From Candidatus Woesebacteria bacterium GW2011_GWB1_39_12 (lineage in GTDB: Bacteria > Patescibacteriota > Microgenomatia > UBA8517): a stretch of DNA of 53,735 bases. Position 1 is the stretch's first letter, and each line of letters opens with the position of its first letter. Positions 1 through 53,735 of the stretch are shown here, in pieces. Location of the stretch: NCBI GenBank assembly GCA_000993405.1, contig LBWB01000003.1:1-53735 (forward strand). Reading direction: 5' to 3'. The position numbers were made by a program, and so were the translations under genes. The notes under the pieces are model-generated. The model worked only from the letters and a program-made list of their open reading frames with translations. It made no database searches and was not told the DNA's origin.

Positions 1-88
1 ATGATAGAAGAAAAAAACTGGCGCATGGGTGTGCCGGAAATGGTACACGGAACGCTGGTACACCGAATTTGAATAGTACGTACTCACA

Positions 89-97
89 TTTTAAATA
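89..97 (+). promoter_or_regulatory. TATA-like box upstream of long structured leader
   Basis: TTTTAAATA ~25 nt upstream of the start of the GC-rich hairpin region; preceded by TGGTACAC(G/C)GAA direct repeats at 41-52 and 57-68. Confidence 0.4.
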
Positions 98-119
98 TTC
101 ACCACGTACATTCAATGCT

Positions 120-830
120 CGTGCCGATTGCGACGGGCAAACCCTCACAGGCTCGCTAGGAATAGCGGGCGAGGGCGTGCGACTCGCCGCTCCCAGTGTT
201 GGGGGCTCGCTTAAGGCATGGACGCGTAAACCGTGAACGAGCCTAAACCCCCTTTACGGGCATGTTAGGTCAAGTATCGGGTTGTCCGAAAAAATGCGAC
301 AAACGCTTACCACGCAAAACAGCAAACACCAAGCAATCAACGAGTAAACAAATTTTAGCCAAGTCACAAAAACGTCTTAAGGCTTTGAAGCTAACTTAGG
401 ATGTCGGCTTAAGATTTCGACAAGTAACACGTTGAACGGATAGTCACACAAACACAAAACCGTGTGAAAGTCTAGCACCCGAGCCGTAAAGAGGTACATA
501 ACGCTAAGCCACGCTGAAAGGCCAAAAGCATAAGCCGTTCATGCTAACAACATTTCGGAATATTGATTTTGATTTACTCTTAGTAATTTCGTGTTTGTCT
601 GAGGCGCGTTGTCGGAATTACGTAGAAGTGTAAGCACTAATTCCCAAACACATAGAAGTCTATCCGATTGTAAAAACCCCTAATGCTTTGACTGAAACCT
701 TTTTTTGGACTTCTCTCTCGAAGTCTCAAACCTTAACGCGGTGAGAGAGTACACGGTCATAAGACACACTTTCAGCACGTTAGCGTGTTTCAATAATCTT
801 AGCCTTATCTTCTTATGACCGTGCCAATAT
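120..830 (+). ncRNA. putative large structured non-coding RNA / 5' leader
   Basis: No ORF of 60 aa or more in the track; many stems, e.g. GCTCGCTA-ggaa-TAGCGGGC, TCTTAAG 375/CTTAAGA 408, GACTTC 708/GAAGTC 720, perfect 13-bp CACGGTCATAAGA 752/TCTTATGACCGTG 811. Confidence 0.45.
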
Positions 831-858
831 GAGACAAACAAAAATGGAGAAAAGGGAA

Positions 859-957
859 ATGGATAGATGTCGGAAATGCGGTCAATCTCTTAGAGTAGAT
901 GGAACCTGTTTCAATCCGAATTGTACCGACTATTCAAAGGCGTGGGATGTAAAATGA
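859..957 (+). CDS. Cys-rich micro-protein (MDRCRKCGQSLRVDGTCFNPNC...)
   Basis: Hand translation; GGAG upstream; ATGA-coupled to next ORF. Confidence 0.55.
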   Translation: MDRCRKCGQSLRVDGTCFNPNCTDYSKAWDVK

Positions 958-1052
958 CAGAGTGCGGCCATACGGAATCATATCAACTTGTCGGATATGG
1001 CATAGACCGCCATTACGAGTGTAAGAAGTGCGGCGCATCATTCCCAGTTTGA
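954..1052 (+). CDS. zinc-ribbon micro-protein (MTECGH...ECKKCGASFPV)
   Basis: Hand translation; CxH and CxxC pairs. Confidence 0.55.
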   Translation: MTECGHTESYQLVGYGIDRHYECKKCGASFPV

Positions 1053-1101
1053 GCCTAAGTTTTTTGCTCAAACCCGAAAACGAAAAGGAGAAAAAGAAAA
1101 A

Positions 1102-1377
1102 ATGAAAGCTGTTTTTGAAAACGGGAAATACGTTAAACCCCTACCTGATGGAACCTGTAAGAACTGTGGTAAAATTCTAAGTAACCCAGAGAAGCCTAGA
1201 GCCATATTCTGCAACCGGAAATGCTTCTTTCAATATGTCGGAAAACCGAGCATTTCAACTATGGAGAAATGGAGCGATGACGGAGTAGCTAAAGCTCTTG
1301 ACGGTTGCCGCGTTGAACCTGATGGAATTTGCGCACATGGACAAAAATCTTGGCTTCTACACTTAGGGATAATTTAG
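1102..1377 (+). CDS. small zinc-binding phage-type protein
   Basis: CxxC...CxxxC plus DGCxVEPDGxCxHG motif; AGGAG RBS. Confidence 0.7.
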   Translation: MKAVFENGKYVKPLPDGTCKNCGKILSNPEKPRAIFCNRKCFFQYVGKPSISTMEKWSDDGVAKALDGCRVEPDGICAHGQKSWLLHLGII

Positions 1378-1379
1378 CC

Positions 1380-1745
1380 ATGTCAAATTCCCCAGCTGAA
1401 TTCGTGTTTAAGGCACGGTATGAAAAGCAAACCGGACACCGCTTAGTTCATGGGAACCAGAGAGAGCCAGACTGGATTGATACGCAAACAAAAGCGGCTT
1501 TTGAAATCAAGCAAATCAATTATCCGCGTACACATTTCAAAGACCAAATTCGCGTTAACGCTATGAGCATTAGCAGACACGCACAGGAAAACCCTAACGC
1601 TAAAGTTGTCCTAGTTTTCACTGATAACGTTATGCTGACTAGCGAACCGCGAACCATAGCGGAGAACAGTCAAGTCGAACCGAGCCAACAAACAGGCGAT
1701 AGGCTCACTTATCTAACCCCGCTTTCAATATTCGAACCATTCTAA
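1380..1745 (+). CDS. hypothetical protein, possible PD-(D/E)xK nuclease fold
   Basis: EPDWID...FEIK resembles PD..(D/E)xK. Confidence 0.4.
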   Translation: MSNSPAEFVFKARYEKQTGHRLVHGNQREPDWIDTQTKAAFEIKQINYPRTHFKDQIRVNAMSISRHAQENPNAKVVLVFTDNVMLTSEPRTIAENSQVEPSQQTGDRLTYLTPLSIFEPF

Positions 1746-3229
1746 AAGGAGAAATGAAAAAATGGCTAAGTACAATTCAATCTATTACGAGCATATGCAC
1801 AAAATCAAGTCTAACACGGAGTGGTTCGCACATTTGAAAATCTGTCCTAATTGCTCGGTAGAACCATAAGAGGCTAGAGAACTTTGAACGTTAGAGTTGT
1901 TAGATTAACTAGCGATGAAGTTTTTGACATTATCAAATCAGATAGAACGTGGGAACTCTGCACCTTACGGCAGTTAGCGATTAATGGTGATGACGGAATA
2001 GCAACATTAGGGGAAGATTTTCGTTGGCATTGGATACGGGGCGGAGTAAAAGCGGTGATAGATTACGCGCGTAAGAACCCGGAACGAACCGTGCGATTAG
2101 CCCTAGACCAAGGCAGTAAATGGTATGGAAAATGTAAAGCCAAAAACCTTCGTATTAAAGTATGGGAGTGAAAACTTTGGCTTACGTTGAAACGATAACG
2201 GAACTAGACACGCGCCGACTAGACGAAGAAGCATACGCACAAATGCCGACACGCCTTAAGGTGAATTACTTTCACTGTGCTAAGTGCGGGCGGATTGTTA
2301 AGCGAACCGCTAAAGGCGAACTTAAATCGTGCCCGTTCTGCACCGAGAAAAAAGATAGGTGAAAAAGTTTTTGGCTAAGTTTCAATGTGTCAAATGTGGT
2401 AAAGTTTTCGCCGATGATAAAGACTGGAACACTTCATGGAATCATCAAGAAAAAACCCCGACGCACGACGAATTTAGGGAAGTAAACCCACGATGAAACT
2501 TAAAGGTGTCGAACCATTGAACACGGTAATCAAATTACCGGACGGACGTATCGGAACTATTTGTTATAATTGGTTGGACGGTTGCGGCGGCATATGGGGG
2601 AAAAAACATTTCGACACTGAGGAACGCATGGATAATCCTGATTTACCGGAACCGGAATTCATGCTAAGGGAAAAAGAGATTGAAGGAAAACTTCGCGGAT
2701 TAGAAAACGCGGAATGTGTCGGTGAAGAATATGAGATTCTATTGTAAAGACTGTGACAGATATTTTCGTAAACAGAACTTAGCCAAACAACATCTCTTAG
2801 AAACAATGCACGAAGTCGGAAAAGTAGTAAACCGGTGAGAACTTTTGAAAGTGGAAATTAAAGGTGATATTACCACGCCCGTTCATAACCCGACAGTAAT
2901 AACCATAGAGGAAGCGGGATTAGAAAGTCTAGAAATCATAATCCACAGCGTCCCGTTTCCAAGCGAGAAATACGGACAGGTAGCAAAACCCGTAACATTA
3001 AACGTTCAGCGTGCGGAGTTTCTACGCATAAGCAAAGTCTTAGGAAGGTGAAAAGAAAATTGAACGCTGAAGAAATGGAGCATGAAATAGGCATAGCGAT
3101 AATAGCGCTAGGTAATATTAACCATAGAAACCTAAGCGAGGTTGCACAACAACAATTACGCATTGCTAAAGACGCACTAGAGAGAACGCGAGAATAGAAC
3201 GGTGAGAACTTTCTAGGTCACGGCGATAA

Positions 3230-3289
3230 GTGCCCTGATGATGAATTAGGCAAGCTCTAATTCGAAACCCTCTTTTTGAGGGTTGGCGC
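3230..3289 (+). ncRNA. type I hammerhead ribozyme
   Basis: GTGCC-CTGATGA-T-GAATTAG/CTAATTC-GAAA-CCCTC/GAGGG-TT-GGCGC: three stems, full core, GUU cleavage triplet. Confidence 0.85.
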
Positions 3290-3701
3290 AAACACAAATT
3301 AGGAGAAGGTGAAAAATGATAGATAGAAAACGAGAAGGGTATGACGCGGCATGGAAGGAACTAGTTAGATTGCTAGAACCAGTCAAAGGCGATTCACGCG
3401 CAGTTTACGAAATTAGCGAAGGCTTTGCAGAGGCACATAATGACGCGCTCGCATACGTGAATAATCCAAACGGCAGAATGGTTGAATACTACCGAAAGAG
3501 CTATCCTAACTATGCCTTTGTTTAGGGCTTTGTTTTGTACTAAACCCGAACTGAACCTTTAGGAGAAAATGGGAAAATTGAAAGAACCATACCGTTTTGT
3601 TGTTGTGGACACGCCCTATAATAGAGCGTGGTATTCTAACCTTATCGGCAGATTTTTTGCCGAACCCCCCGCATACGCACAAGTAAAGGAGATATAAGAA
3701 A

Positions 3702-4067
3702 ATGGAAAATGCTGAAGTCATTTCGAGTTATTCACGAGCGCAAGCCATAGAAGATGGTATACTCGTAGACATATCAAATACGAGTGAAGCTAAAGAGGCT
3801 GGGTTCAAAATTCCCGTAGCACTAACCCGCGCTGTGTATTCCACAATTGAAGAGGGCATAGGAATAAACGGACAAGACCGAAAAGGCAGACTATGGGACA
3901 TTTGCTTTATGGCAACACGAGCGTTTAGAAACTTTCAGGAAGACAAGCACCTAGTCCCGTTTGAAGTTCTCATGTTGGATAAAGACACTAAAATGCAAAC
4001 GCTAAAACTTTGGCTAACATTCAACGAATACGAAGGGTTCACAATAATGTACCCGGAGGATTACTAA
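3702..4067 (+). CDS. DUF6573-like protein
   Basis: YSRAQAIEDGILVD...AGFKIPVALT...GQDxxGRLWD motif typical of this mobile-element family. Confidence 0.7.
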   Translation: MENAEVISSYSRAQAIEDGILVDISNTSEAKEAGFKIPVALTRAVYSTIEEGIGINGQDRKGRLWDICFMATRAFRNFQEDKHLVPFEVLMLDKDTKMQTLKLWLTFNEYEGFTIMYPEDY

Positions 4068-5480
4068 AAATGCCTTGTTCGAAATGTGATGGGCTAGGCT
4101 GGATTTTCCGCGTTGACTGGTTCGCCTTAATGCCCTGCTCTAACTGCTCTGTGAGGCCAGAACTTTGTTGATACTGAAACCGTGGAAATGTCGCAAGTGC
4201 GGAAACGTCATACGGAACAGTCTAAGCGAGATTAACGCGGAGTTTGCGAAGCACATGGAATTTATGGATAACGTGCCGCTAGAAACTTACTTCGAGGTTC
4301 TTGACAAATGAGCAACGGTCATGTTTTCATGCGCTGTCCCGTATGCCACACGCTGATAGAGAAAACGGATAGGAATGGTTACATTGATTTTCGTAAATCC
4401 CCGCACACGATTAAAGCCGTATGCCCAGAACATACTTTAGAGTTTCACCGTTTAATGCCCGACTGGACACCAAAAACAGAACGAGCCGTTCTCGAACTAG
4501 AAGCACAATATAAGAGATGAAAGAACTTTGAGAAAGATTCTAGCACGTCATAGGTGGGTTGCGGATGCTACGATAACGGAGAGCTACGACACGAATGAGG
4601 AATTTCGGGTTACACATAGGCGTTTCACAGCGACGGTTGACGGCTACCGTAACTTTAGAATCTATGACGGCGAACTTGAAGATGGATTAGTGAAACGGAT
4701 AATCGCGAAGGTTGAATCAATAAAAACGCGGATACGAAGCGGCGACGAAACAATATTACACGAAAACACATTATTGGAGAACTGAGAACTTTGCGAAAGT
4801 CTAACGTAATTCTATCAGAGCAAATACTCTCTAAAGTTTTGAATGGCATAAACACGGCAATATCATTTTGCGACCAGAACGAAGATAGCTACATCTATAA
4901 TTGTTTGCTTCGAGCGCGAGAGGAAATTGAACACGCAACAAAAGCATTATGAACGGTGAGAACTTTTGTTGATGGAATCGGTTTGGGTTTCATGGTTAGT
5001 GCATGTACCCTACTTGCTACCTCAAGAAATTGAGACTGATTATGGAGAGGATTGAGAACTTTGCCTAGAAAGAAGTTTTACCGTATCAGCGTAACTAATG
5101 GACATGAAGAAATCGCCGTGTACGAGTTAGGCAATTACTCGAAGAAACAAGCGTTAGCCGACTTCCTGAGAACATACTTACACATAAGCGAAGACCCGGA
5201 ATGAGGGAGAACCCTTTGCATAGCTGTCCTGATTGTGGGAACCCGACCACGGATAACTTTGAACTCTGCGATTACTGCGAAATAGATTTACTACAGGAAA
5301 TGTGCGATGTGCAAGGGGTATGAGAACTTTTGAAGCTCATCATTGAGCGTTTTCAATGTTTCCAACATGGAACCGTGTTTGAATCTGAGCGTGAGTATGA
5401 ACAGCATTTAATGGAAGCACACCACAAACCAAACATGAAACTATACGCATAGAAAACGTTTCCTAGTCGCTTAGTAATGA

Positions 5481-5539
5481 GCGCCCTTGAAGATGACTGA
5501 AGCAGAACTTTCAGTCGAAACCCCGTTTGGGGTTGGCGC
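5481..5539 (+). ncRNA. type I hammerhead ribozyme (variant core)
   Basis: GCGCC-CTTGAAGA-T-GACTGAA/TTCAGTC-GAAA-CCCC/GGGG-TT-GGCGC; same architecture as the 3230 copy with different stem sequences; one extra U in the core. Confidence 0.7.
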
Positions 5540-5666
5540 ATAAACACGCCACAACAAATTAGGAGAAAAGAAACAAGATGAAATTGAATCTGGATGGCTT
5601 AGAGGAACTATTCTCTATTGGAGAGTTTCGTAAGCGTAAGCGGTTTTGGGAGAGGTGAAAGAAACT

Positions 5667-6029
5667 TTGAGCAAGAAAAGAAAGAAGCGGCTGAGTATCT
5701 ATGCGATTCGGCATAGTGGAAACACTGTCGGATACGTGCAAGCACAGAACCAGAAAGAAGCATTAGACATGGCTAGTGTGGCTCTCGATAACGGGATTTA
5801 TGACGATGATGACAACGGTGGAATGACCGTTGACTTCGAATTCTCACACGTAGCTGGAGAACAAGGCGCGATTAAAACAAGAGTAAACAAATATGATGAA
5901 ACCTTCAAGGGGCACGCAAATATTTTCTACGAAGACGACATCAGAAATCTAGTAGCCGACAACGTTATGCAGTTCACCACAGCCAAACGCACGAAACTAA
6001 AGGAACTACCCGAAGAGGAAGAGGACTAG
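5667..6029 (+). CDS. hypothetical acidic protein
   Basis: ORF with TTG start in GAAACTTTG motif variant. Confidence 0.6.
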   Translation: MSKKRKKRLSIYAIRHSGNTVGYVQAQNQKEALDMASVALDNGIYDDDDNGGMTVDFEFSHVAGEQGAIKTRVNKYDETFKGHANIFYEDDIRNLVADNVMQFTTAKRTKLKELPEEEED

Positions 6030-6035
6030 AGAACT

Positions 6036-6500
6036 TTGAAAGAAGAAATCACACAAATACGAACTACTAAGCAGCTGAAAGACTTAGCGAAGACTCTGAA
6101 AGTTGGGGCTGACTGGCATGAACCCGACGAACAAGAAGTTGAAGTAAAAGTCGAAGGCTCACACCTAGACAATGCATTCATGGAACTTACAACTGAGAGA
6201 TGGCCGAACCGCGAATTTAACGTAATAATTCTTCAAGATAAGAAACCTGTCGCGTGGATTAATCTCGCAAACCTATTCGCTATGGCTGTCGATACGTGGC
6301 CTGATACCGGAGAACCTAAAGGAACTTTCACTGGTCATGAAGTGAACATTCGAAGCATACGCGAAACATACCTAAACCGAATTGAACGTAACATTGAGGA
6401 CGCGGAGAATAGCCTAACACACGCGAAAGAAGCTGTAACAACAACCCGCGAAGAACTACGCAAACACCCAAACGCGCCGGAAGGATTCGTGAGGGAGTAA
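6036..6500 (+). CDS. hypothetical protein
   Basis: 154 aa ORF bounded by two motif copies. Confidence 0.7.
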   Translation: MKEEITQIRTTKQLKDLAKTLKVGADWHEPDEQEVEVKVEGSHLDNAFMELTTERWPNREFNVIILQDKKPVAWINLANLFAMAVDTWPDTGEPKGTFTGHEVNIRSIRETYLNRIERNIEDAENSLTHAKEAVTTTREELRKHPNAPEGFVRE

Positions 6501-6871
6501 GAGAACTTTGACTAGGTTCATTGTGAATCTACGGGTTGAAGTTATCGCGCGCAATTCGGAAGAGGCTAAGGCGAAAGCCATAATCCCATACGCGTACGGA
6601 TTTCCCGACATGTCAGCATATGTGACAGACGCAAAACTCAGGAGAGACTAAGAACTTTGTGGAAGATTAACCATACGAGTTTCGACAGTGGATTCACAAC
6701 CTTAGACTATCCGCGTAACCGCGAAGAAGCATTAGAAGCTTGGGAATTTTGGAAGGCGAAAGGATTCAGTAATTGTCTATTGACGTTGTACCGACCATGT
6801 GGAAGAAAAGTAAGAGACTACTACTCAGAAACGAAGAAAGAAACTGACTATGAAGAGGATGATTGAGAACT

Positions 6872-7756
6872 TTGTTTGAATGTAAAGTGGATGCGGAGCA
6901 GTTCAAGAACCTAATCAGTATGCCAACCGCGCTAATCGAAGAATGTGACATCACGCTCGGAACTTCAGGCATACGCGTGAACACGATGGACCCGGCTCAC
7001 GTCGCGCTTTGTCGGATTGAGTTAGCGAAAAGCATGTTCGAAGAATACGCGTGTGATAAGGATACGAAAATCCGGCTTGCGATAAACAGTAAGGGAACTT
7101 ATGGGAACGGTTCAAGCCTAGTCGGGCAATTCCCGAATAAAATCAAAGCCTCGCTGATGGACATTAAGTTACGTGGTGAAACCGAATTTGAGAAATCTCG
7201 ACTGGAACTTTCATTTCTCGGTAACCTTCGCAAGAACGCTAAAATCCCACTACTCGAAGCAAGCGAAGAGGAACCACCATACCCGAAAATTCGGTTCAAC
7301 GCTAACGTGAAAATCGTGTTAGCAGACTTACTCGAAGTCTTCAAGGACATGGAGAAGCATGGTGACAATTTCCGGTTAACCGCAACACGAGAAGAATTCA
7401 AAATCGAAACCGTCACGGAATTAACGGAACAAGTTTACCCGTTCGAGAAAGGCTCAGACGTAATGCTAGAGTTAGATGTACGCGAACCGAGTAAGGCTAC
7501 GTTCAACTTGAAGTATATGCTCGACATATTGAAGCAACTGAAAACCGCTTTTGAAATTGTCACACTTGAATGGTCAACGAACTTACCACTAAAAATCTCA
7601 GGTGAAAACATTCAAGGGGCAACCGTAGAATATTTCTTGGCTCCAAGAATCGAAGACCATGACGAACCAATCGAACGTAAACCCGAACCTAAACCTGAAA
7701 CAGAACTTATCCAAGAAGAAGATAAAATCGTATGCACGAATATCGTAACCAACTAG
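6872..7756 (+). CDS. pcna: DNA sliding clamp PCNA
   Basis: MDPAHVAL, FEEY, F(N)LKYMLDI, PLKI and YFLAPR motifs; acidic C-terminal extension; TTG start in the motif. Confidence 0.92.
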   Translation: MFECKVDAEQFKNLISMPTALIEECDITLGTSGIRVNTMDPAHVALCRIELAKSMFEEYACDKDTKIRLAINSKGTYGNGSSLVGQFPNKIKASLMDIKLRGETEFEKSRLELSFLGNLRKNAKIPLLEASEEEPPYPKIRFNANVKIVLADLLEVFKDMEKHGDNFRLTATREEFKIETVTELTEQVYPFEKGSDVMLELDVREPSKATFNLKYMLDILKQLKTAFEIVTLEWSTNLPLKISGENIQGATVEYFLAPRIEDHDEPIERKPEPKPETELIQEEDKIVCTNIVTN

Positions 7757-10700
7757 AGAAAAAAAGGAGAACGGAACTTTATGGTTGAATGGTTGTGGAA
7801 TCCAGAACGTCGAGCATTAATTCAAGTCGGCGTTGTCGGGTACAATTGTGTGTGCAGCGTACAGCCTAAACGAATCTGTGCCTACCATAACAAACTCAAA
7901 GAACTATTAACGGAGTGAAAACGAAATGAAGCAACACAAACTAGATTGCCCAGAATTGCATATCGGACATCAAGTTAGACAAAACCCCCCCGTCCTTATG
8001 CGATACTGTCTCGATTGCAAGGTCTTTCTCCGGGTCTTCCCATGTTGAGGTAAAAGAACTTTGGATAGAACTGAAATCGAGCGTTACGCTCTGAACGAAG
8101 TGAAGAAATATTTCGGTAGCGAAATTGACGGTAAGGAACTCTTACACAGACTAGACTACTACAAACGACAATACGTCTACCACACATAGAGAGGTGAAAC
8201 GAAAAATGAGCATGGATATTCGTGCAGGTATGTTTCGAGAAATTACTTTTCAACCACCAGAGACATTCAAGATTAAATTCGATAATGTACAGTTAGCAGA
8301 CGGAAAACGCGTGCCTCAAATCAAACTCTATTTCCGTGCAGACCAAATGTTTGCCTTTGACCAGTTCTGGGAACAATCCAAACAAGAATATGTCGAATAC
8401 AAGAAAAAGAATGAGGACTCCAAAAATGAGTGAATACGTCGCGCCGAAATGTTCTCCATGCCCGTATTGCCGCGAGCAAATTCTTGACGGCTGGGAAGCC
8501 ATACATGTTCGCATGATTCACACGAAACCGTTCACCGTAATCAAATGTAATGGCTGTGGAGAATACATCAAAGTCCAATATGGAGAAAACAACATTTGCG
8601 GGAAATGCGGAACAAGACTAATGCTACAATGAGGTTCGAAATATTTGTGTGAGGGTTGCATTAGAGCAGGGAAAACGCTGAATTGCGCGTGTAAACGCTG
8701 TGTGACGGAAGCAGTTATTCCAGCAGGTTCACCGCCAAGCGAAAGCGCGTATTGTTACGAATGTGAACACACCGTAGAAGGATGAGAAGAAGCGGGTGAG
8801 AACTTTTTGAATACTCAGGTTTTCGTGCATAAGTTGGTTGATGAGGTACGGGATTTCTGTGGTACGGTTAGTATTCTCCCCACACGAAAAGAACAGAACA
8901 CGGAATTTGATATTCTCCATTCAACACTCAGACAGCAAGTTAACATACTGTTCGCTAATGAAATTCACGACGCGTTGATTGATTTAGTGGAATGGAAAGA
9001 AGAAACGGAGTGAAAACTTTGCCTCTCGTAATTTGCTCGTTTTGCCTTTATGTTGGACAGGGAAGTGACTTGCAGGAAATGTGGCGTGACGCGGAACGGC
9101 ATGAAAAGAAATGCAAAAACAAAGAGGAATGATGAAAGTTGCCGAAATCTGAATTTCTAAAAACCTATCGCAAAGGTAAGGTTTCATCTGTGAAGTTGAA
9201 GAAGCTAGGAAACGCGGAACTTTTCCAAGTCTGGGAAGACGAGAAAATGTTGGGTTGGCTGTGGGCTCCTAAATCCCGCAAAATGATTCAAGTCTTCGAA
9301 ATATCCACGCCCGATAATTGCTCACAGTCACGACTCCGGCGATTAATGAAACTCATGGGACAGAACGCAACTACCCCGTTAATTCCCGTAGACGCTGACA
9401 CAGGCAAAGCCTACTTCGAATTGAAGTGAGAACTTTATGCAAGCGATAGTTCGTGGAACTCGGTTTAGGGATATTACGTTTCAACCGAATGGCTTCAACG
9501 GTAAACCCGCCTTCAGAATCAAAGTTGACGATTGTGCAATTCTAACCGATAAGGGTTCGCGGAAACATGAACAGGTCTTAGTGATTATTCCCGCTTTCGG
9601 AAACGAGGATGCGTTAACGAACCTGCTAGGCGAAGCCGTACTCCAATACCGCATGTGGATAAAAGAACACGAGAGGTGAGAACTTTTATGGTGAGTGAGT
9701 TTCAGCGGATTTATTTTCTTGCCCGTAAGGTTGGGGAAGCCTCCGTTATTATTCGGAATTTTCAAGAAGCCACAAGCACGCGCAATAAGGTTCCTGATTA
9801 TGCATCATTACTTGCCACCCGCAAACTCGCAGGCGACTGGTTGCGAAGCATGAAAGCGCGTCAGAAACGACTACAGAAAGAGAAGTGAGGTAACGGAACT
9901 TTGATGAAGAACAAACAGTCATTGGGTTGGAAAGTTCATACTCGTGGTTTGTTAGAAGAGATTTCGAGCAATTTCAACGCTCCGCAAATCCTAATCCCAA
10001 TCAAGATTTTAGATAACTTATTGCGGCAAGTTGCAAAGAGAGCCACCGAAATTAACGACCTAAAACTAAACGCCTTAATGATTCGGTTAACCCTCTATTC
10101 CATCGCAGACCCCGACAGCCCAGACTATAATCCTAAAGCAATTTCTAAAATTCTTGGAGAGTAAACGGAACTTTGTTAAAGGTTCATGGTGTTCCTGTGC
10201 GTGGGTTGTTGTGTGCTGCGTCTGCGGGTGCACTCGGCATGATTGGGTTACAAATGCTACTTGTTACGATTAGCCCCACTGAGTACATCATGTGGCGTGA
10301 AACACCAGCCGTCGCCGCGCTGGAAACCGTCATGCTATTAGGGTTAGCCGTATTCCAATTCCGAGAAGCCCTACAAAGAAGAAGATGAACAGAACTTTGA
10401 CAGAGAAACCGTATCATATTGGCGGTACATGCGGCGAGCTTGGACATGTGTACCCGAAAGACTCCTGTAAATGTTTGAATTGTGGATATGTGATTTCAGA
10501 AGAGCTTTTTGATAGAATGATGATAAGAGGGTATTGAGAACTTTGACTAAGTTGCGCGTGTATGATTCTGGTTCAAGTGTTGCTCGGAAAGTGTTAGAGG
10601 ATAAGCGTTTGTGCATTGCAGAAGTTTTGGATTATTCCGGTTGGCATTACCTTCAATGTAGACGCAAACGTGGTTACGGACCGAACGGTGAATACTGCAA

Positions 10701-10894
10701 GCAGCACGCGTTAATCATAGCGCAAGGGCGACATGTGAATGTACCATTCAAGGAGAGAGAACTTTGAGTAAGTGTGTGGATTGTGGGATGGAGCTTGGAG
10801 AGTTTTTTGTTCATTATCCAAGTATTCTTGACTTGTCAGATGAAGCATTGATAACAAAGGTAATTCGATGGAATTGTATGGAGTTAATCAAACT

Positions 10895-11617
10895 TTGAGT
10901 GAAACACAAATCGAAAAAGTAAGCAGACAATGTTTCGGAACTATCGTGACTAGTCGGCTGTACACTAGGGAACGGTTCGTCGTGGAATCTGTGAAGCTCG
11001 GTTGCAACCGTAGTATTCCTGCGGATGTTTTGAGCAAAATCAAATGGGCTGAACCCGTTGTGGTTGCGGATTGGCAGAGCCAAGAAACAGAACTTTACGG
11101 GAATCATCGACGCTATGTTAAACCCAAAGACATATTGGCACGTATGGATGAAACGAAACATTGTGAAGTTTATGCGCCTAAAGGGTGCTTGATTCCATTT
11201 GGATATTTCACTGTTGACGCGGTTGTTCCTCATGGATTTACAGATGATGCGCGAGAGCGATTCAATAAAACTCTGGACATTGTGCAATTCATAGATGATA
11301 CACCAACTCGTGTGGTGAGGGCTTGCGGCTCATATTTGATGTCCGGCGGTTGCGTGGTTCGAGACACCATAGAGCAAATCGTTGACAAAGCGGAGAATAT
11401 TGCGAAGCTACACAGTCAAAAATTGAAATGGTTCGTGTCCGGTCGGTTTCACGAGATTAACACTACTCCGGTTGAAGGCGTAAAATATGGTAGGGGCTTC
11501 TATAAGCTGTCGTTAACAATCCCGAAGGAAATTGATGGAACAATTCAAACGGTTAGATTTCTAGGAGAGTACAGTAAGCGGAAGTATACGAGCGAGAAAC
11601 TTGACGATGTGATGTGA
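10895..11617 (+). CDS. hypothetical protein
   Basis: Long ORF; probable TTG start in AAACTTTG (track start 10868). Confidence 0.65.
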   Translation: MSETQIEKVSRQCFGTIVTSRLYTRERFVVESVKLGCNRSIPADVLSKIKWAEPVVVADWQSQETELYGNHRRYVKPKDILARMDETKHCEVYAPKGCLIPFGYFTVDAVVPHGFTDDARERFNKTLDIVQFIDDTPTRVVRACGSYLMSGGCVVRDTIEQIVDKAENIAKLHSQKLKWFVSGRFHEINTTPVEGVKYGRGFYKLSLTIPKEIDGTIQTVRFLGEYSKRKYTSEKLDDVM

Positions 11618-12661
11618 AGTATGACTAAGGGAACTGAAATGCAAGCGTTCGCTCAGGGGTTACATGGAAATCGCTTGATTCTCCATGGTCTATCAAGATT
11701 TGACGTTAAATGCGATGACCCGAAGCCTCACACTAGACGGTACGAAAAGATAGCAGGGCTTGGATGGATTTGCTCGGATACCCCCAATAAGATTTGGGAT
11801 GAGGATAGCGTTAAGCTCGCTTGGTACATGGCTGACGTTGGAAAAGGTTTACTCTCAGAAATTCGCACTAAAGCAGGTAAGAAAGCAATTGGTCGCGGAT
11901 AGTAAATGAGGATACTCTGCCGCTGTTGTTGGTCATGGAAGCGAGTTAAGCGGAGAAGTGAAGAAGCACAAACTCTACTCTGCACAGGCTGTTTACGGAC
12001 GCGGAAACGGAACATTCAACAACGAAACATATTACGTAAGAAATTACGGGGGCGAAGAAAATGATTATGAGTAAAGAGGAAGCGGATGCGTGGCATGAAA
12101 TTCTCAAAGCCCAAGTATTCCTGCATAAACATTTCAAACATCATAAATCGGCTTACGCGAGCGATATTGCTAATGCCCTACAAATCCCGTATGAGCGCGC
12201 ACGAGCCATAACTGATTTTCTTGTCAAATACAAATTCCTATCAACGGTCAAGAAAACAGTCCGTAAGAAACTTCGTAAGAGAACTTTACGGTAGAATGGT
12301 GGGGTTTGCAGAGGCTCATACCGGCGACGGATGAGAGGCATGTTTTGGGGTTTGCAAATCCCTTTTCTAGCCTTCCTACCTCTGCCCTCAAAACCATACG
12401 AAAGAGATGAGAACTTTGATTGAGATTGAAGTTAAAGAACTCGACCACCCTGATAAGAAGCTCCGTCTTTCAAAGCTCATCATCGAGTACGATTGTGACG
12501 GCATCGCCTTCAGAGGTGAAGCGGCTGATGGTTCAACGGTTTTTGTTCAAGCACGAAGCGACCGAGCCGCATCACATGATAATCCTGAGCCATTCCGCGT
12601 AGTTGGAGAAATCCGAAATCCAAACGGGAAAGTCATTGTGAGAACAAGATAATGGGAAACT

Positions 12662-13504
12662 TTGAAAGTGAGAGTGTTGCGGATAATTCCTGTTTTCGTA
12701 GTGGCCCTGTTTATGTTGGGTGGTTTACCTCTAGGCGGGGCTCAGCCGAATCAACTAGATAAGGGAATAATGATTGACGGCGATGTGTTACTAGGCAATC
12801 TTCCCAGACCCAGCTTCACGGAACTTTCAGCGAACAGGTTCACGTTAGTCGGGTTGGGTGTGTTAAACTACTACAATGAAAGTCAACTAGAGAAATTTGT
12901 TCCACTCATTCAGGAACTTCATGATATGGATATGCGGGTGTTTACGATGCTTTACTCCAACTACACGACAACTCTGAAGTATGCTGAGTTAGCCGCTCAA
13001 TTGGGATTTGACGTGATAGAGATTGATGAGCCGTTCGCGCATTCGTTTACTGAAAACCAGATTGTTAGCGTGGTAGAGAACGTCACTGCAATGTACCCAC
13101 AGGTACGTTTCATTATTACGGATTGGTCGCTGCCACACCTGATAACACTTTACGCGTTAACCGCAGAAATGCGAAATGTGGATATTGCAGTAGACAACTA
13201 TGACAGTTTACAATACGTTCAATGGAACAGTGACCTAGCCCGCAAATATGGCAAGCAACCGTACACGTGGCTCATGTTCATAGGGAACCGACACTCATCA
13301 CGGAACTTACAGGCATGGTTGAATGCGACACAAGCCACGAACTCAAACCTCTTACTATTCCTAATCGACGCCGCTCAGAAATGGCAAAGCCAATGGTCCC
13401 TCCTAAGCCCCGCTACCCCAATCCCAGAAATCCCGACTAGCATAATTCCAATAACCGTGATGGCACTCCTACTAACATTAGTGGTTAGAAAGAAGGACTC
13501 TTGA
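12662..13504 (+). CDS. secreted/surface protein, possible glycoside-hydrolase-like barrel, with PEF-CTERM-like anchor
   Basis: Signal peptide; GFDVIEIDEP; C-terminal PIPEIP + hydrophobic helix + RKK. Confidence 0.6.
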   Translation: MKVRVLRIIPVFVVALFMLGGLPLGGAQPNQLDKGIMIDGDVLLGNLPRPSFTELSANRFTLVGLGVLNYYNESQLEKFVPLIQELHDMDMRVFTMLYSNYTTTLKYAELAAQLGFDVIEIDEPFAHSFTENQIVSVVENVTAMYPQVRFIITDWSLPHLITLYALTAEMRNVDIAVDNYDSLQYVQWNSDLARKYGKQPYTWLMFIGNRHSSRNLQAWLNATQATNSNLLLFLIDAAQKWQSQWSLLSPATPIPEIPTSIIPITVMALLLTLVVRKKDS

Positions 13505-14615
13505 ATGAGACTGCGAAGGAACTTTCTGGTTGGGCTGGCAACCCTATTCCGGGCGTTGCACATTATTACGAAGAACGATTACGAGAACTTTCGACTCAAT
13601 TTGGCGTTGGCTGAAGCCGCACGGAAACACAACCTGAAAATGGTAAGCGTACCTCTAGATGGAGAATAAGAGAACTTTGCCGACTAAATCCTGCAATGAA
13701 TGTAACATTGGATTTGATTCTGAACCGTGGAAATGCGTCTATCATCAACGCCTAAACTTCTGCTCTGAGAATTGTCTACATGTGCATGAAGCAAGGAACA
13801 ACTGTAAGGCACGTTTAGTACCATGAACCAAGGAGAGAGAACTTTGAGTCGAAAGCCTACGGAAGAACAGTTAGAGCGTTGGGCTAAGATGGATAAACAC
13901 ATTGCGCATAGGAACAAAATATTGAATCTTGCGGCCCTTATCTTCGCCCTGTTAGCCCTCGTCATTTCAACATACGCCCTATTTCATCCGTGAAGAGTGT
14001 GAGAACTTTGGGTAACACGACAATTTGGGATTGGTGGCCGCTGAATCAAATTCTAGCACTTGTTCTATCTGTAGGGCTTGAGACAGGTTTCTTCGAACCG
14101 TTGAATGTATGCTCGATGCTAATGGTTAGGGTTGATGCTGCCTGCTGGTTAGATGTAGGCTTTTTGAACTGGGGGTTTCGCATAATCTTTTGGCTTATCG
14201 GTTTTCTGCTCTTGTGGATTCCGGTTTCAATCCTGCTTTGCATGTTGCCTGTGGATTATCAGCAACTTTACAGAAAGAAAAAGCCGAGTGAGAACTTTGA
14301 GGAATCTTGCTTCACCTGTTAACCGTGTTATCGGTATGGGGTTACTGTTCTTCGCGGGTTGGGATAGCAAAGTGTACCTGTACCCGAGCTTGGTTCCCCT
14401 CGCGCTGGTGCCAATAGGATTCTACATGTTCGCCGGAGCATGGCTAATCTTAAGAAAGTGAGGTGAAAGAACGTTGGATGATATAACACAGACCATAATT
14501 CAATGCTGCCTTCCTTCCATAACAATTACGCTTTGGATAATCATGTTAATTCTAATGATAAAGTGAAAAAATTTCCCTAAAAAATAGGGAGGGAGAGTTG
14601 AAGCCCTAGAACCGT

Positions 14616-14801
14616 TTATACCACGGGTTCGTCCCGTTTTCCGCGTACGCGCTCCCTAAGACCCTTCACGCGGCTTGCGGCTTTGCTGCCCCCGTTCCGC
14701 ACGGTTTCCCTCGCCTTCGGGTTCGTTGCCAGCACCGCGCCGACCGCACCAACAATAATACCCGCTAGAACGCTGAGTCCTGTCTTCAGGTTACCATTCA
14801 A
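14616..14801 (-). CDS. small membrane-anchored basic protein
   Basis: N-terminal TM helix, basic tail, GAGGTGA RBS on the minus strand. Confidence 0.65.
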   Translation of the reverse strand: MNGNLKTGLSVLAGIIVGAVGAVLATNPKARETVRNGGSKAASRVKGLRERVRGKRDEPVV

Positions 14802-15306
14802 TTTTCACACTCACCTCACATTAATTGATATGTGAACCACCAAATAGCCACCCCTATTTATATGCAATTCATGAAACCGATATATGGCGAAAACCGACTA
14901 TTAATTGAAATTATGGTGATGTATGAAATGAAATCGACCATTGAAAAATGGATAGGTGAGAATTTTTATGAATAAATTCTACTATGGACTAATCCTAATT
15001 GGGCTCACGGCTTTCGCAGCTTTTACTTATCTTCCATCATTACATGGTAGCGGGAACGCATTAGTTTTCGATAAACAAACACTCAGATTCTATGTCCAAC
15101 CATATTCATACTCGGAATCAATAACCCACCGATTAATCGGGGGCGGGTATTGTAGTATACATTGGGGGGTGAGACATAATCTAACTGGCCTAGCAGACAT
15201 GTACCTATACCCTAATGGGCCGTCAACCGCTTTCCCAACTCCAACAGATAATATAACCGCTTTCCCCCAGTCACTCATCAATAATTGTGATAGCAATGCC
15301 ACGTAG

Positions 15307-15750
15307 CCCGTTAATGCCACCAACGGAACTTAAACTCGGAACCGAAAACCGCAGCAAACGGAACTTTACAGGCACCAAACACCCCTTAACCCTGAACGAA
15401 ACTAGTCACACAAACACCACCTAAAACGCGCTCATTCCTCACCGCGCTAGATGTTACTCCATCTCAATCCACAACCCTCCAATTTTCAGAAATCCTGCCG
15501 CGCGCACACATAAACCATGCAACTAATACGAGGGTGTAATGGCGCGGATGGATACTATACGTTAATACGTTAACATAGTTATCCGGTCATATGTTAGATT
15601 TCTTTTATTGCATGGAGATTGTGTGATTGATGAGTCGAAAGGCTTTTATTGCATAACACAGAGTCATGCAAGATGAAAGTATTCCATATGGTTTAGTAAG
15701 CGTTATATAGCGTGATATTGCATCATTGATGATGTTAAGTTGATGCGTCA
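15307..15750. other. candidate replication origin / control region
   Basis: Non-coding, directly upstream of cdc6; CTTTTATTGCAT at 15602 and 15643, TATTGCAT at 15716, tandem TACGTTAA. Confidence 0.45.
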
Positions 15751-16878
15751 TTGCCGTCCACCATTCAAATTAATTCAGATGTTTTCGACGAAACCTACAT
15801 TCCCCCAGACCCCATTGTTCAACGAAAAGAACTCAGCCAAGTTGAGGAACTTTTAGAGCAAGACCGTCACGTCTACCTATTCGCTAAACCCGGCACAGGA
15901 AAAACATTTCTAGCTAAACAAATTATGGCAAAAAACCCAAACCATGTCTACATTCAATTTCTCAATTCGGTTCCAGAATCATTATCTAATTTCCTCAGCG
16001 TTACAAGTCCATTCGTAGCCACTCGAACAAACATCCTCATGGGGATGCTGGAAAAGAGACTTCGTGATAAGTCAATGCACCAGCCAATTCTAATCGTTCT
16101 TGACGACCTACAAGAATTACGGCGCGCAAAGGACTTCTACACTTTTATCGGCAATTTGTTTAGAAGACTAACGGCAAAGCCGAGCTTAGGACTACCGAAA
16201 ATTAAAAACCGCATACTCATGATTTCTCAAGAACCATACGTGAAAATGTCAGGTGAAGTTGGTAACGGGTTCGCCTCAAAAGCAGGGTCAGAGTCCAGAG
16301 GGCAATTCGCTCATGAATCCCTAATACCATACGACCAAGAACAAATCAAAAAGATTCTCACAGAGCGGCTCAAACTAGCCTTTCCGAAAGGGGTGAAAAT
16401 AGATTATGAAGAGGGCGCGTTAAACTTCTTCACGTTAGAAACACTTCGCCATGATTCTGATATGCGTCTGGCACTTAGATTATTGCGGCTTTGGTTGCAA
16501 AGCGGACATTTGACTAGTGAGAACGCGCGAGAGAGTTGGACGATTGAAAAGAAAGATTACTGGGCACATTACATTCGCGCACTTCACCGGCATCAAGCCG
16601 CCCTCGCACATCTTATCTGCCAACAAGAGCGGCCAATCACAATGCCGAAACTCGACGACCTATACGCAACGTTCTGCAAACAGCATGGTTGCGCGAGATT
16701 AGATTACACGCAGGTCACAAGGCTTCTTAGAGAACTGAAAGACCCAATCGGACTCATTGACATGGTTGAACTGAAACAGCGAGGGCGGCCATACGCAGTT
16801 TCCCTGAGAGCAAGCGTAACGCGTGAAAATGTGATTGAAGCAACAAGCGCAATCGATTGGGACAACTACTTAGAATGA
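15751..16878 (+). CDS. cdc6: Cdc6/Orc1-like AAA+ replication initiator
   Basis: VFDETYIP..R, Walker A KPGTGKT, Walker B LIVLDD, PYxxEQIKKILTER, DMRxAL, C-terminal winged helix. Confidence 0.85.
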   Translation: MPSTIQINSDVFDETYIPPDPIVQRKELSQVEELLEQDRHVYLFAKPGTGKTFLAKQIMAKNPNHVYIQFLNSVPESLSNFLSVTSPFVATRTNILMGMLEKRLRDKSMHQPILIVLDDLQELRRAKDFYTFIGNLFRRLTAKPSLGLPKIKNRILMISQEPYVKMSGEVGNGFASKAGSESRGQFAHESLIPYDQEQIKKILTERLKLAFPKGVKIDYEEGALNFFTLETLRHDSDMRLALRLLRLWLQSGHLTSENARESWTIEKKDYWAHYIRALHRHQAALAHLICQQERPITMPKLDDLYATFCKQHGCARLDYTQVTRLLRELKDPIGLIDMVELKQRGRPYAVSLRASVTRENVIEATSAIDWDNYLE

Positions 16879-16919
16879 ACGATTTGTTGCATGATGATTG
16901 TGTGAGAGGCAAGGAACTT

Positions 16920-17462
16920 ATGAGCGGGAACAAGAAAGATGAACAGCTAGCCGGAAGAAAGCAGTTGCTAACTCTTAATCAGACTCCAATCGAAATCTTT
17001 GAAAGGCTGTTAGACGATCTCAAACAACTGCATTATGATGCTGCGCAACTTCATTTGAAACTATCTTCCACCGAAGAATATTATGACTCATCCGGCACTA
17101 AACTTGGTGACCGCTTCTTACACACTGAGATGGCGAACCTACATAGAGAAATCATTCACCTCCAAGACCAAGACCGAGCGAACGAAGAAGGCAAGCAGTC
17201 AGACGTTAAACTTGACATTGACGTAATCATGACCGGGAAACCAGTCAGTATGCGCGATAAAATTGATGCGGCTTTTGAAATGTTAGATGAATTAGCGAAA
17301 CCTACTGGGATGGTTGAAGAAACCGCCCTATGCCAAGCCCTTGTACATAACAACGGCATGATGTATGAGGAAGCACACCATATCGTTGAAATTCTGATTA
17401 AGAACGGGGTCATCTGGTCCCCAAAAGAACATTGGGTTCAACGGTTGAATCCGAAGAAGTGA
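16920..17462 (+). CDS. protein with stand-alone MCM C-terminal winged-helix domain
   Basis: KLDIDVIMTGKPVSMRDKID...LIKNGVIWSP aligns with MCM KMDIDVIMSGTPQSLREKID...LIKNGKLYEP; alternative start 16875. Confidence 0.8.
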   Translation: MSGNKKDEQLAGRKQLLTLNQTPIEIFERLLDDLKQLHYDAAQLHLKLSSTEEYYDSSGTKLGDRFLHTEMANLHREIIHLQDQDRANEEGKQSDVKLDIDVIMTGKPVSMRDKIDAAFEMLDELAKPTGMVEETALCQALVHNNGMMYEEAHHIVEILIKNGVIWSPKEHWVQRLNPKK

Positions 17463-17833
17463 AGCTCTTGCAACGCAACCCGAACATTGAGTGTTCAAAC
17501 TGGGGTGCTCGACAATCTAAATGGGCTTCACAAACAATTATGTCTCATAAGCACTCAGGTTTCACTGTTAACATTAAGCAATTTGAGCTCGCGGAATTAG
17601 CGATGAGGACAACTGATTGCGGTATTTGCGGACGAACGTTGAACTGGTATAATCGCGGAAGCGGAGCGAAAGTAGACAGCCCAACATTAGATAGAACTAA
17701 CAACGAGAAAATCATGACGATGGAGAACACTAAAATCGTTTGTCGATTCTGCAACACATCTAAAGGGCACCTTTCACACGCAGATTTTCTTTCATACTGC
17801 ACGTTAATCGCTAAGCGCATGGGAGCCTCTTAG
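17459..17833 (+). CDS. HNH / His-Me finger endonuclease
   Basis: CGICG...SPTLDR..N...N.KIVCRFCNTSKG. Confidence 0.75.
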   Translation: MKLLQRNPNIECSNWGARQSKWASQTIMSHKHSGFTVNIKQFELAELAMRTTDCGICGRTLNWYNRGSGAKVDSPTLDRTNNEKIMTMENTKIVCRFCNTSKGHLSHADFLSYCTLIAKRMGAS

Positions 17834-18088
17834 CCGTGTGCAAAGATTGTGTTGGAGTGGTGAAACGTTTCGAGGGTGGCCGATTAATTATTGAGAAGCG
17901 GGTTTGCTTGTGTGAATGCCTGATTCTCTACTCTAACAACCAATGTGAGAAATGCTTGTGTACAGTTAAGGTTGAGGAGGAGAACGAGAACTGGGAGGGA
18001 CTATTCAGGGACCGTGCCGGTAACCCCGTACCCTTCGAACATGTGTGGACCGGGCAAGGCCAGCTACAGGAATAGTTGAGGATTACGA

Positions 18089-21000
18089 TTGGCTGAGCAA
18101 GTAGCGGAACGTGAACCTCGTATTGATGAGCAGCTTCAACAGTTTCTACGCGACTTCAAAGATGAGAACGGCAAAGATAAGTACCGACTCCGACTATCCC
18201 AATTGGGCAATGCGGGCGGCACGGCACTCCTGATTGATTTCGATGATTTAATCGCGCACACCCCCAACATTGCCCGCCAACTCCTCGACAACCCCAACGC
18301 AATCCTACGCGACCTTGAGCTGGCAGCGTACGCGCAACTGAAAATGGAAGACCCCGAATACGCCGAACAAGCCAAAACTCTGAAGCTTCACTTCCGCAAG
18401 CTGCCATCCCACGAGTTCATCCGTAAACTTGGCGCGGCGCAAATCGGGCACCTAACCGCCGTAGACGGCATAATCGTACGGTCAACCGAAGTACACCCCC
18501 TACTTACGAAAGGGAAGTTTCAATGCCGCAAATGCAATGCCACCATTGATGTTGAACAGAACTTCAACCGTCCCTTCATGCGCGGTCCCGGTATCTGCGC
18601 TCACTGCCGCTCCAAAATTTTTGAATTTGTAGAAAAAGAATCCTCATATCTTAACAGCCAACAGCTTCGCATTCAGGAACGCCCAGAAGACCTACCCCCC
18701 GGCCAACTTCCACAAACTATCAATGTTCGTGTGATTGAGGATTTAGTGAACACGGCTCGTCCCGGTGACCGTGTAACCGTCACAGCAATCGTGAAAGCCC
18801 AACAGAATTATATGGGAAGAAAAGTCGCGTTAACAACCTTCCAACTTGAACTGGAAGCAAACTACATTGAGGTCGTCGGCAAAGAAGTAGACGTAGTTGA
18901 ACTCACACCAGAAGATGAACACAAAATCGTGGAATTATCCAAAGACCCGTTTATACACAGAAAACTCATCGCTTCTCTCGCTCCAAGCATTTACGGTTAC
19001 GGCGACATCAAAGAGGGGATACTCTACTTAATCGCCGGAGGTGTAGCGAAACAGTTACCGGACGGAATGAAGCTTAGGGGTGACCCGAACATACTTTTAA
19101 TTGGTGAACCCGCGGTTGCAAAATCACAACTACTTCAATATGTTGCGCGAGTGGCACCACGAGGACTCTATACGAGTGGTCGCGGAACTAGTGCTGCCGG
19201 TCTGACCGCAGCCGTACTTAAGGATAAAGCTGGGGGTATGGTCCTTGAAGCTGGGGCTTTGGTTCTCGCGGATAAAGGAGTCGCGTGTGTGGATGAAGTT
19301 GATAAAATGCGCCCCGAGGACAGAGTAGCAATGCATGAAACACTAGAGCAACACACCGTATGTTACGATGACCAAACAGAACTTCTCACGGCTCAGGGAT
19401 GGAAATTTTTCAAAGATGTTACTACTCGCGACACTGTTGCAACTTTAACCTCCAAGGGTCAACTGAAATATCAATCTCCAACACGTGTTTTCACCTGTAA
19501 ATATCAAGGAGACATGGTGGCAATCTCTAATTCACATAAAGTGAATTTGTTAGTTACCCCACAACATAAAATATACGCCTCACAATACCGGTCAGGAAAC
19601 ACATGGCTTCCATTCTCATTAGTGGCCGCGCGAGAATTAGTTAACAAGCGGTTTAAAATTAAAAGAAGCGCAAACTGGCACGGAAAAGAGAAAAAATATT
19701 TCATTCTACCTCAATATTCGAATAGGTATGAAACTCGCCCAGCAATTAAAATCGAGATGGGCCTTTTCCTTGAATTCTTAGGATACTGGCTTTCAGAAGG
19801 AAGTGCAGACAATTATCGGATAATGATTACCCAGAAAGAAGGAAAGAAACATCAGCTCATAGAAAAATGCCTTGCCCAATTACCATTTAGATATAAATTT
19901 GAACACTTCAAAAACAGCGACTCCGGTAACTTCATGATTCATAATGTTCAATTGGCTTGTTACTTTAAACCATTGAGCAATGGAGCGGCAACAAAATTCG
20001 TTCCGAACATGTTTAAACAATTGTCAACGCGGCAACTCACAATTCTTTTGGAAGCACTAATGGTTGGTGATGGCGGAACACGACAGCACACTAATGGCTC
20101 TATACAAAGAACATATTACACCACCTCACCGAAACTTGCTGATGATGTGCAAGAAATTTTATTGAAAACAGGGATTTCAGGGAACATCCGGAACCACCAC
20201 ACCAAAGGTAAAATGGGGGCTTTCGGTAAAGCTAACTATGATGAATTAGACGTATCTTTCGTTTTCAAGAATACCCCACAAGTGGGATATCATGCAAGTC
20301 ATGGAAGTAAATCGGGCACTCTAAAAATAATGCATGGGTATGATGGGGATGTTTACTGCGTAGAAGTTCCAAATCACATTCTCTATGTTAGACGGCATGG
20401 TGTTCCCGTTTGGAGTGGGAACTCAATAGCTAAAGCAGGAATTGTTGCAACGTTGAACGCGCGTGCCGCGGTGCTTGCGGCAGCTAACCCAGCATTCGGA
20501 CGATACGACCCGTACAAGAACATCGTTGATAACATTAACATGCCCATAACGCTCCTGTCAAGGTTTGATTTAATTTTCATAATGAAAGACACCCCAAACG
20601 CGGAAGCGGATGGACGGTTAGCGCGGCATATCCTCACCTTACATAGGACAAGGGATACGCCAGAGAAAATTCCGATTACGCCAGAGATGTTCCGTAAGTA
20701 TTTATCGTACGCGAAACGGGTTGTGCCAGTTCTTGGTCAAGAAGCAGAGGATGCTTTGTGGGCATATTACATGAAAATGCGTTCAACTACAGGCTCGGAA
20801 GCCCCGATAGCGATAACGGCTCGGCAACTTGAATCCTTAGTTAGACTTTGCGAAGCCCGCGCTCGGTTGTTCCTACGTGACACCGTAACCTTAGAGGACG
20901 CAAACGCAATCACACGTCTCGTCACACTATCCATGCAAGAAGTCGGCGTAGACGTAACCACAGGAAAAATGGACATAGACGTAATCATGAGCGGGACTCC

Positions 21001-21214
21001 TCAGAGTTTGCGGGAGAAAATTGATTTAACCATCAAAACCATGAGGGACTTAGAGAAACAGTTCGGAAAAACAATGGACATGTCACTCGTCATACAAGCA
21101 ATCGTCAACAAAGGATTACTCGCTGAGGAAGAAGTCTGCAACACAATTCAAACCCTCATCAAGAACGGTAAACTCTACGAACCTGCACCCGGCAAAATTA
21201 GCCTAATCGGATGA
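18089..21214 (+). CDS. mcm: MCM replicative helicase with intein
   Basis: Zn finger, QERPE, APSIYG, GEPAVAKSQ, VDEVDKM, AANP, LLSRFDL, TARQLE. Confidence 0.97.
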   Translation: MAEQVAEREPRIDEQLQQFLRDFKDENGKDKYRLRLSQLGNAGGTALLIDFDDLIAHTPNIARQLLDNPNAILRDLELAAYAQLKMEDPEYAEQAKTLKLHFRKLPSHEFIRKLGAAQIGHLTAVDGIIVRSTEVHPLLTKGKFQCRKCNATIDVEQNFNRPFMRGPGICAHCRSKIFEFVEKESSYLNSQQLRIQERPEDLPPGQLPQTINVRVIEDLVNTARPGDRVTVTAIVKAQQNYMGRKVALTTFQLELEANYIEVVGKEVDVVELTPEDEHKIVELSKDPFIHRKLIASLAPSIYGYGDIKEGILYLIAGGVAKQLPDGMKLRGDPNILLIGEPAVAKSQLLQYVARVAPRGLYTSGRGTSAAGLTAAVLKDKAGGMVLEAGALVLADKGVACVDEVDKMRPEDRVAMHETLEQHTVCYDDQTELLTAQGWKFFKDVTTRDTVATLTSKGQLKYQSPTRVFTCKYQGDMVAISNSHKVNLLVTPQHKIYASQYRSGNTWLPFSLVAARELVNKRFKIKRSANWHGKEKKYFILPQYSNRYETRPAIKIEMGLFLEFLGYWLSEGSADNYRIMITQKEGKKHQLIEKCLAQLPFRYKFEHFKNSDSGNFMIHNVQLACYFKPLSNGAATKFVPNMFKQLSTRQLTILLEALMVGDGGTRQHTNGSIQRTYYTTSPKLADDVQEILLKTGISGNIRNHHTKGKMGAFGKANYDELDVSFVFKNTPQVGYHASHGSKSGTLKIMHGYDGDVYCVEVPNHILYVRRHGVPVWSGNSIAKAGIVATLNARAAVLAAANPAFGRYDPYKNIVDNINMPITLLSRFDLIFIMKDTPNAEADGRLARHILTLHRTRDTPEKIPITPEMFRKYLSYAKRVVPVLGQEAEDALWAYYMKMRSTTGSEAPIAITARQLESLVRLCEARARLFLRDTVTLEDANAITRLVTLSMQEVGVDVTTGKMDIDVIMSGTPQSLREKIDLTIKTMRDLEKQFGKTMDMSLVIQAIVNKGLLAEEEVCNTIQTLIKNGKLYEPAPGKISLIG
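19361..20422 (+). mobile_element. intein with LAGLIDADG endonuclease in MCM (354 aa)
   Basis: Splits EQHTV|SIAKAG; starts CYDDQTELLT, TPQH block B, LGYWLSEGS and LMVGDG, ends VWSGN followed by Ser+1. Confidence 0.93.
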
Positions 21215-21821
21215 GATGGAAATGAGCAAACAAGAAGACAAACTGTTCAGACTGTTGAAGGGCCTTGAGCAACTTAAGACCGAAATTATGATGAAAAGCG
21301 ACGACCTGAGAAACGAGCATATCGACGAGGAACTCGTAGATTTTCGTGACGACCATTACAAGGCCGGTTATCTCCACGGCCTGCAACGGGCACGTAAGTT
21401 CTTGGAGGTTGCTTGAGAAAATGAACGTTGACCTTTCATATAGAGACATGCAGATTCTACTCGATTTACTTAGAAAGAAACATATCACCGCGCTACAGCA
21501 AACATATGCTCATATTGGGCATTTTCCAGACAACGTACGTTCCCTCAAAGATTTTTATGAGAATCCGCTAGCTCTACGATATTGCCATAATAATTGGTGT
21601 GAAATAGGGCAAATTAACCTTCTGATGGAGAAACTGGAAACTGCAAGAGATAGAATGGAAACTCAAATCAAACGAGAACTAGACCCAATAGGCTCCTATA
21701 TTGAAGACGTTAAACAAGCCGTGAAAGAAGGCCGAGTATGCCGATGAAAAAGTTCATAGTAGTTTCACCCAGCTCTCTAAGCAATAAGGGACCAGCACAG
21801 AATAGGGCACTTTGATGAACC

Positions 21822-22841
21822 ATGCCACGAACTAAGAAAGTTCCCGAAGAAAAGGAAGCCGAACCTACTGAAACTGAGGTTGCTAAAGTTGAGAATGTGG
21901 AAGACCTTGAAGGAGTCGGGGCTGTTACCGCGCAAAAATTGGAGGACGCTGGCTATAACACCATCGAGATGCTTGCCTGTGCCATCGTCGAACAACTGAA
22001 AGCGTTGGACATTGAGGATAAGCAGGCACGGAAAATTATCTCTGCCGCGCGTGCGCAGGTGCACCGTTTCGGGTTAGAGTTCAAGACCGCCGACCAAGTT
22101 CTCAAGGAGCATGAGGCACGTTGGAAACTTTCAACCCATGTTAAATCGCTAGATGAAGTTCTTGGTGGAGGATTTGAATCAACAACCGTAAATACTATTC
22201 ATGGTGCATATGGATGCGGCAAAAGCCAGACATCACATTGGGCTACGGCATGTATGTTAGCAGATGATAAGGGCGCGCAAGTGTTATTTGTTGACACGGA
22301 AAATAGTTTTCGTCCAGAACGTGTTCTTAATTTCTTAAACATATTGGGTGGAAGTAAAGAGGACTTAGCGCGAGTAATCCATAGTGAGGCAATTAACAGT
22401 TCCTTTCAACGGCTCATCATTGAGCACGCAGGTAAGAAAATTAAGGAGAATAACGTTAAACTGCTAATCGTGGACAGCGCAACTTCCCATTTCCGAAGTG
22501 AGTATCCGGGTCGTGACCAATTATCGCCGCGACAACAAACCCTTAACGCCCACTTACAAGTTATCAGTAAATTGACACGGATGTTTGGGTTAGTCACAAT
22601 TCTAACTAATCAGGAAATTGCCGTGCCAGTCGTTGGGTACGGTGGTGGAGCTACATCTAAACCCGTCGCGGGCAACATCTTTGGGCATCGAGGTTTCATG
22701 AATTTGCAAATTTGGCGACCCGATAACCCAATGTCCGAAGTGCGCATAATTACGGTCGAAAAACACCCCAGCCTTCCCCCAAGACGAGTTGAAGTATCAC
22801 TAACCGAGCAAGGCTTCTCCGAAGCGAAAGAAAAGAAGTGA
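21822..22841 (+). CDS. radA: RadA recombinase
   Basis: N-terminal HhH (LEGVGAVTAQKL), LDEVLGGG, GAYGCGKSQ, DTENSFRPER, LIVDS..SHFRSEY, TNQ. Confidence 0.93.
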   Translation: MPRTKKVPEEKEAEPTETEVAKVENVEDLEGVGAVTAQKLEDAGYNTIEMLACAIVEQLKALDIEDKQARKIISAARAQVHRFGLEFKTADQVLKEHEARWKLSTHVKSLDEVLGGGFESTTVNTIHGAYGCGKSQTSHWATACMLADDKGAQVLFVDTENSFRPERVLNFLNILGGSKEDLARVIHSEAINSSFQRLIIEHAGKKIKENNVKLLIVDSATSHFRSEYPGRDQLSPRQQTLNAHLQVISKLTRMFGLVTILTNQEIAVPVVGYGGGATSKPVAGNIFGHRGFMNLQIWRPDNPMSEVRIITVEKHPSLPPRRVEVSLTEQGFSEAKEKK

Positions 22842-23411
22842 ATGAGAAATGAAGGACCAGAATGAAATCACTGACCTAATCCGCGAATTCCGAGAAAAAG
22901 AAGCAATATTGCCAGATAACGGGTCGCGAGTTTTTAGGGAAGTTTCAAAATCAACGGAACATGACCTACTGCTTTTGAACCGTGCATTCTCGTGGCTTTT
23001 CAACACACGCGGACTTAAACCCTCAGACACAAGTTACATGACTAAAAGGAATGTTTGAAAAATGAGTAAACAAGAGACGGAAGAATCGCAATTCATTAGG
23101 CGAGAATTTCATCCGTTCAAAAATCATTCTGGCGTAATCGGCATTTCTGATGTTGCGAAACTGCATAGACGTTTGATGCATATTTTAACGCAGATGCATG
23201 GGTTCTACAATGAGAACACTAGACGATACTATGTTAAAATTGAAGCCTCAGTTTACGGATGCCGATTCATCATATCTCTTCTCAGTGAATGGACGGGTGC
23301 CGACTTCGTGAATAAGTTCGAGATTATGGCTGATGCTCGTCCTCAATTCGGATTCAAACAAGAAACCTTTGAGAAAATTGTTGCAATGCTTGAAGGACGA
23401 GAGACTGATTA

Positions 23412-23822
23412 ATGCCTGCTCCTTCGGAGTATACAGAAGGGGAATTACGCATGTTTCCAATCATCATCAGCCTGAAAGTTCCGTTCGGGAGTCAAGAAAG
23501 AATTTTCGCGGCAGATATGGTTTACAAAACAGATTTTCTCATCATGAAAAAATTAATTGTTGAGGTCGATGGTGATTCTCATGAATCTATTTCACGTTCA
23601 ACGAAGGATGAGCAGCGGGATAAAATTCTGAAAGACCTCGGTTATCCTACCGTAAGATTTACGGATGAGGAAACATGGGAAACAGAAACGTGCGCCGAGA
23701 AAATTCAAGCGGAAATCGAACACCTACCAAAAGTTTCCGGTTGCTTTTATTCGAATCAACCTCATCACCATGTTCCAATGATGAATCGAATTTGGTGTAG
23801 GTCTGCTAGGAAATATATGTGA
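23412..23822 (+). CDS. DUF559/Vsr-like endonuclease
   Basis: YKTDF...VEVDGDSH...DEQRDKILKDLGY..VRF. Confidence 0.85.
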   Translation: MPAPSEYTEGELRMFPIIISLKVPFGSQERIFAADMVYKTDFLIMKKLIVEVDGDSHESISRSTKDEQRDKILKDLGYPTVRFTDEETWETETCAEKIQAEIEHLPKVSGCFYSNQPHHHVPMMNRIWCRSARKYM

Positions 23823-26775
23823 GAAGAAATTTGAGATGAGTACTTTACGTTGCCCGTTTTGTCGAAGTAAAAAACCGTTAACTCGGTTGTTTCTAAAAAC
23901 GTGGAAGTGTAGTAATTGCCATGCCGTTTTCAAGCTTCAAATTGAGAAGTATGATTGGTAAGGCTGATTGAAAATGATTTGGTAATCTATCGGTGCACAA
24001 TCTCGATGTGTTCAAAGTGGAGATATGGTAACTGATGGGGTGTTGGGGATACAATGAACCCGAAACAGAAGCCAAAACTATGCTCAGTGTGTGGGAAAAT
24101 GAAAACAAGTTTCCCTGCTATTGGAGATGGACGGCTGAAGTGTGAAGATTGCTTGAATAAACATATGAAGAAATTGAAGGTAGGATTGCTTGATTGAGTT
24201 TGGTGTGGGGTGAAAACAAGAATGACAATTTGTGAGGATTGTAGTAGGGACATGGGTGATGAGGATGTTAGCTCGTACACTATTTGCGTTCCGTGCGGAA
24301 TCAAGAGAGGCATATTTTGTGCTATCTGCGGGAATAATGTACCGTGCGATGGAAAAGGGCATGAAGTTATTCTCGAACTGAGAAAGAAGGGTTTTGTTGT
24401 TTGGCCAGAGATTCCATGATTAGGTGGAGGGTTAGGGGTACATGAACAAGCAAGAACGGCAGTTTGGTAGTGAAGAAATTGCATACGTCTACTCTGTCTC
24501 GTCATGGACAACTAGCCATATCACTCAGATTCATCTCACGGCTGATGATAAGCGAACTTTCTGCGGAATCATTGTTGGTAAAGCATGGCAAGGAGCCGAG
24601 GGACCAGAGACTTGCAAACGATGCCGCAAATCACGGTTGAGGTTGATTGAAACATGAGCAAGCAACACAAACCGATTCTCGTTGTGAAGGGAATTCAAGT
24701 TCCCGAAGAACTATACGAGAAACTGATAAATGATTCTACATGTTGAGGTTGAGGGAAACATGAAGCAAATGACTGAAGAGGAAGAGTGCAGAAATGTGGT
24801 CATACTGACCTTGAGGGCTGTCTGCATGATGGTTGCCAGTGTTGCACGAATTACTCAGAGGCTTACGAAAATTAGAGGATGATGGAAATATGTTGGAGCA
24901 GATGAGGGAGGTAGTTATGAGTGCGACCATTTCCGTTCTGATGGGTGACCATGAATCCGTCGTATGCAGACGTTATAAATGTCACAGGTGTGGTAAACCA
25001 ATTTTGAAACCAATCAGCAAGAAGGGGAAGCCGCCGAAACGCTGTGGTCCATGTGCAGCAGACCACATTAGAAAACAACATCTTGACCCGTACTGGAGGA
25101 GAAAGCAGCGTGAGTACAAGCGGCGGTTCAAGGAAAAGCAGCGGATGACGCAGGGGCTACCAGTAGGCACACTACTATCCGACACACGCGTACTCGACAA
25201 TGGGCATGTAGCCGCGTATGTTCTACTGAACCGCAAAATACGCGAAACTCTATAAAACCTACATCGAGGCAGAGAACTTTGAGATGTCTCATATGTAATT
25301 CGTATCCTAAAATGCGTAAAAAAGGATACTGTTCATGGTGTGACCAGAATGGAAGTTACCGTTAATGAGTAAGTGGTGTCAACGGGTTACCTGTCCAATT
25401 CCTCGATGCGGCGGGTTCCTCACAATTCTCAGGAACGGAAACATACGTTGCAATAATTGCCGGATGTTATGGGTTAAGTGGACGAACCAAGGTGAAGAAT
25501 TTTGAGTAAAGTGAAGTGGTGGCAAATCAGCATAGGTATATCGTTGATTACAAGTATTCTTTTCGGTGATTGGCTTCTCCTATCTGACGGTGTTAATATC
25601 ACTCCGCAATTGTTTCTTCTAACAATAACGATGACTACTGTAGGACTGATTGTGTTGTTATGGAGAAACTGAGAACTTTGAGTAGAAGGAATGCGGGAAG
25701 AAGAACATGGCTCTTTATGGTAACGTGTGGAGCGGTGGGATTCCAACATTGTCATGTGGCTCATGTGGGCATGTTGAAAAGTTCCGTGATGACGCTGAGT
25801 GGCTGCCAGCGAAATGTGCTGATTGCGGGTCGGCAAATCTGACCTACTCGGAGGGTAATTGAGGATGGGTGAGCAAGAACTTAAAATCAAGTTTGAGCAC
25901 CGTTTCAATCATGGACGTAAAACTTTCACGATGAGGCATTATAATGACGGCACATGGGAACTTTTAGATGAGGATGGTTTGCCTGTCGTGCAATGTTCGG
26001 ATGATGATGAAGGAGTCATAGACACAACGGAGTGAGAACTTTGAGTGTTTCTGAATCAGGCTTCTTATGCATCAAGTGCCTCAGCAACAGTGTGTCCGCG
26101 AATAGTTACTACTGTGAACGATGCGAACAGAAACAACGTGAAAGTTCCGTTGAAAAAGGTGAAACGAGAATGAGTAGGAAACGGGTTAAGCCTCAAGTGG
26201 ATTTGTGCGTGAATTATCGGGGGCATTATCTTGGTTACTGTAATTATTTTTCGAATGGAGGTTGGAACGTTTCCCTAAATTTGAATTTGATGATGAAGGA
26301 TTTAATGCGAAAAGGCAACAGCATGTTCGTTAACTCGTGGCGTAAAGAACACCATAACGAGCCGGACGGGATTGATAGATTCGCTACCTTTCTAGGAATG
26401 TTCTGGGGTGTGTACCATCACGAGATTGTTGGTCACGCGTTAGGACATAAACTCAAGGTTAGAGGTTACTCGATAACCCGTAAAGAACATTTTAGGTGGC
26501 TTGAAGAAAATCTTCTAAAAGAATTATTTGCTGACGCTCAAACAGATTTCGCCTTCATGTTCTCCGACATTGCCAAAGCAATCAACGCAAAGTTCCATGT
26601 GAACAAAAAGAAGCATGATTGGTTGGTAAGGTTAGGGTACTGTGAAATCTTACGCGGCAAACCCGTAGAACAAGATGTAGAAGTTCGATAAGTCAAACAC
26701 GGGAACCCGGGCAAATTCTCGATTAGTTTCATCCATCTCTCGGTTTTAAATAGCCGTGTAGGGTAGGTGATACCC

Positions 26776-27060
26776 ATGTCGGAAATTGAAGTGTTACATA
26801 TCGTTTCACATCCAACTAGACTCGAAATACTGACCGAACTCAATAAGAATCCATCATACGCCTCTGCGTTATCTAGGACGTTGAAAATAGAACGCAAAGT
26901 CGTTATCTTCCATCTTTCAATCCTAATACAGTATAAATTAATCGAAGGCGAGTTCACATTGGTTTCGACGCGAACAAAACCTACCGCCGTGAAAACATTT
27001 CACTTAACTTCGAAGGGTATGCGGATGTTTGGTAAGGTGAAACATGCACTAGAGAAATAG
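26776..27060 (+). CDS. ArsR-family winged-helix transcription regulator
   Basis: HPTRLEIL..L...YASALS.......V.FHLSIL...LI; GGTGA RBS. Confidence 0.85.
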   Translation: MSEIEVLHIVSHPTRLEILTELNKNPSYASALSRTLKIERKVVIFHLSILIQYKLIEGEFTLVSTRTKPTAVKTFHLTSKGMRMFGKVKHALEK

Positions 27061-27062
27061 AA

Positions 27063-27821
27063 ATGGGGCCTCCGTGGACACAACAAGACATATCACGAGT
27101 TCGTGAATTATACCCTACGCACACCGCAACGCAAATTGGGATAGAATTAAGTAGAACCCGTCGTTCAATCAAACATATCACTCATAAATTTGGTTTTAGA
27201 AAACCACAACGCGATTACTCTCTAAACGAAAATCAAAAACAAGTTCTATTAGGAAGTCTACTTGGCGATGGGTCGATAATTCGTAGAAATATTAAGTCAT
27301 ATACATATCGTGAACCACACGGCATAGGGCAACAGGATTATTTACAATGGAAGGCACAAATTCTTGGGCATCTGGTTTCTTCACTTCATCCCTATGCGCG
27401 ATATGACCCTCGTTGGAACCGTACTCTTTGGCAAGTAGCGATGACTATGTACGGTAAATGGTTAAAACCGTACCATGACCAGTTTTATCCAGATGGTCAC
27501 AAAATACTTCCAACGCAAGCCCTCAATGAGTTAACGGGGTTAGGGGTTGCAGTGTGGTTCTGTGATGACGGGACTAAATCATCTGAGACAAGTCGTTTGC
27601 GGATTTACACTGATAGTTTCACAATGGATGAGGCGAAGATTATCTCCAAGTGGTTTTTAGATAAATTTGATATAATTACTCACATTACACCAAGGCCCCA
27701 TAAGCCAACTCATCCCATAATTGAAGTGCCGAGTTCAAGCACAGGTACCTTTGTAGCTCTAATAAAACCATACATGCCGATTTGTATGAATTATAAAATT
27801 ACGTTCAGAGAACCGTCTTAA
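27063..27821 (+). CDS. free-standing LAGLIDADG homing endonuclease with N-terminal HTH
   Basis: LLGSLLGDG and AVWFCDDG motifs, YLQWK, MNYK terminus. Confidence 0.88.
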   Translation: MGPPWTQQDISRVRELYPTHTATQIGIELSRTRRSIKHITHKFGFRKPQRDYSLNENQKQVLLGSLLGDGSIIRRNIKSYTYREPHGIGQQDYLQWKAQILGHLVSSLHPYARYDPRWNRTLWQVAMTMYGKWLKPYHDQFYPDGHKILPTQALNELTGLGVAVWFCDDGTKSSETSRLRIYTDSFTMDEAKIISKWFLDKFDIITHITPRPHKPTHPIIEVPSSSTGTFVALIKPYMPICMNYKITFREPS

Positions 27822-28099
27822 TAGCGGCTACCCTGAGCGTCACCAACATGCCGAGGTTCTTTTCGAGCTCTCACATTCTTGGCTTTCTGGGCGCGGTCAC
27901 GTTTCGGCGAATTGAAGTACATATGCCTCGATTTGTAATAGTACGGCTTCCCGGAATCGGGGTCAACCCTTTCGTAACTTTTCGGCAAGCCTCCGACCAA
28001 ATGCCGACCTCCATGGCCTCGTGGGCGTCCCGTCGCAAGCGCACCTTGTCTACTTGGTCTTTGGCGTCGTATTCCCCTTCGTCGTCCTACGGCTGGCAA
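27818..28099 (-). CDS. small Arg/Lys-rich basic protein
   Basis: 93 aa, very basic; divergent from the 28181 gene across a palindromic site; exact start uncertain. Confidence 0.55.
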   Translation of the reverse strand: MPAVGRRRGIRRQRPSRQGALATGRPRGHGGRHLVGGLPKSYERVDPDSGKPYYYKSRHMYFNSPKRDRAQKAKNVRARKEPRHVGDAQGSRY

Positions 28100-28155
28100 G
28101 GATTATCTGAGTAATAGGTTCGCAATAAGTTTGATAAGAGTGTATCGCTATACGT

Positions 28156-28169
28156 ATCATCATGACGAT
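28156..28169. promoter_or_regulatory. palindromic operator-like site ATCATCATGACGAT
   Basis: Related copies at 43411, 44250, 46178, 53145, all intergenic. Confidence 0.65.
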
Positions 28170-29240
28170 GTGAAGTAAACATGGGATTTTGTAGAGAATT
28201 CATTGGGAAAATGGGGATAGAGTCTAGGCGTGAATCATTTTACTTAACTTTGGATAATGACACGAAAACCGAAGAACTGTCATGCGACCAAATTGAAATT
28301 TCCTATTGGGAGTTTGCAAACTTTGAAGCGGTCATAGCGGATTTGAAAAAGAACGATAAGCGATTCCGAGAATGGCTAGATGAAGGTCATCAGTGTCCCG
28401 CATGTAAGACGGGATTAACGAAAACAGCGAACGACCCATGCTCAAAATGTGAGCAAGAAGTCGAAAAACAAGAACAGGCGTTCGACAAACAGGCTCATGA
28501 AATCTACACGAAACTAGGGATTTGAAATGAGTGAAGAAAATGAGGCTCGGAAGCGGGTTACGTTCAAGTCGGATTTGGAGATGTGGCATAAGTTCGTTGG
28601 CTTCGCAGGTTGGCTTATGATGGTCGCAAGAGGAGAGGAACATAAAATTTACGGGCAATGTGTTCACTACTCATATGATAGCGACGCGTTCGAAGAATAC
28701 TGCAATAGTAAAGATGCGGAGAAACTACGAAAGGTAACTCATGTTATCAAGGGCATGAAGATACGAGCAGGCTTCAAACCTGATGAGGAATGTTGGCAAT
28801 GCAAATTCTACAAACTGAATGTTCCGCCAGTAAAAGAAATAGCGCCTGAGAAACTTGAGAAAATGAAACAGCAAAGCAGGGAGAACGCTCAGCGGCTTAG
28901 AAAGCAATTCGGGCTTAAACCGATTAGAGAAAAGAAGGAATCGAAATGAACAACACGGATAATCACGTAAGAAAGCTTGACGAGGGCTACGTGATAATTG
29001 GACACCCAGTTATCCCTTCGCAGATAAGTTTCTTTCTTAGTGGTGACGGGTTGAAGAAATTAGTAGCTAGGCTTAGAGATGGAGAGGACTTGAGAATGAC
29101 TGTTGGCGAATACAGGGATGCAGACGGTAACGAACATAGGTACCACAGATTTGAAGCGGTTGATACTCACAATAAATATGCAAAAGGCAAGGAATCAAAA
29201 TGACTCGTAAGATTTGGGCACATGACTTCCATGAGGTTGC

Positions 29241-29780
29241 TTGAACATGAGTGAGGTTATCGGCTCTCCCCTTCAGCTTGAAGCCCTCAGCAATAATCGC
29301 ATTGATGCCAAAAAATGTCCGAAATGTAAGCAACTAAAAACACGCGATAATTTCTCGAAAACTAGAGTCCGATATGATGGGTTACAGGTATATTGCAAAC
29401 CATGTATGACCGTTAGACAAAAAAGGTATAGGGAGCGTAATCCAGAAAAAGCTTGGGCCAGCGCAACAATTTTTAGTCATCGTAGTAAAGGAATTGATGT
29501 AAGAATTTCACTCAAAGAATTGGGCGACATTGCTAAGGTGAGTAAGGATTGTGCCCTATGCGGGATTGTTTTGAATTGGAAATATGGGCAGAAAGATAAA
29601 AGGCAAATGATTATGAAAAGCCCATCACTTGACAGATTGAATAATGAACAGTTTATTGACAAAAACAATTTCATGATAATTTGTTATCGTTGTAATGCTT
29701 CGAAGGGTAGTCTATCTTTAACAAATTACATATCTCATTGCGAAAACGTTGTTAATAGAAATCTTAGAAACAAAGCGTGA
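29241..29780 (+). CDS. HNH / His-Me finger homing endonuclease
   Basis: CPKC..K...F......DGLQVYCKPC; CALCG; SLDR..N...N..IICYRCNASKG; paralog of 17459. Confidence 0.8.
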   Translation: MNMSEVIGSPLQLEALSNNRIDAKKCPKCKQLKTRDNFSKTRVRYDGLQVYCKPCMTVRQKRYRERNPEKAWASATIFSHRSKGIDVRISLKELGDIAKVSKDCALCGIVLNWKYGQKDKRQMIMKSPSLDRLNNEQFIDKNNFMIICYRCNASKGSLSLTNYISHCENVVNRNLRNKA

Positions 29781-29806
29781 TGAAAAGAACAAAAAGTTGA
29801 TAAAAG

Positions 29807-30208
29807 ATGCATGTTAAAAAACTTTGGGCTCATGATTTTCATACTGCCTACGAACGGTCTTTGAAGGTCAAATTCAAACCTGATAAACGCGAACCCGCGT
29901 GGGAACGAAAGCTCACTGATGTAAAGGCACCGCAACTTAACAAGCAAGTGGGCTACCTATTTGATTGGCTCGTGAAAGGCGGATACGTAACCGCTAATCA
30001 CTACAAAGTGGTCATTGTCTGCGGTGTATGCGGTAGAAACCTGAAAATGAAACAGTGGAGCCAATACACTATTAACGGCGCATTCGTCTGCAAAACGTGC
30101 AACGAGTATATCAAAAAGATTCGAAGAACTGGGAAGGCTAGGCCGAGCAAACGGTTAACGAAACTAATCAAGATGGGCGCAGTCAAATTCAAGAAGGAAT
30201 TGAAATGA
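29807..30208 (+). CDS. basic zinc-finger protein
   Basis: CGVC...CKTC; N-terminus duplicated at 29200. Confidence 0.7.
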   Translation: MHVKKLWAHDFHTAYERSLKVKFKPDKREPAWERKLTDVKAPQLNKQVGYLFDWLVKGGYVTANHYKVVIVCGVCGRNLKMKQWSQYTINGAFVCKTCNEYIKKIRRTGKARPSKRLTKLIKMGAVKFKKELK

Positions 30209-30567
30209 GCAAATACAAACTTGCCATTGTCATGCGAACTGACCTTGATATGGGAAAAGGTAAAATGTGTGTTGAAGCAGGGCACGCTACGTTACTTGCT
30301 TGGGTCAACCAATCTGAATTACATTCTACAATAGAAACTCGTAATGCGTGGTATTCGGAAGGTCAATTCAAAGTTATTCTCAAAGTTAAGGACGCTCACG
30401 AATTAATGTGGATTGATGAATTAGCTAGAAGGGAAGGATTACCAGTCGTTCAAGTTCGCGACTTCGGTAAGACTCAGGTTGAGCCTAACACTTTAACATG
30501 TATAGCTATCGGCCCCGCACTTTCTGAAGACGTTGACAAAGTAACTGGAACCCTACCACTACTATGA
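30205..30567 (+). CDS. pth2: peptidyl-tRNA hydrolase Pth2
   Basis: K..IVMRTDLDMGKGK....GHA, W...GQ.KVILKV, VRDFGKTQV...T.TCIAIGP...VDKVTG.L.LL. Confidence 0.95.
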   Translation: MSKYKLAIVMRTDLDMGKGKMCVEAGHATLLAWVNQSELHSTIETRNAWYSEGQFKVILKVKDAHELMWIDELARREGLPVVQVRDFGKTQVEPNTLTCIAIGPALSEDVDKVTGTLPLL

Positions 30568-30711
30568 GGAATTGAAATGAGTACGGTTTGGGATTATGAA
30601 TGTGGGAAATGCTACTTCAGGACCAACGACCAGAACGAGGCTTTCGAACACCGAGCAACCACGGGGCACACGTTCAGTAAAATTCCACCAAACAAATGGG
30701 GCATGTAAATT

Positions 30712-30915
30712 TTGAAAATCATCAAAGTCAAAGTGAAACGCCGAGAATTTCGCGTTAAGGTGCGTGACGGTGAGGACGGTTACCTGATTGCTCAATGTAT
30801 TGAACCAGAATTATCAGGTGCTCTTACGCAAGGTAAAACCATGAAAGAAATCGTTCGTAACATTAAGGAAGCAATAGAATTGGTTCTTGATGTTTTGGAG
30901 GAAGAAAAGAAATGA
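30712..30915 (+). CDS. hicB: HicB-family antitoxin-like protein
   Basis: EDGYLIA.C..PELSGALTQGKT..E...NIKEAIEL. Confidence 0.85.
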   Translation: MKIIKVKVKRREFRVKVRDGEDGYLIAQCIEPELSGALTQGKTMKEIVRNIKEAIELVLDVLEEEKK

Positions 30916-31573
30916 GTGATGAATGTTACATGCGGAATGAGGCTAAGGACGGTTACATGCCTTGTTGCTCGAAATGCCATAAACCCTTCGAGGACGCTGA
31001 AATAGGGGATGTTAAAAATTATCCTGAGGACGGACGCGTGTCAGTGTTCTTCAAATGCAATTCATGTCGAGACGAAGGTGGTGCCGATTTAGAATCCGAC
31101 TTCACGTACAAACCCGACTTGAAAGACGAATTCAAAGTTCGAGACATCAAATACATTCCACGACCAAAAGAGGATGATTGACAAATTGACTGATAAAAAG
31201 AAGAAGCCGCGAACATACTCGTCCGGCAACAGACAACTGGCCTTTCGACGATTAGTTTTCGGCACTCTCATCAGAACCCGTTTGTTGGAAGGATTAACTT
31301 GGGAGGAGTTGCCGAAGAAAATCGCGGACACATTAAACGTGCAAGTATCTAGAGGCCGGGGCATCAGGTCAAAATTGGTAGAGTGGAGTTGGATAAAATT
31401 TACACCGTCGAAAGTTGAGATTACCGATGTTTCATTCAGAGAGTTTGAAGCGTCATGAACAGGAAGCATAGGCACCGATATTATCCGGTCATGCGGTACG
31501 TGGGCTTAATTCCGTCTGAGGGGTGCGTCGGGTTCAGGTGCAAGTGTGGAAAACGGAGAAAGGAGAAACTGCC

Positions 31574-32989
31574 ATGAACGGATTCAAAATTTCCAAACAT
31601 CTAAAACTTCCACCTGAAGCGGTAGCATGGGTTATCGGATTTCTTGCGAAAAGGAACGCTGGAAAAACATATAACGCCGCGGACTTGTGCGAAGAAATGT
31701 TGAAGGCAAAAATCCCGGTCATAGTTATTGACGGGATGAGTGTGTGGTGGGGGCTACGTTCCGGCAAAGACGGAACAGGCTCAGGACTACCAATTGTGAT
31801 TTTAGGTGGTGAACACGCGGACATTAAACTCGACCCAACGAAAATTGAGAAGGTTGTTGAGGCTCTGCTTCAAACAAACACTAGTGCGGTTCTTGACATA
31901 GGGCAACTTCGTAAGGGCGAGCAAATGCGTGTGGTCACAGCGTTCGTTGAAGAACTCTACCGTCTCGCATTCAAGTATCCAGCAGAACGACACGTCTTCA
32001 TTGAAGAAGCAGACATGTTCGCGCCTCAGAAACCATTCAAAGAAGAATCCCGCTGCCTCGGTGCGTTCGAGGACTTGGTGAAACGGGGTGGTAACCGTAA
32101 TCTTGGTTGCACGTTGATAACTCAAAGGTCAGCATCCCTCAATAAGAACGTGTTAACCCAAGCTGATTGCCTAGTGATTGGTCGAACCACAGCGCCGCAA
32201 GATAAAGCCGCAATTCAAGCATGGGTAGAAAAACACTCAGAGAAAGACAAACATGAACTTGAAGAATGGTACGATAGCCTCAACGGATTAAAGAAAGGCG
32301 AAGCATGGGTATGGAACGCTGACGAAGAATGGAACATATTCAAGAAAGTGCAATTCCGAGAACGAGAAACCTTCCACGCCACACGTAAGTTCATGCTCAC
32401 TAAACACGCGCAGCAAATCAAACTCATGGATGCAACTGAATTCATTGAGAAATTCAAAGATAAATTTGAACCGAAACCAACCCCGAAACCGGTATCTAAA
32501 CCAGAGCCGCATTTAGTTCCAGAAAAAGCAACGTATGACACGAAACATAAGGTTCTCAATATTCCAATCGAACCACCTGTAACTTTCAAATCTGGAGAAA
32601 CAAAGCGATTGCCAGTTCCAACACAGAAAGATGTTGATGCCGCAATGGAAACGGTCAGAGTTAATCAAACCTTACCAAACATTATGGTTCAACAATTCAA
32701 ACCCACAATTCAACTAAGCGTGGAAACCTTACAGGAACCAACTTCAGCGTTAGGTCGCGTGTGTGTAGTGTTAAAGAATGATGCCCAAGCGGGAGGCAGA
32801 CAGGACGCGTGGACAACGAAAAGAATCACCACGCACATTCGCAACCACGCATGGGACGACGCGGGCGTTGAAGACGCCGTGAACCAATTAATCCGCTGGG
32901 AAATTCTTCGCAAGCAAAGCAACAATTACCTACGATTCTATCCTCAAAGAATACAGGTATCTGAAACACAAACACAGATGGAAGTGTAG
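31574..32989 (+). CDS. HerA/FtsK-like (DUF87) P-loop ATPase
   Basis: AKRNAGKT Walker A, VIVID, VFIEEAD.FAP Walker B, RG.N...G..LITQR. Confidence 0.85.
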   Translation: MNGFKISKHLKLPPEAVAWVIGFLAKRNAGKTYNAADLCEEMLKAKIPVIVIDGMSVWWGLRSGKDGTGSGLPIVILGGEHADIKLDPTKIEKVVEALLQTNTSAVLDIGQLRKGEQMRVVTAFVEELYRLAFKYPAERHVFIEEADMFAPQKPFKEESRCLGAFEDLVKRGGNRNLGCTLITQRSASLNKNVLTQADCLVIGRTTAPQDKAAIQAWVEKHSEKDKHELEEWYDSLNGLKKGEAWVWNADEEWNIFKKVQFRERETFHATRKFMLTKHAQQIKLMDATEFIEKFKDKFEPKPTPKPVSKPEPHLVPEKATYDTKHKVLNIPIEPPVTFKSGETKRLPVPTQKDVDAAMETVRVNQTLPNIMVQQFKPTIQLSVETLQEPTSALGRVCVVLKNDAQAGGRQDAWTTKRITTHIRNHAWDDAGVEDAVNQLIRWEILRKQSNNYLRFYPQRIQVSETQTQMEV

Positions 32990-33421
32990 TGTGAATGGTT
33001 AAGAAATTAGTGCTAGAAGGCACGATAAGCTGTATTCACCATGATTATACGGGTTCGATTGGTGAGCAAGCCGCTTTATTCAATCCGAAGGGGTCCACGT
33101 TTTCCCAAATCGATGTTAAGGTTGGACGCAAAGAACTCGCGATAATTCGACCTAACGGAACACGGTTCAACTGGAAAGGTAAAGGCGAAATTCATTCAGG
33201 TGACCGTATCAGAATCACGCTGGAAATCGTCAAGAAGTGAGAGGTGAGGTTCAGATGGTGATGGAAAGTAAGGGTCGCCGATACCTGTGCGGGGAATGTG
33301 AGATAATCCGCAACTCAGTTGAATCCCTAGAAAAACACATGCAGAGCGCACACGACATGACCATAGAAGAAAGCCGCACATACGTAGCAGCCGTCAAACT
33401 GATAACCGAGATGACTCCGCC

Positions 33422-33862
33422 TTGAGAATGACATTAGAAAATTGGAAACGGTTCGAAACACACGGCAAGAAAACTACGATTCGTGCACACCCGCTCCGCA
33501 TCGGCGTACATAGAGTTTGGAGTGGCTCCTATTATCATTCGAAGCTACTTGGTTATGCTGAGGTGCGTGACCCGCGAATAAGGAAATTAGTTAGAGAATT
33601 GGAGCCGAACGATGCGGTTGCAGACGGATTCAACGAACCCACAACTTTCATCATGCATGAGCCAAACCACCTATTCATGGTCCCCAATTCGCTGTCGGCA
33701 TTGCTGATTGAACTCGCACACCGAAACCCTAACTTGACTTTGGACACGCCAGTTTGGATTCATGGAATGAAGCAAATCACCAAAAAAGAATATGAACGTT
33801 TACCACGAGCGCATCTTTCTAAGACAACTGTTAAAACAATCGTGAAGGAACTAACCACATGA
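33422..33862 (+). CDS. ASCH-domain protein
   Basis: GKKTTIR motif and DAVADGF. Confidence 0.7.
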   Translation: MRMTLENWKRFETHGKKTTIRAHPLRIGVHRVWSGSYYHSKLLGYAEVRDPRIRKLVRELEPNDAVADGFNEPTTFIMHEPNHLFMVPNSLSALLIELAHRNPNLTLDTPVWIHGMKQITKKEYERLPRAHLSKTTVKTIVKELTT

Positions 33863-34450
33863 TTTGCCCGAATTGCGGCAGTGACACATACTCATGTTCT
33901 AACTGTGGCAACTCGGAACACGGCGACGATTTTATGAAGTCCCATCATGACCATGAAACAGAACCCGCTAAACTCGACAATATCATACTGCACGACGAGA
34001 AACTTTGGCGCGACCTGCAAGCAGCAGGGTGTTATGAAGACTCGACTAAGGTACTCGTTCGCGGTGCATCAGTCTACAAAATCCCGAAAATAACTTACAT
34101 CTACAAAAACATTTTCAGCAGAAAAACCTGCCCACGCTGCCGTAGTCAAGATACGCATTACATGAAGAAACTGAAGAAACTTCTCTGCCTCGAATGCGGA
34201 ACAAGTTGGCAAGTTAAAATACTCCGTAGAAAGCGTACGCAATGCGAACGCCGAGTAATACGAATTCCACTCACAGTCTACAAAACACGCGGAGACACTT
34301 TCAGCAAGCCTAAAGGTGACCGAGAACAGAGAGCTAGCGATGTCAGGTCGAAAAGAGGCAACCTAGCCGCACATAGAATCAAGGTCAAAAATTGAAGCAT
34401 CACCGTAGACGTAGGCATTCGGGAAAATTGCCTCGAAGGATGCGGAGGTC

Positions 34451-35206
34451 GTGAATAAACAGAAAAAATACGTTAACGGAAAGCTAGTGTCACGAGGCAT
34501 AGAGTGGACAGACTACACAATCAACGCCATTGCAGGTTGCAAGCATGGTTGCGCTTGGCTTATGACTGACGGTAAAGCTCCATGTTATGCGGAAACTACG
34601 GCTGAGGGGGTAGCGTCATCAGCATATCCACAAGGTTTTGCTCACCATTACTACTATCCTGAAAGATTAGATGAGCCTCTGAGTGTGAAAGAGCCGTCAC
34701 GAATTTTCTTGGATTCTATGAGCGATGTCGGGGGATTTTGGGTTCCAGATGAGCAAAGACGCGCCGTTCTCATTGACATGCCGAAGAAAGCGTATTGGCA
34801 CACTTTTCAATCTTTGACAAAGAATCCGAAAGGATTGCTCGGTATTGAGTTTCCGCAGAATGTTTGGGTTGGAGTCAGTACTCCGCCAGATGTTATGTGG
34901 GGTCACGCGTTATCTATGAGGCAGAAACTTCGTAAACTCGAAATTGACTTGCAAACGTTACGAGAGATTAAAGTGAAAACTAAATGGTATTCTATCGAAC
35001 CATTATCGTTGGATTGCGCGGAGCAGTTTCGTAATCATGGTTTAGATTGGGCTGTAATCGGAGCGGCATCGAACGGAGCGAAGAAATATCAACCGAACCC
35101 CGACCATCTAAACAAACTGTTAGAAGTTATGGATGAGCAACATACACCACTTTTTTTCAAGGGGAACTTAATTCATAATCCGCATCGGGAGGAGTATCCG
35201 AAATGA
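34451..35206 (+). CDS. phage gp37/gp68 (DUF5131) family protein
   Basis: IEWTD.T.N...GC..GC...CYAE, IF..SMSD, H.FQ.LTKNP, NVWVGVS, SIEPL, DWAVIG, FFK. Confidence 0.88.
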   Translation: MNKQKKYVNGKLVSRGIEWTDYTINAIAGCKHGCAWLMTDGKAPCYAETTAEGVASSAYPQGFAHHYYYPERLDEPLSVKEPSRIFLDSMSDVGGFWVPDEQRRAVLIDMPKKAYWHTFQSLTKNPKGLLGIEFPQNVWVGVSTPPDVMWGHALSMRQKLRKLEIDLQTLREIKVKTKWYSIEPLSLDCAEQFRNHGLDWAVIGAASNGAKKYQPNPDHLNKLLEVMDEQHTPLFFKGNLIHNPHREEYPK

Positions 35207-35820
35207 GTTCTGCTCTTGACGCGTATGCTTCGGAGACGACAAGCGTTTTCGAGGGAAAAGTTGCGAACGTGTCCTATCACAAGACTGCGAAGGGTGATGT
35301 GTTTGCGCTCGTTTCCGTTTCTGGGGTTGAGAAGCCGCTCGCGATTCCCGTCTCGCAGGTAACGACGAGAACGAAGTCAGGAATAACCACACACAAGTAT
35401 CCAATCCCATCATATGGGAATCATGTGAGTGCGAGTGATGTCCATGAGGGGGAGCTTTGGATTTTTCTAGGTCACCGTAGTATTGTGGAGATTAAGCCGC
35501 CTGATTTTCATGTTTGGCGTAACCCAAGCAAAGTTACGGAGAGCCAAGAGGAGGCTGCGGAAGGAATCATACTAGGCTACTTGAAGGAGCATGACGATAA
35601 GGGTTGTTCACCGAACGATGTGCGGCATGAGATTCAGGAAATCTTTCCCGAGCGCGACCCACACATAGTCGGCGTACCGTTCCTACGTCTCAGCAAGAAG
35701 GGGCTAATACACAAGTATGGGCAAACTCCCTCAGACGATAACCGTCACCACGGTTCGCCAGTAAGCGTGTGGCACCTAACCAAGAAAGGGCAAGAACTTG
35801 TGGCATCTTTCCACAGCTAA
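35203..35820 (+). CDS. hypothetical protein with C-terminal winged helix
   Basis: IILGYL...F.RLSKKGLI...W.LT.KG pattern. Confidence 0.55.
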   Translation: MSSALDAYASETTSVFEGKVANVSYHKTAKGDVFALVSVSGVEKPLAIPVSQVTTRTKSGITTHKYPIPSYGNHVSASDVHEGELWIFLGHRSIVEIKPPDFHVWRNPSKVTESQEEAAEGIILGYLKEHDDKGCSPNDVRHEIQEIFPERDPHIVGVPFLRLSKKGLIHKYGQTPSDDNRHHGSPVSVWHLTKKGQELVASFHS

Positions 35821-38800
35821 AGAATAGAAATAAAGTTGTTTGAGAGCATGTATCGGTTTTTCTCCTATCCTTTTTATGTGCATCCATAGCTCCATATTTT
35901 CCGAAGTCTTATGCCGTTTGATGTGGAAATAGAAATTCAATGCGCGAGTTGCGGAAGCTGGATTCCATTCGGTCTTTATTGCGACCAGTGTGGAATGCGT
36001 CTACTCATCAGTTTAGGGCAAGAAGTAGTTGCGAGATTTTGGTGGTAATCTAAAATGAGTGATTCAGACACTATCAGTGAAATGTTAGATGAGCTTCGTG
36101 CTCTCTGTAATCAAATTGAAGAGTTTGAGAAAGACCGGAAAGAGGCTCAAGCCGAACTTGACGGAACAGACATGGAACTCAGCGTTTTGAAGTCTCAAAA
36201 ACGGAAGAAGATTAGTGAGCTTCGGAAGATGATTACGGAGCACAGCAAAGATAACATCGCATTCCTCAAAGAATTAAACGCATTAATCTGATAAGGTGAA
36301 ATGAGAAATGCCTTACAGTATTGATGTGACCGTTACGGAAATCAAAGCCGACTTCGATGGAGTAGGGAATGAGTATACTCAAGTTTCCTTCGCTTATCGC
36401 ATAAATGTTCCAATGCCCCCAATGCCACAGACCGCGCAAGGCGTACCGATGCCGAAACCTATCATGTACAAACATGCCTTGCATGTAATGATTCCGAAAG
36501 AGAAGTGGCTTAACCAATTCAGTCAGTGGGAGAACTATCACTTAATCGTTCAAGACGACGGGCATGTGGAACTCAAGAAGGCTCAATAAGAATGGTGAAT
36601 CAGAAGAAACGTTTGAATTTGAACAAATCTAGTCTGAGGACGTTGCGTGAGTTCGCGGAAGACCTACCGAGCCGAAACGAAATCGCGGAAACCGTCAACG
36701 ATAAATTCGCTGAACTCCAAGTTGAAGCCTACGAGAACCGGAAAACCCTACTAGCCCTCGGCTTAGTTTTCATTGCGGGGTTAGCGGTTGGCGTGGTAAT
36801 CACGAGAAACGGAGATGAGTGAAGTTGGGAAGTTTCACCTGTCGCCAGTGCCGAAATCAATTACAGTTTGAGGAAGCTAACTATGATGTTGGAAAAGCCA
36901 CATTCACATGTCCCGAATGTAGTGTCGAGTACACGTTTGAGCGCACACACAGATTCCCGATTGAACGATGGAAACTCGTGAAAGCGAAACGCATCAAACA
37001 AGATGAAAAGAAATGAGCAAACCAAAGAAGCATACTTTCACCCAAGTTCAAAATCTTGGCGAAGACCATATCAAATATTTCTGCACGATTCACAATAAGT
37101 GGGAGGAGCAATTTTTCCTTTGAATCAGAATCTAAATGAGCAGTTGGACGCTTTCAGAGCGGAGATGTTCGCTAAGTTCAAAGCCGTCGAGCATAAGCAT
37201 CGAGGAGCCAGCGTCACAGACGATAATATTGATTGGTTGACTTTTGATTGGGAACAGATTGAACAGCATTTCATCGAGGAGTTCGCTGAATACTTCAACC
37301 TCACGAAAGATGAAATCGACCAGCTCATCGGTCTAATTTATCGCTCCGAGAATTATAATGACCCAAGAAAAACCAAGGAAGCCGTTGACGCTGCGAACAT
37401 GTCTTTTCTGATGTGGTGGTATGGAGAGAACAAGAAATGAGAGGCCATCGTTTAGATTATTTTGATGATATGTGTGACTACGCTGCGATTACTAAATCTC
37501 ATTTAGAATGTCTAAATCGCGCAAAACTTGAATGCATTTGCGGTTTAAAGTTTTGTAAACGACATGGGAAAATACACATTAGAAACGAGGAATCGAAATG
37601 AGTGAGGAACTTTGAGTGAGAAGAAAATGTTCGAGGAAGTAATCTTCGTTGATTCTATGAAACTTACCGCTAATGACACGCTTATCCTTGTTGACCGCCC
37701 AGATTACGTTCTTCCACCGCGTTCCCGTTTATGGAAATTTCAGCTAGTTCTGCAAGAGTATCGACGGTGATTCCGACACGCGTGACATATCATCAAGTAC
37801 GGAGTGGACCAAGAACTTTGAATCATAAGAAAATATTCGCGATTTTGTTTGTGGTTGCTGTTGTGATTGGTGCGTATTTGACTAATTCATACGTGCAATC
37901 AACTTTTTACAAGCCTTTGTTGTGTTCCTCTGAGCCTCTACATTCGCAAGCGACCGAAAGGAATTACATCTTCCAATCCCCCGAGCAACTCCACATCTGG
38001 TATGGACAAGACTACTACATGAACTTTGAAAGTTCCGCGTTAGGGCAGCAAATCTACATAGGCACTTTGAGTAGCGGTTATTCAGATGTCTACAGCGCGC
38101 AAATCAATAACGGACAACATGACAGCAAAGACGCACCATTCAACATGGCTAAAGGTGATATGACTTCGGGATTATGGTTTCAGAACGGAGTACTAATCCA
38201 AGTATTTGTATGTGGATGGAAAAAGTGAATAGGAGGGATTTTTGAAAATTGGTTAACGAAAATAATGATGGAACAAGAAAATCTAGAACACTACTGTTAA
38301 TTCTTCATTGTTGGAAGGGTAAGAGTTTGAACGACATCGCACCAATAGTCTTTGAACATACCGGAGACAAAAAGAAGCTGGTAATCTTCAAACTACCAGA
38401 TTTCTTCGACGTAGTATTGCCAGCGAACATGTGGGGGCCAACCCTAGCCGCAATTCGAAACAAGTACGTAGCCGCACTCACACTCGACGAAAAAGACCGT
38501 CTCGACCTGAAGGTGTTGTAGCCGCTTTGAAGCATGAAAATGTGATTATCGTAATCTTGCTGGTTGCGCTCGCAGCCTCGAACGTGGCATGGTACGTGAG
38601 TACGCTGCCTGAACCGTTCAATCCACCAGACGGCTGCTACTATAATGGGAACGTGTACGACTGCCGTAGACTATCCACATTTCGAGAGGTCATATTCAAC
38701 GTAACCAATGCCCCATTAAACAAGCCGTTGCCTAACGTGACCATTCAACTCTACACATTCGACTTGAAACTGCTGTCGGAAAACGTCACGGACAACACTG

Positions 38801-39015
38801 GAATTGCCACCATCAAATTCCCGTACAACGGAACGTTCTACATTGAACTGACCTATTGGATTTACTTCAGACAGGGCGGTATCGAGAAGTATCATAGGTG
38901 GGCATTGTTCACAGCTAACACGAACGGAGACTACTTCACATACGACCTCTCATTGGGGCCAGCAGACTGGCCCACCACACCGCAACTCGAAAACCCATGA
39001 AAGTTCTCTAAGGGG

Positions 39016-39174
39016 TTGAGTCTAAGCTTGAGTGAGGAATTCGAGGACGATGACCCTGAGCTTCTAGGGGACGATAACGACTTGGACATTGTGGACGAGG
39101 AGGAAGAGGAGGCTGAGTGCGCATGGTGCGGGGAGATGCCGTGCAAGTGCGCCGAGTTAGCGGAGGCTGCGTGA
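39016..39174 (+). CDS. highly acidic Cys-containing micro-protein
   Basis: Hand translation MSLSLSEEFEDDDPELLGDDNDLDIVDEEEEEAECAWCGEMPCKCAELAEAA; GTGA overlap with primase. Confidence 0.6.
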   Translation: MSLSLSEEFEDDDPELLGDDNDLDIVDEEEEEAECAWCGEMPCKCAELAEAA

Positions 39175-40469
39175 TTGTGGAGAACACACTCAAAGAATAC
39201 TACCAACACGCGGAGTTAACGGTTCCAGAGAACTCTAAATTTCACCATTTTCGTTTCCGGCTTCAATCTGGAAGTTGGCTGGGCATTAAGGACACGGTAC
39301 GTTCACCTGAAGATTTGCGGCGCTGGCTTCTTATCCTTACCCCAATGGATGTGTATAATTCCGCTAACTGTTTTCTAAATCCTTCGAGCATGTCTTACGT
39401 TAAGTTTGACGGGAAAAAAGCAGGTTGGAACATTAGTTCGAATATCATGTTGTGGGACGGCGCTATCGTTCTCGACACAGACTTCCACATTAGAACGTTC
39501 AACGAGGCGAAGCGTGACGCGCTGGTGATTCTTGATTATCTGTATGAACGCGGCTACGCGGAGAGCGAAGTGAAATTCACTGGGCAGGGATTTCAAACCA
39601 TCGTAGAAAAGCACGAGTTGCATTTGCCGCGGGTCAGTCCGAAAGCCCGTTTCAATTTATATCGCGAAAAGCGAAAACACATCCTTAAAGATTTGCAGGA
39701 ACGCGGCGTTCAAGTGGATGAAGAGATACTTTTAGACGCGAAGCGCATAACGAGAACCATTGGAACCGTCAACTCTAAGAATGGATGTGTTTGTACTAGG
39801 GTGCGGGATTTGGAGGGGTTCGAGGAAACTGAGGCAGTGAAGTTGAATCTGGAAGGTAATGCACCAACAAGCCCCACAAGGGCGATGACAAATTTCTTCT
39901 ATCATGAAAAAGAGGCGGTTGGCCCTCATTGGTGTAAGGGCGAACACACGCGTAGAAAAGAATCGAAACCTGACCAGATTGGCTCTGCGAACTCAGCCCT
40001 CGAACCATCCCCAACCCTATACCTCGGAAGCATAACCATCGGAACTTGCGACAGGCAGATTATTATGCTCCGCTTCAAATCCGATGTGGCCCTCACGCAA
40101 CTTAAAGAGAACCTGAGCAGGTTCGCTATTCATGAGCAACTTGCCCCATTCTTAATCTTCAAATCAGCTAAAGACCCTGAAGGCTTATGGGCGCTCAGTC
40201 CGACGGCTGTGCAAACCTCGGGCATGAAACGGCTACTCAGACGTTTTCCCAGAGATTCAAATGTTTATGTTCGCTTTCACCGGCGCATCGTCCCACTCCC
40301 AATCGAATACGTTGCCCAATCCTCTGGCGTAACAAACTCGGAAATTCCCGTGTCCGCAAGTCATTACAAGTATCTAACGCATTATGGGTTATTGGAGAAC
40401 TTTGTCCCCAAGGTTCTGTGTGGGTCACCCAACTTGCTTTCCACTCCAATCGGAGAAATGAACTCGTGA
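39171..40469 (+). CDS. priS: archaeo-eukaryotic primase, catalytic subunit-like, with C-terminal extension
   Basis: DVYNS, IVLDTD (DxD), FTGQGF, D.KRITR..GTVNSK. Confidence 0.8.
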   Translation: MIVENTLKEYYQHAELTVPENSKFHHFRFRLQSGSWLGIKDTVRSPEDLRRWLLILTPMDVYNSANCFLNPSSMSYVKFDGKKAGWNISSNIMLWDGAIVLDTDFHIRTFNEAKRDALVILDYLYERGYAESEVKFTGQGFQTIVEKHELHLPRVSPKARFNLYREKRKHILKDLQERGVQVDEEILLDAKRITRTIGTVNSKNGCVCTRVRDLEGFEETEAVKLNLEGNAPTSPTRAMTNFFYHEKEAVGPHWCKGEHTRRKESKPDQIGSANSALEPSPTLYLGSITIGTCDRQIIMLRFKSDVALTQLKENLSRFAIHEQLAPFLIFKSAKDPEGLWALSPTAVQTSGMKRLLRRFPRDSNVYVRFHRRIVPLPIEYVAQSSGVTNSEIPVSASHYKYLTHYGLLENFVPKVLCGSPNLLSTPIGEMNS

Positions 40470-40756
40470 AAGTTCTTGCATGGTTCATGTTGTGGCGTGT
40501 GCGCCATGATTTCGCTTGGGCATTTGTTCTACTCTGGGCTCGTATATCACAGTTAGTGCTAGTGTTTCTTTCCAGCTTCAGCCTGTTCATGCTCGCGTAC
40601 GGTGGCGTTGCAAAAGTATCAATGATTCAAAGCCCTTACGGGGAAATACCCTACGAAGTCTGGTTGATGGCTGGTCCAGCGATAGCGGTAACGTTGAATG
40701 ATTTCCGGCGTGGCTTCAATACTCTTTCGAGGCGGGGACGCAGAAGTTAAAAAGAA

Positions 40757-41215
40757 ATGAAAATTCTACACTTAATCACTGGTGTGCTGTGCGGTGTGCT
40801 GATTACGGGGTTTGCGCATGAACCAAGCCATGCCTTATTCGCCTACTACTTAGGCTTAACAATCACTGAATATTTACCGTTGCAAGCCGTCTACACTATT
40901 GGCGTTAACATACCGAATTATGCCATAGCGTTAACCGCCGCCGCCCCATACCTACTAAGCATGAGCGTGGGGTTACTATCCGTAATATTCAACCGTAAGT
41001 CCTTATTCTGGCGAGGTTTCAGTATACCGCTGATTTTTCAGCAGCTCCCCAAGTTCTTCATTCCAGAACTTGAACCAGTACGCGGCTTCCAAATAAGCAA
41101 CGGCGACTGGCTAACTATTCAATACGCTGGAACACTATACGCGCTCGCTTACATAATTACATGCGTAGGCTTTTCAGCGTCATGGCTCATACTAACATTG
41201 CGAAACAAAAGGTGA
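40757..41215 (+). CDS. M50-like membrane metalloprotease
   Basis: HEPSH (HExxH) next to a TM helix, AAPY, NGDW. Confidence 0.6.
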   Translation: MKILHLITGVLCGVLITGFAHEPSHALFAYYLGLTITEYLPLQAVYTIGVNIPNYAIALTAAAPYLLSMSVGLLSVIFNRKSLFWRGFSIPLIFQQLPKFFIPELEPVRGFQISNGDWLTIQYAGTLYALAYIITCVGFSASWLILTLRNKR

Positions 41216-42074
41216 ACACCATTACCCACTAACTCAGAGGTAAAGCTCGCGGAATGGGCAATTTCTCACGGTCTACCGCTTGAGGCTTATTGGAGCGCGA
41301 CTGAGGATGAGCGTCGGCAGATGGTGAAAGACCTCGCACAGCAATATTACTGGAAGGGCTTGACTGAAAATTATCAACGGTTGATGGATAGGCGTGCGCT
41401 CTGGAAAGACGTTGACATTATTGTGAACAGGGAAGCGGAGAATGTTGCGGTTGAGCCTCGACTTCAAAAACTCGAAAAAATCATTGGTGAGGCGAACACT
41501 CGTCGGGAACTGAATCAGGCTAAGGAACGATACGCGGAAATTCCAAGAGAGAAACTGACGGAGCCACAACGACTTGAACGCTACGACAGGCTCGGAACGA
41601 ATCTTTCAACAATCGAAACTGTGATGACTCAAACCGAAGAAGAAGCCACGTTACTGGGACACAGACCTTTCATAACTTCCGAAGAAGCTAGAGAACGAAA
41701 CGCAAACGCATTGCTCAGGTCAGCGAGGGCTGAAGGAATCTCGTCGGCTGGTGGTTCAATGATTGGAAAATCAAATGTGCGATATAGAACTAACACTGAA
41801 CCGCAACCGTTTATCATTCGTGAATATCCCGTGCAATATGACCCACGAAGTCAAACGTGGAGTGAGGTATCCAGATTCAGAGTTTACCGTGAAGATACAG
41901 GTGAGTTTATCGGACAATTCTCGGAGCGACCCACAGCGCGGCAAATCAGAGAACGGTGGCGAAGCTAAAAATGAGCGGTCAAGTTGTTGCTTGTGATGAA
42001 TGTCGCGGGGAGGGTTTTCTGAGGAACGGGACTGTGATGTGCGGAAAATGTCTTGGAACCGGGATGATGGACAA

Positions 42075-42563
42075 ATGAGAAATAATAATCTGTTTCCGTT
42101 TTTGCTGCTCGGGTTCTCGCTGTTTGTGTTTCCGGTGACTGTCTCGTCTGGTCCTGTCGTGTTCGGCTCCAACGCTATGGTGGTTTTTCCTCAAGTTAAT
42201 GCTACTGTAACAAACATGACTGTTACGGTGCAGACTACGACTACTGAAACCACGAAACAGATTACCACTACAAGTTCCACATCAACTTCCATCACCACAA
42301 CCATCACCTCGACAACTATCACGTTTCCGTCAATCGTCATGTCAACCACCGTGATTTCGAACACTCAAACCAACATTATCAGTTTAACAACCACGACCAC
42401 TCACACGACGAACGCTCTCGCTTTAGTGTGGCAGGGGCAGGATATGACCACACTTGTAGCCATAGCCATATTTGCAATAATCTGCATCGGCGCAGTCGTA
42501 ATCTTCAAAATCGCTGGACAGAAGGGAGATAAGCCAGTTGGGTCTCAAAGAAAAATTAGTTGA
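42075..42563 (+). CDS. Thr-rich membrane-anchored (likely glycosylated) protein
   Basis: Signal peptide, T/S-rich stalk, C-terminal TM helix. Confidence 0.7.
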   Translation: MRNNNLFPFLLLGFSLFVFPVTVSSGPVVFGSNAMVVFPQVNATVTNMTVTVQTTTTETTKQITTTSSTSTSITTTITSTTITFPSIVMSTTVISNTQTNIISLTTTTTHTTNALALVWQGQDMTTLVAIAIFAIICIGAVVIFKIAGQKGDKPVGSQRKIS

Positions 42564-42891
42564 ATACGGTGTCACTAAAAGAACTGCGCCAGCAGCCGCA
42601 ATTCTAATCCCAATCAAATCCTTACTCTTCATGTACGCGGTAACATTCATGGTTGACAAGTTGGGGCCGCTGCAAATTCAAGTGCTCGGCTTAAGCGTGT
42701 ACGCCTTGTTCACTGAGGGCACCGGCTGGTTCATCAGCATAGTTGGTAATGATATTGCGAAAAACCTGTTCGGAATGAGCAACCTTGTGGATAAGTTTCT
42801 CTTCAGGACTATAAGCGATATTAGCTATATCTTAATACAAGTCGCGTTAGCCGCAGTATTCTTCATAATCCTCCAAATCATATTCATGTAG
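42538..42891 (+). CDS. small multi-pass membrane protein
   Basis: Three hydrophobic segments. Confidence 0.65.
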   Translation: MGLKEKLVEYGVTKRTAPAAAILIPIKSLLFMYAVTFMVDKLGPLQIQVLGLSVYALFTEGTGWFISIVGNDIAKNLFGMSNLVDKFLFRTISDISYILIQVALAAVFFIILQIIFM

Positions 42892-42924
42892 ATTATGATT
42901 GGCTACTGAGAAGGCATTATCAAA

Positions 42925-43395
42925 ATGAGTGAAAAGAAAAAGCGCCAGACCAATTTGTGGGCTGTTAACCTTAGTCGCCTTGATGACCCTTTGCTAAAAT
43001 GCTTAGAAAAAGAGGCAGAAGTCAGCAACCTAATTCGACCTGACGGCTCAATAAACAAAAGCAGATTAATGGAAACACTAGCGAGCGAAGCATTGCAAAT
43101 GCGTTTTCAGAAACGCGGCTACATGGAGGGCTTAGGGTTACTAGCTGAGTATCGTCGCCGTCGTGAAACCATTGAGGCTATTGCTACTGGGAAACCTTTA
43201 CCGTCCGCAATGCTCGCGCAACCAATCCCGCAAACAGCAACGCCCACAACTCCCACTGTACCAGTAAGCGAGTCCACACCAATCCCATCGCCAACACAAA
43301 CCACACCAACACCAGCGAAACCGTCAGAAAAGAAACCACGACGCGAAGGCACGTTCATAATTTCGTCAAGCGGGCATATGCGGGAGTCAAAGTAG
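42925..43395 (+). CDS. possible ribbon-helix-helix protein with Pro/Thr-rich tail
   Basis: Beta-alpha-alpha pattern ending NKSRLMETL. Confidence 0.45.
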   Translation: MSEKKKRQTNLWAVNLSRLDDPLLKCLEKEAEVSNLIRPDGSINKSRLMETLASEALQMRFQKRGYMEGLGLLAEYRRRRETIEAIATGKPLPSAMLAQPIPQTATPTTPTVPVSESTPIPSPTQTTPTPAKPSEKKPRREGTFIISSSGHMRESK

Positions 43396-43442
43396 GGAAG
43401 GCTTTTTAACGTCACCATGACGATACTTACGCTTGGTAGCAT

Positions 43443-43799
43443 ATGGCTGACCGCGAGCGACCCAGTGAAGACCGCTTTGACGGGTTAGTCCAGAACGCGT
43501 TGCGCGTAGCCATACCAGTACGCAACAAACTAGCCGACCTAATGCTAATCCACCTATGGCACGTATGCCCGAACTGCGAAAGCCCTCTCCTTTCTGGCAC
43601 ACGTTTCTGCAATTCTTGCGGTTGCCCCACGACGCTGTTCGGCATTCCTCAAAGTTCACGATTCGCACAAAGCCAGATAACGGAACCATCAATCCAACTA
43701 CGATTACAATGTGATTCGTGTGAGAAGTCGTTTGCTGGCGAGGAAGCCCTACAAGAGCACTATTCAAATGTTCCCCAACATGCTTGGTTCAAGGACTAA
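43443..43799 (+). CDS. zinc-ribbon / C2H2-like protein
   Basis: CPNC...FCNSCG and CDSC...H. Confidence 0.7.
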   Translation: MADRERPSEDRFDGLVQNALRVAIPVRNKLADLMLIHLWHVCPNCESPLLSGTRFCNSCGCPTTLFGIPQSSRFAQSQITEPSIQLRLQCDSCEKSFAGEEALQEHYSNVPQHAWFKD

Positions 43800-44403
43800 G
43801 TTGTCATCAGCCTGCAACGCGCCGAAATGCATAATTCCACCTCGCGCAATATGTTTAGTCCGGGGTAAACAGCCATAAGCGCAGCCGACCTGATTTCAGT
43901 TTTTATCCCAGTCTTCGTATCAACGGCTGGCGGACTAAAAATAATTTATGACTACCTCACCGCAATCGAATGCCAGAATTGCCATGCGCCCCTCTACGAA
44001 ATTGGAATGAAAGGTAAAGAATTTTTTCTAATCTGTACTCGTGATGCTTGCCGAGCAATTCACGAACGGCGCTTATGCAAGGACGGCGTGAAACGAATAT
44101 TTCTAATCCGCTGCAACCAATGTCTTTCTGTCGTTCAACACCCGAATAAGATGGGTACGTTCGAGTTCAAATGTCCGAATGATTTCACTCGGTGGCTGTT
44201 TGTTTGGAGTAATCCAAATATCGTGTTCCGACAAATCTATCCATAAAGCATCATCATGACGATGAAAGTTTCGTTTCCCGAAGTTTTATTAACCGTCAAA
44301 GACGTGTGTGTGGTCAATGGCGCAGCGCGACTAAGGGCGACTAACACGGACGTGACCTCTTCAGCGGCGCGTAAAACGCCAACAAATTGGAGATGATAAA
44401 CAT

Positions 44404-45576
44404 ATGAGCATGAAAGCAGGCAACCTAGCGGCGCTAGCGTTCACCCTCATCGTCGTCATAATTGTTGGCTCCGTTGCCGTCATGTGGATTGGCAGCTTCG
44501 GACCATTCGCACCAACAGGGGTACCTCCTATTGCACCGGGCACATGTCAGTACGGTGGCACATGGCCTAACTGCAACGCTGGTCCCGGCGGAGTCACACA
44601 GAAGTACGCTGGCTCAGTCTCGTTCCTAGTTTCGCCAGTCTGGGCTTACTCAGGCGCGGCAAGCAACGAAGGCACTAATGACCCAACATACACGTTCTAC
44701 CACGCTGATAAGACACTTATCGGCTCGGAGACAATCACAAGCCACGTTCCAGTAGCAACCACACTAACCGTAGCACCAGCAGACCAAGCCATAATCTACA
44801 TGTCCGTACTCTACTCGTCTACAGCGCAGACGTACATTGTTGACCCAGCACTCACCGTCGCGAACAACGCGAACTGGATTAAGAGCTACAGCACGAACAC
44901 TGACCTAGACCACAACGGACAGTACGAAATCCTCTTCAAACTTGACTTGGGCAGCATAGTGTACAACATCGGGCAAACCCCAACCGTGCAACTCAACCTT
45001 TACGATTGGAAGGTTGACACATCAACAGTCACTACACTCAGCAACCCAACGTTCAGCGTTGCAGCAGGCGGCGACATGGACATTACAGGATACATGCTAT
45101 ACGCGGGCGGCGCAGGATACGTTCTACCAGTAGCACAAATCAACGTGTGGATAAGCCACACTAACTCGGCGAACACAACCGCGTCCTCGTTGAGTACACT
45201 AATCGCAGCAAGTTCGTTCTGGCTAGTGTCACTGAAAGTTCAAGGAGTCGGCGCGCAAACCAACACGGTCTACGGACAAACATGGAGCGCACCAACCTAC
45301 GACCCATCCAACACTAGGTACGTATTCTACCAAGCAACTGACGCCCATGACGGCGGCAGCGCAGTAGACGTACACCAACCCACATGGGCACTACTATTCG
45401 TCTACGAACGCAACTCAGGCGCGACGTGGTTACAGTGGGACATTAAAGCACACGCAAGCGCTGCGGGAATGGTAGCGTCAAAGGCATACTACGTGTACTT
45501 GGAGTTTCTAGTTCTGACTAGCACAGGCAGCAGCGCATCAGAAGGGTACAAAGCCACAATTACTACCACAGCATAG
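44404..45576 (+). CDS. membrane-anchored beta-rich surface or virion protein
   Basis: N-terminal TM helix, T/S/G/Y-rich; own TATA-like box (~44285), long leader and terminator suggest high expression. Confidence 0.7.
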   Translation: MSMKAGNLAALAFTLIVVIIVGSVAVMWIGSFGPFAPTGVPPIAPGTCQYGGTWPNCNAGPGGVTQKYAGSVSFLVSPVWAYSGAASNEGTNDPTYTFYHADKTLIGSETITSHVPVATTLTVAPADQAIIYMSVLYSSTAQTYIVDPALTVANNANWIKSYSTNTDLDHNGQYEILFKLDLGSIVYNIGQTPTVQLNLYDWKVDTSTVTTLSNPTFSVAAGGDMDITGYMLYAGGAGYVLPVAQINVWISHTNSANTTASSLSTLIAASSFWLVSLKVQGVGAQTNTVYGQTWSAPTYDPSNTRYVFYQATDAHDGGSAVDVHQPTWALLFVYERNSGATWLQWDIKAHASAAGMVASKAYYVYLEFLVLTSTGSSASEGYKATITTTA

Positions 45577-45579
45577 ACA

Positions 45580-45621
45580 CGCGCACCTAAACCCTGCGCG
45601 TTCCTTTTCCTTTTTATTTTT
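45580..45621 (+). terminator. hairpin plus oligo-pyrimidine terminator
   Basis: CGCGCA/TGCGCG stem followed by TTCCTTTTCCTTTTTATTTTT. Confidence 0.7.
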
Positions 45622-46130
45622 CAAGTATTGGGAACTTGACAGCTCACATAGCTAATACTGTTAATACTGCTTTTCTGAACGTAAAATAATGCGTCTGGAA
45701 CATTACCTATCTCCGTTGTAATACTCCCCCAGTAGAACTGTGAAAGCGGGAAATGTGCCGCGTCAGCACTAGCGTAATTGTCCTGTAATTCCTTCACGGA
45801 GTCCAACGGGTTAAGCAGCACTCGACCGTTAATTCCCTGCGTCGGAGAATACGTCTTATGCCCGTACGCGTCAACTGTGAACGGGTGAAGCACCAGCGCG
45901 GGAGGGTTAGTGAAAACTTCAACGTCTGCTAGCCCTATTGAAACGGTGAAAACCTTTGTTCCTTCAGTTATGGTGAGGCTGTACTGTAACTTCTCACACT
46001 GATTATGGTAGCCTGTGGGTGGCTGAACAATAAAGTACCCAATCGTGAGAATGAAAACTATGAGTAGCATCCAGAAAACTGTTTTGAGCCGCCCAGCAGA
46101 TTTACGCTTAGGCTTAGTTTGTTTTCCCAA
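45621..46130 (-). CDS. membrane-anchored hypothetical protein
   Basis: Basic N-terminus plus TM helix, 169 aa. Confidence 0.65.
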   Translation of the reverse strand: MGKQTKPKRKSAGRLKTVFWMLLIVFILTIGYFIVQPPTGYHNQCEKLQYSLTITEGTKVFTVSIGLADVEVFTNPPALVLHPFTVDAYGHKTYSPTQGINGRVLLNPLDSVKELQDNYASADAAHFPLSQFYWGSITTEIGNVPDALFYVQKSSINSISYVSCQVPNT

Positions 46131-46177
46131 CGTTCAGTGCTCCGAGTATGGTACTGCTTGGCTTAAGATATTTAAGT

Positions 46178-46191
46178 ATCATCATGATGAT
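46178..46191. promoter_or_regulatory. perfect palindrome ATCATCATGATGAT
   Basis: 14-bp palindrome abutting a TATA-like box; 18/19 identical to 28154-28172. Confidence 0.65.
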
Positions 46192-46302
46192 GTGGGGCTT
46201 AGAGGATAGTGATAAAACAGGGCGAGCGCAAACCCCTTGAATTCATTCGGGGGATAAGCGAGCTTTAAGTAGGAGAGGCGAATAAAGACATGTCGATTAG
46301 GC

Positions 46303-46692
46303 GTGGACTACAGACACGAAGGCAAGCGAGTCTTTCTCGTAAACTATCACCTAGTTTGGATTCCACGCAGACGCAGACCCGTTCTGTTAGGAAGAATACC
46401 AAAGCGATTGACACAGATTATTCAGGTACTAGCGGAAGAGAATAGATGGCAGATTCTCGCCTTGGAAGTCCAGCCCGACCATGTTCACTGTTTCGTTTCA
46501 GCCGACCCATCAACAGCACCACATAAAATTGTGAAAGCAATCAAAGGACGCAGCAGCAACATGCTTCGTAAAGAGTTTCCAGAACTACTGAAACTGCCGA
46601 GTTTGTGGACTCGAAGCTATTTCTGTTCAACAGCAGGGAATGTGTCGAACGAGACGATACGCAGATACATCGAGGCGCAAAGCAAGAAATGA
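46303..46692 (+). CDS. tnpA: Y1 HUH transposase TnpA
   Basis: YHLVW.P..R, PDHVH, KGRSS, LWTRSYF, YI..Q. Confidence 0.95.
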   Translation: MDYRHEGKRVFLVNYHLVWIPRRRRPVLLGRIPKRLTQIIQVLAEENRWQILALEVQPDHVHCFVSADPSTAPHKIVKAIKGRSSNMLRKEFPELLKLPSLWTRSYFCSTAGNVSNETIRRYIEAQSKK

Positions 46693-47741
46693 AAGCGAAG
46701 AAAGTTATCAAATGTAAAATCATCGCGTTAACTGACCGAAAGCGCAGACTCCTAGAAGCCGAATACAACGGCCTCCAAGTATATCTGCAAACAGGAAAGG
46801 ATTCAGGGCTTTGTAAGACGAATATGCGGCAAGCGAAACGGTTCTACAAGAAAATACTAGTAACCCATGAGTATCCGCTGACGATTAGGAAAGACCTAAT
46901 TCGCTTCCAAACAAATGACTGTAAACTATCAAAGTTCTGGTTTTCCATTCCTGTAGGTGGACGAACCCGTTTATGGCTACCAGTACAGCCACACGCCTCA
47001 ATCCCTGAAGGTGCAACCCTCTGCGAGTCCAAGGTTACTCGTGGTCGGGACGGGGTGTTCTGGGCGCATTTGGTTGTTGAGAAAGAAATTCCATGTCACA
47101 CCGATTTCACGAACATCCTAGCTGTGGATTTAGGTGAGAGACTTCCAGCTACAACTGTGTTGTACGCTAACGGAGCCTTCAAGGAACCTAGATTCTACGG
47201 GCGGGAAGTTCGTGGAATTAGGCGACATTACGCTTGGCTTCGGAAGAGGCTGGGCGAGAAGAAGGCGTTGAATACAATCCGCAAAATCGGTCAAACAGAA
47301 CATCGCAAAGTGAACGACGCTTGCCATAAAATCAGTCACACAATCGTCGAACAGGCAAGCCGTGAGCGAGCAGTAATCGTCATGGGTGACTTGAAGGGCA
47401 TACGCGACGGCACGAAAAGGAGAGGTAGACGAATGAACCGTATCATCAGCAACATGCCTTACTACAAGTTAACGCAGCAAATCATGTACAAGGCTGCGTG
47501 GCTTGGAGTACCAGTCCATCAAATCCCAGAGCGGAACACTTCTAAGACCTGTCACCGTTGCGGTTCCACCGACACCACTAGGCTCAAACAACCAATCTTC
47601 GAATGCAAAGATTGTGGATTAATCTACAACGCTGACTTGAACGCTGCGAAAAACATAGCTGAGAGGTTCCTTGACCAAGCTGTTAAGGAACGGGGCATCT
47701 TGGCAGTGCCCGTAACTCCGCACGAAAGGAGCGTGCCTTAA
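46689..47741 (+). CDS. tnpB: RNA-guided nuclease TnpB
   Basis: AVDLG, TSKTCHRCG, C..CG...NADLNAA.NI; ATGA-coupled to tnpA. Confidence 0.93.
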   Translation: MKAKKVIKCKIIALTDRKRRLLEAEYNGLQVYLQTGKDSGLCKTNMRQAKRFYKKILVTHEYPLTIRKDLIRFQTNDCKLSKFWFSIPVGGRTRLWLPVQPHASIPEGATLCESKVTRGRDGVFWAHLVVEKEIPCHTDFTNILAVDLGERLPATTVLYANGAFKEPRFYGREVRGIRRHYAWLRKRLGEKKALNTIRKIGQTEHRKVNDACHKISHTIVEQASRERAVIVMGDLKGIRDGTKRRGRRMNRIISNMPYYKLTQQIMYKAAWLGVPVHQIPERNTSKTCHRCGSTDTTRLKQPIFECKDCGLIYNADLNAAKNIAERFLDQAVKERGILAVPVTPHERSVP

Positions 47742-47830
47742 TGAGTAGCAGAGAATCCCACGAATTTATTCATGGGAGTGTCAAGTAATCACCTGTTACG
47801 ATTGTTACGGGCAGTTCTGAGGGAAATTCT

Positions 47831-48973
47831 TTGCGTGTTCTTCACGCGTTCAATCTTGCGAATGATGGTTTTAATGTCGTTCGCGGGCTTCGTAAGATTG
47901 GTGTGGACGCAGAGCTTCTAATCCAGAAACCATCACATGTGGCTTCTCTTCCACAGTGGGAAGATGGTGAAGTTGACATGTTCCAACTCGGTAACCCATA
48001 CGACCCCAACTGGAACGCTTTCACATGGAACATGCCCGATTGGGTGCATGTTTGGAACGCGAACAAGAGTTGGTATCCGTTCAGTCGAACTCTCCGTTGG
48101 CTACGAATATTTGGAAAACTGAAAGGATACGACCTTATCGTGGGTCACGTTCCCTTTGCGAAAGTATCCACGCTTTATCAGACGTTATACGGTAAGCCGT
48201 ATATTGTGTATGATGCTGGTTGGATTCGCTACCTCAAAAATAATGCACGTGGATACGCGCGGGCGCGAAAGGGCTACGCGCAAGCAGCCATGATTTTGTT
48301 CACGAACGTTGACACTGAGCAAATGTTCCACGAACACGGCTACCATAACTTGTACTACACGCCGTTCGCGATTGACACTGACAAGTACACTCCAAGGCCC
48401 AACCACATTGACCACGATTATCCCGTGTTCTTTCATCCATCGCGGCATGATTGGGCTGAGAAAGGAAACGACCTGCTAATTCGAGCATTCGCAAGGTATG
48501 TGAAACGAAATCCGCGAGCGCTCCTACGCATGGTAGAGTGGTATCAGTCGCCAGAAGATTTGTGGGCAAGTAAACGCCTAATTCAAGACCTAGAAATAGC
48601 GAACAAGTGTGAATGGATTTCAGTACAACCAAAAAGTCGCCTAGTGAATCTTTATCGTGATTCAACCGCGATTTTTGACCAATTCGTTTTCGGAGCTTTT
48701 GGGACAACCTGCCCCGAAGGATTAAGTTGCGGTGTGCCTGTGGTGGGTTACGCGAAGCCGAACCTGTGGTTGCAATATCACGAAACCATGCCGCCCGTGC
48801 TTAACGCGTCAACCGAGAACGACATCTACGAAGCCATGCTTAGCTTAGAAGATGAGGCCACGCGCAAGCGGTTCGGACAAGAAGGACGACAGTGGGTAAT
48901 GGAAAATTGCTCTGACGTTGTGGTTGCTAAACAGCAACTAGCACTATACAAACAAGTGGTGGAATCAAATTGA
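47831..48973 (+). CDS. GT4-family glycosyltransferase
   Basis: KGNDLLIRAF, DQF..GAFG....EGLSCGVPVV. Confidence 0.88.
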   Translation: MRVLHAFNLANDGFNVVRGLRKIGVDAELLIQKPSHVASLPQWEDGEVDMFQLGNPYDPNWNAFTWNMPDWVHVWNANKSWYPFSRTLRWLRIFGKLKGYDLIVGHVPFAKVSTLYQTLYGKPYIVYDAGWIRYLKNNARGYARARKGYAQAAMILFTNVDTEQMFHEHGYHNLYYTPFAIDTDKYTPRPNHIDHDYPVFFHPSRHDWAEKGNDLLIRAFARYVKRNPRALLRMVEWYQSPEDLWASKRLIQDLEIANKCEWISVQPKSRLVNLYRDSTAIFDQFVFGAFGTTCPEGLSCGVPVVGYAKPNLWLQYHETMPPVLNASTENDIYEAMLSLEDEATRKRFGQEGRQWVMENCSDVVVAKQQLALYKQVVESN

Positions 48974-50604
48974 GCAAAGTCCCTGACAGCGCGATTGAGC
49001 TTCAACAATTTGTGATTCAGAAAATTCGTCATGACTATGAGAAGCAGCCAGACCACTTCGACCCTGAGCGACTTCTACAAGAGGGATACGGTAGGTGTGG
49101 ACATCGCGCTGTGGTATTTCAATACTTAGCAACACGTGAAGGGCTAACCTCACGAATTGCCTTCTATCGAGGTCATGTGATAAATCAGGTTCTCGTTAAC
49201 GGAGAGTGGGTTAATGTTGATTGCACGCGTCCTGACGGGCAATTCCACGCGGAACTCATCAAACACATTCTTTCAGGCCCATCCGTTGGGGTATCTACCC
49301 GCATTGATGTTCTTGAGAAACCTGCCCCTCGATTTCAGTACGGTGAATACTCGCAATGGCTCCTAGCCTTACAACACCGACATGTACGCTTCTTACTCCC
49401 ACGGGATTTACTTCACGGTATAGGGCTGTCTAACGATGTGCCTAACGTTATCTTACGTCATGACATTTGCGGAAGTCTTGGTTCGTGGATGGCTATGGTT
49501 CACGAGGAAAACCAGTTAGGCATCAGAAGCGTCACATATGTTCGGTGCGGAGAAATCCACAACGCTCAACTGTACAAAATGTTTGAGCATGAAGGCTTCG
49601 AGATTGGTCTACACATCACCGCGATACATCAACATGGCTTGACACTTCAGGAGGCAATGGACGAGTTTTGGGGTGAATACGCGATGGCGAAAACAGCGTT
49701 CAACATTGAAACCGTTCAAGCCCACGGATACGATGACGCAAAAGGTGTACCGGCAGTTACGAATTATGACGTGGAACGGCAGGTGCCTTTTGGCTTCGCA
49801 AACCTCGTTGAAGGCACTGGGAAATACGCGTGGAGAATCGCGGACAGTCTCGGAGTCATGTATCCGTCTAATCCACTTCAGGTGATTGGTAAACTGAAGA
49901 AAGGCAAACTGTACTATTGCCTTTGGCACCCCGAATACTACTCCGTAAGAAACGGATGGGCCAAATACGATGGACTAGATGCGGAGCCTTTCACGGACGA
50001 ACGACTAGAGCGCCACTTGAAGGCCATAAACCGGCGGTACGTTGATACGCCGTACTTTGACACCGCAAAACACCCACACCTCAATGCAGTCGCAGACTAC
50101 TTGAAGAAACATGGAAGGCTCGATGAACAGGTAGTTGACTTAGGCGCAGGGTGGGGCTTATTGGGATTACTGATTCGCGATAAACATATGCGGTATGTCC
50201 CGATAGATTTGGAATACAAACGCATGAAGGCCGGACAGACCCTATACCAATCCTTGAAGATTAACGCTCCACCATTTCAATGCCACGACCTACTCGATGA
50301 GGCTCCTGTTGTAAGTGCCGATTGGGTTGTCCTAGTCGGATGGGAAGGTGACATGAAAAAACCCGAACCCATATTCAAATGGCTCGGACACGCCGGACGT
50401 AGACTTATCTTAAGCTACATCAACCAAGAAAAATACGAAGCAAACTGGTCAAGTAAGTTTCCAACCAATCATTACCGTCTAACCTCTGAATCCGAATTAC
50501 ACTCATTCATATCTGACAACGAACTAATAGAGGAAAAGCGTTTAACCAAGGTCTACCGCGACGGGTTCCCACGCGAAATCGCGGTTCTCAGGAGAAACAA
50601 TTAG
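48970..50604 (+). CDS. fusion: transglutaminase-like + polysaccharide-deacetylase-like + SAM methyltransferase
   Basis: GRCG...HV.N.V...W..VD; LRHD...FEIGLH...AHG...WHPEY; VVDLGAGWG. Confidence 0.6.
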   Translation: MSKVPDSAIELQQFVIQKIRHDYEKQPDHFDPERLLQEGYGRCGHRAVVFQYLATREGLTSRIAFYRGHVINQVLVNGEWVNVDCTRPDGQFHAELIKHILSGPSVGVSTRIDVLEKPAPRFQYGEYSQWLLALQHRHVRFLLPRDLLHGIGLSNDVPNVILRHDICGSLGSWMAMVHEENQLGIRSVTYVRCGEIHNAQLYKMFEHEGFEIGLHITAIHQHGLTLQEAMDEFWGEYAMAKTAFNIETVQAHGYDDAKGVPAVTNYDVERQVPFGFANLVEGTGKYAWRIADSLGVMYPSNPLQVIGKLKKGKLYYCLWHPEYYSVRNGWAKYDGLDAEPFTDERLERHLKAINRRYVDTPYFDTAKHPHLNAVADYLKKHGRLDEQVVDLGAGWGLLGLLIRDKHMRYVPIDLEYKRMKAGQTLYQSLKINAPPFQCHDLLDEAPVVSADWVVLVGWEGDMKKPEPIFKWLGHAGRRLILSYINQEKYEANWSSKFPTNHYRLTSESELHSFISDNELIEEKRLTKVYRDGFPREIAVLRRNN

Positions 50605-51680
50605 TGACAGAAAACATCTCTGTCTACCAATCCTGCCTACGACCCCAACACCGTATCCTACGCTACGCGAAAAGGAAACTAGGCTTCAACCAAGCCCAAT
50701 CACGCATCATCAAAATGAGCCGCGAACAAGCCAAACGTGTACTCTACCACCGCGACTTCCCACTCAGCGTAAATATCCTGCTAGGAAACTTCTGCAACCT
50801 CTCGTGCCCGGCGTGCCCCTATCATGGAAGCTATGCACCTAGTTACTTTAGGCAATTTGATAAGATGAGTGATGAGGTCATTGACCGATTAGTTGACGAA
50901 TTGCCGCACTATCAGACTAACGCTAAATTCGGGGGATTCGAGGAACCGCTGGCTTTCAAGGCTGGATTCAAGCGCATAACTACGGCTCTGAGAGACAAAG
51001 GACTAGGAGTTCACGTAACTACTAACGGGACTTTAATCACTGACGATTTGCTTCACACTTTGCAAAACCTTTCAACGATGTACGTGAGCTTGGATGCCCA
51101 CTCGATAGCAACGTACAAGACGGTGCGAGGAGCAGACTTCAATAAAGTTGTCGCCAACATCGAGAAAGTCAGGCAGGGCTTCAAAGGCGTGAAGTTCGGA
51201 GTGAGCTTCATACGTCAACCAAAAAACGAACATGAAATGCAAGTCTTCAAAGACCACTGGATTACGAAAGCTGACATGGTGATAATCTATGCGTTACTCG
51301 AATTCAACAAGCACGACTACAAAATCGACCGTCCATTCCTAGCATCTCCAAAAGAACGAATTGTATGTAGTAGCCCATTCCTAGAAACCTACGTGCTTCC
51401 AAATGGTGACGTATCGCTTTGTTGCGAAACCCTATTGCTAACCGACCGCGATTCTGTGCCAATCATGGGCAACATTAAAGAACGGTCATTACACGAGATT
51501 TGGAACGGTGAACAATACCGAGCATATCGTGATGCCCTTGTTGACGAAAACTGGAAGATTGCCGCGATTTGCCAACAATGCCCACTTTGGGCAGCCTCAT
51601 ACTATGAAACACACAATGAGAATGGTGTGAAAGTCACTCATAATCCTACCACGGAAGTTTTAGAGAGAATCGCGAACTGA
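50604..51680 (+). CDS. radical SAM/SPASM protein
   Basis: CNLSCPAC, EEPL, TTNGT, SLDA, C..PF....V..NGDV..CC...GNI, C..C. Confidence 0.9.
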   Translation: MTENISVYQSCLRPQHRILRYAKRKLGFNQAQSRIIKMSREQAKRVLYHRDFPLSVNILLGNFCNLSCPACPYHGSYAPSYFRQFDKMSDEVIDRLVDELPHYQTNAKFGGFEEPLAFKAGFKRITTALRDKGLGVHVTTNGTLITDDLLHTLQNLSTMYVSLDAHSIATYKTVRGADFNKVVANIEKVRQGFKGVKFGVSFIRQPKNEHEMQVFKDHWITKADMVIIYALLEFNKHDYKIDRPFLASPKERIVCSSPFLETYVLPNGDVSLCCETLLLTDRDSVPIMGNIKERSLHEIWNGEQYRAYRDALVDENWKIAAICQQCPLWAASYYETHNENGVKVTHNPTTEVLERIAN

Positions 51681-51686
51681 CTTCAC

Positions 51687-53108
51687 ATGACGTTGAAAAG
51701 CGTAGTTTTGGTGAAGCCACCAAACGACTTGGGGCCAGAACACCATAGCATTTTCGGGCTTCTCCTAATTGCCTCGCATCTACGCAAACATCAAATTTCC
51801 TTCTTGTTGGTGAACGGTAACATTGACCAAAATTGGAAAAGAAAACTAGACGCTCTAGCATCACCCAATTGTGTAGTCGCTATTTCCGCGCTAACCCCTG
51901 AGATTCCCGGTGGGATTGACGCGTCGGACATCGCGAAACAGCATGGAGCAACCGTCATTTGGGGAGGAAAACACGCTCAACTATTTCATGACGTAATCGC
52001 CGCAGACAAATCTGTTGACTACGTATGCGTTGGGGAAGGTGAAGAGTTCATTCCAGATGTAATCCGAACCGAGGACACCCAATCCATTAACAACATGTGC
52101 TTTCAGGACGGAGAACAATTCACCCACGGACCAAAACACAACCTTGACATAAACTCCATAGAATGCCCAGCGTACGATTTAATTCCCGCGAACACACCGA
52201 GTCCTTGGCTTAACAGAAGACGACTTCAAGCTGAGAGTTCGCGCGGGTGCAGTTATCGTTGTGAATTCTGCGAAGTTCCAGCACTAAAGAACAGTACATG
52301 GCGTGTGAAAGCACCTGAGAAAGTCGTATCCGACATCGAGCACGGGTTGAATGTAACTGAAGCTACCTACGTTGAGTTCGTTGACGACAACCCTTTCCAG
52401 CACGCGTATCACATGCAAGGGGTAGCTAACGAGATTCTCAAACGTAAACTGCGGTTTGAGTGGTGTGCCAATTGTCGAGCCGAATATCTCGCAATCGCTC
52501 ATGTTGACGACGACTACTTGGATTTGCTCTACGAGGCGGGGTTGCGTAGCATTAGCGTTGGTGGAGAATCAGGTAGCCAACACGTATTGAACATTCTTCG
52601 TAAAGGAATCAAGAAAGAACACTTGCTTCAAGCCGCCCAACGAGTAGCTAACGTACATAATGGAAAAATGGATGCGTCCATGAACTTCTTCTTCGGAACC
52701 CCCGGAGAAACTAGAGCCGACATAGTAGAAACCATTGAATTATTTGATGACATCAAAACGATTTTCCCACGCATTAGAATTGGGGTGAATATCTACACGC
52801 CCTATCCCGGTACGGCTCTAGCGAAGGGACTTTGGGATGAACCTGCAACGCTGCGGGATTGGCTTGACCCAAAGGCTAGGCACATGTTCACCGATAGGTT
52901 TGGTGGTAAACACTGGCAGGACAATCCAGAGTTCTACACACAACTCGCCCACTACTCAGGTCTACTCTACTCGCCACCATCATTCGGCAAAATCGGCGAC
53001 CTTCAACAGTTCATGCGAACCCACACACCACTACACATCAGGTCGTACATTGTGAGTGAACAGGTCAAGCGTAAAGCGTACAGATGGCTACATGCAATTA
53101 AACCATGA
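51687..53108 (+). CDS. B12-binding radical SAM protein (class B methylase-like)
   Basis: WGGKH, GEGE, SRGCSYRCEFC, VDDN, ESGS, G.PGET, PYPGT. Confidence 0.9.
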   Translation: MTLKSVVLVKPPNDLGPEHHSIFGLLLIASHLRKHQISFLLVNGNIDQNWKRKLDALASPNCVVAISALTPEIPGGIDASDIAKQHGATVIWGGKHAQLFHDVIAADKSVDYVCVGEGEEFIPDVIRTEDTQSINNMCFQDGEQFTHGPKHNLDINSIECPAYDLIPANTPSPWLNRRRLQAESSRGCSYRCEFCEVPALKNSTWRVKAPEKVVSDIEHGLNVTEATYVEFVDDNPFQHAYHMQGVANEILKRKLRFEWCANCRAEYLAIAHVDDDYLDLLYEAGLRSISVGGESGSQHVLNILRKGIKKEHLLQAAQRVANVHNGKMDASMNFFFGTPGETRADIVETIELFDDIKTIFPRIRIGVNIYTPYPGTALAKGLWDEPATLRDWLDPKARHMFTDRFGGKHWQDNPEFYTQLAHYSGLLYSPPSFGKIGDLQQFMRTHTPLHIRSYIVSEQVKRKAYRWLHAIKP

Positions 53109-53175
53109 CCCGTGTCGAAACCTTGAATAAGCATGTATTAATTTGCCGTCATGACGATGGAGTTCGAGGAAGCCT

Positions 53176-53735
53176 TTGACGCAACACGGTGCAGTTATCG
53201 CGGGCGGGCTAATCGCCGTAATTGTAGCTGTCAGCGCGACGTTGTTCTTCGGAGCGTCACTGCTCACGCCAACCACTAGCACAACCACGACGGGCACTTC
53301 GCAGACCTGCACGGTCGGCGGCTGTGCGCTTAAACTTCCAATCCGATTCAGCTTCGTGAACCTCTACACGAATCAGCCCCTCACAGACTTGTTAACCGCG
53401 ACCATCTACAAGGGTACTTTACAAGTGGATTCAATCACAGTTTCGACTGGAACATGGGATACTACGAAGGCGGATTTTCAGAGCGGCGAATCCTACAGTT
53501 TGTACGTGGTCAGTGGGAATTCTAAATACGAATTTAGTTTTCAAGTTCCTCTTGCGCAGTCCGCAACTCAACCACGATACTCGCTCACCTTGAAGATGGC
53601 TTTGATAGGTTCATATTCGATTGGTGTTCTAGGACCGGACGGAGTAACCGTAATCACGCCTTCAACTGGAAACTACAACGCAACATCTGGAATCTGCAAC
53701 GGCTCCACACCCTGCAAAGCTTCAACTCAACCGCA
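53176..53735 (+). CDS. membrane-anchored Thr-rich surface protein (partial, runs off window)
   Basis: Hand translation MTQHGAVIAGGLIAVIVAVSATLFFG...; open to the window end; not in the ORF track. Confidence 0.7.
   Translation, partial: MTQHGAVIAGGLIAVIVAVSATLFFGASLLTPTTSTTTTGTSQTCTVGGCALKLPIRFSFVNLYTNQPLTDLLTATIYKGTLQVDSITVSTGTWDTTKADFQSGESYSLYVVSGNSKYEFSFQVPLAQSATQPRYSLTLKMALIGSYSIGVLGPDGVTVITPSTGNYNATSGICNGSTPCKASTQP

Follow-up and report, generated by a model that had tools for sequence, protein, structure and literature searches.

A ten-letter sequence whose last letters are TTG, a rare start codon, opens about 35 unrelated small genes in the analysed contig, and it may act at the RNA level as a termination-reinitiation signal for the internal cistrons of long early operons, a reading to which we give an even chance. 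The window, i.e. the whole stretch of 53,735 nucleotides that was analysed, is an entire contig that was wrongly assigned to a bacterial MAG. MCM, Cdc6, RadA and PCNA of archaeal type are encoded alongside a terminase-like protein, so, judged from its gene content, the contig is an uncultured archaeal virus. Its MCM is 60–72 % identical to the MCMs of Bathyarchaeia; the archaeal nature assumed in the original prediction was thus borne out, and the contig probably represents a tailed virus of archaea, with Bathyarchaeia the likely group.

Occurrence of the motif at gene starts

The pattern GAACTTTG was found 31 times on both strands of the window (27 plus, 4 minus) versus 3.02 expected, and none of 100 shuffles reached this number (sd 1.73, largest count 8). 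The plus strand carries 26 copies of GAGAACTTT and the minus strand one; 22 of the 26 are placed directly at the start codon of an ORF that is 28 aa or longer, and the remaining four are at 3204, 12279, 13583 and 40395. The original prediction listed 38 start positions, 33 of them between 1884 and 14297 and five outliers at 25279, 25678, 26041, 37612 and 37818. All 38 proved to have (G)AGAACTTT, or a sequence close to it, together with a start codon (35 TTG, 3 ATG) opening ORFs of 28–294 aa, and no non-self match, hence no paralogy, was detected among their products by blastp at E <= 1e-2. The description of these genes as more than 30 consecutive ones proved loose, since only 32 of the 52 starts in the 1.8–14.6 kb gene model, a heuristic that itself rewards the motif, use it; five are stop/start overlaps and 15 have other contexts, mostly SD plus ATG.

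An artefactual origin of the pattern, whether by chance, from base composition, through tandem repeats or by recent gene duplication, has a negligible probability and was rejected. In most IMG/VR contigs that match multi-copy motif patterns the copies proved to belong to tandem repeats within genes, so elsewhere such patterns can have a trivial cause. In the window, however, the shuffles never reach the observed count, the spacing of the copies is irregular, the 38 ORFs that they open are not paralogous, and a diverged relative has kept the motif.

All sites described here lie on the plus strand. In the early module the motif with TTG opens the ORF 1884–2171 (motif at 1877–1886, 95 aa), which has no upstream in-frame start. 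The exact motif with TTG is found at 4784–4793 (53 aa, TGA 5 nt before the start), 5054–5063 (47 aa), 6029–6038 (154 aa, a TAG lying in frame two codons earlier), 6501–6510 (47 aa), 6865–6874 (PCNA, 294 aa), 10536–10545 (74 aa), 10757–10766 (44 aa, the TGA of the upstream ORF overlapping TTG), 12409–12418 (78 aa, an in-frame ATG 9 nt upstream overlapping the upstream stop), 13670–13679 (49 aa), 13837–13846 (49 aa, within a 21-mer identical to 10749–10769), 14001–14010 (104 aa) and 14290–14299 (54 aa). Variants followed by TTG comprise GAAAACTTTG at 2170–2179 (61 aa, with the TGA of the upstream gene inside) and 9012–9021 (37 aa); CAGAACTTTG at 4158–4167 (48 aa, within the 3' end of the upstream ORF) and 10390–10399 (46 aa); AAGAACTTTG at 4521–4530 (85 aa), 6650–6659 (69 aa, TAA 5 nt before the start) and 8054–8063 (42 aa); AGAAACTTTG at 5660–5669 (120 aa, preceded by GGTGA); GAGAACTTTTTG at 8798–8809 (68 aa); CGGAACTTTG at 9894–9903 (87 aa) and 10166–10175 (a 71 aa membrane protein); and GGAAACTTTG at 12655–12664 (280 aa). 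Two variants are weak: that of the 35 aa zinc ribbon gene starting at 5216 (5205–5218, TTG) has two extra C and an in-frame alternative ATG at 5201, and that at 10895 (AATCAAACTTTG; 10888–10897, TCAAACTTTG with TTG, 240 aa) has an in-frame alternative ATG at 10868.

The register of the start codon is not fixed, the offset from the motif varying by 0–3 nt, as in GAGAACTTTTG, GAGAACTTTATG and GAGAACTTTTATG. GAGAACTTTTG occurs at 2837–2847 (TTG shifted by one T, 68 aa), 4958–4968 (TTG, 29 aa) and 5322–5332 (TTG, 40 aa). ATG follows GGAACTTT at 7771–7783 (45 aa), GAGAACTTT at 9428–9439 (80 aa), GAGAACTTTT at 9678–9690 (66 aa) and, outside the earlier list, GAGAATTTTT at 14958–14970 (112 aa).

Beyond the early module the motif forms small clusters at 25.3–26.0 kb and 37.6–37.8 kb, and none was seen at those replication and terminase-like genes that were checked. 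The exact motif with TTG opens ORFs at 25272–25281 (28 aa), 25671–25680 (54 aa) and 26034–26043 (216 aa), and an additional variant outside the earlier list, AAGAATTTTG with TTG, was noticed at 25495–25504 (56 aa). In the second cluster AGGAACTTTG with TTG (37605–37614, 52 aa) follows a 5-codon mini-ORF, and AAGAACTTTG with TTG (37811–37820) opens an ORF of 136 aa for which an upstream in-frame ATG is possible.

Anatomy of the junctions and copies without a start codon

A junction consists of an SD-like GGAG or GGTGA, often holding the TGA stop of the upstream gene, followed by a fixed GAACU spacer and UUG; at a few junctions an AUG 1–3 nt further on takes the place of UUG. The upstream stop precedes the start by 5 nt at 10 of the 38 sites, 6–8 nt at 12, 9–12 nt at four and 14–24 nt at six; the upstream gene overlaps the start at five sites and one has no upstream ORF. 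With gaps of 5–8 nt at 22 sites and overlaps at five, the motif does often contain or abut the previous stop, as had been claimed. At two junctions a mini-ORF forms a relay between an ATGA overlap and TTG: 4517–4531 (four codons, overlapping both the upstream stop and the TTG at 4528) and 37598–37615 (which has an SD and an ATG of its own).

At 20 of the 38 sites the start supplied by the motif has no in-frame competitor further upstream. The other 18 do have one, in many cases an NTG that lies 9 nt away and overlaps the TGA stop, so TTG need not be the start there. For PCNA the choice of TTG at 6872 agrees with a residue-for-residue alignment to the MF.. N-terminus of cellular PCNAs; an identical 294-aa product is present in the protein database, and TTG TTT is retained at this position in the relative. 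The first cistrons of the early operons (3316 and 5578) have the canonical AGGAG, an A-rich spacer and ATG without the motif, whereas internal cistrons use 4-nt stop/start overlaps or the motif.

SD pairing explains GGTGA/GGAG and not the GAACU spacer, because the 16S 3' ends of Bathyarchaeia read GGAUCACCUCCU, to which GAACU has no complementarity; this point of the original prediction was confirmed. The sole 7-mer complement in Bathyarchaeia 16S, AAAGUUC (near E. coli position 594), is part of a helix. No hairpin was predicted by RNA folding of six junctions (z of +1.34, +0.36, +0.79, +1.19, −0.09 and +1.40). A TATA/BRE promoter signal was not found upstream: the information content does not exceed 0.25 bit between −60 and −15 and climbs to 0.52 bit at −14, where the SD-like G lies, and a hexamer resembling TATA is present at one of 37 sites versus 0.52 in random draws. 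Several T5 runs lie within the presumed 9-kb operon and a single long transcript is therefore not assured.

Some copies lack a start codon: the motif at 3204–3216 (TTC followed by TAG), behind the final gene of one early operon; CAGAACTTTC at 5503–5512, inside an intergenic element; GAGAACTTTA at 12279–12288, at the 3' end of ORF 12061–12294; and GAGAACTTTC at 13583–13592, within ORF 13505–13669. In all four the final G has given way to another base (TTC or TTA) and no ORF follows, which indicates that this G serves as part of the start codon. A conserved structured intergenic element separates the early operons in two copies on the plus strand (3230–3289 and 5481–5539), upstream of the first cistrons at 3316 and 5578, respectively; five of its 19 predicted pairs show compensatory changes among three sequences. 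The arrangement at 3204, with a start-less motif at the operon end before this element, recurs in L043 (874) and L042 (5088), giving three copies in two genomes. Such retention is not predicted by a pure start signal, and these copies fit better a boundary, processing or binding site.

Confinement of the motif to one viral lineage

In a relative whose PCNA is 61 % identical, the motif is present at 9 of 10 gene starts in 1.8 kb, mostly of unrelated genes, and its sequence is unchanged. Only three short segments match between the window and this relative (about 70–79 % identity), and the genes seen in common encode PCNA, the zinc ribbon and the membrane protein. The L043 orthologue of the zinc ribbon gene has a perfect motif, whereas the L042 orthologue of the membrane protein gene (2822, window 10173) starts with ATG and has no motif. 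The motif is thus missing at one of three orthologous junctions and is dispensable for a given gene.

As a start signal the motif is lacking in more distant terminase relatives, in the rest of the MAG and in Bathyarchaeia genomes. Five of the latter (2.4–3.1 Mb), stand-ins picked by MCM similarity that may not include the host of the virus, have 12, 16, 10, 11 and 21 copies of the 10-mer versus 4, 9, 13, 14 and 6 of its reversed control, and only three of the 32 Bathyarchaeia sites listed are start-like. In 400 kb of one Bathyarchaeia genome none of 32 GGTGA spacers is GAACT. Across the genomes searched, the motif is specific to this viral lineage and is no host gene-start signal, the outcome that would have spoken against the original prediction.

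Proposed reinitiation and the alternatives to it

The anatomy of the junctions fits the proposed role in translation (re)initiation: the motif is strand-specific, tied to starts, placed 5–8 nt after a stop, and set in unstructured RNA with no promoter. It would mark the place where ribosomes finishing one small early gene begin the next. UUG being poor for de novo initiation, the internal cistrons would depend on termination-reinitiation, and as losses would compound over a chain of tens of cistrons, selection could keep one optimal junction sequence. Recognition of GAACU might fall to a trans-acting factor or, in the E-site/exit-channel region, to the small subunit or the initiation factors of the host, and could allow module-wide control of the early genes. 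We infer both the reinitiation and what reads GAACU.

A related explanation, overlapping with reinitiation and not exclusive of it, is that the motif is recognised in RNA by a factor acting in trans, which thereby marks every unit boundary of the early transcripts. This could be an RNA-binding repressor or activator, encoded by the virus or the host, that would switch early translation on or off as a block, or a sequence-specific endoribonuclease that would cut the polycistronic RNA into units. Confinement to the early module and small clusters, the operon-end copies kept before the structured non-coding element, identity between two diverged viruses and a conserved spacer that does not pair with the 16S tail all suit this explanation, and the cluster K paper leaves the same option open for start-associated sequences. 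On the other hand, no candidate reader emerged among ten early ORFs in Pfam (E <= 0.1) and ten in PHROGs (E <= 0.01), where only DUF6573 was above its cut-off and the other matches were weak; the genes seen in common with the relative offer only PCNA, the zinc ribbon and the membrane protein, and no antisense partner was found in the non-coding parts of the contig. We consider this explanation rather unlikely. Less probable still is a DNA operator at which a viral regulator blocks transcription elongation through the early genes, TTG use being secondary. The sites are short, asymmetric, numerous, in one orientation with transcription and at gene junctions of one module, and start-less copies exist, much like the stoperators of cluster A mycobacteriophages, which are asymmetric and in one orientation. 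An operator does not account for the close tie to start codons (a start is part of, or directly next to, 22 of the 26 exact copies) or for the loss of the last G exactly where no ORF follows, with ATG within 1–3 nt elsewhere; moreover, neither a repressor-like gene nor an integrase suggesting lysogeny was found among the 49 ORFs scanned.

The integron-like shuffling of one-gene cassettes offered in the original prediction is not supported, as the motif has no attC-like hairpin or inverted repeat and, of the 49 ORFs scanned, none was seen to code for a recombinase of the tyrosine or serine type; the scan showed only RadA and an IS200/IS605 TnpA/TnpB pair. The same findings weaken a broader possibility, that related viruses exchange single-gene cassettes via a shared boundary sequence whose uniformity would reflect gene gain and not expression. 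Such a linker would agree with the same motif preceding mostly different small genes in the relative, with similarity that begins at the PCNA motif, the genes upstream of it being unrelated, with the motif bounding a non-coding intergenic element and with the encoded RadA recombinase. Ten bases are, however, very short for homologous exchange, the shared segments, all about 70–79 % identical, give no sign of recent exchange or recent patches, and four DNA runs carry the same sequence with no indels. Selection for intact genes would in any case place breakpoints at gene boundaries, and the start codon at the motif end is left unexplained. Recombination is as improbable as the operator.

Reinitiation remains our preferred reading, and known systems provide parallels for it. 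In an archaeon and in E. coli, termination-reinitiation requires overlaps or very short gaps and is modulated by sequences around the SD (PMC10666635, PMC6728339). The cluster K paper contrasts its start-associated sequences with stoperators, and the analogy that the original prediction drew with these sequences, also adopted in this work, amounts to a close functional likeness. To our knowledge, this kind of signal has been described so far only in some mycobacterial phages.

Motif sites and their start codons

The junction motif, in which an SD-like stretch and a GAACU spacer run into a start codon, mostly UUG (TTG in the DNA), is real, lineage-specific and unexplained by Shine-Dalgarno (SD) pairing. 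GAACTTTG was found in 31 copies in the window against 3.02 expected, a count reached in none of 100 shuffles. GAGAACTTT, which is short and asymmetric, is nearly always present in one orientation (26 exact copies on the + strand, one on the − strand), and 22 of the 26 supply or abut a start codon. With respect to location, 22 of the 26 exact + strand copies lie in 1.9-14.3 kb and the others at 25.3-26.0 kb and 40.4 kb, i.e. in the non-structural part.

The original prediction, that the motif defines the start of more than 30 consecutive unrelated genes, was borne out as regards the starts: the motif or a near variant, together with a start codon (35 TTG, 3 ATG) and an ORF of 28-294 aa, was present at all 38 noted positions. 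The genes are indeed unrelated, with no mutual similarity among the 38 products at E ≤ 1e-2, and a repeat artefact or a paralogue signature was ruled out. The word consecutive was an overstatement, since 32 of the 52 genes in 1.8-14.6 kb carry the motif, as counted with a heuristic gene model that itself rewards it. In the logo of the aligned sites AACTTT is invariant, being the alignment anchor; +6 is G in 31 of 37 sites, −1 is G in 30 and −2 is A in 29. G is preferred at −3, T or A at −4 and purines, mainly G, at −8 and −10, with little information elsewhere.

Several observations bear on TTG as the true start codon. No upstream in-frame start exists at 20 of the 38 sites, and for the genes at 1884, 4528, 6036, 6657 and 9437 the next in-frame start would cost 41-57 codons, about one third to two thirds of the ORF. 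PCNA translated from the TTG at 6872 begins with MFECKV and can be aligned to cellular PCNAs, which have N-termini of the MFKASV type. Two database relatives of this protein, P0002 and P0003, are called from an internal ATG, so that the conserved N-terminus is missing and the PCNA is shortened by at least 14 residues. L042 and L043, two overlapping contigs of one metagenome that represent a relative of the virus, code for a PCNA 61 % identical to that of the window (the same value as for P0003); its gene starts at a motif-linked TTG, and TTG TTT is retained at the start although the motif there is one T shorter. Gene callers therefore truncate such genes. The final G of the motif is replaced where no ORF follows (TTC or TTA at 3204, 5503, 12279 and 13583) and the ATG starts lie directly after GAGAACTTT(T), therefore the G is conserved as part of the start codon and GAGAACTT(T) is a separate module 0-3 nt before the start. 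An upstream in-frame start, often an NTG overlapping TGA, is present at the remaining 18 sites, where initiation at the TTG is a candidate.

Ten sites have a distance of 5 nt from the upstream stop to the start, twelve have 6-8 nt, four have 9-12 nt and six have 14-24 nt; in five sites stop and start overlap. A gap of 5-12 nt (26 of 38 sites) or an overlap (5 sites) gives the stop/start closeness of a termination-reinitiation junction. In the 5-nt class TGA is the first part of TGAGAACTTTG. The purines upstream of the motif form GGAG, GAGG or GGTGA. It had been claimed that SD pairing accounts for this upstream stretch and not for the fixed spacer, and the 16S rRNAs of four Bathyarchaeia, used as stand-ins for the host, agree: GGTGA/GGAG pairs with their 3′ end GGAUCACCUCCU and GAACU at −5 to −1 does not, so the spacer is no SD sequence for these rRNAs.

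The internal junctions of the same region that lack the motif consist of ATGA or GTGA overlaps, or of GGTGA with an A-rich spacer, and the first genes after the two long intergenic gaps (at 3316 and 5578) have AGGAG, an A-rich spacer and ATG. Two mini-ORFs on the + strand (4517-4531, 4 codons; 37598-37615, 5 codons) begin at an ATGA overlap with the upstream stop and end in a TGA overlapping the TTG of the motif. Between 5578 and 14566 the largest gap between predicted genes is at most 24 nt and five T5 runs occur. The + strand of the whole window holds 36 runs of at least five T versus 101 runs of at least five A, as would be expected if oligo-T terminators of the archaeal kind were avoided in the sense strand. 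A second recurrent start context, (A/G)GGAAT(T/C)GAA or GGGATTTGAA directly before ATG, was noted in the middle genes on the + strand at 28516-28529, 28935-28948, 30194-30207, 30566-30579 and 37587-37600; codon 2 in these five genes is AGT in three, AGC in one and AAC in one.

The contig and its relatives

The window is the complete contig C3 of a 1.5-Mb, 56-contig assembly, whose SSU rRNA has its best score as bacterial, carries large insertions and ends in a normal anti-SD. C3 differs from the other contigs in G+C (0.453 versus about 0.36-0.44, the rest of the assembly being at about 0.38) and in GAACTTTG density (5.8 per 10 kb versus 0-3.8, mostly below 1). It codes for an archaeal MCM helicase with a LAGLIDADG intein, Orc1/Cdc6, RadA and PCNA, and one of its proteins is weakly similar to the large subunit of terminase. 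The N-terminal 424 residues of MCM are 56-72 % (mostly 59-72 %) identical to those encoded on 17 Bathyarchaeia/Bathyarchaeota MAG contigs; one contig filed in Methylomirabilota (63 %) and one unclassified archaeon (61 %) fall into the same range, and the remaining archaeal contigs found, mostly from haloarchaea, show 30-47 % over comparable stretches. The closest cellular PCNAs, those of Methanomassiliicoccales among them, are 38-40 % identical and those of Bathyarchaeota/Bathyarchaeia 31-33 %. Because of the encoded genes and the MCM and PCNA identities, C3 is a contig of an archaeal tailed virus, mis-binned with the bacterium, and the virus probably infects Bathyarchaeia. No terminal repeat was found in C3. 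An identical PCNA is recorded on a 55,215-nt contig, therefore the window may miss a small part of the genome.

Several further features of C3 (all +) were recorded. The MCM gene with its intein occupies 18089-21214, and a free-standing LAGLIDADG_2 endonuclease is encoded at 27063-27821. The segment just 3′ of the latter (27840-28169) is conserved in L042, has a low-complexity translation product and may be non-coding. A PTH2 peptidyl-tRNA hydrolase, a translation-related protein, is encoded at 30205-30567 (PF01981, E 2.5e-33) in this genome rich in mini-ORFs and other very short ORFs; any connection with peptidyl-tRNA drop-off would be speculative. A complete IS200/IS605-type element lies at 46303-47741, with the gene of the Y1 transposase TnpA (PF01797, E 2.2e-39) overlapping that of TnpB, which has a Cas12f1-like TNB domain and a PHROG transposase assignment. 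The right end (47831-53733) codes for a glycosyltransferase, a transglutaminase-like and methyltransferase protein, a radical SAM/SPASM protein and a B12-binding radical SAM protein, an auxiliary set unusual for a virus, or possibly host-derived DNA.

A first PCNA scan of metagenome contigs gave nothing, and a second scan with alignment led to L042 and L043. In the 1.8 kb upstream of the PCNA gene of this relative nine of ten predicted genes start with the same motif, and the only matches to the window in this stretch and PCNA are a zinc-ribbon gene, an intergenic element and PCNA itself. Downstream of PCNA, similarity to the window is confined to a small membrane protein and one other segment. 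The shared parts are 70-79 % identical at the nucleotide level. Among three orthologous junctions the motif is kept in two, the membrane protein gene having an ATG start without it. In these alignments the motif is constant while the neighbouring genes turn over.

PCNA and Cdc6 queries of IMG/VR returned no relatives. Three terminase relatives found there (40-52 % identity) contain 1, 5 and 1 copies of AGAACTTT and thus no motif array. Since the PCNA relative keeps the motif and the terminase-only relatives lack the array, the motif is a trait of a narrow lineage. Two- and three-copy motif patterns matched 30 and 27 stretches in IMG/VR, and all the enriched ones were rejected as tandem repeats inside genes. 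Among GenBank phages, one uncultured Caudoviricetes record has 36 % identity to the terminase-like protein. Four DNA runs on groundwater, taken from two studies, gave identical sequence without indels when compared with positions 1-20000, and so offer no strain variation against which breakpoints could be set; two of these four runs may be the source of the contig. One X1 contig joins 5591 to 2438 with 27 other letters between, and no joints are listed.

That the motif is not a host start signal was upheld by five Bathyarchaeia genomes of 2.4-3.1 Mb, again stand-ins for the host, which contain 10-21 copies of its 10-mer against 4-14 of the reversed control and 17 copies in the 54 kb of the window. 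Only 3 of 32 listed motif sites in these genomes looked like starts. A two-copy pattern matched 20 of 401 genomes of the class, the reversed-control matches being similarly scattered, and none of the other contigs of the MAG has the motif at starts. Spacer statistics for the host give a weak negative only, the start picking being crude and biased.

Start-less copies and possible mechanisms

At the ends of early operons the motif lacks a start codon and CTAG comes after it (window 3204, L043 874, L042 5088); a degenerate start-less copy is present at window 5455. In three cases an element of about 60 nt follows the start-less motif (window 3230-3289 and 5481-5539, both +, and L043 about 905-965), and the SD and ATG of the next operon lie beyond it. 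Its predicted fold has an outer GCGCC/GGCGC helix around two hairpins, one variable and covarying, flanked by GAUGA and CGA, the other AACCCC..GGGGUU, with 19 predicted pairs, 5 of them compensatory among the three sequences. A C/D-box RNA (sR5, 13.7 bits, E 0.35) was rejected as too weak a match; the element belongs to no Rfam family, and no family reached its gathering score in the whole window. As modelled, the element could be a terminator, a regulatory element or a small RNA. A pure start-codon selector does not predict start-less copies, which suggests that GAGAACTTT also works as a putative boundary or binding site.

The reading ranked first, and held with about even confidence, is that the motif would be an RNA-level (re)initiation signal, because the junction geometry fits termination-reinitiation. 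In Haloferax volcanii and E. coli, termination-reinitiation is described as needing overlaps or very short gaps, and as being modulated by the sequences around the SD (PMC6728339, PMC10666635). Free subunits would initiate poorly at UUG, so that each cistron would depend on the one before it, and in a chain of tens of cistrons small losses would compound, with selection for a single junction sequence. The main rival is a trans-acting reader of the motif RNA, i.e. a repressor, an activator or an RNase; it is compatible with reinitiation and, taken as the explanation, is rather unlikely. A DNA operator of the stoperator kind, for which no repressor was identified among the 49 ORFs scanned, is a good deal less probable. 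Little probability is also given to a recombination linker. The original prediction had offered integron-like shuffling of one-gene cassettes as one option, and its defining features are missing: six junctions folded no better than shuffles (z −0.09 to +1.40), which disposes of a hairpin or attC-like fold, and no tyrosine recombinase (IntI) was found among the 49 ORFs scanned in Pfam, a set that includes only a minority of the ORFs below 90 aa.

Other candidates were rejected. For a promoter of its own at each gene (BRE/TATA about 25-35 nt upstream of the transcript start), information from −60 to −15 does not exceed 0.25 bit, and TATA-like hexamers occur in 1 of 37 upstream windows versus 0.52 in random draws. 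For pairing with the host ribosome, comparison of the motif with the four Bathyarchaeia 16S rRNAs gave only AAAGUUC (at about E. coli 594, in a helix) and GUUCUC, which is the chance level. The 16S rRNA of the MAG is bacterial and thus irrelevant to an archaeal virus as a pairing partner. A G:U-tolerant scan of the contig for an antisense partner found 7 full-length + strand sites, all in coding sequence.

The reinitiation signal could be part of something wider, although this is suggested only tentatively and is on balance doubtful. The archaeal virus would have a translation grammar of its own, with GAACU and UUG read by the host small subunit or a viral factor; ribosomes would pass very efficiently through 10-40 tiny cistrons, the whole early programme would be switched as a block, and the same motif would be the boundary mark before a structured RNA at the operon ends. 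If true, it would add to archaea a type of dedicated reinitiation signal that has not been described there, and would give the first tractable clue to the role of the start-associated sequences (SAS) of cluster K mycobacteriophages.

Archaeal translation initiation is understood from few model species, and for archaeal viruses almost nothing is known. A near-invariant spacer with a non-AUG start recurs here at about 35 junctions, is kept in a relative and is absent from genomes of the host lineage; therefore something besides SD pairing selects these starts. If the signal drives reinitiation, it would offer a compact element of natural origin with which many genes could be combined on one archaeal mRNA, and a test case for the retention of post-termination small subunits; if a factor reads the motif, it would open a way into the temporal control of an uncultured virus group. 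There is also a consequence for annotation: callers that disfavour TTG truncated the PCNAs of relatives (P0002, P0003), and a viral contig is filed in a bacterial MAG. Full-text literature searches for the 10-mer returned primers only, and searches on start codons and SD in archaeal viruses, and on Bathyarchaeia viruses, found no such motif described, supplements aside. The main text of PMC10848311, taken without its supplementary tables, does not contain the term start codon, and its single match to motif is a glycosylation motif.

Comparison with known systems

The gene-start/gene-end signals of Mononegavirales and the transcription-regulating sequences of nidoviruses are short conserved sequences, present at every gene junction, at which the expression machinery stops and restarts; in caliciviruses the reinitiation element TURBS keeps the small subunit close to overlapping stop and start codons. 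These signals act on viral RNA polymerases or eukaryotic 18S rRNA, whereas the window belongs to an archaeal DNA virus, and the motif gave no pairing partner. Integron attC sites, imperfect palindromes of 57-141 bp, lie 3′ in each cassette and depend on a tyrosine recombinase encoded next to the array. The likeness lies in a same-strand array of promoterless one-gene cassettes, each with a single recombination-related element; the motif differs in being a 10-nt linear sequence with no fold, and no such recombinase is present among the 49 scanned ORFs.

The epsilon sequence of T7 gene 10 has been proposed to pair with 16S rRNA. This enhancer, with the sequence UUAACUUUAA (PMC9590205) in the gene 10 leader, is a phage-borne non-SD sequence raising translation, and it has the core AACUUU in common with the motif. 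Agreement in six bases may be fortuitous. In a bacterium, epsilon precedes the SD in the 5′ leader of one gene, whereas in the window many internal cistrons have the motif core between SD and start; the only complement of the motif found in Bathyarchaeia 16S rRNA is in a helix.

The stoperators of cluster A mycobacteriophages are numerous 13-bp asymmetric sites, found in one orientation with transcription and in short intergenic spaces. As DNA sites they are bound by the phage repressor, and they are not known to stand at a fixed position relative to start codons, in contrast to the motif, with 22 of its 26 exact copies at a start. They are mentioned in the paper describing SAS (PMC3203893).

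Translational coupling as described in archaea and bacteria (Huber et al. 2019, PMC6728339; Huber et al. 2023, PMC10666635) resembles the junctions of the window in the same-strand gene pairs, the stop and start a few nucleotides apart, the SD within the end of the upstream gene, the reported dependence on short distance and the influence of the SD flanks. The usual forms in those organisms are overlaps of 4 nt and of 1 nt with, as far as these sources describe them, no shared sequence beyond the SD, whereas a fixed 5-nt spacer and UUG recur at tens of junctions of one genome in the window, where coupling is only putative.

The original prediction named SAS as the nearest analogue, and they stand as the closest described thing to the motif, which has their orientation, start linkage, restriction to the non-structural part, non-pairing positions and rarity in the host, as judged from the stand-in genomes and the MAG. 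According to Pope et al. (2011, PMC3203893), SAS are a 13-bp asymmetric repeat in one orientation, with 11-19 copies per genome located 3-7 bp upstream of starts, ATG being preferred (80 of 93). The genes are non-structural and of different families, and the stop codon of the upstream gene can fall inside SAS. As described in the same source, they contain or abut the SD core and have strongly conserved positions unable to pair with 16S rRNA, they hardly occur in the genome of the host but are conserved among related phages, and their function, unproven there, is thought to be translation initiation. The motif is likewise a one-orientation asymmetric repeat near starts, in about 35 copies versus 11-19; the upstream stop can lie inside it too, and an SD-like core is combined with conserved non-pairing positions. 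The SAS consensus, GGGATAGGAGCCC, is unrelated to the motif, which is an analogue and not a family member. The motif runs into the start codon (TTG in 35 of 38), whereas SAS lie upstream of mostly ATG, and its best-conserved part is the spacer, that of SAS being the SD core. The extended inverted-repeat form (ESAS) described for SAS was not seen for the motif, and the host is an archaeon in the one case and a mycobacterium in the other. What sets the motif apart from SAS is another sequence, a TTG start merged with it, conservation of the spacer rather than of the SD, and its occurrence in a virus of archaea.

Follow-up and report, generated by a model that had tools for sequence, protein, structure and literature searches.

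Two putative self-cleaving type I hammerhead ribozymes are encoded by the DNA analyzed here (the window, 53,735 nucleotides in full), both on the coding strand and both between genes of what appears to be an archaeal-type tailed virus. From the sequence, we put the probability of this reading at about 0.7; it includes the view that the two copies, located at 3230-3289 (copy 1) and 5481-5539 (copy 2), are paralogous. That RNA polymerase passes through both sites, that the RNAs are catalytically active and that cutting has consequences for expression is what we infer from the letters, activity being less certain for copy 2 with its extra core U.

Anatomy and variation of the two hammerhead copies

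Copy 1 lies on the + strand and is a type I hammerhead whose core is complete and whose stems I, II and III have 5, 8 and 6 pairs. Stem I joins GUGCC (3230-3234), supported by letters, fold and copy comparison, to GGCGC (3285-3289), supported by letters and copy comparison; one of its five pairs is U.G. The core strand C3 U4 G5 A6 U7 G8 A9 (CTGATGA) occupies 3235-3241 and is followed by an extra U at 3242, between A9 and G10.1. The stem II hairpin (3243-3263) has a loop at 3251-3255 and eight pairs (3243-3250/3256-3263), made up of seven Watson-Crick pairs (3243-3249/3257-3263) and a G.U pair (3250/3256). G12 A13 A14 (3264-3266, within GAAA 3264-3267) leads into the stem III hairpin (3267-3283), in which CCCTC (3268-3272) pairs with GAGGG (3278-3282) around a UUUUU loop (3273-3277) and A3267-T3283 forms the 15.1-16.1 pair. 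The cleavage triplet is GTT (3282-3284), and hammerhead numbering applied to the letters places the predicted cut between U17 (3284) and G1.1 (3285). A preliminary description had proposed a type I hammerhead at 3230-3289, and every element of it was found in the letters where it had been placed, including the single extra U after the core and the 7-bp stem II, which gains the G.U pair. The cut that it had predicted after 3284, about 30 nt before the ATG at 3316, leaves a leader of 31 nt by our count. This leader (AAACAC ... AAATTAGGAGAA, 3290-3315) contains the ribosome-binding site and carries a motif common to copy 2; it precedes a + strand gene (3316-3525) for a 69-aa protein of no known family. 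The minimum-energy structure of a 71-nt stretch holding copy 1 is the three-way junction (-23.7 kcal/mol, z -3.4), with 1 of 200 shuffles doing as well.

The search that revealed copy 2 used a covariance model (R1) derived solely from the flagged 60 nt of copy 1 and run unfiltered over the window. R1 matched 5481-5539 on the + strand (48.4 bits, E 3e-11); nothing else in the window scored under E 0.26, and no further match at E 0.1 was obtained in the window or in the genome bin into which it was sorted. Letters, copy comparison and fold agree with the match, and copy 2 alone folds as a three-way junction (z -4.0). Its parts, all on the + strand, are stem I (5481-5485/5535-5539, GCGCC with GGCGC), the core CUUGAAGA with one U above consensus (5486-5493), an extra U (5494), stem II of eight pairs with loop CAGAAC (5495-5502/5509-5516), GAA (5517-5519) and stem III, an A-U pair plus four pairs closed by a GUUU loop (5520-5524/5529-5533). 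U17 of its GUU triplet is at 5534, giving a predicted cut at 5534/5535. The leader (5540-5577) again contains AAACAC, at 5542, and AAATTAGGAGAA, and the ATG at 5578, 43 nt beyond the predicted cut, opens a small + strand ORF of 26 aa (5578-5658). The motif AAACAC ... AAATTAGGAGAA has only these two sites in the window, 3290 and 5542.

When the two copies were compared, all 19 of 19 pairs were standard in both. Five pairs were changed on both sides (three in stem II and two in stem III), and one change was one-sided, a U.G to C-G replacement in stem I. Shifting the partners against each other by 1 to 3 columns left 29-49% paired and no double changes, the alignment in this comparison being one fitted to the model. 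An unfitted MAFFT alignment of both gaps including flanks, given to RNAalifold, returned the same three helices with four double changes. The unpaired core letters are equal in both copies except for N7 (U vs A) and the extra U in copy 2, and the loops differ; because the two copies and a 30-letter glimpse of a third variant share ancestry, this core conservation is weak as statistics. Measured against the hammerhead class, the core strand C3 U4 G5 A6 N7 G8 A9 is present in copy 1 and in the third variant, and copy 2 alone does not strictly conform (CUUGAAGA). G12 A13 A14 and the A15.1-U16.1 pair occur in both copies (GAAA 3264-3267 with T3283; GAAA 5517-5520 with T5533), both obey the NUH rule with GUU and U17 at 3284 and 5534, and three helices with compensatory change are present, as judged from two full sequences.

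The third variant came from aligning contigs of four DNA runs to window positions 2400-4400. Run X3, from another sample and study, holds the window form plus a 113-nt contig that is identical over 3264-3293 and differs upstream. The 30 letters of it that are visible read C-CUGAAGA, U, a 7-pair Watson-Crick hairpin of new sequence with loop CAGAAU, U, and GAAA. C3, U4, G5, A6, G8 and A9 are thus kept, the free N7 is changed, and the rebuilt stem II is closed by U.U; stems II that begin with U10.1-U11.1 are described as natural, active variation (PMC3088659). In run X7, one contig starts at 3251, inside loop II of copy 1. In these runs, both from other groundwater samples, contigs start or switch within copy 1 at 3251 and 3264, and the downstream gene is identical. 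The virus population may be mosaic around copy 1, with the ribozyme at a strain boundary, breaks in short-read contigs being weak evidence of this.

Chance expectation, class assignment and relatives

The expectation by chance was estimated with a descriptor comprising CTGANGA with or without one inserted nucleotide after A9, GAAA, TH and a minimum of 3 pairs in each of three helices, scanned in all three hammerhead topologies on both strands. It found 26 loci in the 1.5-Mb bin, copy 1 ranking best (5+8+6 = 19 pairs). Further hammerhead-like matches in the bin (C4:45933, C14:23146, C14:36540 and others), and a weak one in the window at 53585, seem to be chance or coding sequence. First-order Markov simulation of 18 Mb at the composition of the genome yielded 228 loci, one of which reached 19 pairs, and none of 134 loci in sequence simulated with the composition of the window reached even 17; the expected number of chance loci as good as copy 1 is about 0.003 or fewer per window. 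This number is insufficient alone for a scan of many thousands of windows, so conservation was needed as well. It is very improbable that copy 1 is a pattern match that arose under no constraint. The descriptor tolerates one inserted letter, a simulated locus with 19 pairs did occur, such matches are expected when very many windows are scanned, and the Rfam models are silent. Against this stand copy 2, found at E 3e-11 and with compensatory changes, the third variant with its rebuilt stem II, and the position of both copies between genes on the sense strand, each with the same leader downstream; the existence of the second copy and of the X3 variant settles the question of chance.

The preliminary description had named the Rfam hammerhead models as a check, and these gave it no backing. 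The whole window had no match to Rfam at gathering score, stretches of 261, 68 and 67 nt searched at E<=10 returned no hammerhead and only C/D-box, miRNA and other noise, and RF00163, RF02276 and RF00008 run over the bin found nothing at either copy site. Among this noise were weak matches driven by UGAUGA, to snoU30 (18.5 bits) and to sR33, sR18 and sR10 (7.5-8.7 bits), where the gathering scores are 37-45. We give next to no credence to the idea that the element is an archaeal C/D box small RNA guiding 2'-O-methylation, or else an oligo-T terminator hairpin as the T5 loop of copy 1 stem III might suggest. No CUGA D box precedes the 3' strand of the terminal stem (3285 or 5535), the would-be C box is GAAGA in copy 2 and in the X3 variant, and the supposed guide regions are covarying hairpins. 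The T run of a terminator is likewise not conserved, being T5 in copy 1 and T3 in copy 2.

By motif, the copies are filed in the hammerhead ribozyme class (clan CL00010), outside the curated RF00163, RF00008 and RF02276 families. They share with RF00163 (Hammerhead_1) an open stem I, capped stems II and III, the core letters in copy 1 and the predicted cleavage chemistry, and differ from it in the extra U after A9 and in stems II and III that are much longer than its 45-position model. The extra U after A9 is ordinary variation and poses no problem. An A is reported at the A9/G10.1 junction of CChMVd(+), where a U raised the trans-cleaving rate 3-4 fold (PMC3705267), and an extra nucleotide after A9 is also reported for the minimal hammerheads of Penelope elements. 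An inserted u or g lies between CUGAUGA and stem II in all three of the alignments listed for Rfam-passing type II phage hammerheads, and a GUU triplet followed by GGCGC likewise occurs in an Rfam-passing phage match (L031 1964-2027). The CChMVd(+), Penelope-element and phage type II hammerheads thus have a letter between A9 and G10.1 as the window copies do, whereas their topology is another and their hosts are a plant viroid, an animal retroelement and bacterial phages. For an extra U inside the core, as in CUUGAAGA of copy 2, we found no literature report that it is tolerated; with this U, copy 2 may be slow or dead.

Beyond the core, no complement of loop II (CAAGC in copy 1, CAGAAC in copy 2) was found by eye in the flanks of either copy, and no pseudoknot is evident. 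Because stem I has only 5 pairs and no tertiary contact is evident, cutting could proceed slowly at the Mg2+ levels of a cell. Between stem I and an outer helix predicted around each copy lies a large internal loop that contains the conserved AAACAC, and this loop could in the modeled structure provide such a contact.

No further member of the type I family was present in any collection searched. At the DNA level, 12 kb and 133 nt of the window had no match in the phage collection, nor did 1.3 kb in 40 related genomes. A 21-mer of the hammerhead 3' half was absent from viral_contigs and genome_contigs; its five matches in metagenome_contigs were all unrelated terminator-like hairpins or coding sequence. 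Looser sequence patterns gave no type I relative. Five of the 16 loci from a looser pattern (L021, L027, L028, L031 and L033) read as type II hammerheads of bacterial phages, and a further 2 + 7 pattern loci were without CUGA before the match. Four of six loci tested against Rfam held 23 RF02276 matches above gathering score. L021, L027, L031 and L033, bacterial-phage-like records of IMG/VR, carry 5-6 Rfam-passing type II hammerheads each, all within 4 kb, many with an insert after A9.

Searches with neighboring proteins had a similar outcome. The 69-aa protein had no relative in viral_contigs or in 400 other genomes of the phylum, and PCNA had none in viral_contigs. A 121-aa protein was found in two viral contigs at 45-54% identity; neither has CTGANGA within 3 kb of the matching gene, upstream or downstream, and the whole records are without a match to R2, a covariance model built from both window copies. 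R1 run over 124 other family genomes gave three weak matches, none with the core. RF02276 gave no match in these 124 genomes, a result that is little informative as the controls were silent too.

R2, run over 150 class, 138 order and 150 phylum genomes, found one true hammerhead, of another topology; a second match (G161) was a pair of hairpins without the core. The true one is a type II hammerhead (G095:C6:93-145, identical to L048 93-145) on a 2561-bp contig of a same-family archaeal bin. It has a GUC triplet, CUGAUGA and GAAA, and lies about 16 nt upstream of GGAGG and an ATG, beside an HNH-like small gene. With the window copies it shares AGUCGAAACCCC...GGGGGU, a place before a ribosome-binding site and ATG, and a score below the Rfam cut-off; it differs in being circularly permuted (stem II open), with a canonical GUC, no inserts and a 3-pair stem I hairpin. 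Instead of forming stem II, its AAGUC strand could pair with a GACUU that lies upstream. Because this textbook hammerhead also fails against Rfam (20.6 bits, gathering score 37), the silence of the models at the window copies weighs less.

A virus-like gene array and earlier intergenic hammerheads

The window is the entire contig C3 of a bin of 56 contigs and 1.51 Mb, and from its genes it reads as an archaeal tailed-virus-like genome or fragment binned with a small-genome groundwater archaeon. The archaeal virus-like setting named in the preliminary description is borne out by PCNA (6863-7756), Orc1/Cdc6 (15751-16878), an MCM interrupted by a LAGLIDADG domain (18089-21214) and RadA/Rad51 (21822-22841), all identified by Pfam, together with a terminase-large-subunit-like protein (31523-32989; PHROGs, E 7e-14). 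The contig also encodes a free LAGLIDADG endonuclease (27063-27821; Pfam), an endonuclease VII-like protein (PHROGs) and a TnpB-like protein with a Cas12f1-like TNB domain (46605-47741; Pfam). In the MCM gene, the LAGLIDADG domain is inserted between the P-loop and lid domains, intein-like. The stretch at 46605-53108 starts with the TnpB-like gene, continues with glycosyltransferase, transglutaminase-like, radical-SAM/SPASM and B12-binding radical-SAM proteins and has a G+C of 48%, above the remaining contig; it resembles a cargo or host-like module placed at the end of the contig.

The G+C of the contig is 45%, against 36-41% in most other contigs of the bin. The nearest genomes measure 0.6-1.3 Mb, and the runs that contain contig DNA are groundwater metagenomes, with no RNA run listed among them. 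No short identities, and hence no CRISPR spacer match, were found between the contig and the remaining bin, and the contig has no terminal repeat. Since no spacer-like identity ties it to the bin, bin membership and with it the host assignment are uncertain. A match to the archaeal SSU model does not separate the domains, because bacterial controls pass too.

Nearly all ORFs of the contig are on the + strand. Within 1-14 kb all genes are on this strand, mostly at most 12 nt apart or overlapping, and the 118-nt gap of copy 1 and the 193-nt gap of copy 2 (5453-5645) are among the few real intergenic gaps. The two predicted cut sites bracket about 2.25 kb with some ten small genes. In a crude test, the only TTTAWA in the first 7 kb of the + strand was at position 90, outside both gaps. 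The gap at 4953-5051, which begins like that of copy 1, was read by eye as coding for some 29 aa, in a small ORF preceded by the common GGTGAGAACTTTTG start motif.

Gene starts in the window have a characteristic appearance. GAGAACTTTG is found at 17 sites on the + strand and at none on the - strand, between 1877 and 40395 (for example at 4784, 5054, 6029, 6501 and 10536). It usually lies at a gene start, its final TTG being the start codon behind a GGTGA-like ribosome-binding site, and is unusually uniform. The two genes downstream of the hammerheads use AAATTAGGAGAA with ATG, unlike the GAGAACTTTG TTG starts. Between the upstream stop codon and copy 1, GGTGAGAACTTT (3201-3212) is the common gene-start motif with TTC replacing TTG; it may be what is left of a gene start since lost.

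Reports of intergenic hammerheads in the operons of phages and haloviruses date back to 2011 (PMC3088659). The haloarchaeal viruses HF1 and HF2 are reported to carry one 13 nt before the start codon of a helicase gene, in an early polycistronic transcript, with an RNA 5' end mapped within 3 nt of the cut site (PMC3088659), and this hammerhead is mentioned again elsewhere (PMC7230728). The remark in the preliminary description that few archaeal hammerheads are known is therefore only partly apt, the HF1/HF2 hammerhead having been described in 2011 (PMC3088659). In prophages, multiple hammerheads are described as flanking genes, and a transcript-cutting role has been proposed for such clusters (PMC3088659). 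The window copies resemble these phage, prophage and HF1/HF2 hammerheads in lying between genes of a long same-strand viral unit, in phages with several per genome. With HF1/HF2 they further share a position just before a start codon in a polycistronic transcript, presumed in the case of the window, of an archaeal tailed virus, whereas the window host, provided that the binning is correct, would be a small-genome groundwater archaeon and not a haloarchaeon. These earlier hammerheads are mostly type II or pseudoknotted and recognized by Rfam, whereas the window copies are type I, with an open stem I of 5 pairs, long stems II and III and no evident pseudoknot or Rfam match. The literature searched contained no hammerhead report for viruses of small-genome groundwater archaea.

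Folding in context and proposed processing of the array

In their surroundings, both copies are enclosed by a predicted outer helix that covers the ribosome-binding site. At copy 1, the CU-rich + strand sequence ACUUUCU (3208-3214) is predicted to pair with the Shine-Dalgarno region at 3304-3310 (context 3198-3322); at copy 2, UUUCCUAGU (5459-5467, + strand) is predicted to pair with AUUAGGAGA (5558-5566). The outer helix is predicted at both copies whether the hammerhead is enforced or not, and at each its upstream strand sits just 3' of the upstream stop codon. In the model, it may lengthen stem I distally, beyond the large internal loop that holds AAACAC, or may mask the ribosome-binding site for as long as the RNA is uncut. 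Coincidence is also possible, because the letters of the helix are shared by descent and it has no covariation.

In both contexts, hairpins that draw on the stem I strands compete with the hammerhead and are favored. In the 125-nt context of copy 1, they reach -30.9 vs -28.9 kcal/mol for the hammerhead (a gap of 2.0), and stem I has a probability of 0.05; in the 132-nt context of copy 2, the values are -39.7 vs -32.1 kcal/mol (a gap of 7.6) with a stem I probability of about 0. Co-transcriptional folding could still permit cutting despite these hairpins.

The competing folds bear on an explanation that is unlikely, with a small though appreciable chance of being right: that the element is a structured spacer, derived from or shaped like a hammerhead and repeated as a junction of two hairpins, whose present role is not self-cleavage and lies in RNA stability, in translation control or in serving as a DNA recombination junction through which gene blocks are exchanged. 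The insertion in the copy 2 core would fit such a role, as would hairpins that out-compete stem I in context, an outer helix predicted over the Shine-Dalgarno at both copies and the lack of an Rfam hammerhead match. X3 and X7 contigs that break or switch inside the element (3264 and 3251) would fit mosaic junctions, a recombination signal that is weak because it comes from short-read contig ends. What argues against a spacer is the kind of letters that are kept. A non-catalytic element needs no CUGANGA, no GAA, no A15.1-U16.1 and no non-G at position 17, all of which are retained in copy 1 and in the X3 variant; the two differ only in N7, stems and loops.

We therefore return to the self-cleaving reading, under which the array would be transcribed as a long polycistronic RNA. 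Each ribozyme would fold as a three-way junction and cut after U17 (3284/3285 and 5534/5535). The upstream RNA would carry a 2',3'-cyclic phosphate after its terminal stem III hairpin, and the downstream RNA would begin with a 5'-OH at GGCGC(AU)AAACAC...AAAUUAGGAGAA, 31 and 43 nt before the next ATG. Such cutting would uncouple the stability and translation of adjacent gene blocks. It may also help to free the ribosome-binding site, because the predicted outer helix pairs this site with the upstream CU-rich stretch. The suggestion in the preliminary description that the hammerhead may process a long polycistronic mRNA thus finds support at the level of sequence, and is strengthened by copy 2 and the population variant.

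An improbable extension of this scheme is that the paired cuts release an RNA of ten genes and about 2.25 kb, bearing a 5'-OH at one end and a 2',3'-cyclic phosphate at the other, which RtcB joins into a circular, viroid-like polycistronic mRNA. Circularization by RtcB is conceivable because these are the ends that the ligase joins, and an RtcB ligase gene is present in the bin. The joined ends would rebuild an intact hammerhead, because the 3' strand of stem I, GGCGC, is common to both copies. In a milder reading of the same structures, the ribozyme may act as a gate that frees the ribosome-binding site from its predicted CU-rich partner strand.

If they are active, the two copies would join the very few ribozymes seen so far in archaeal viruses, as a pair of type I hammerheads in a setting of small-genome groundwater archaea whose viruses and RNA processing are almost unknown. 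The case stands out in that Rfam is blind to it, the copies come as a pair with the same leader, a helix is predicted to cover the ribosome-binding site, and the excised block might be circularized by RtcB. The Rfam models miss both window copies and the canonical type II hammerhead in a related bin, so hammerheads in such lineages are probably under-counted. The locus would also offer a compact test system, in which two ribozymes bracket a gene block, each with the common leader, a ribosome-binding site and a predicted helix that may hide it.
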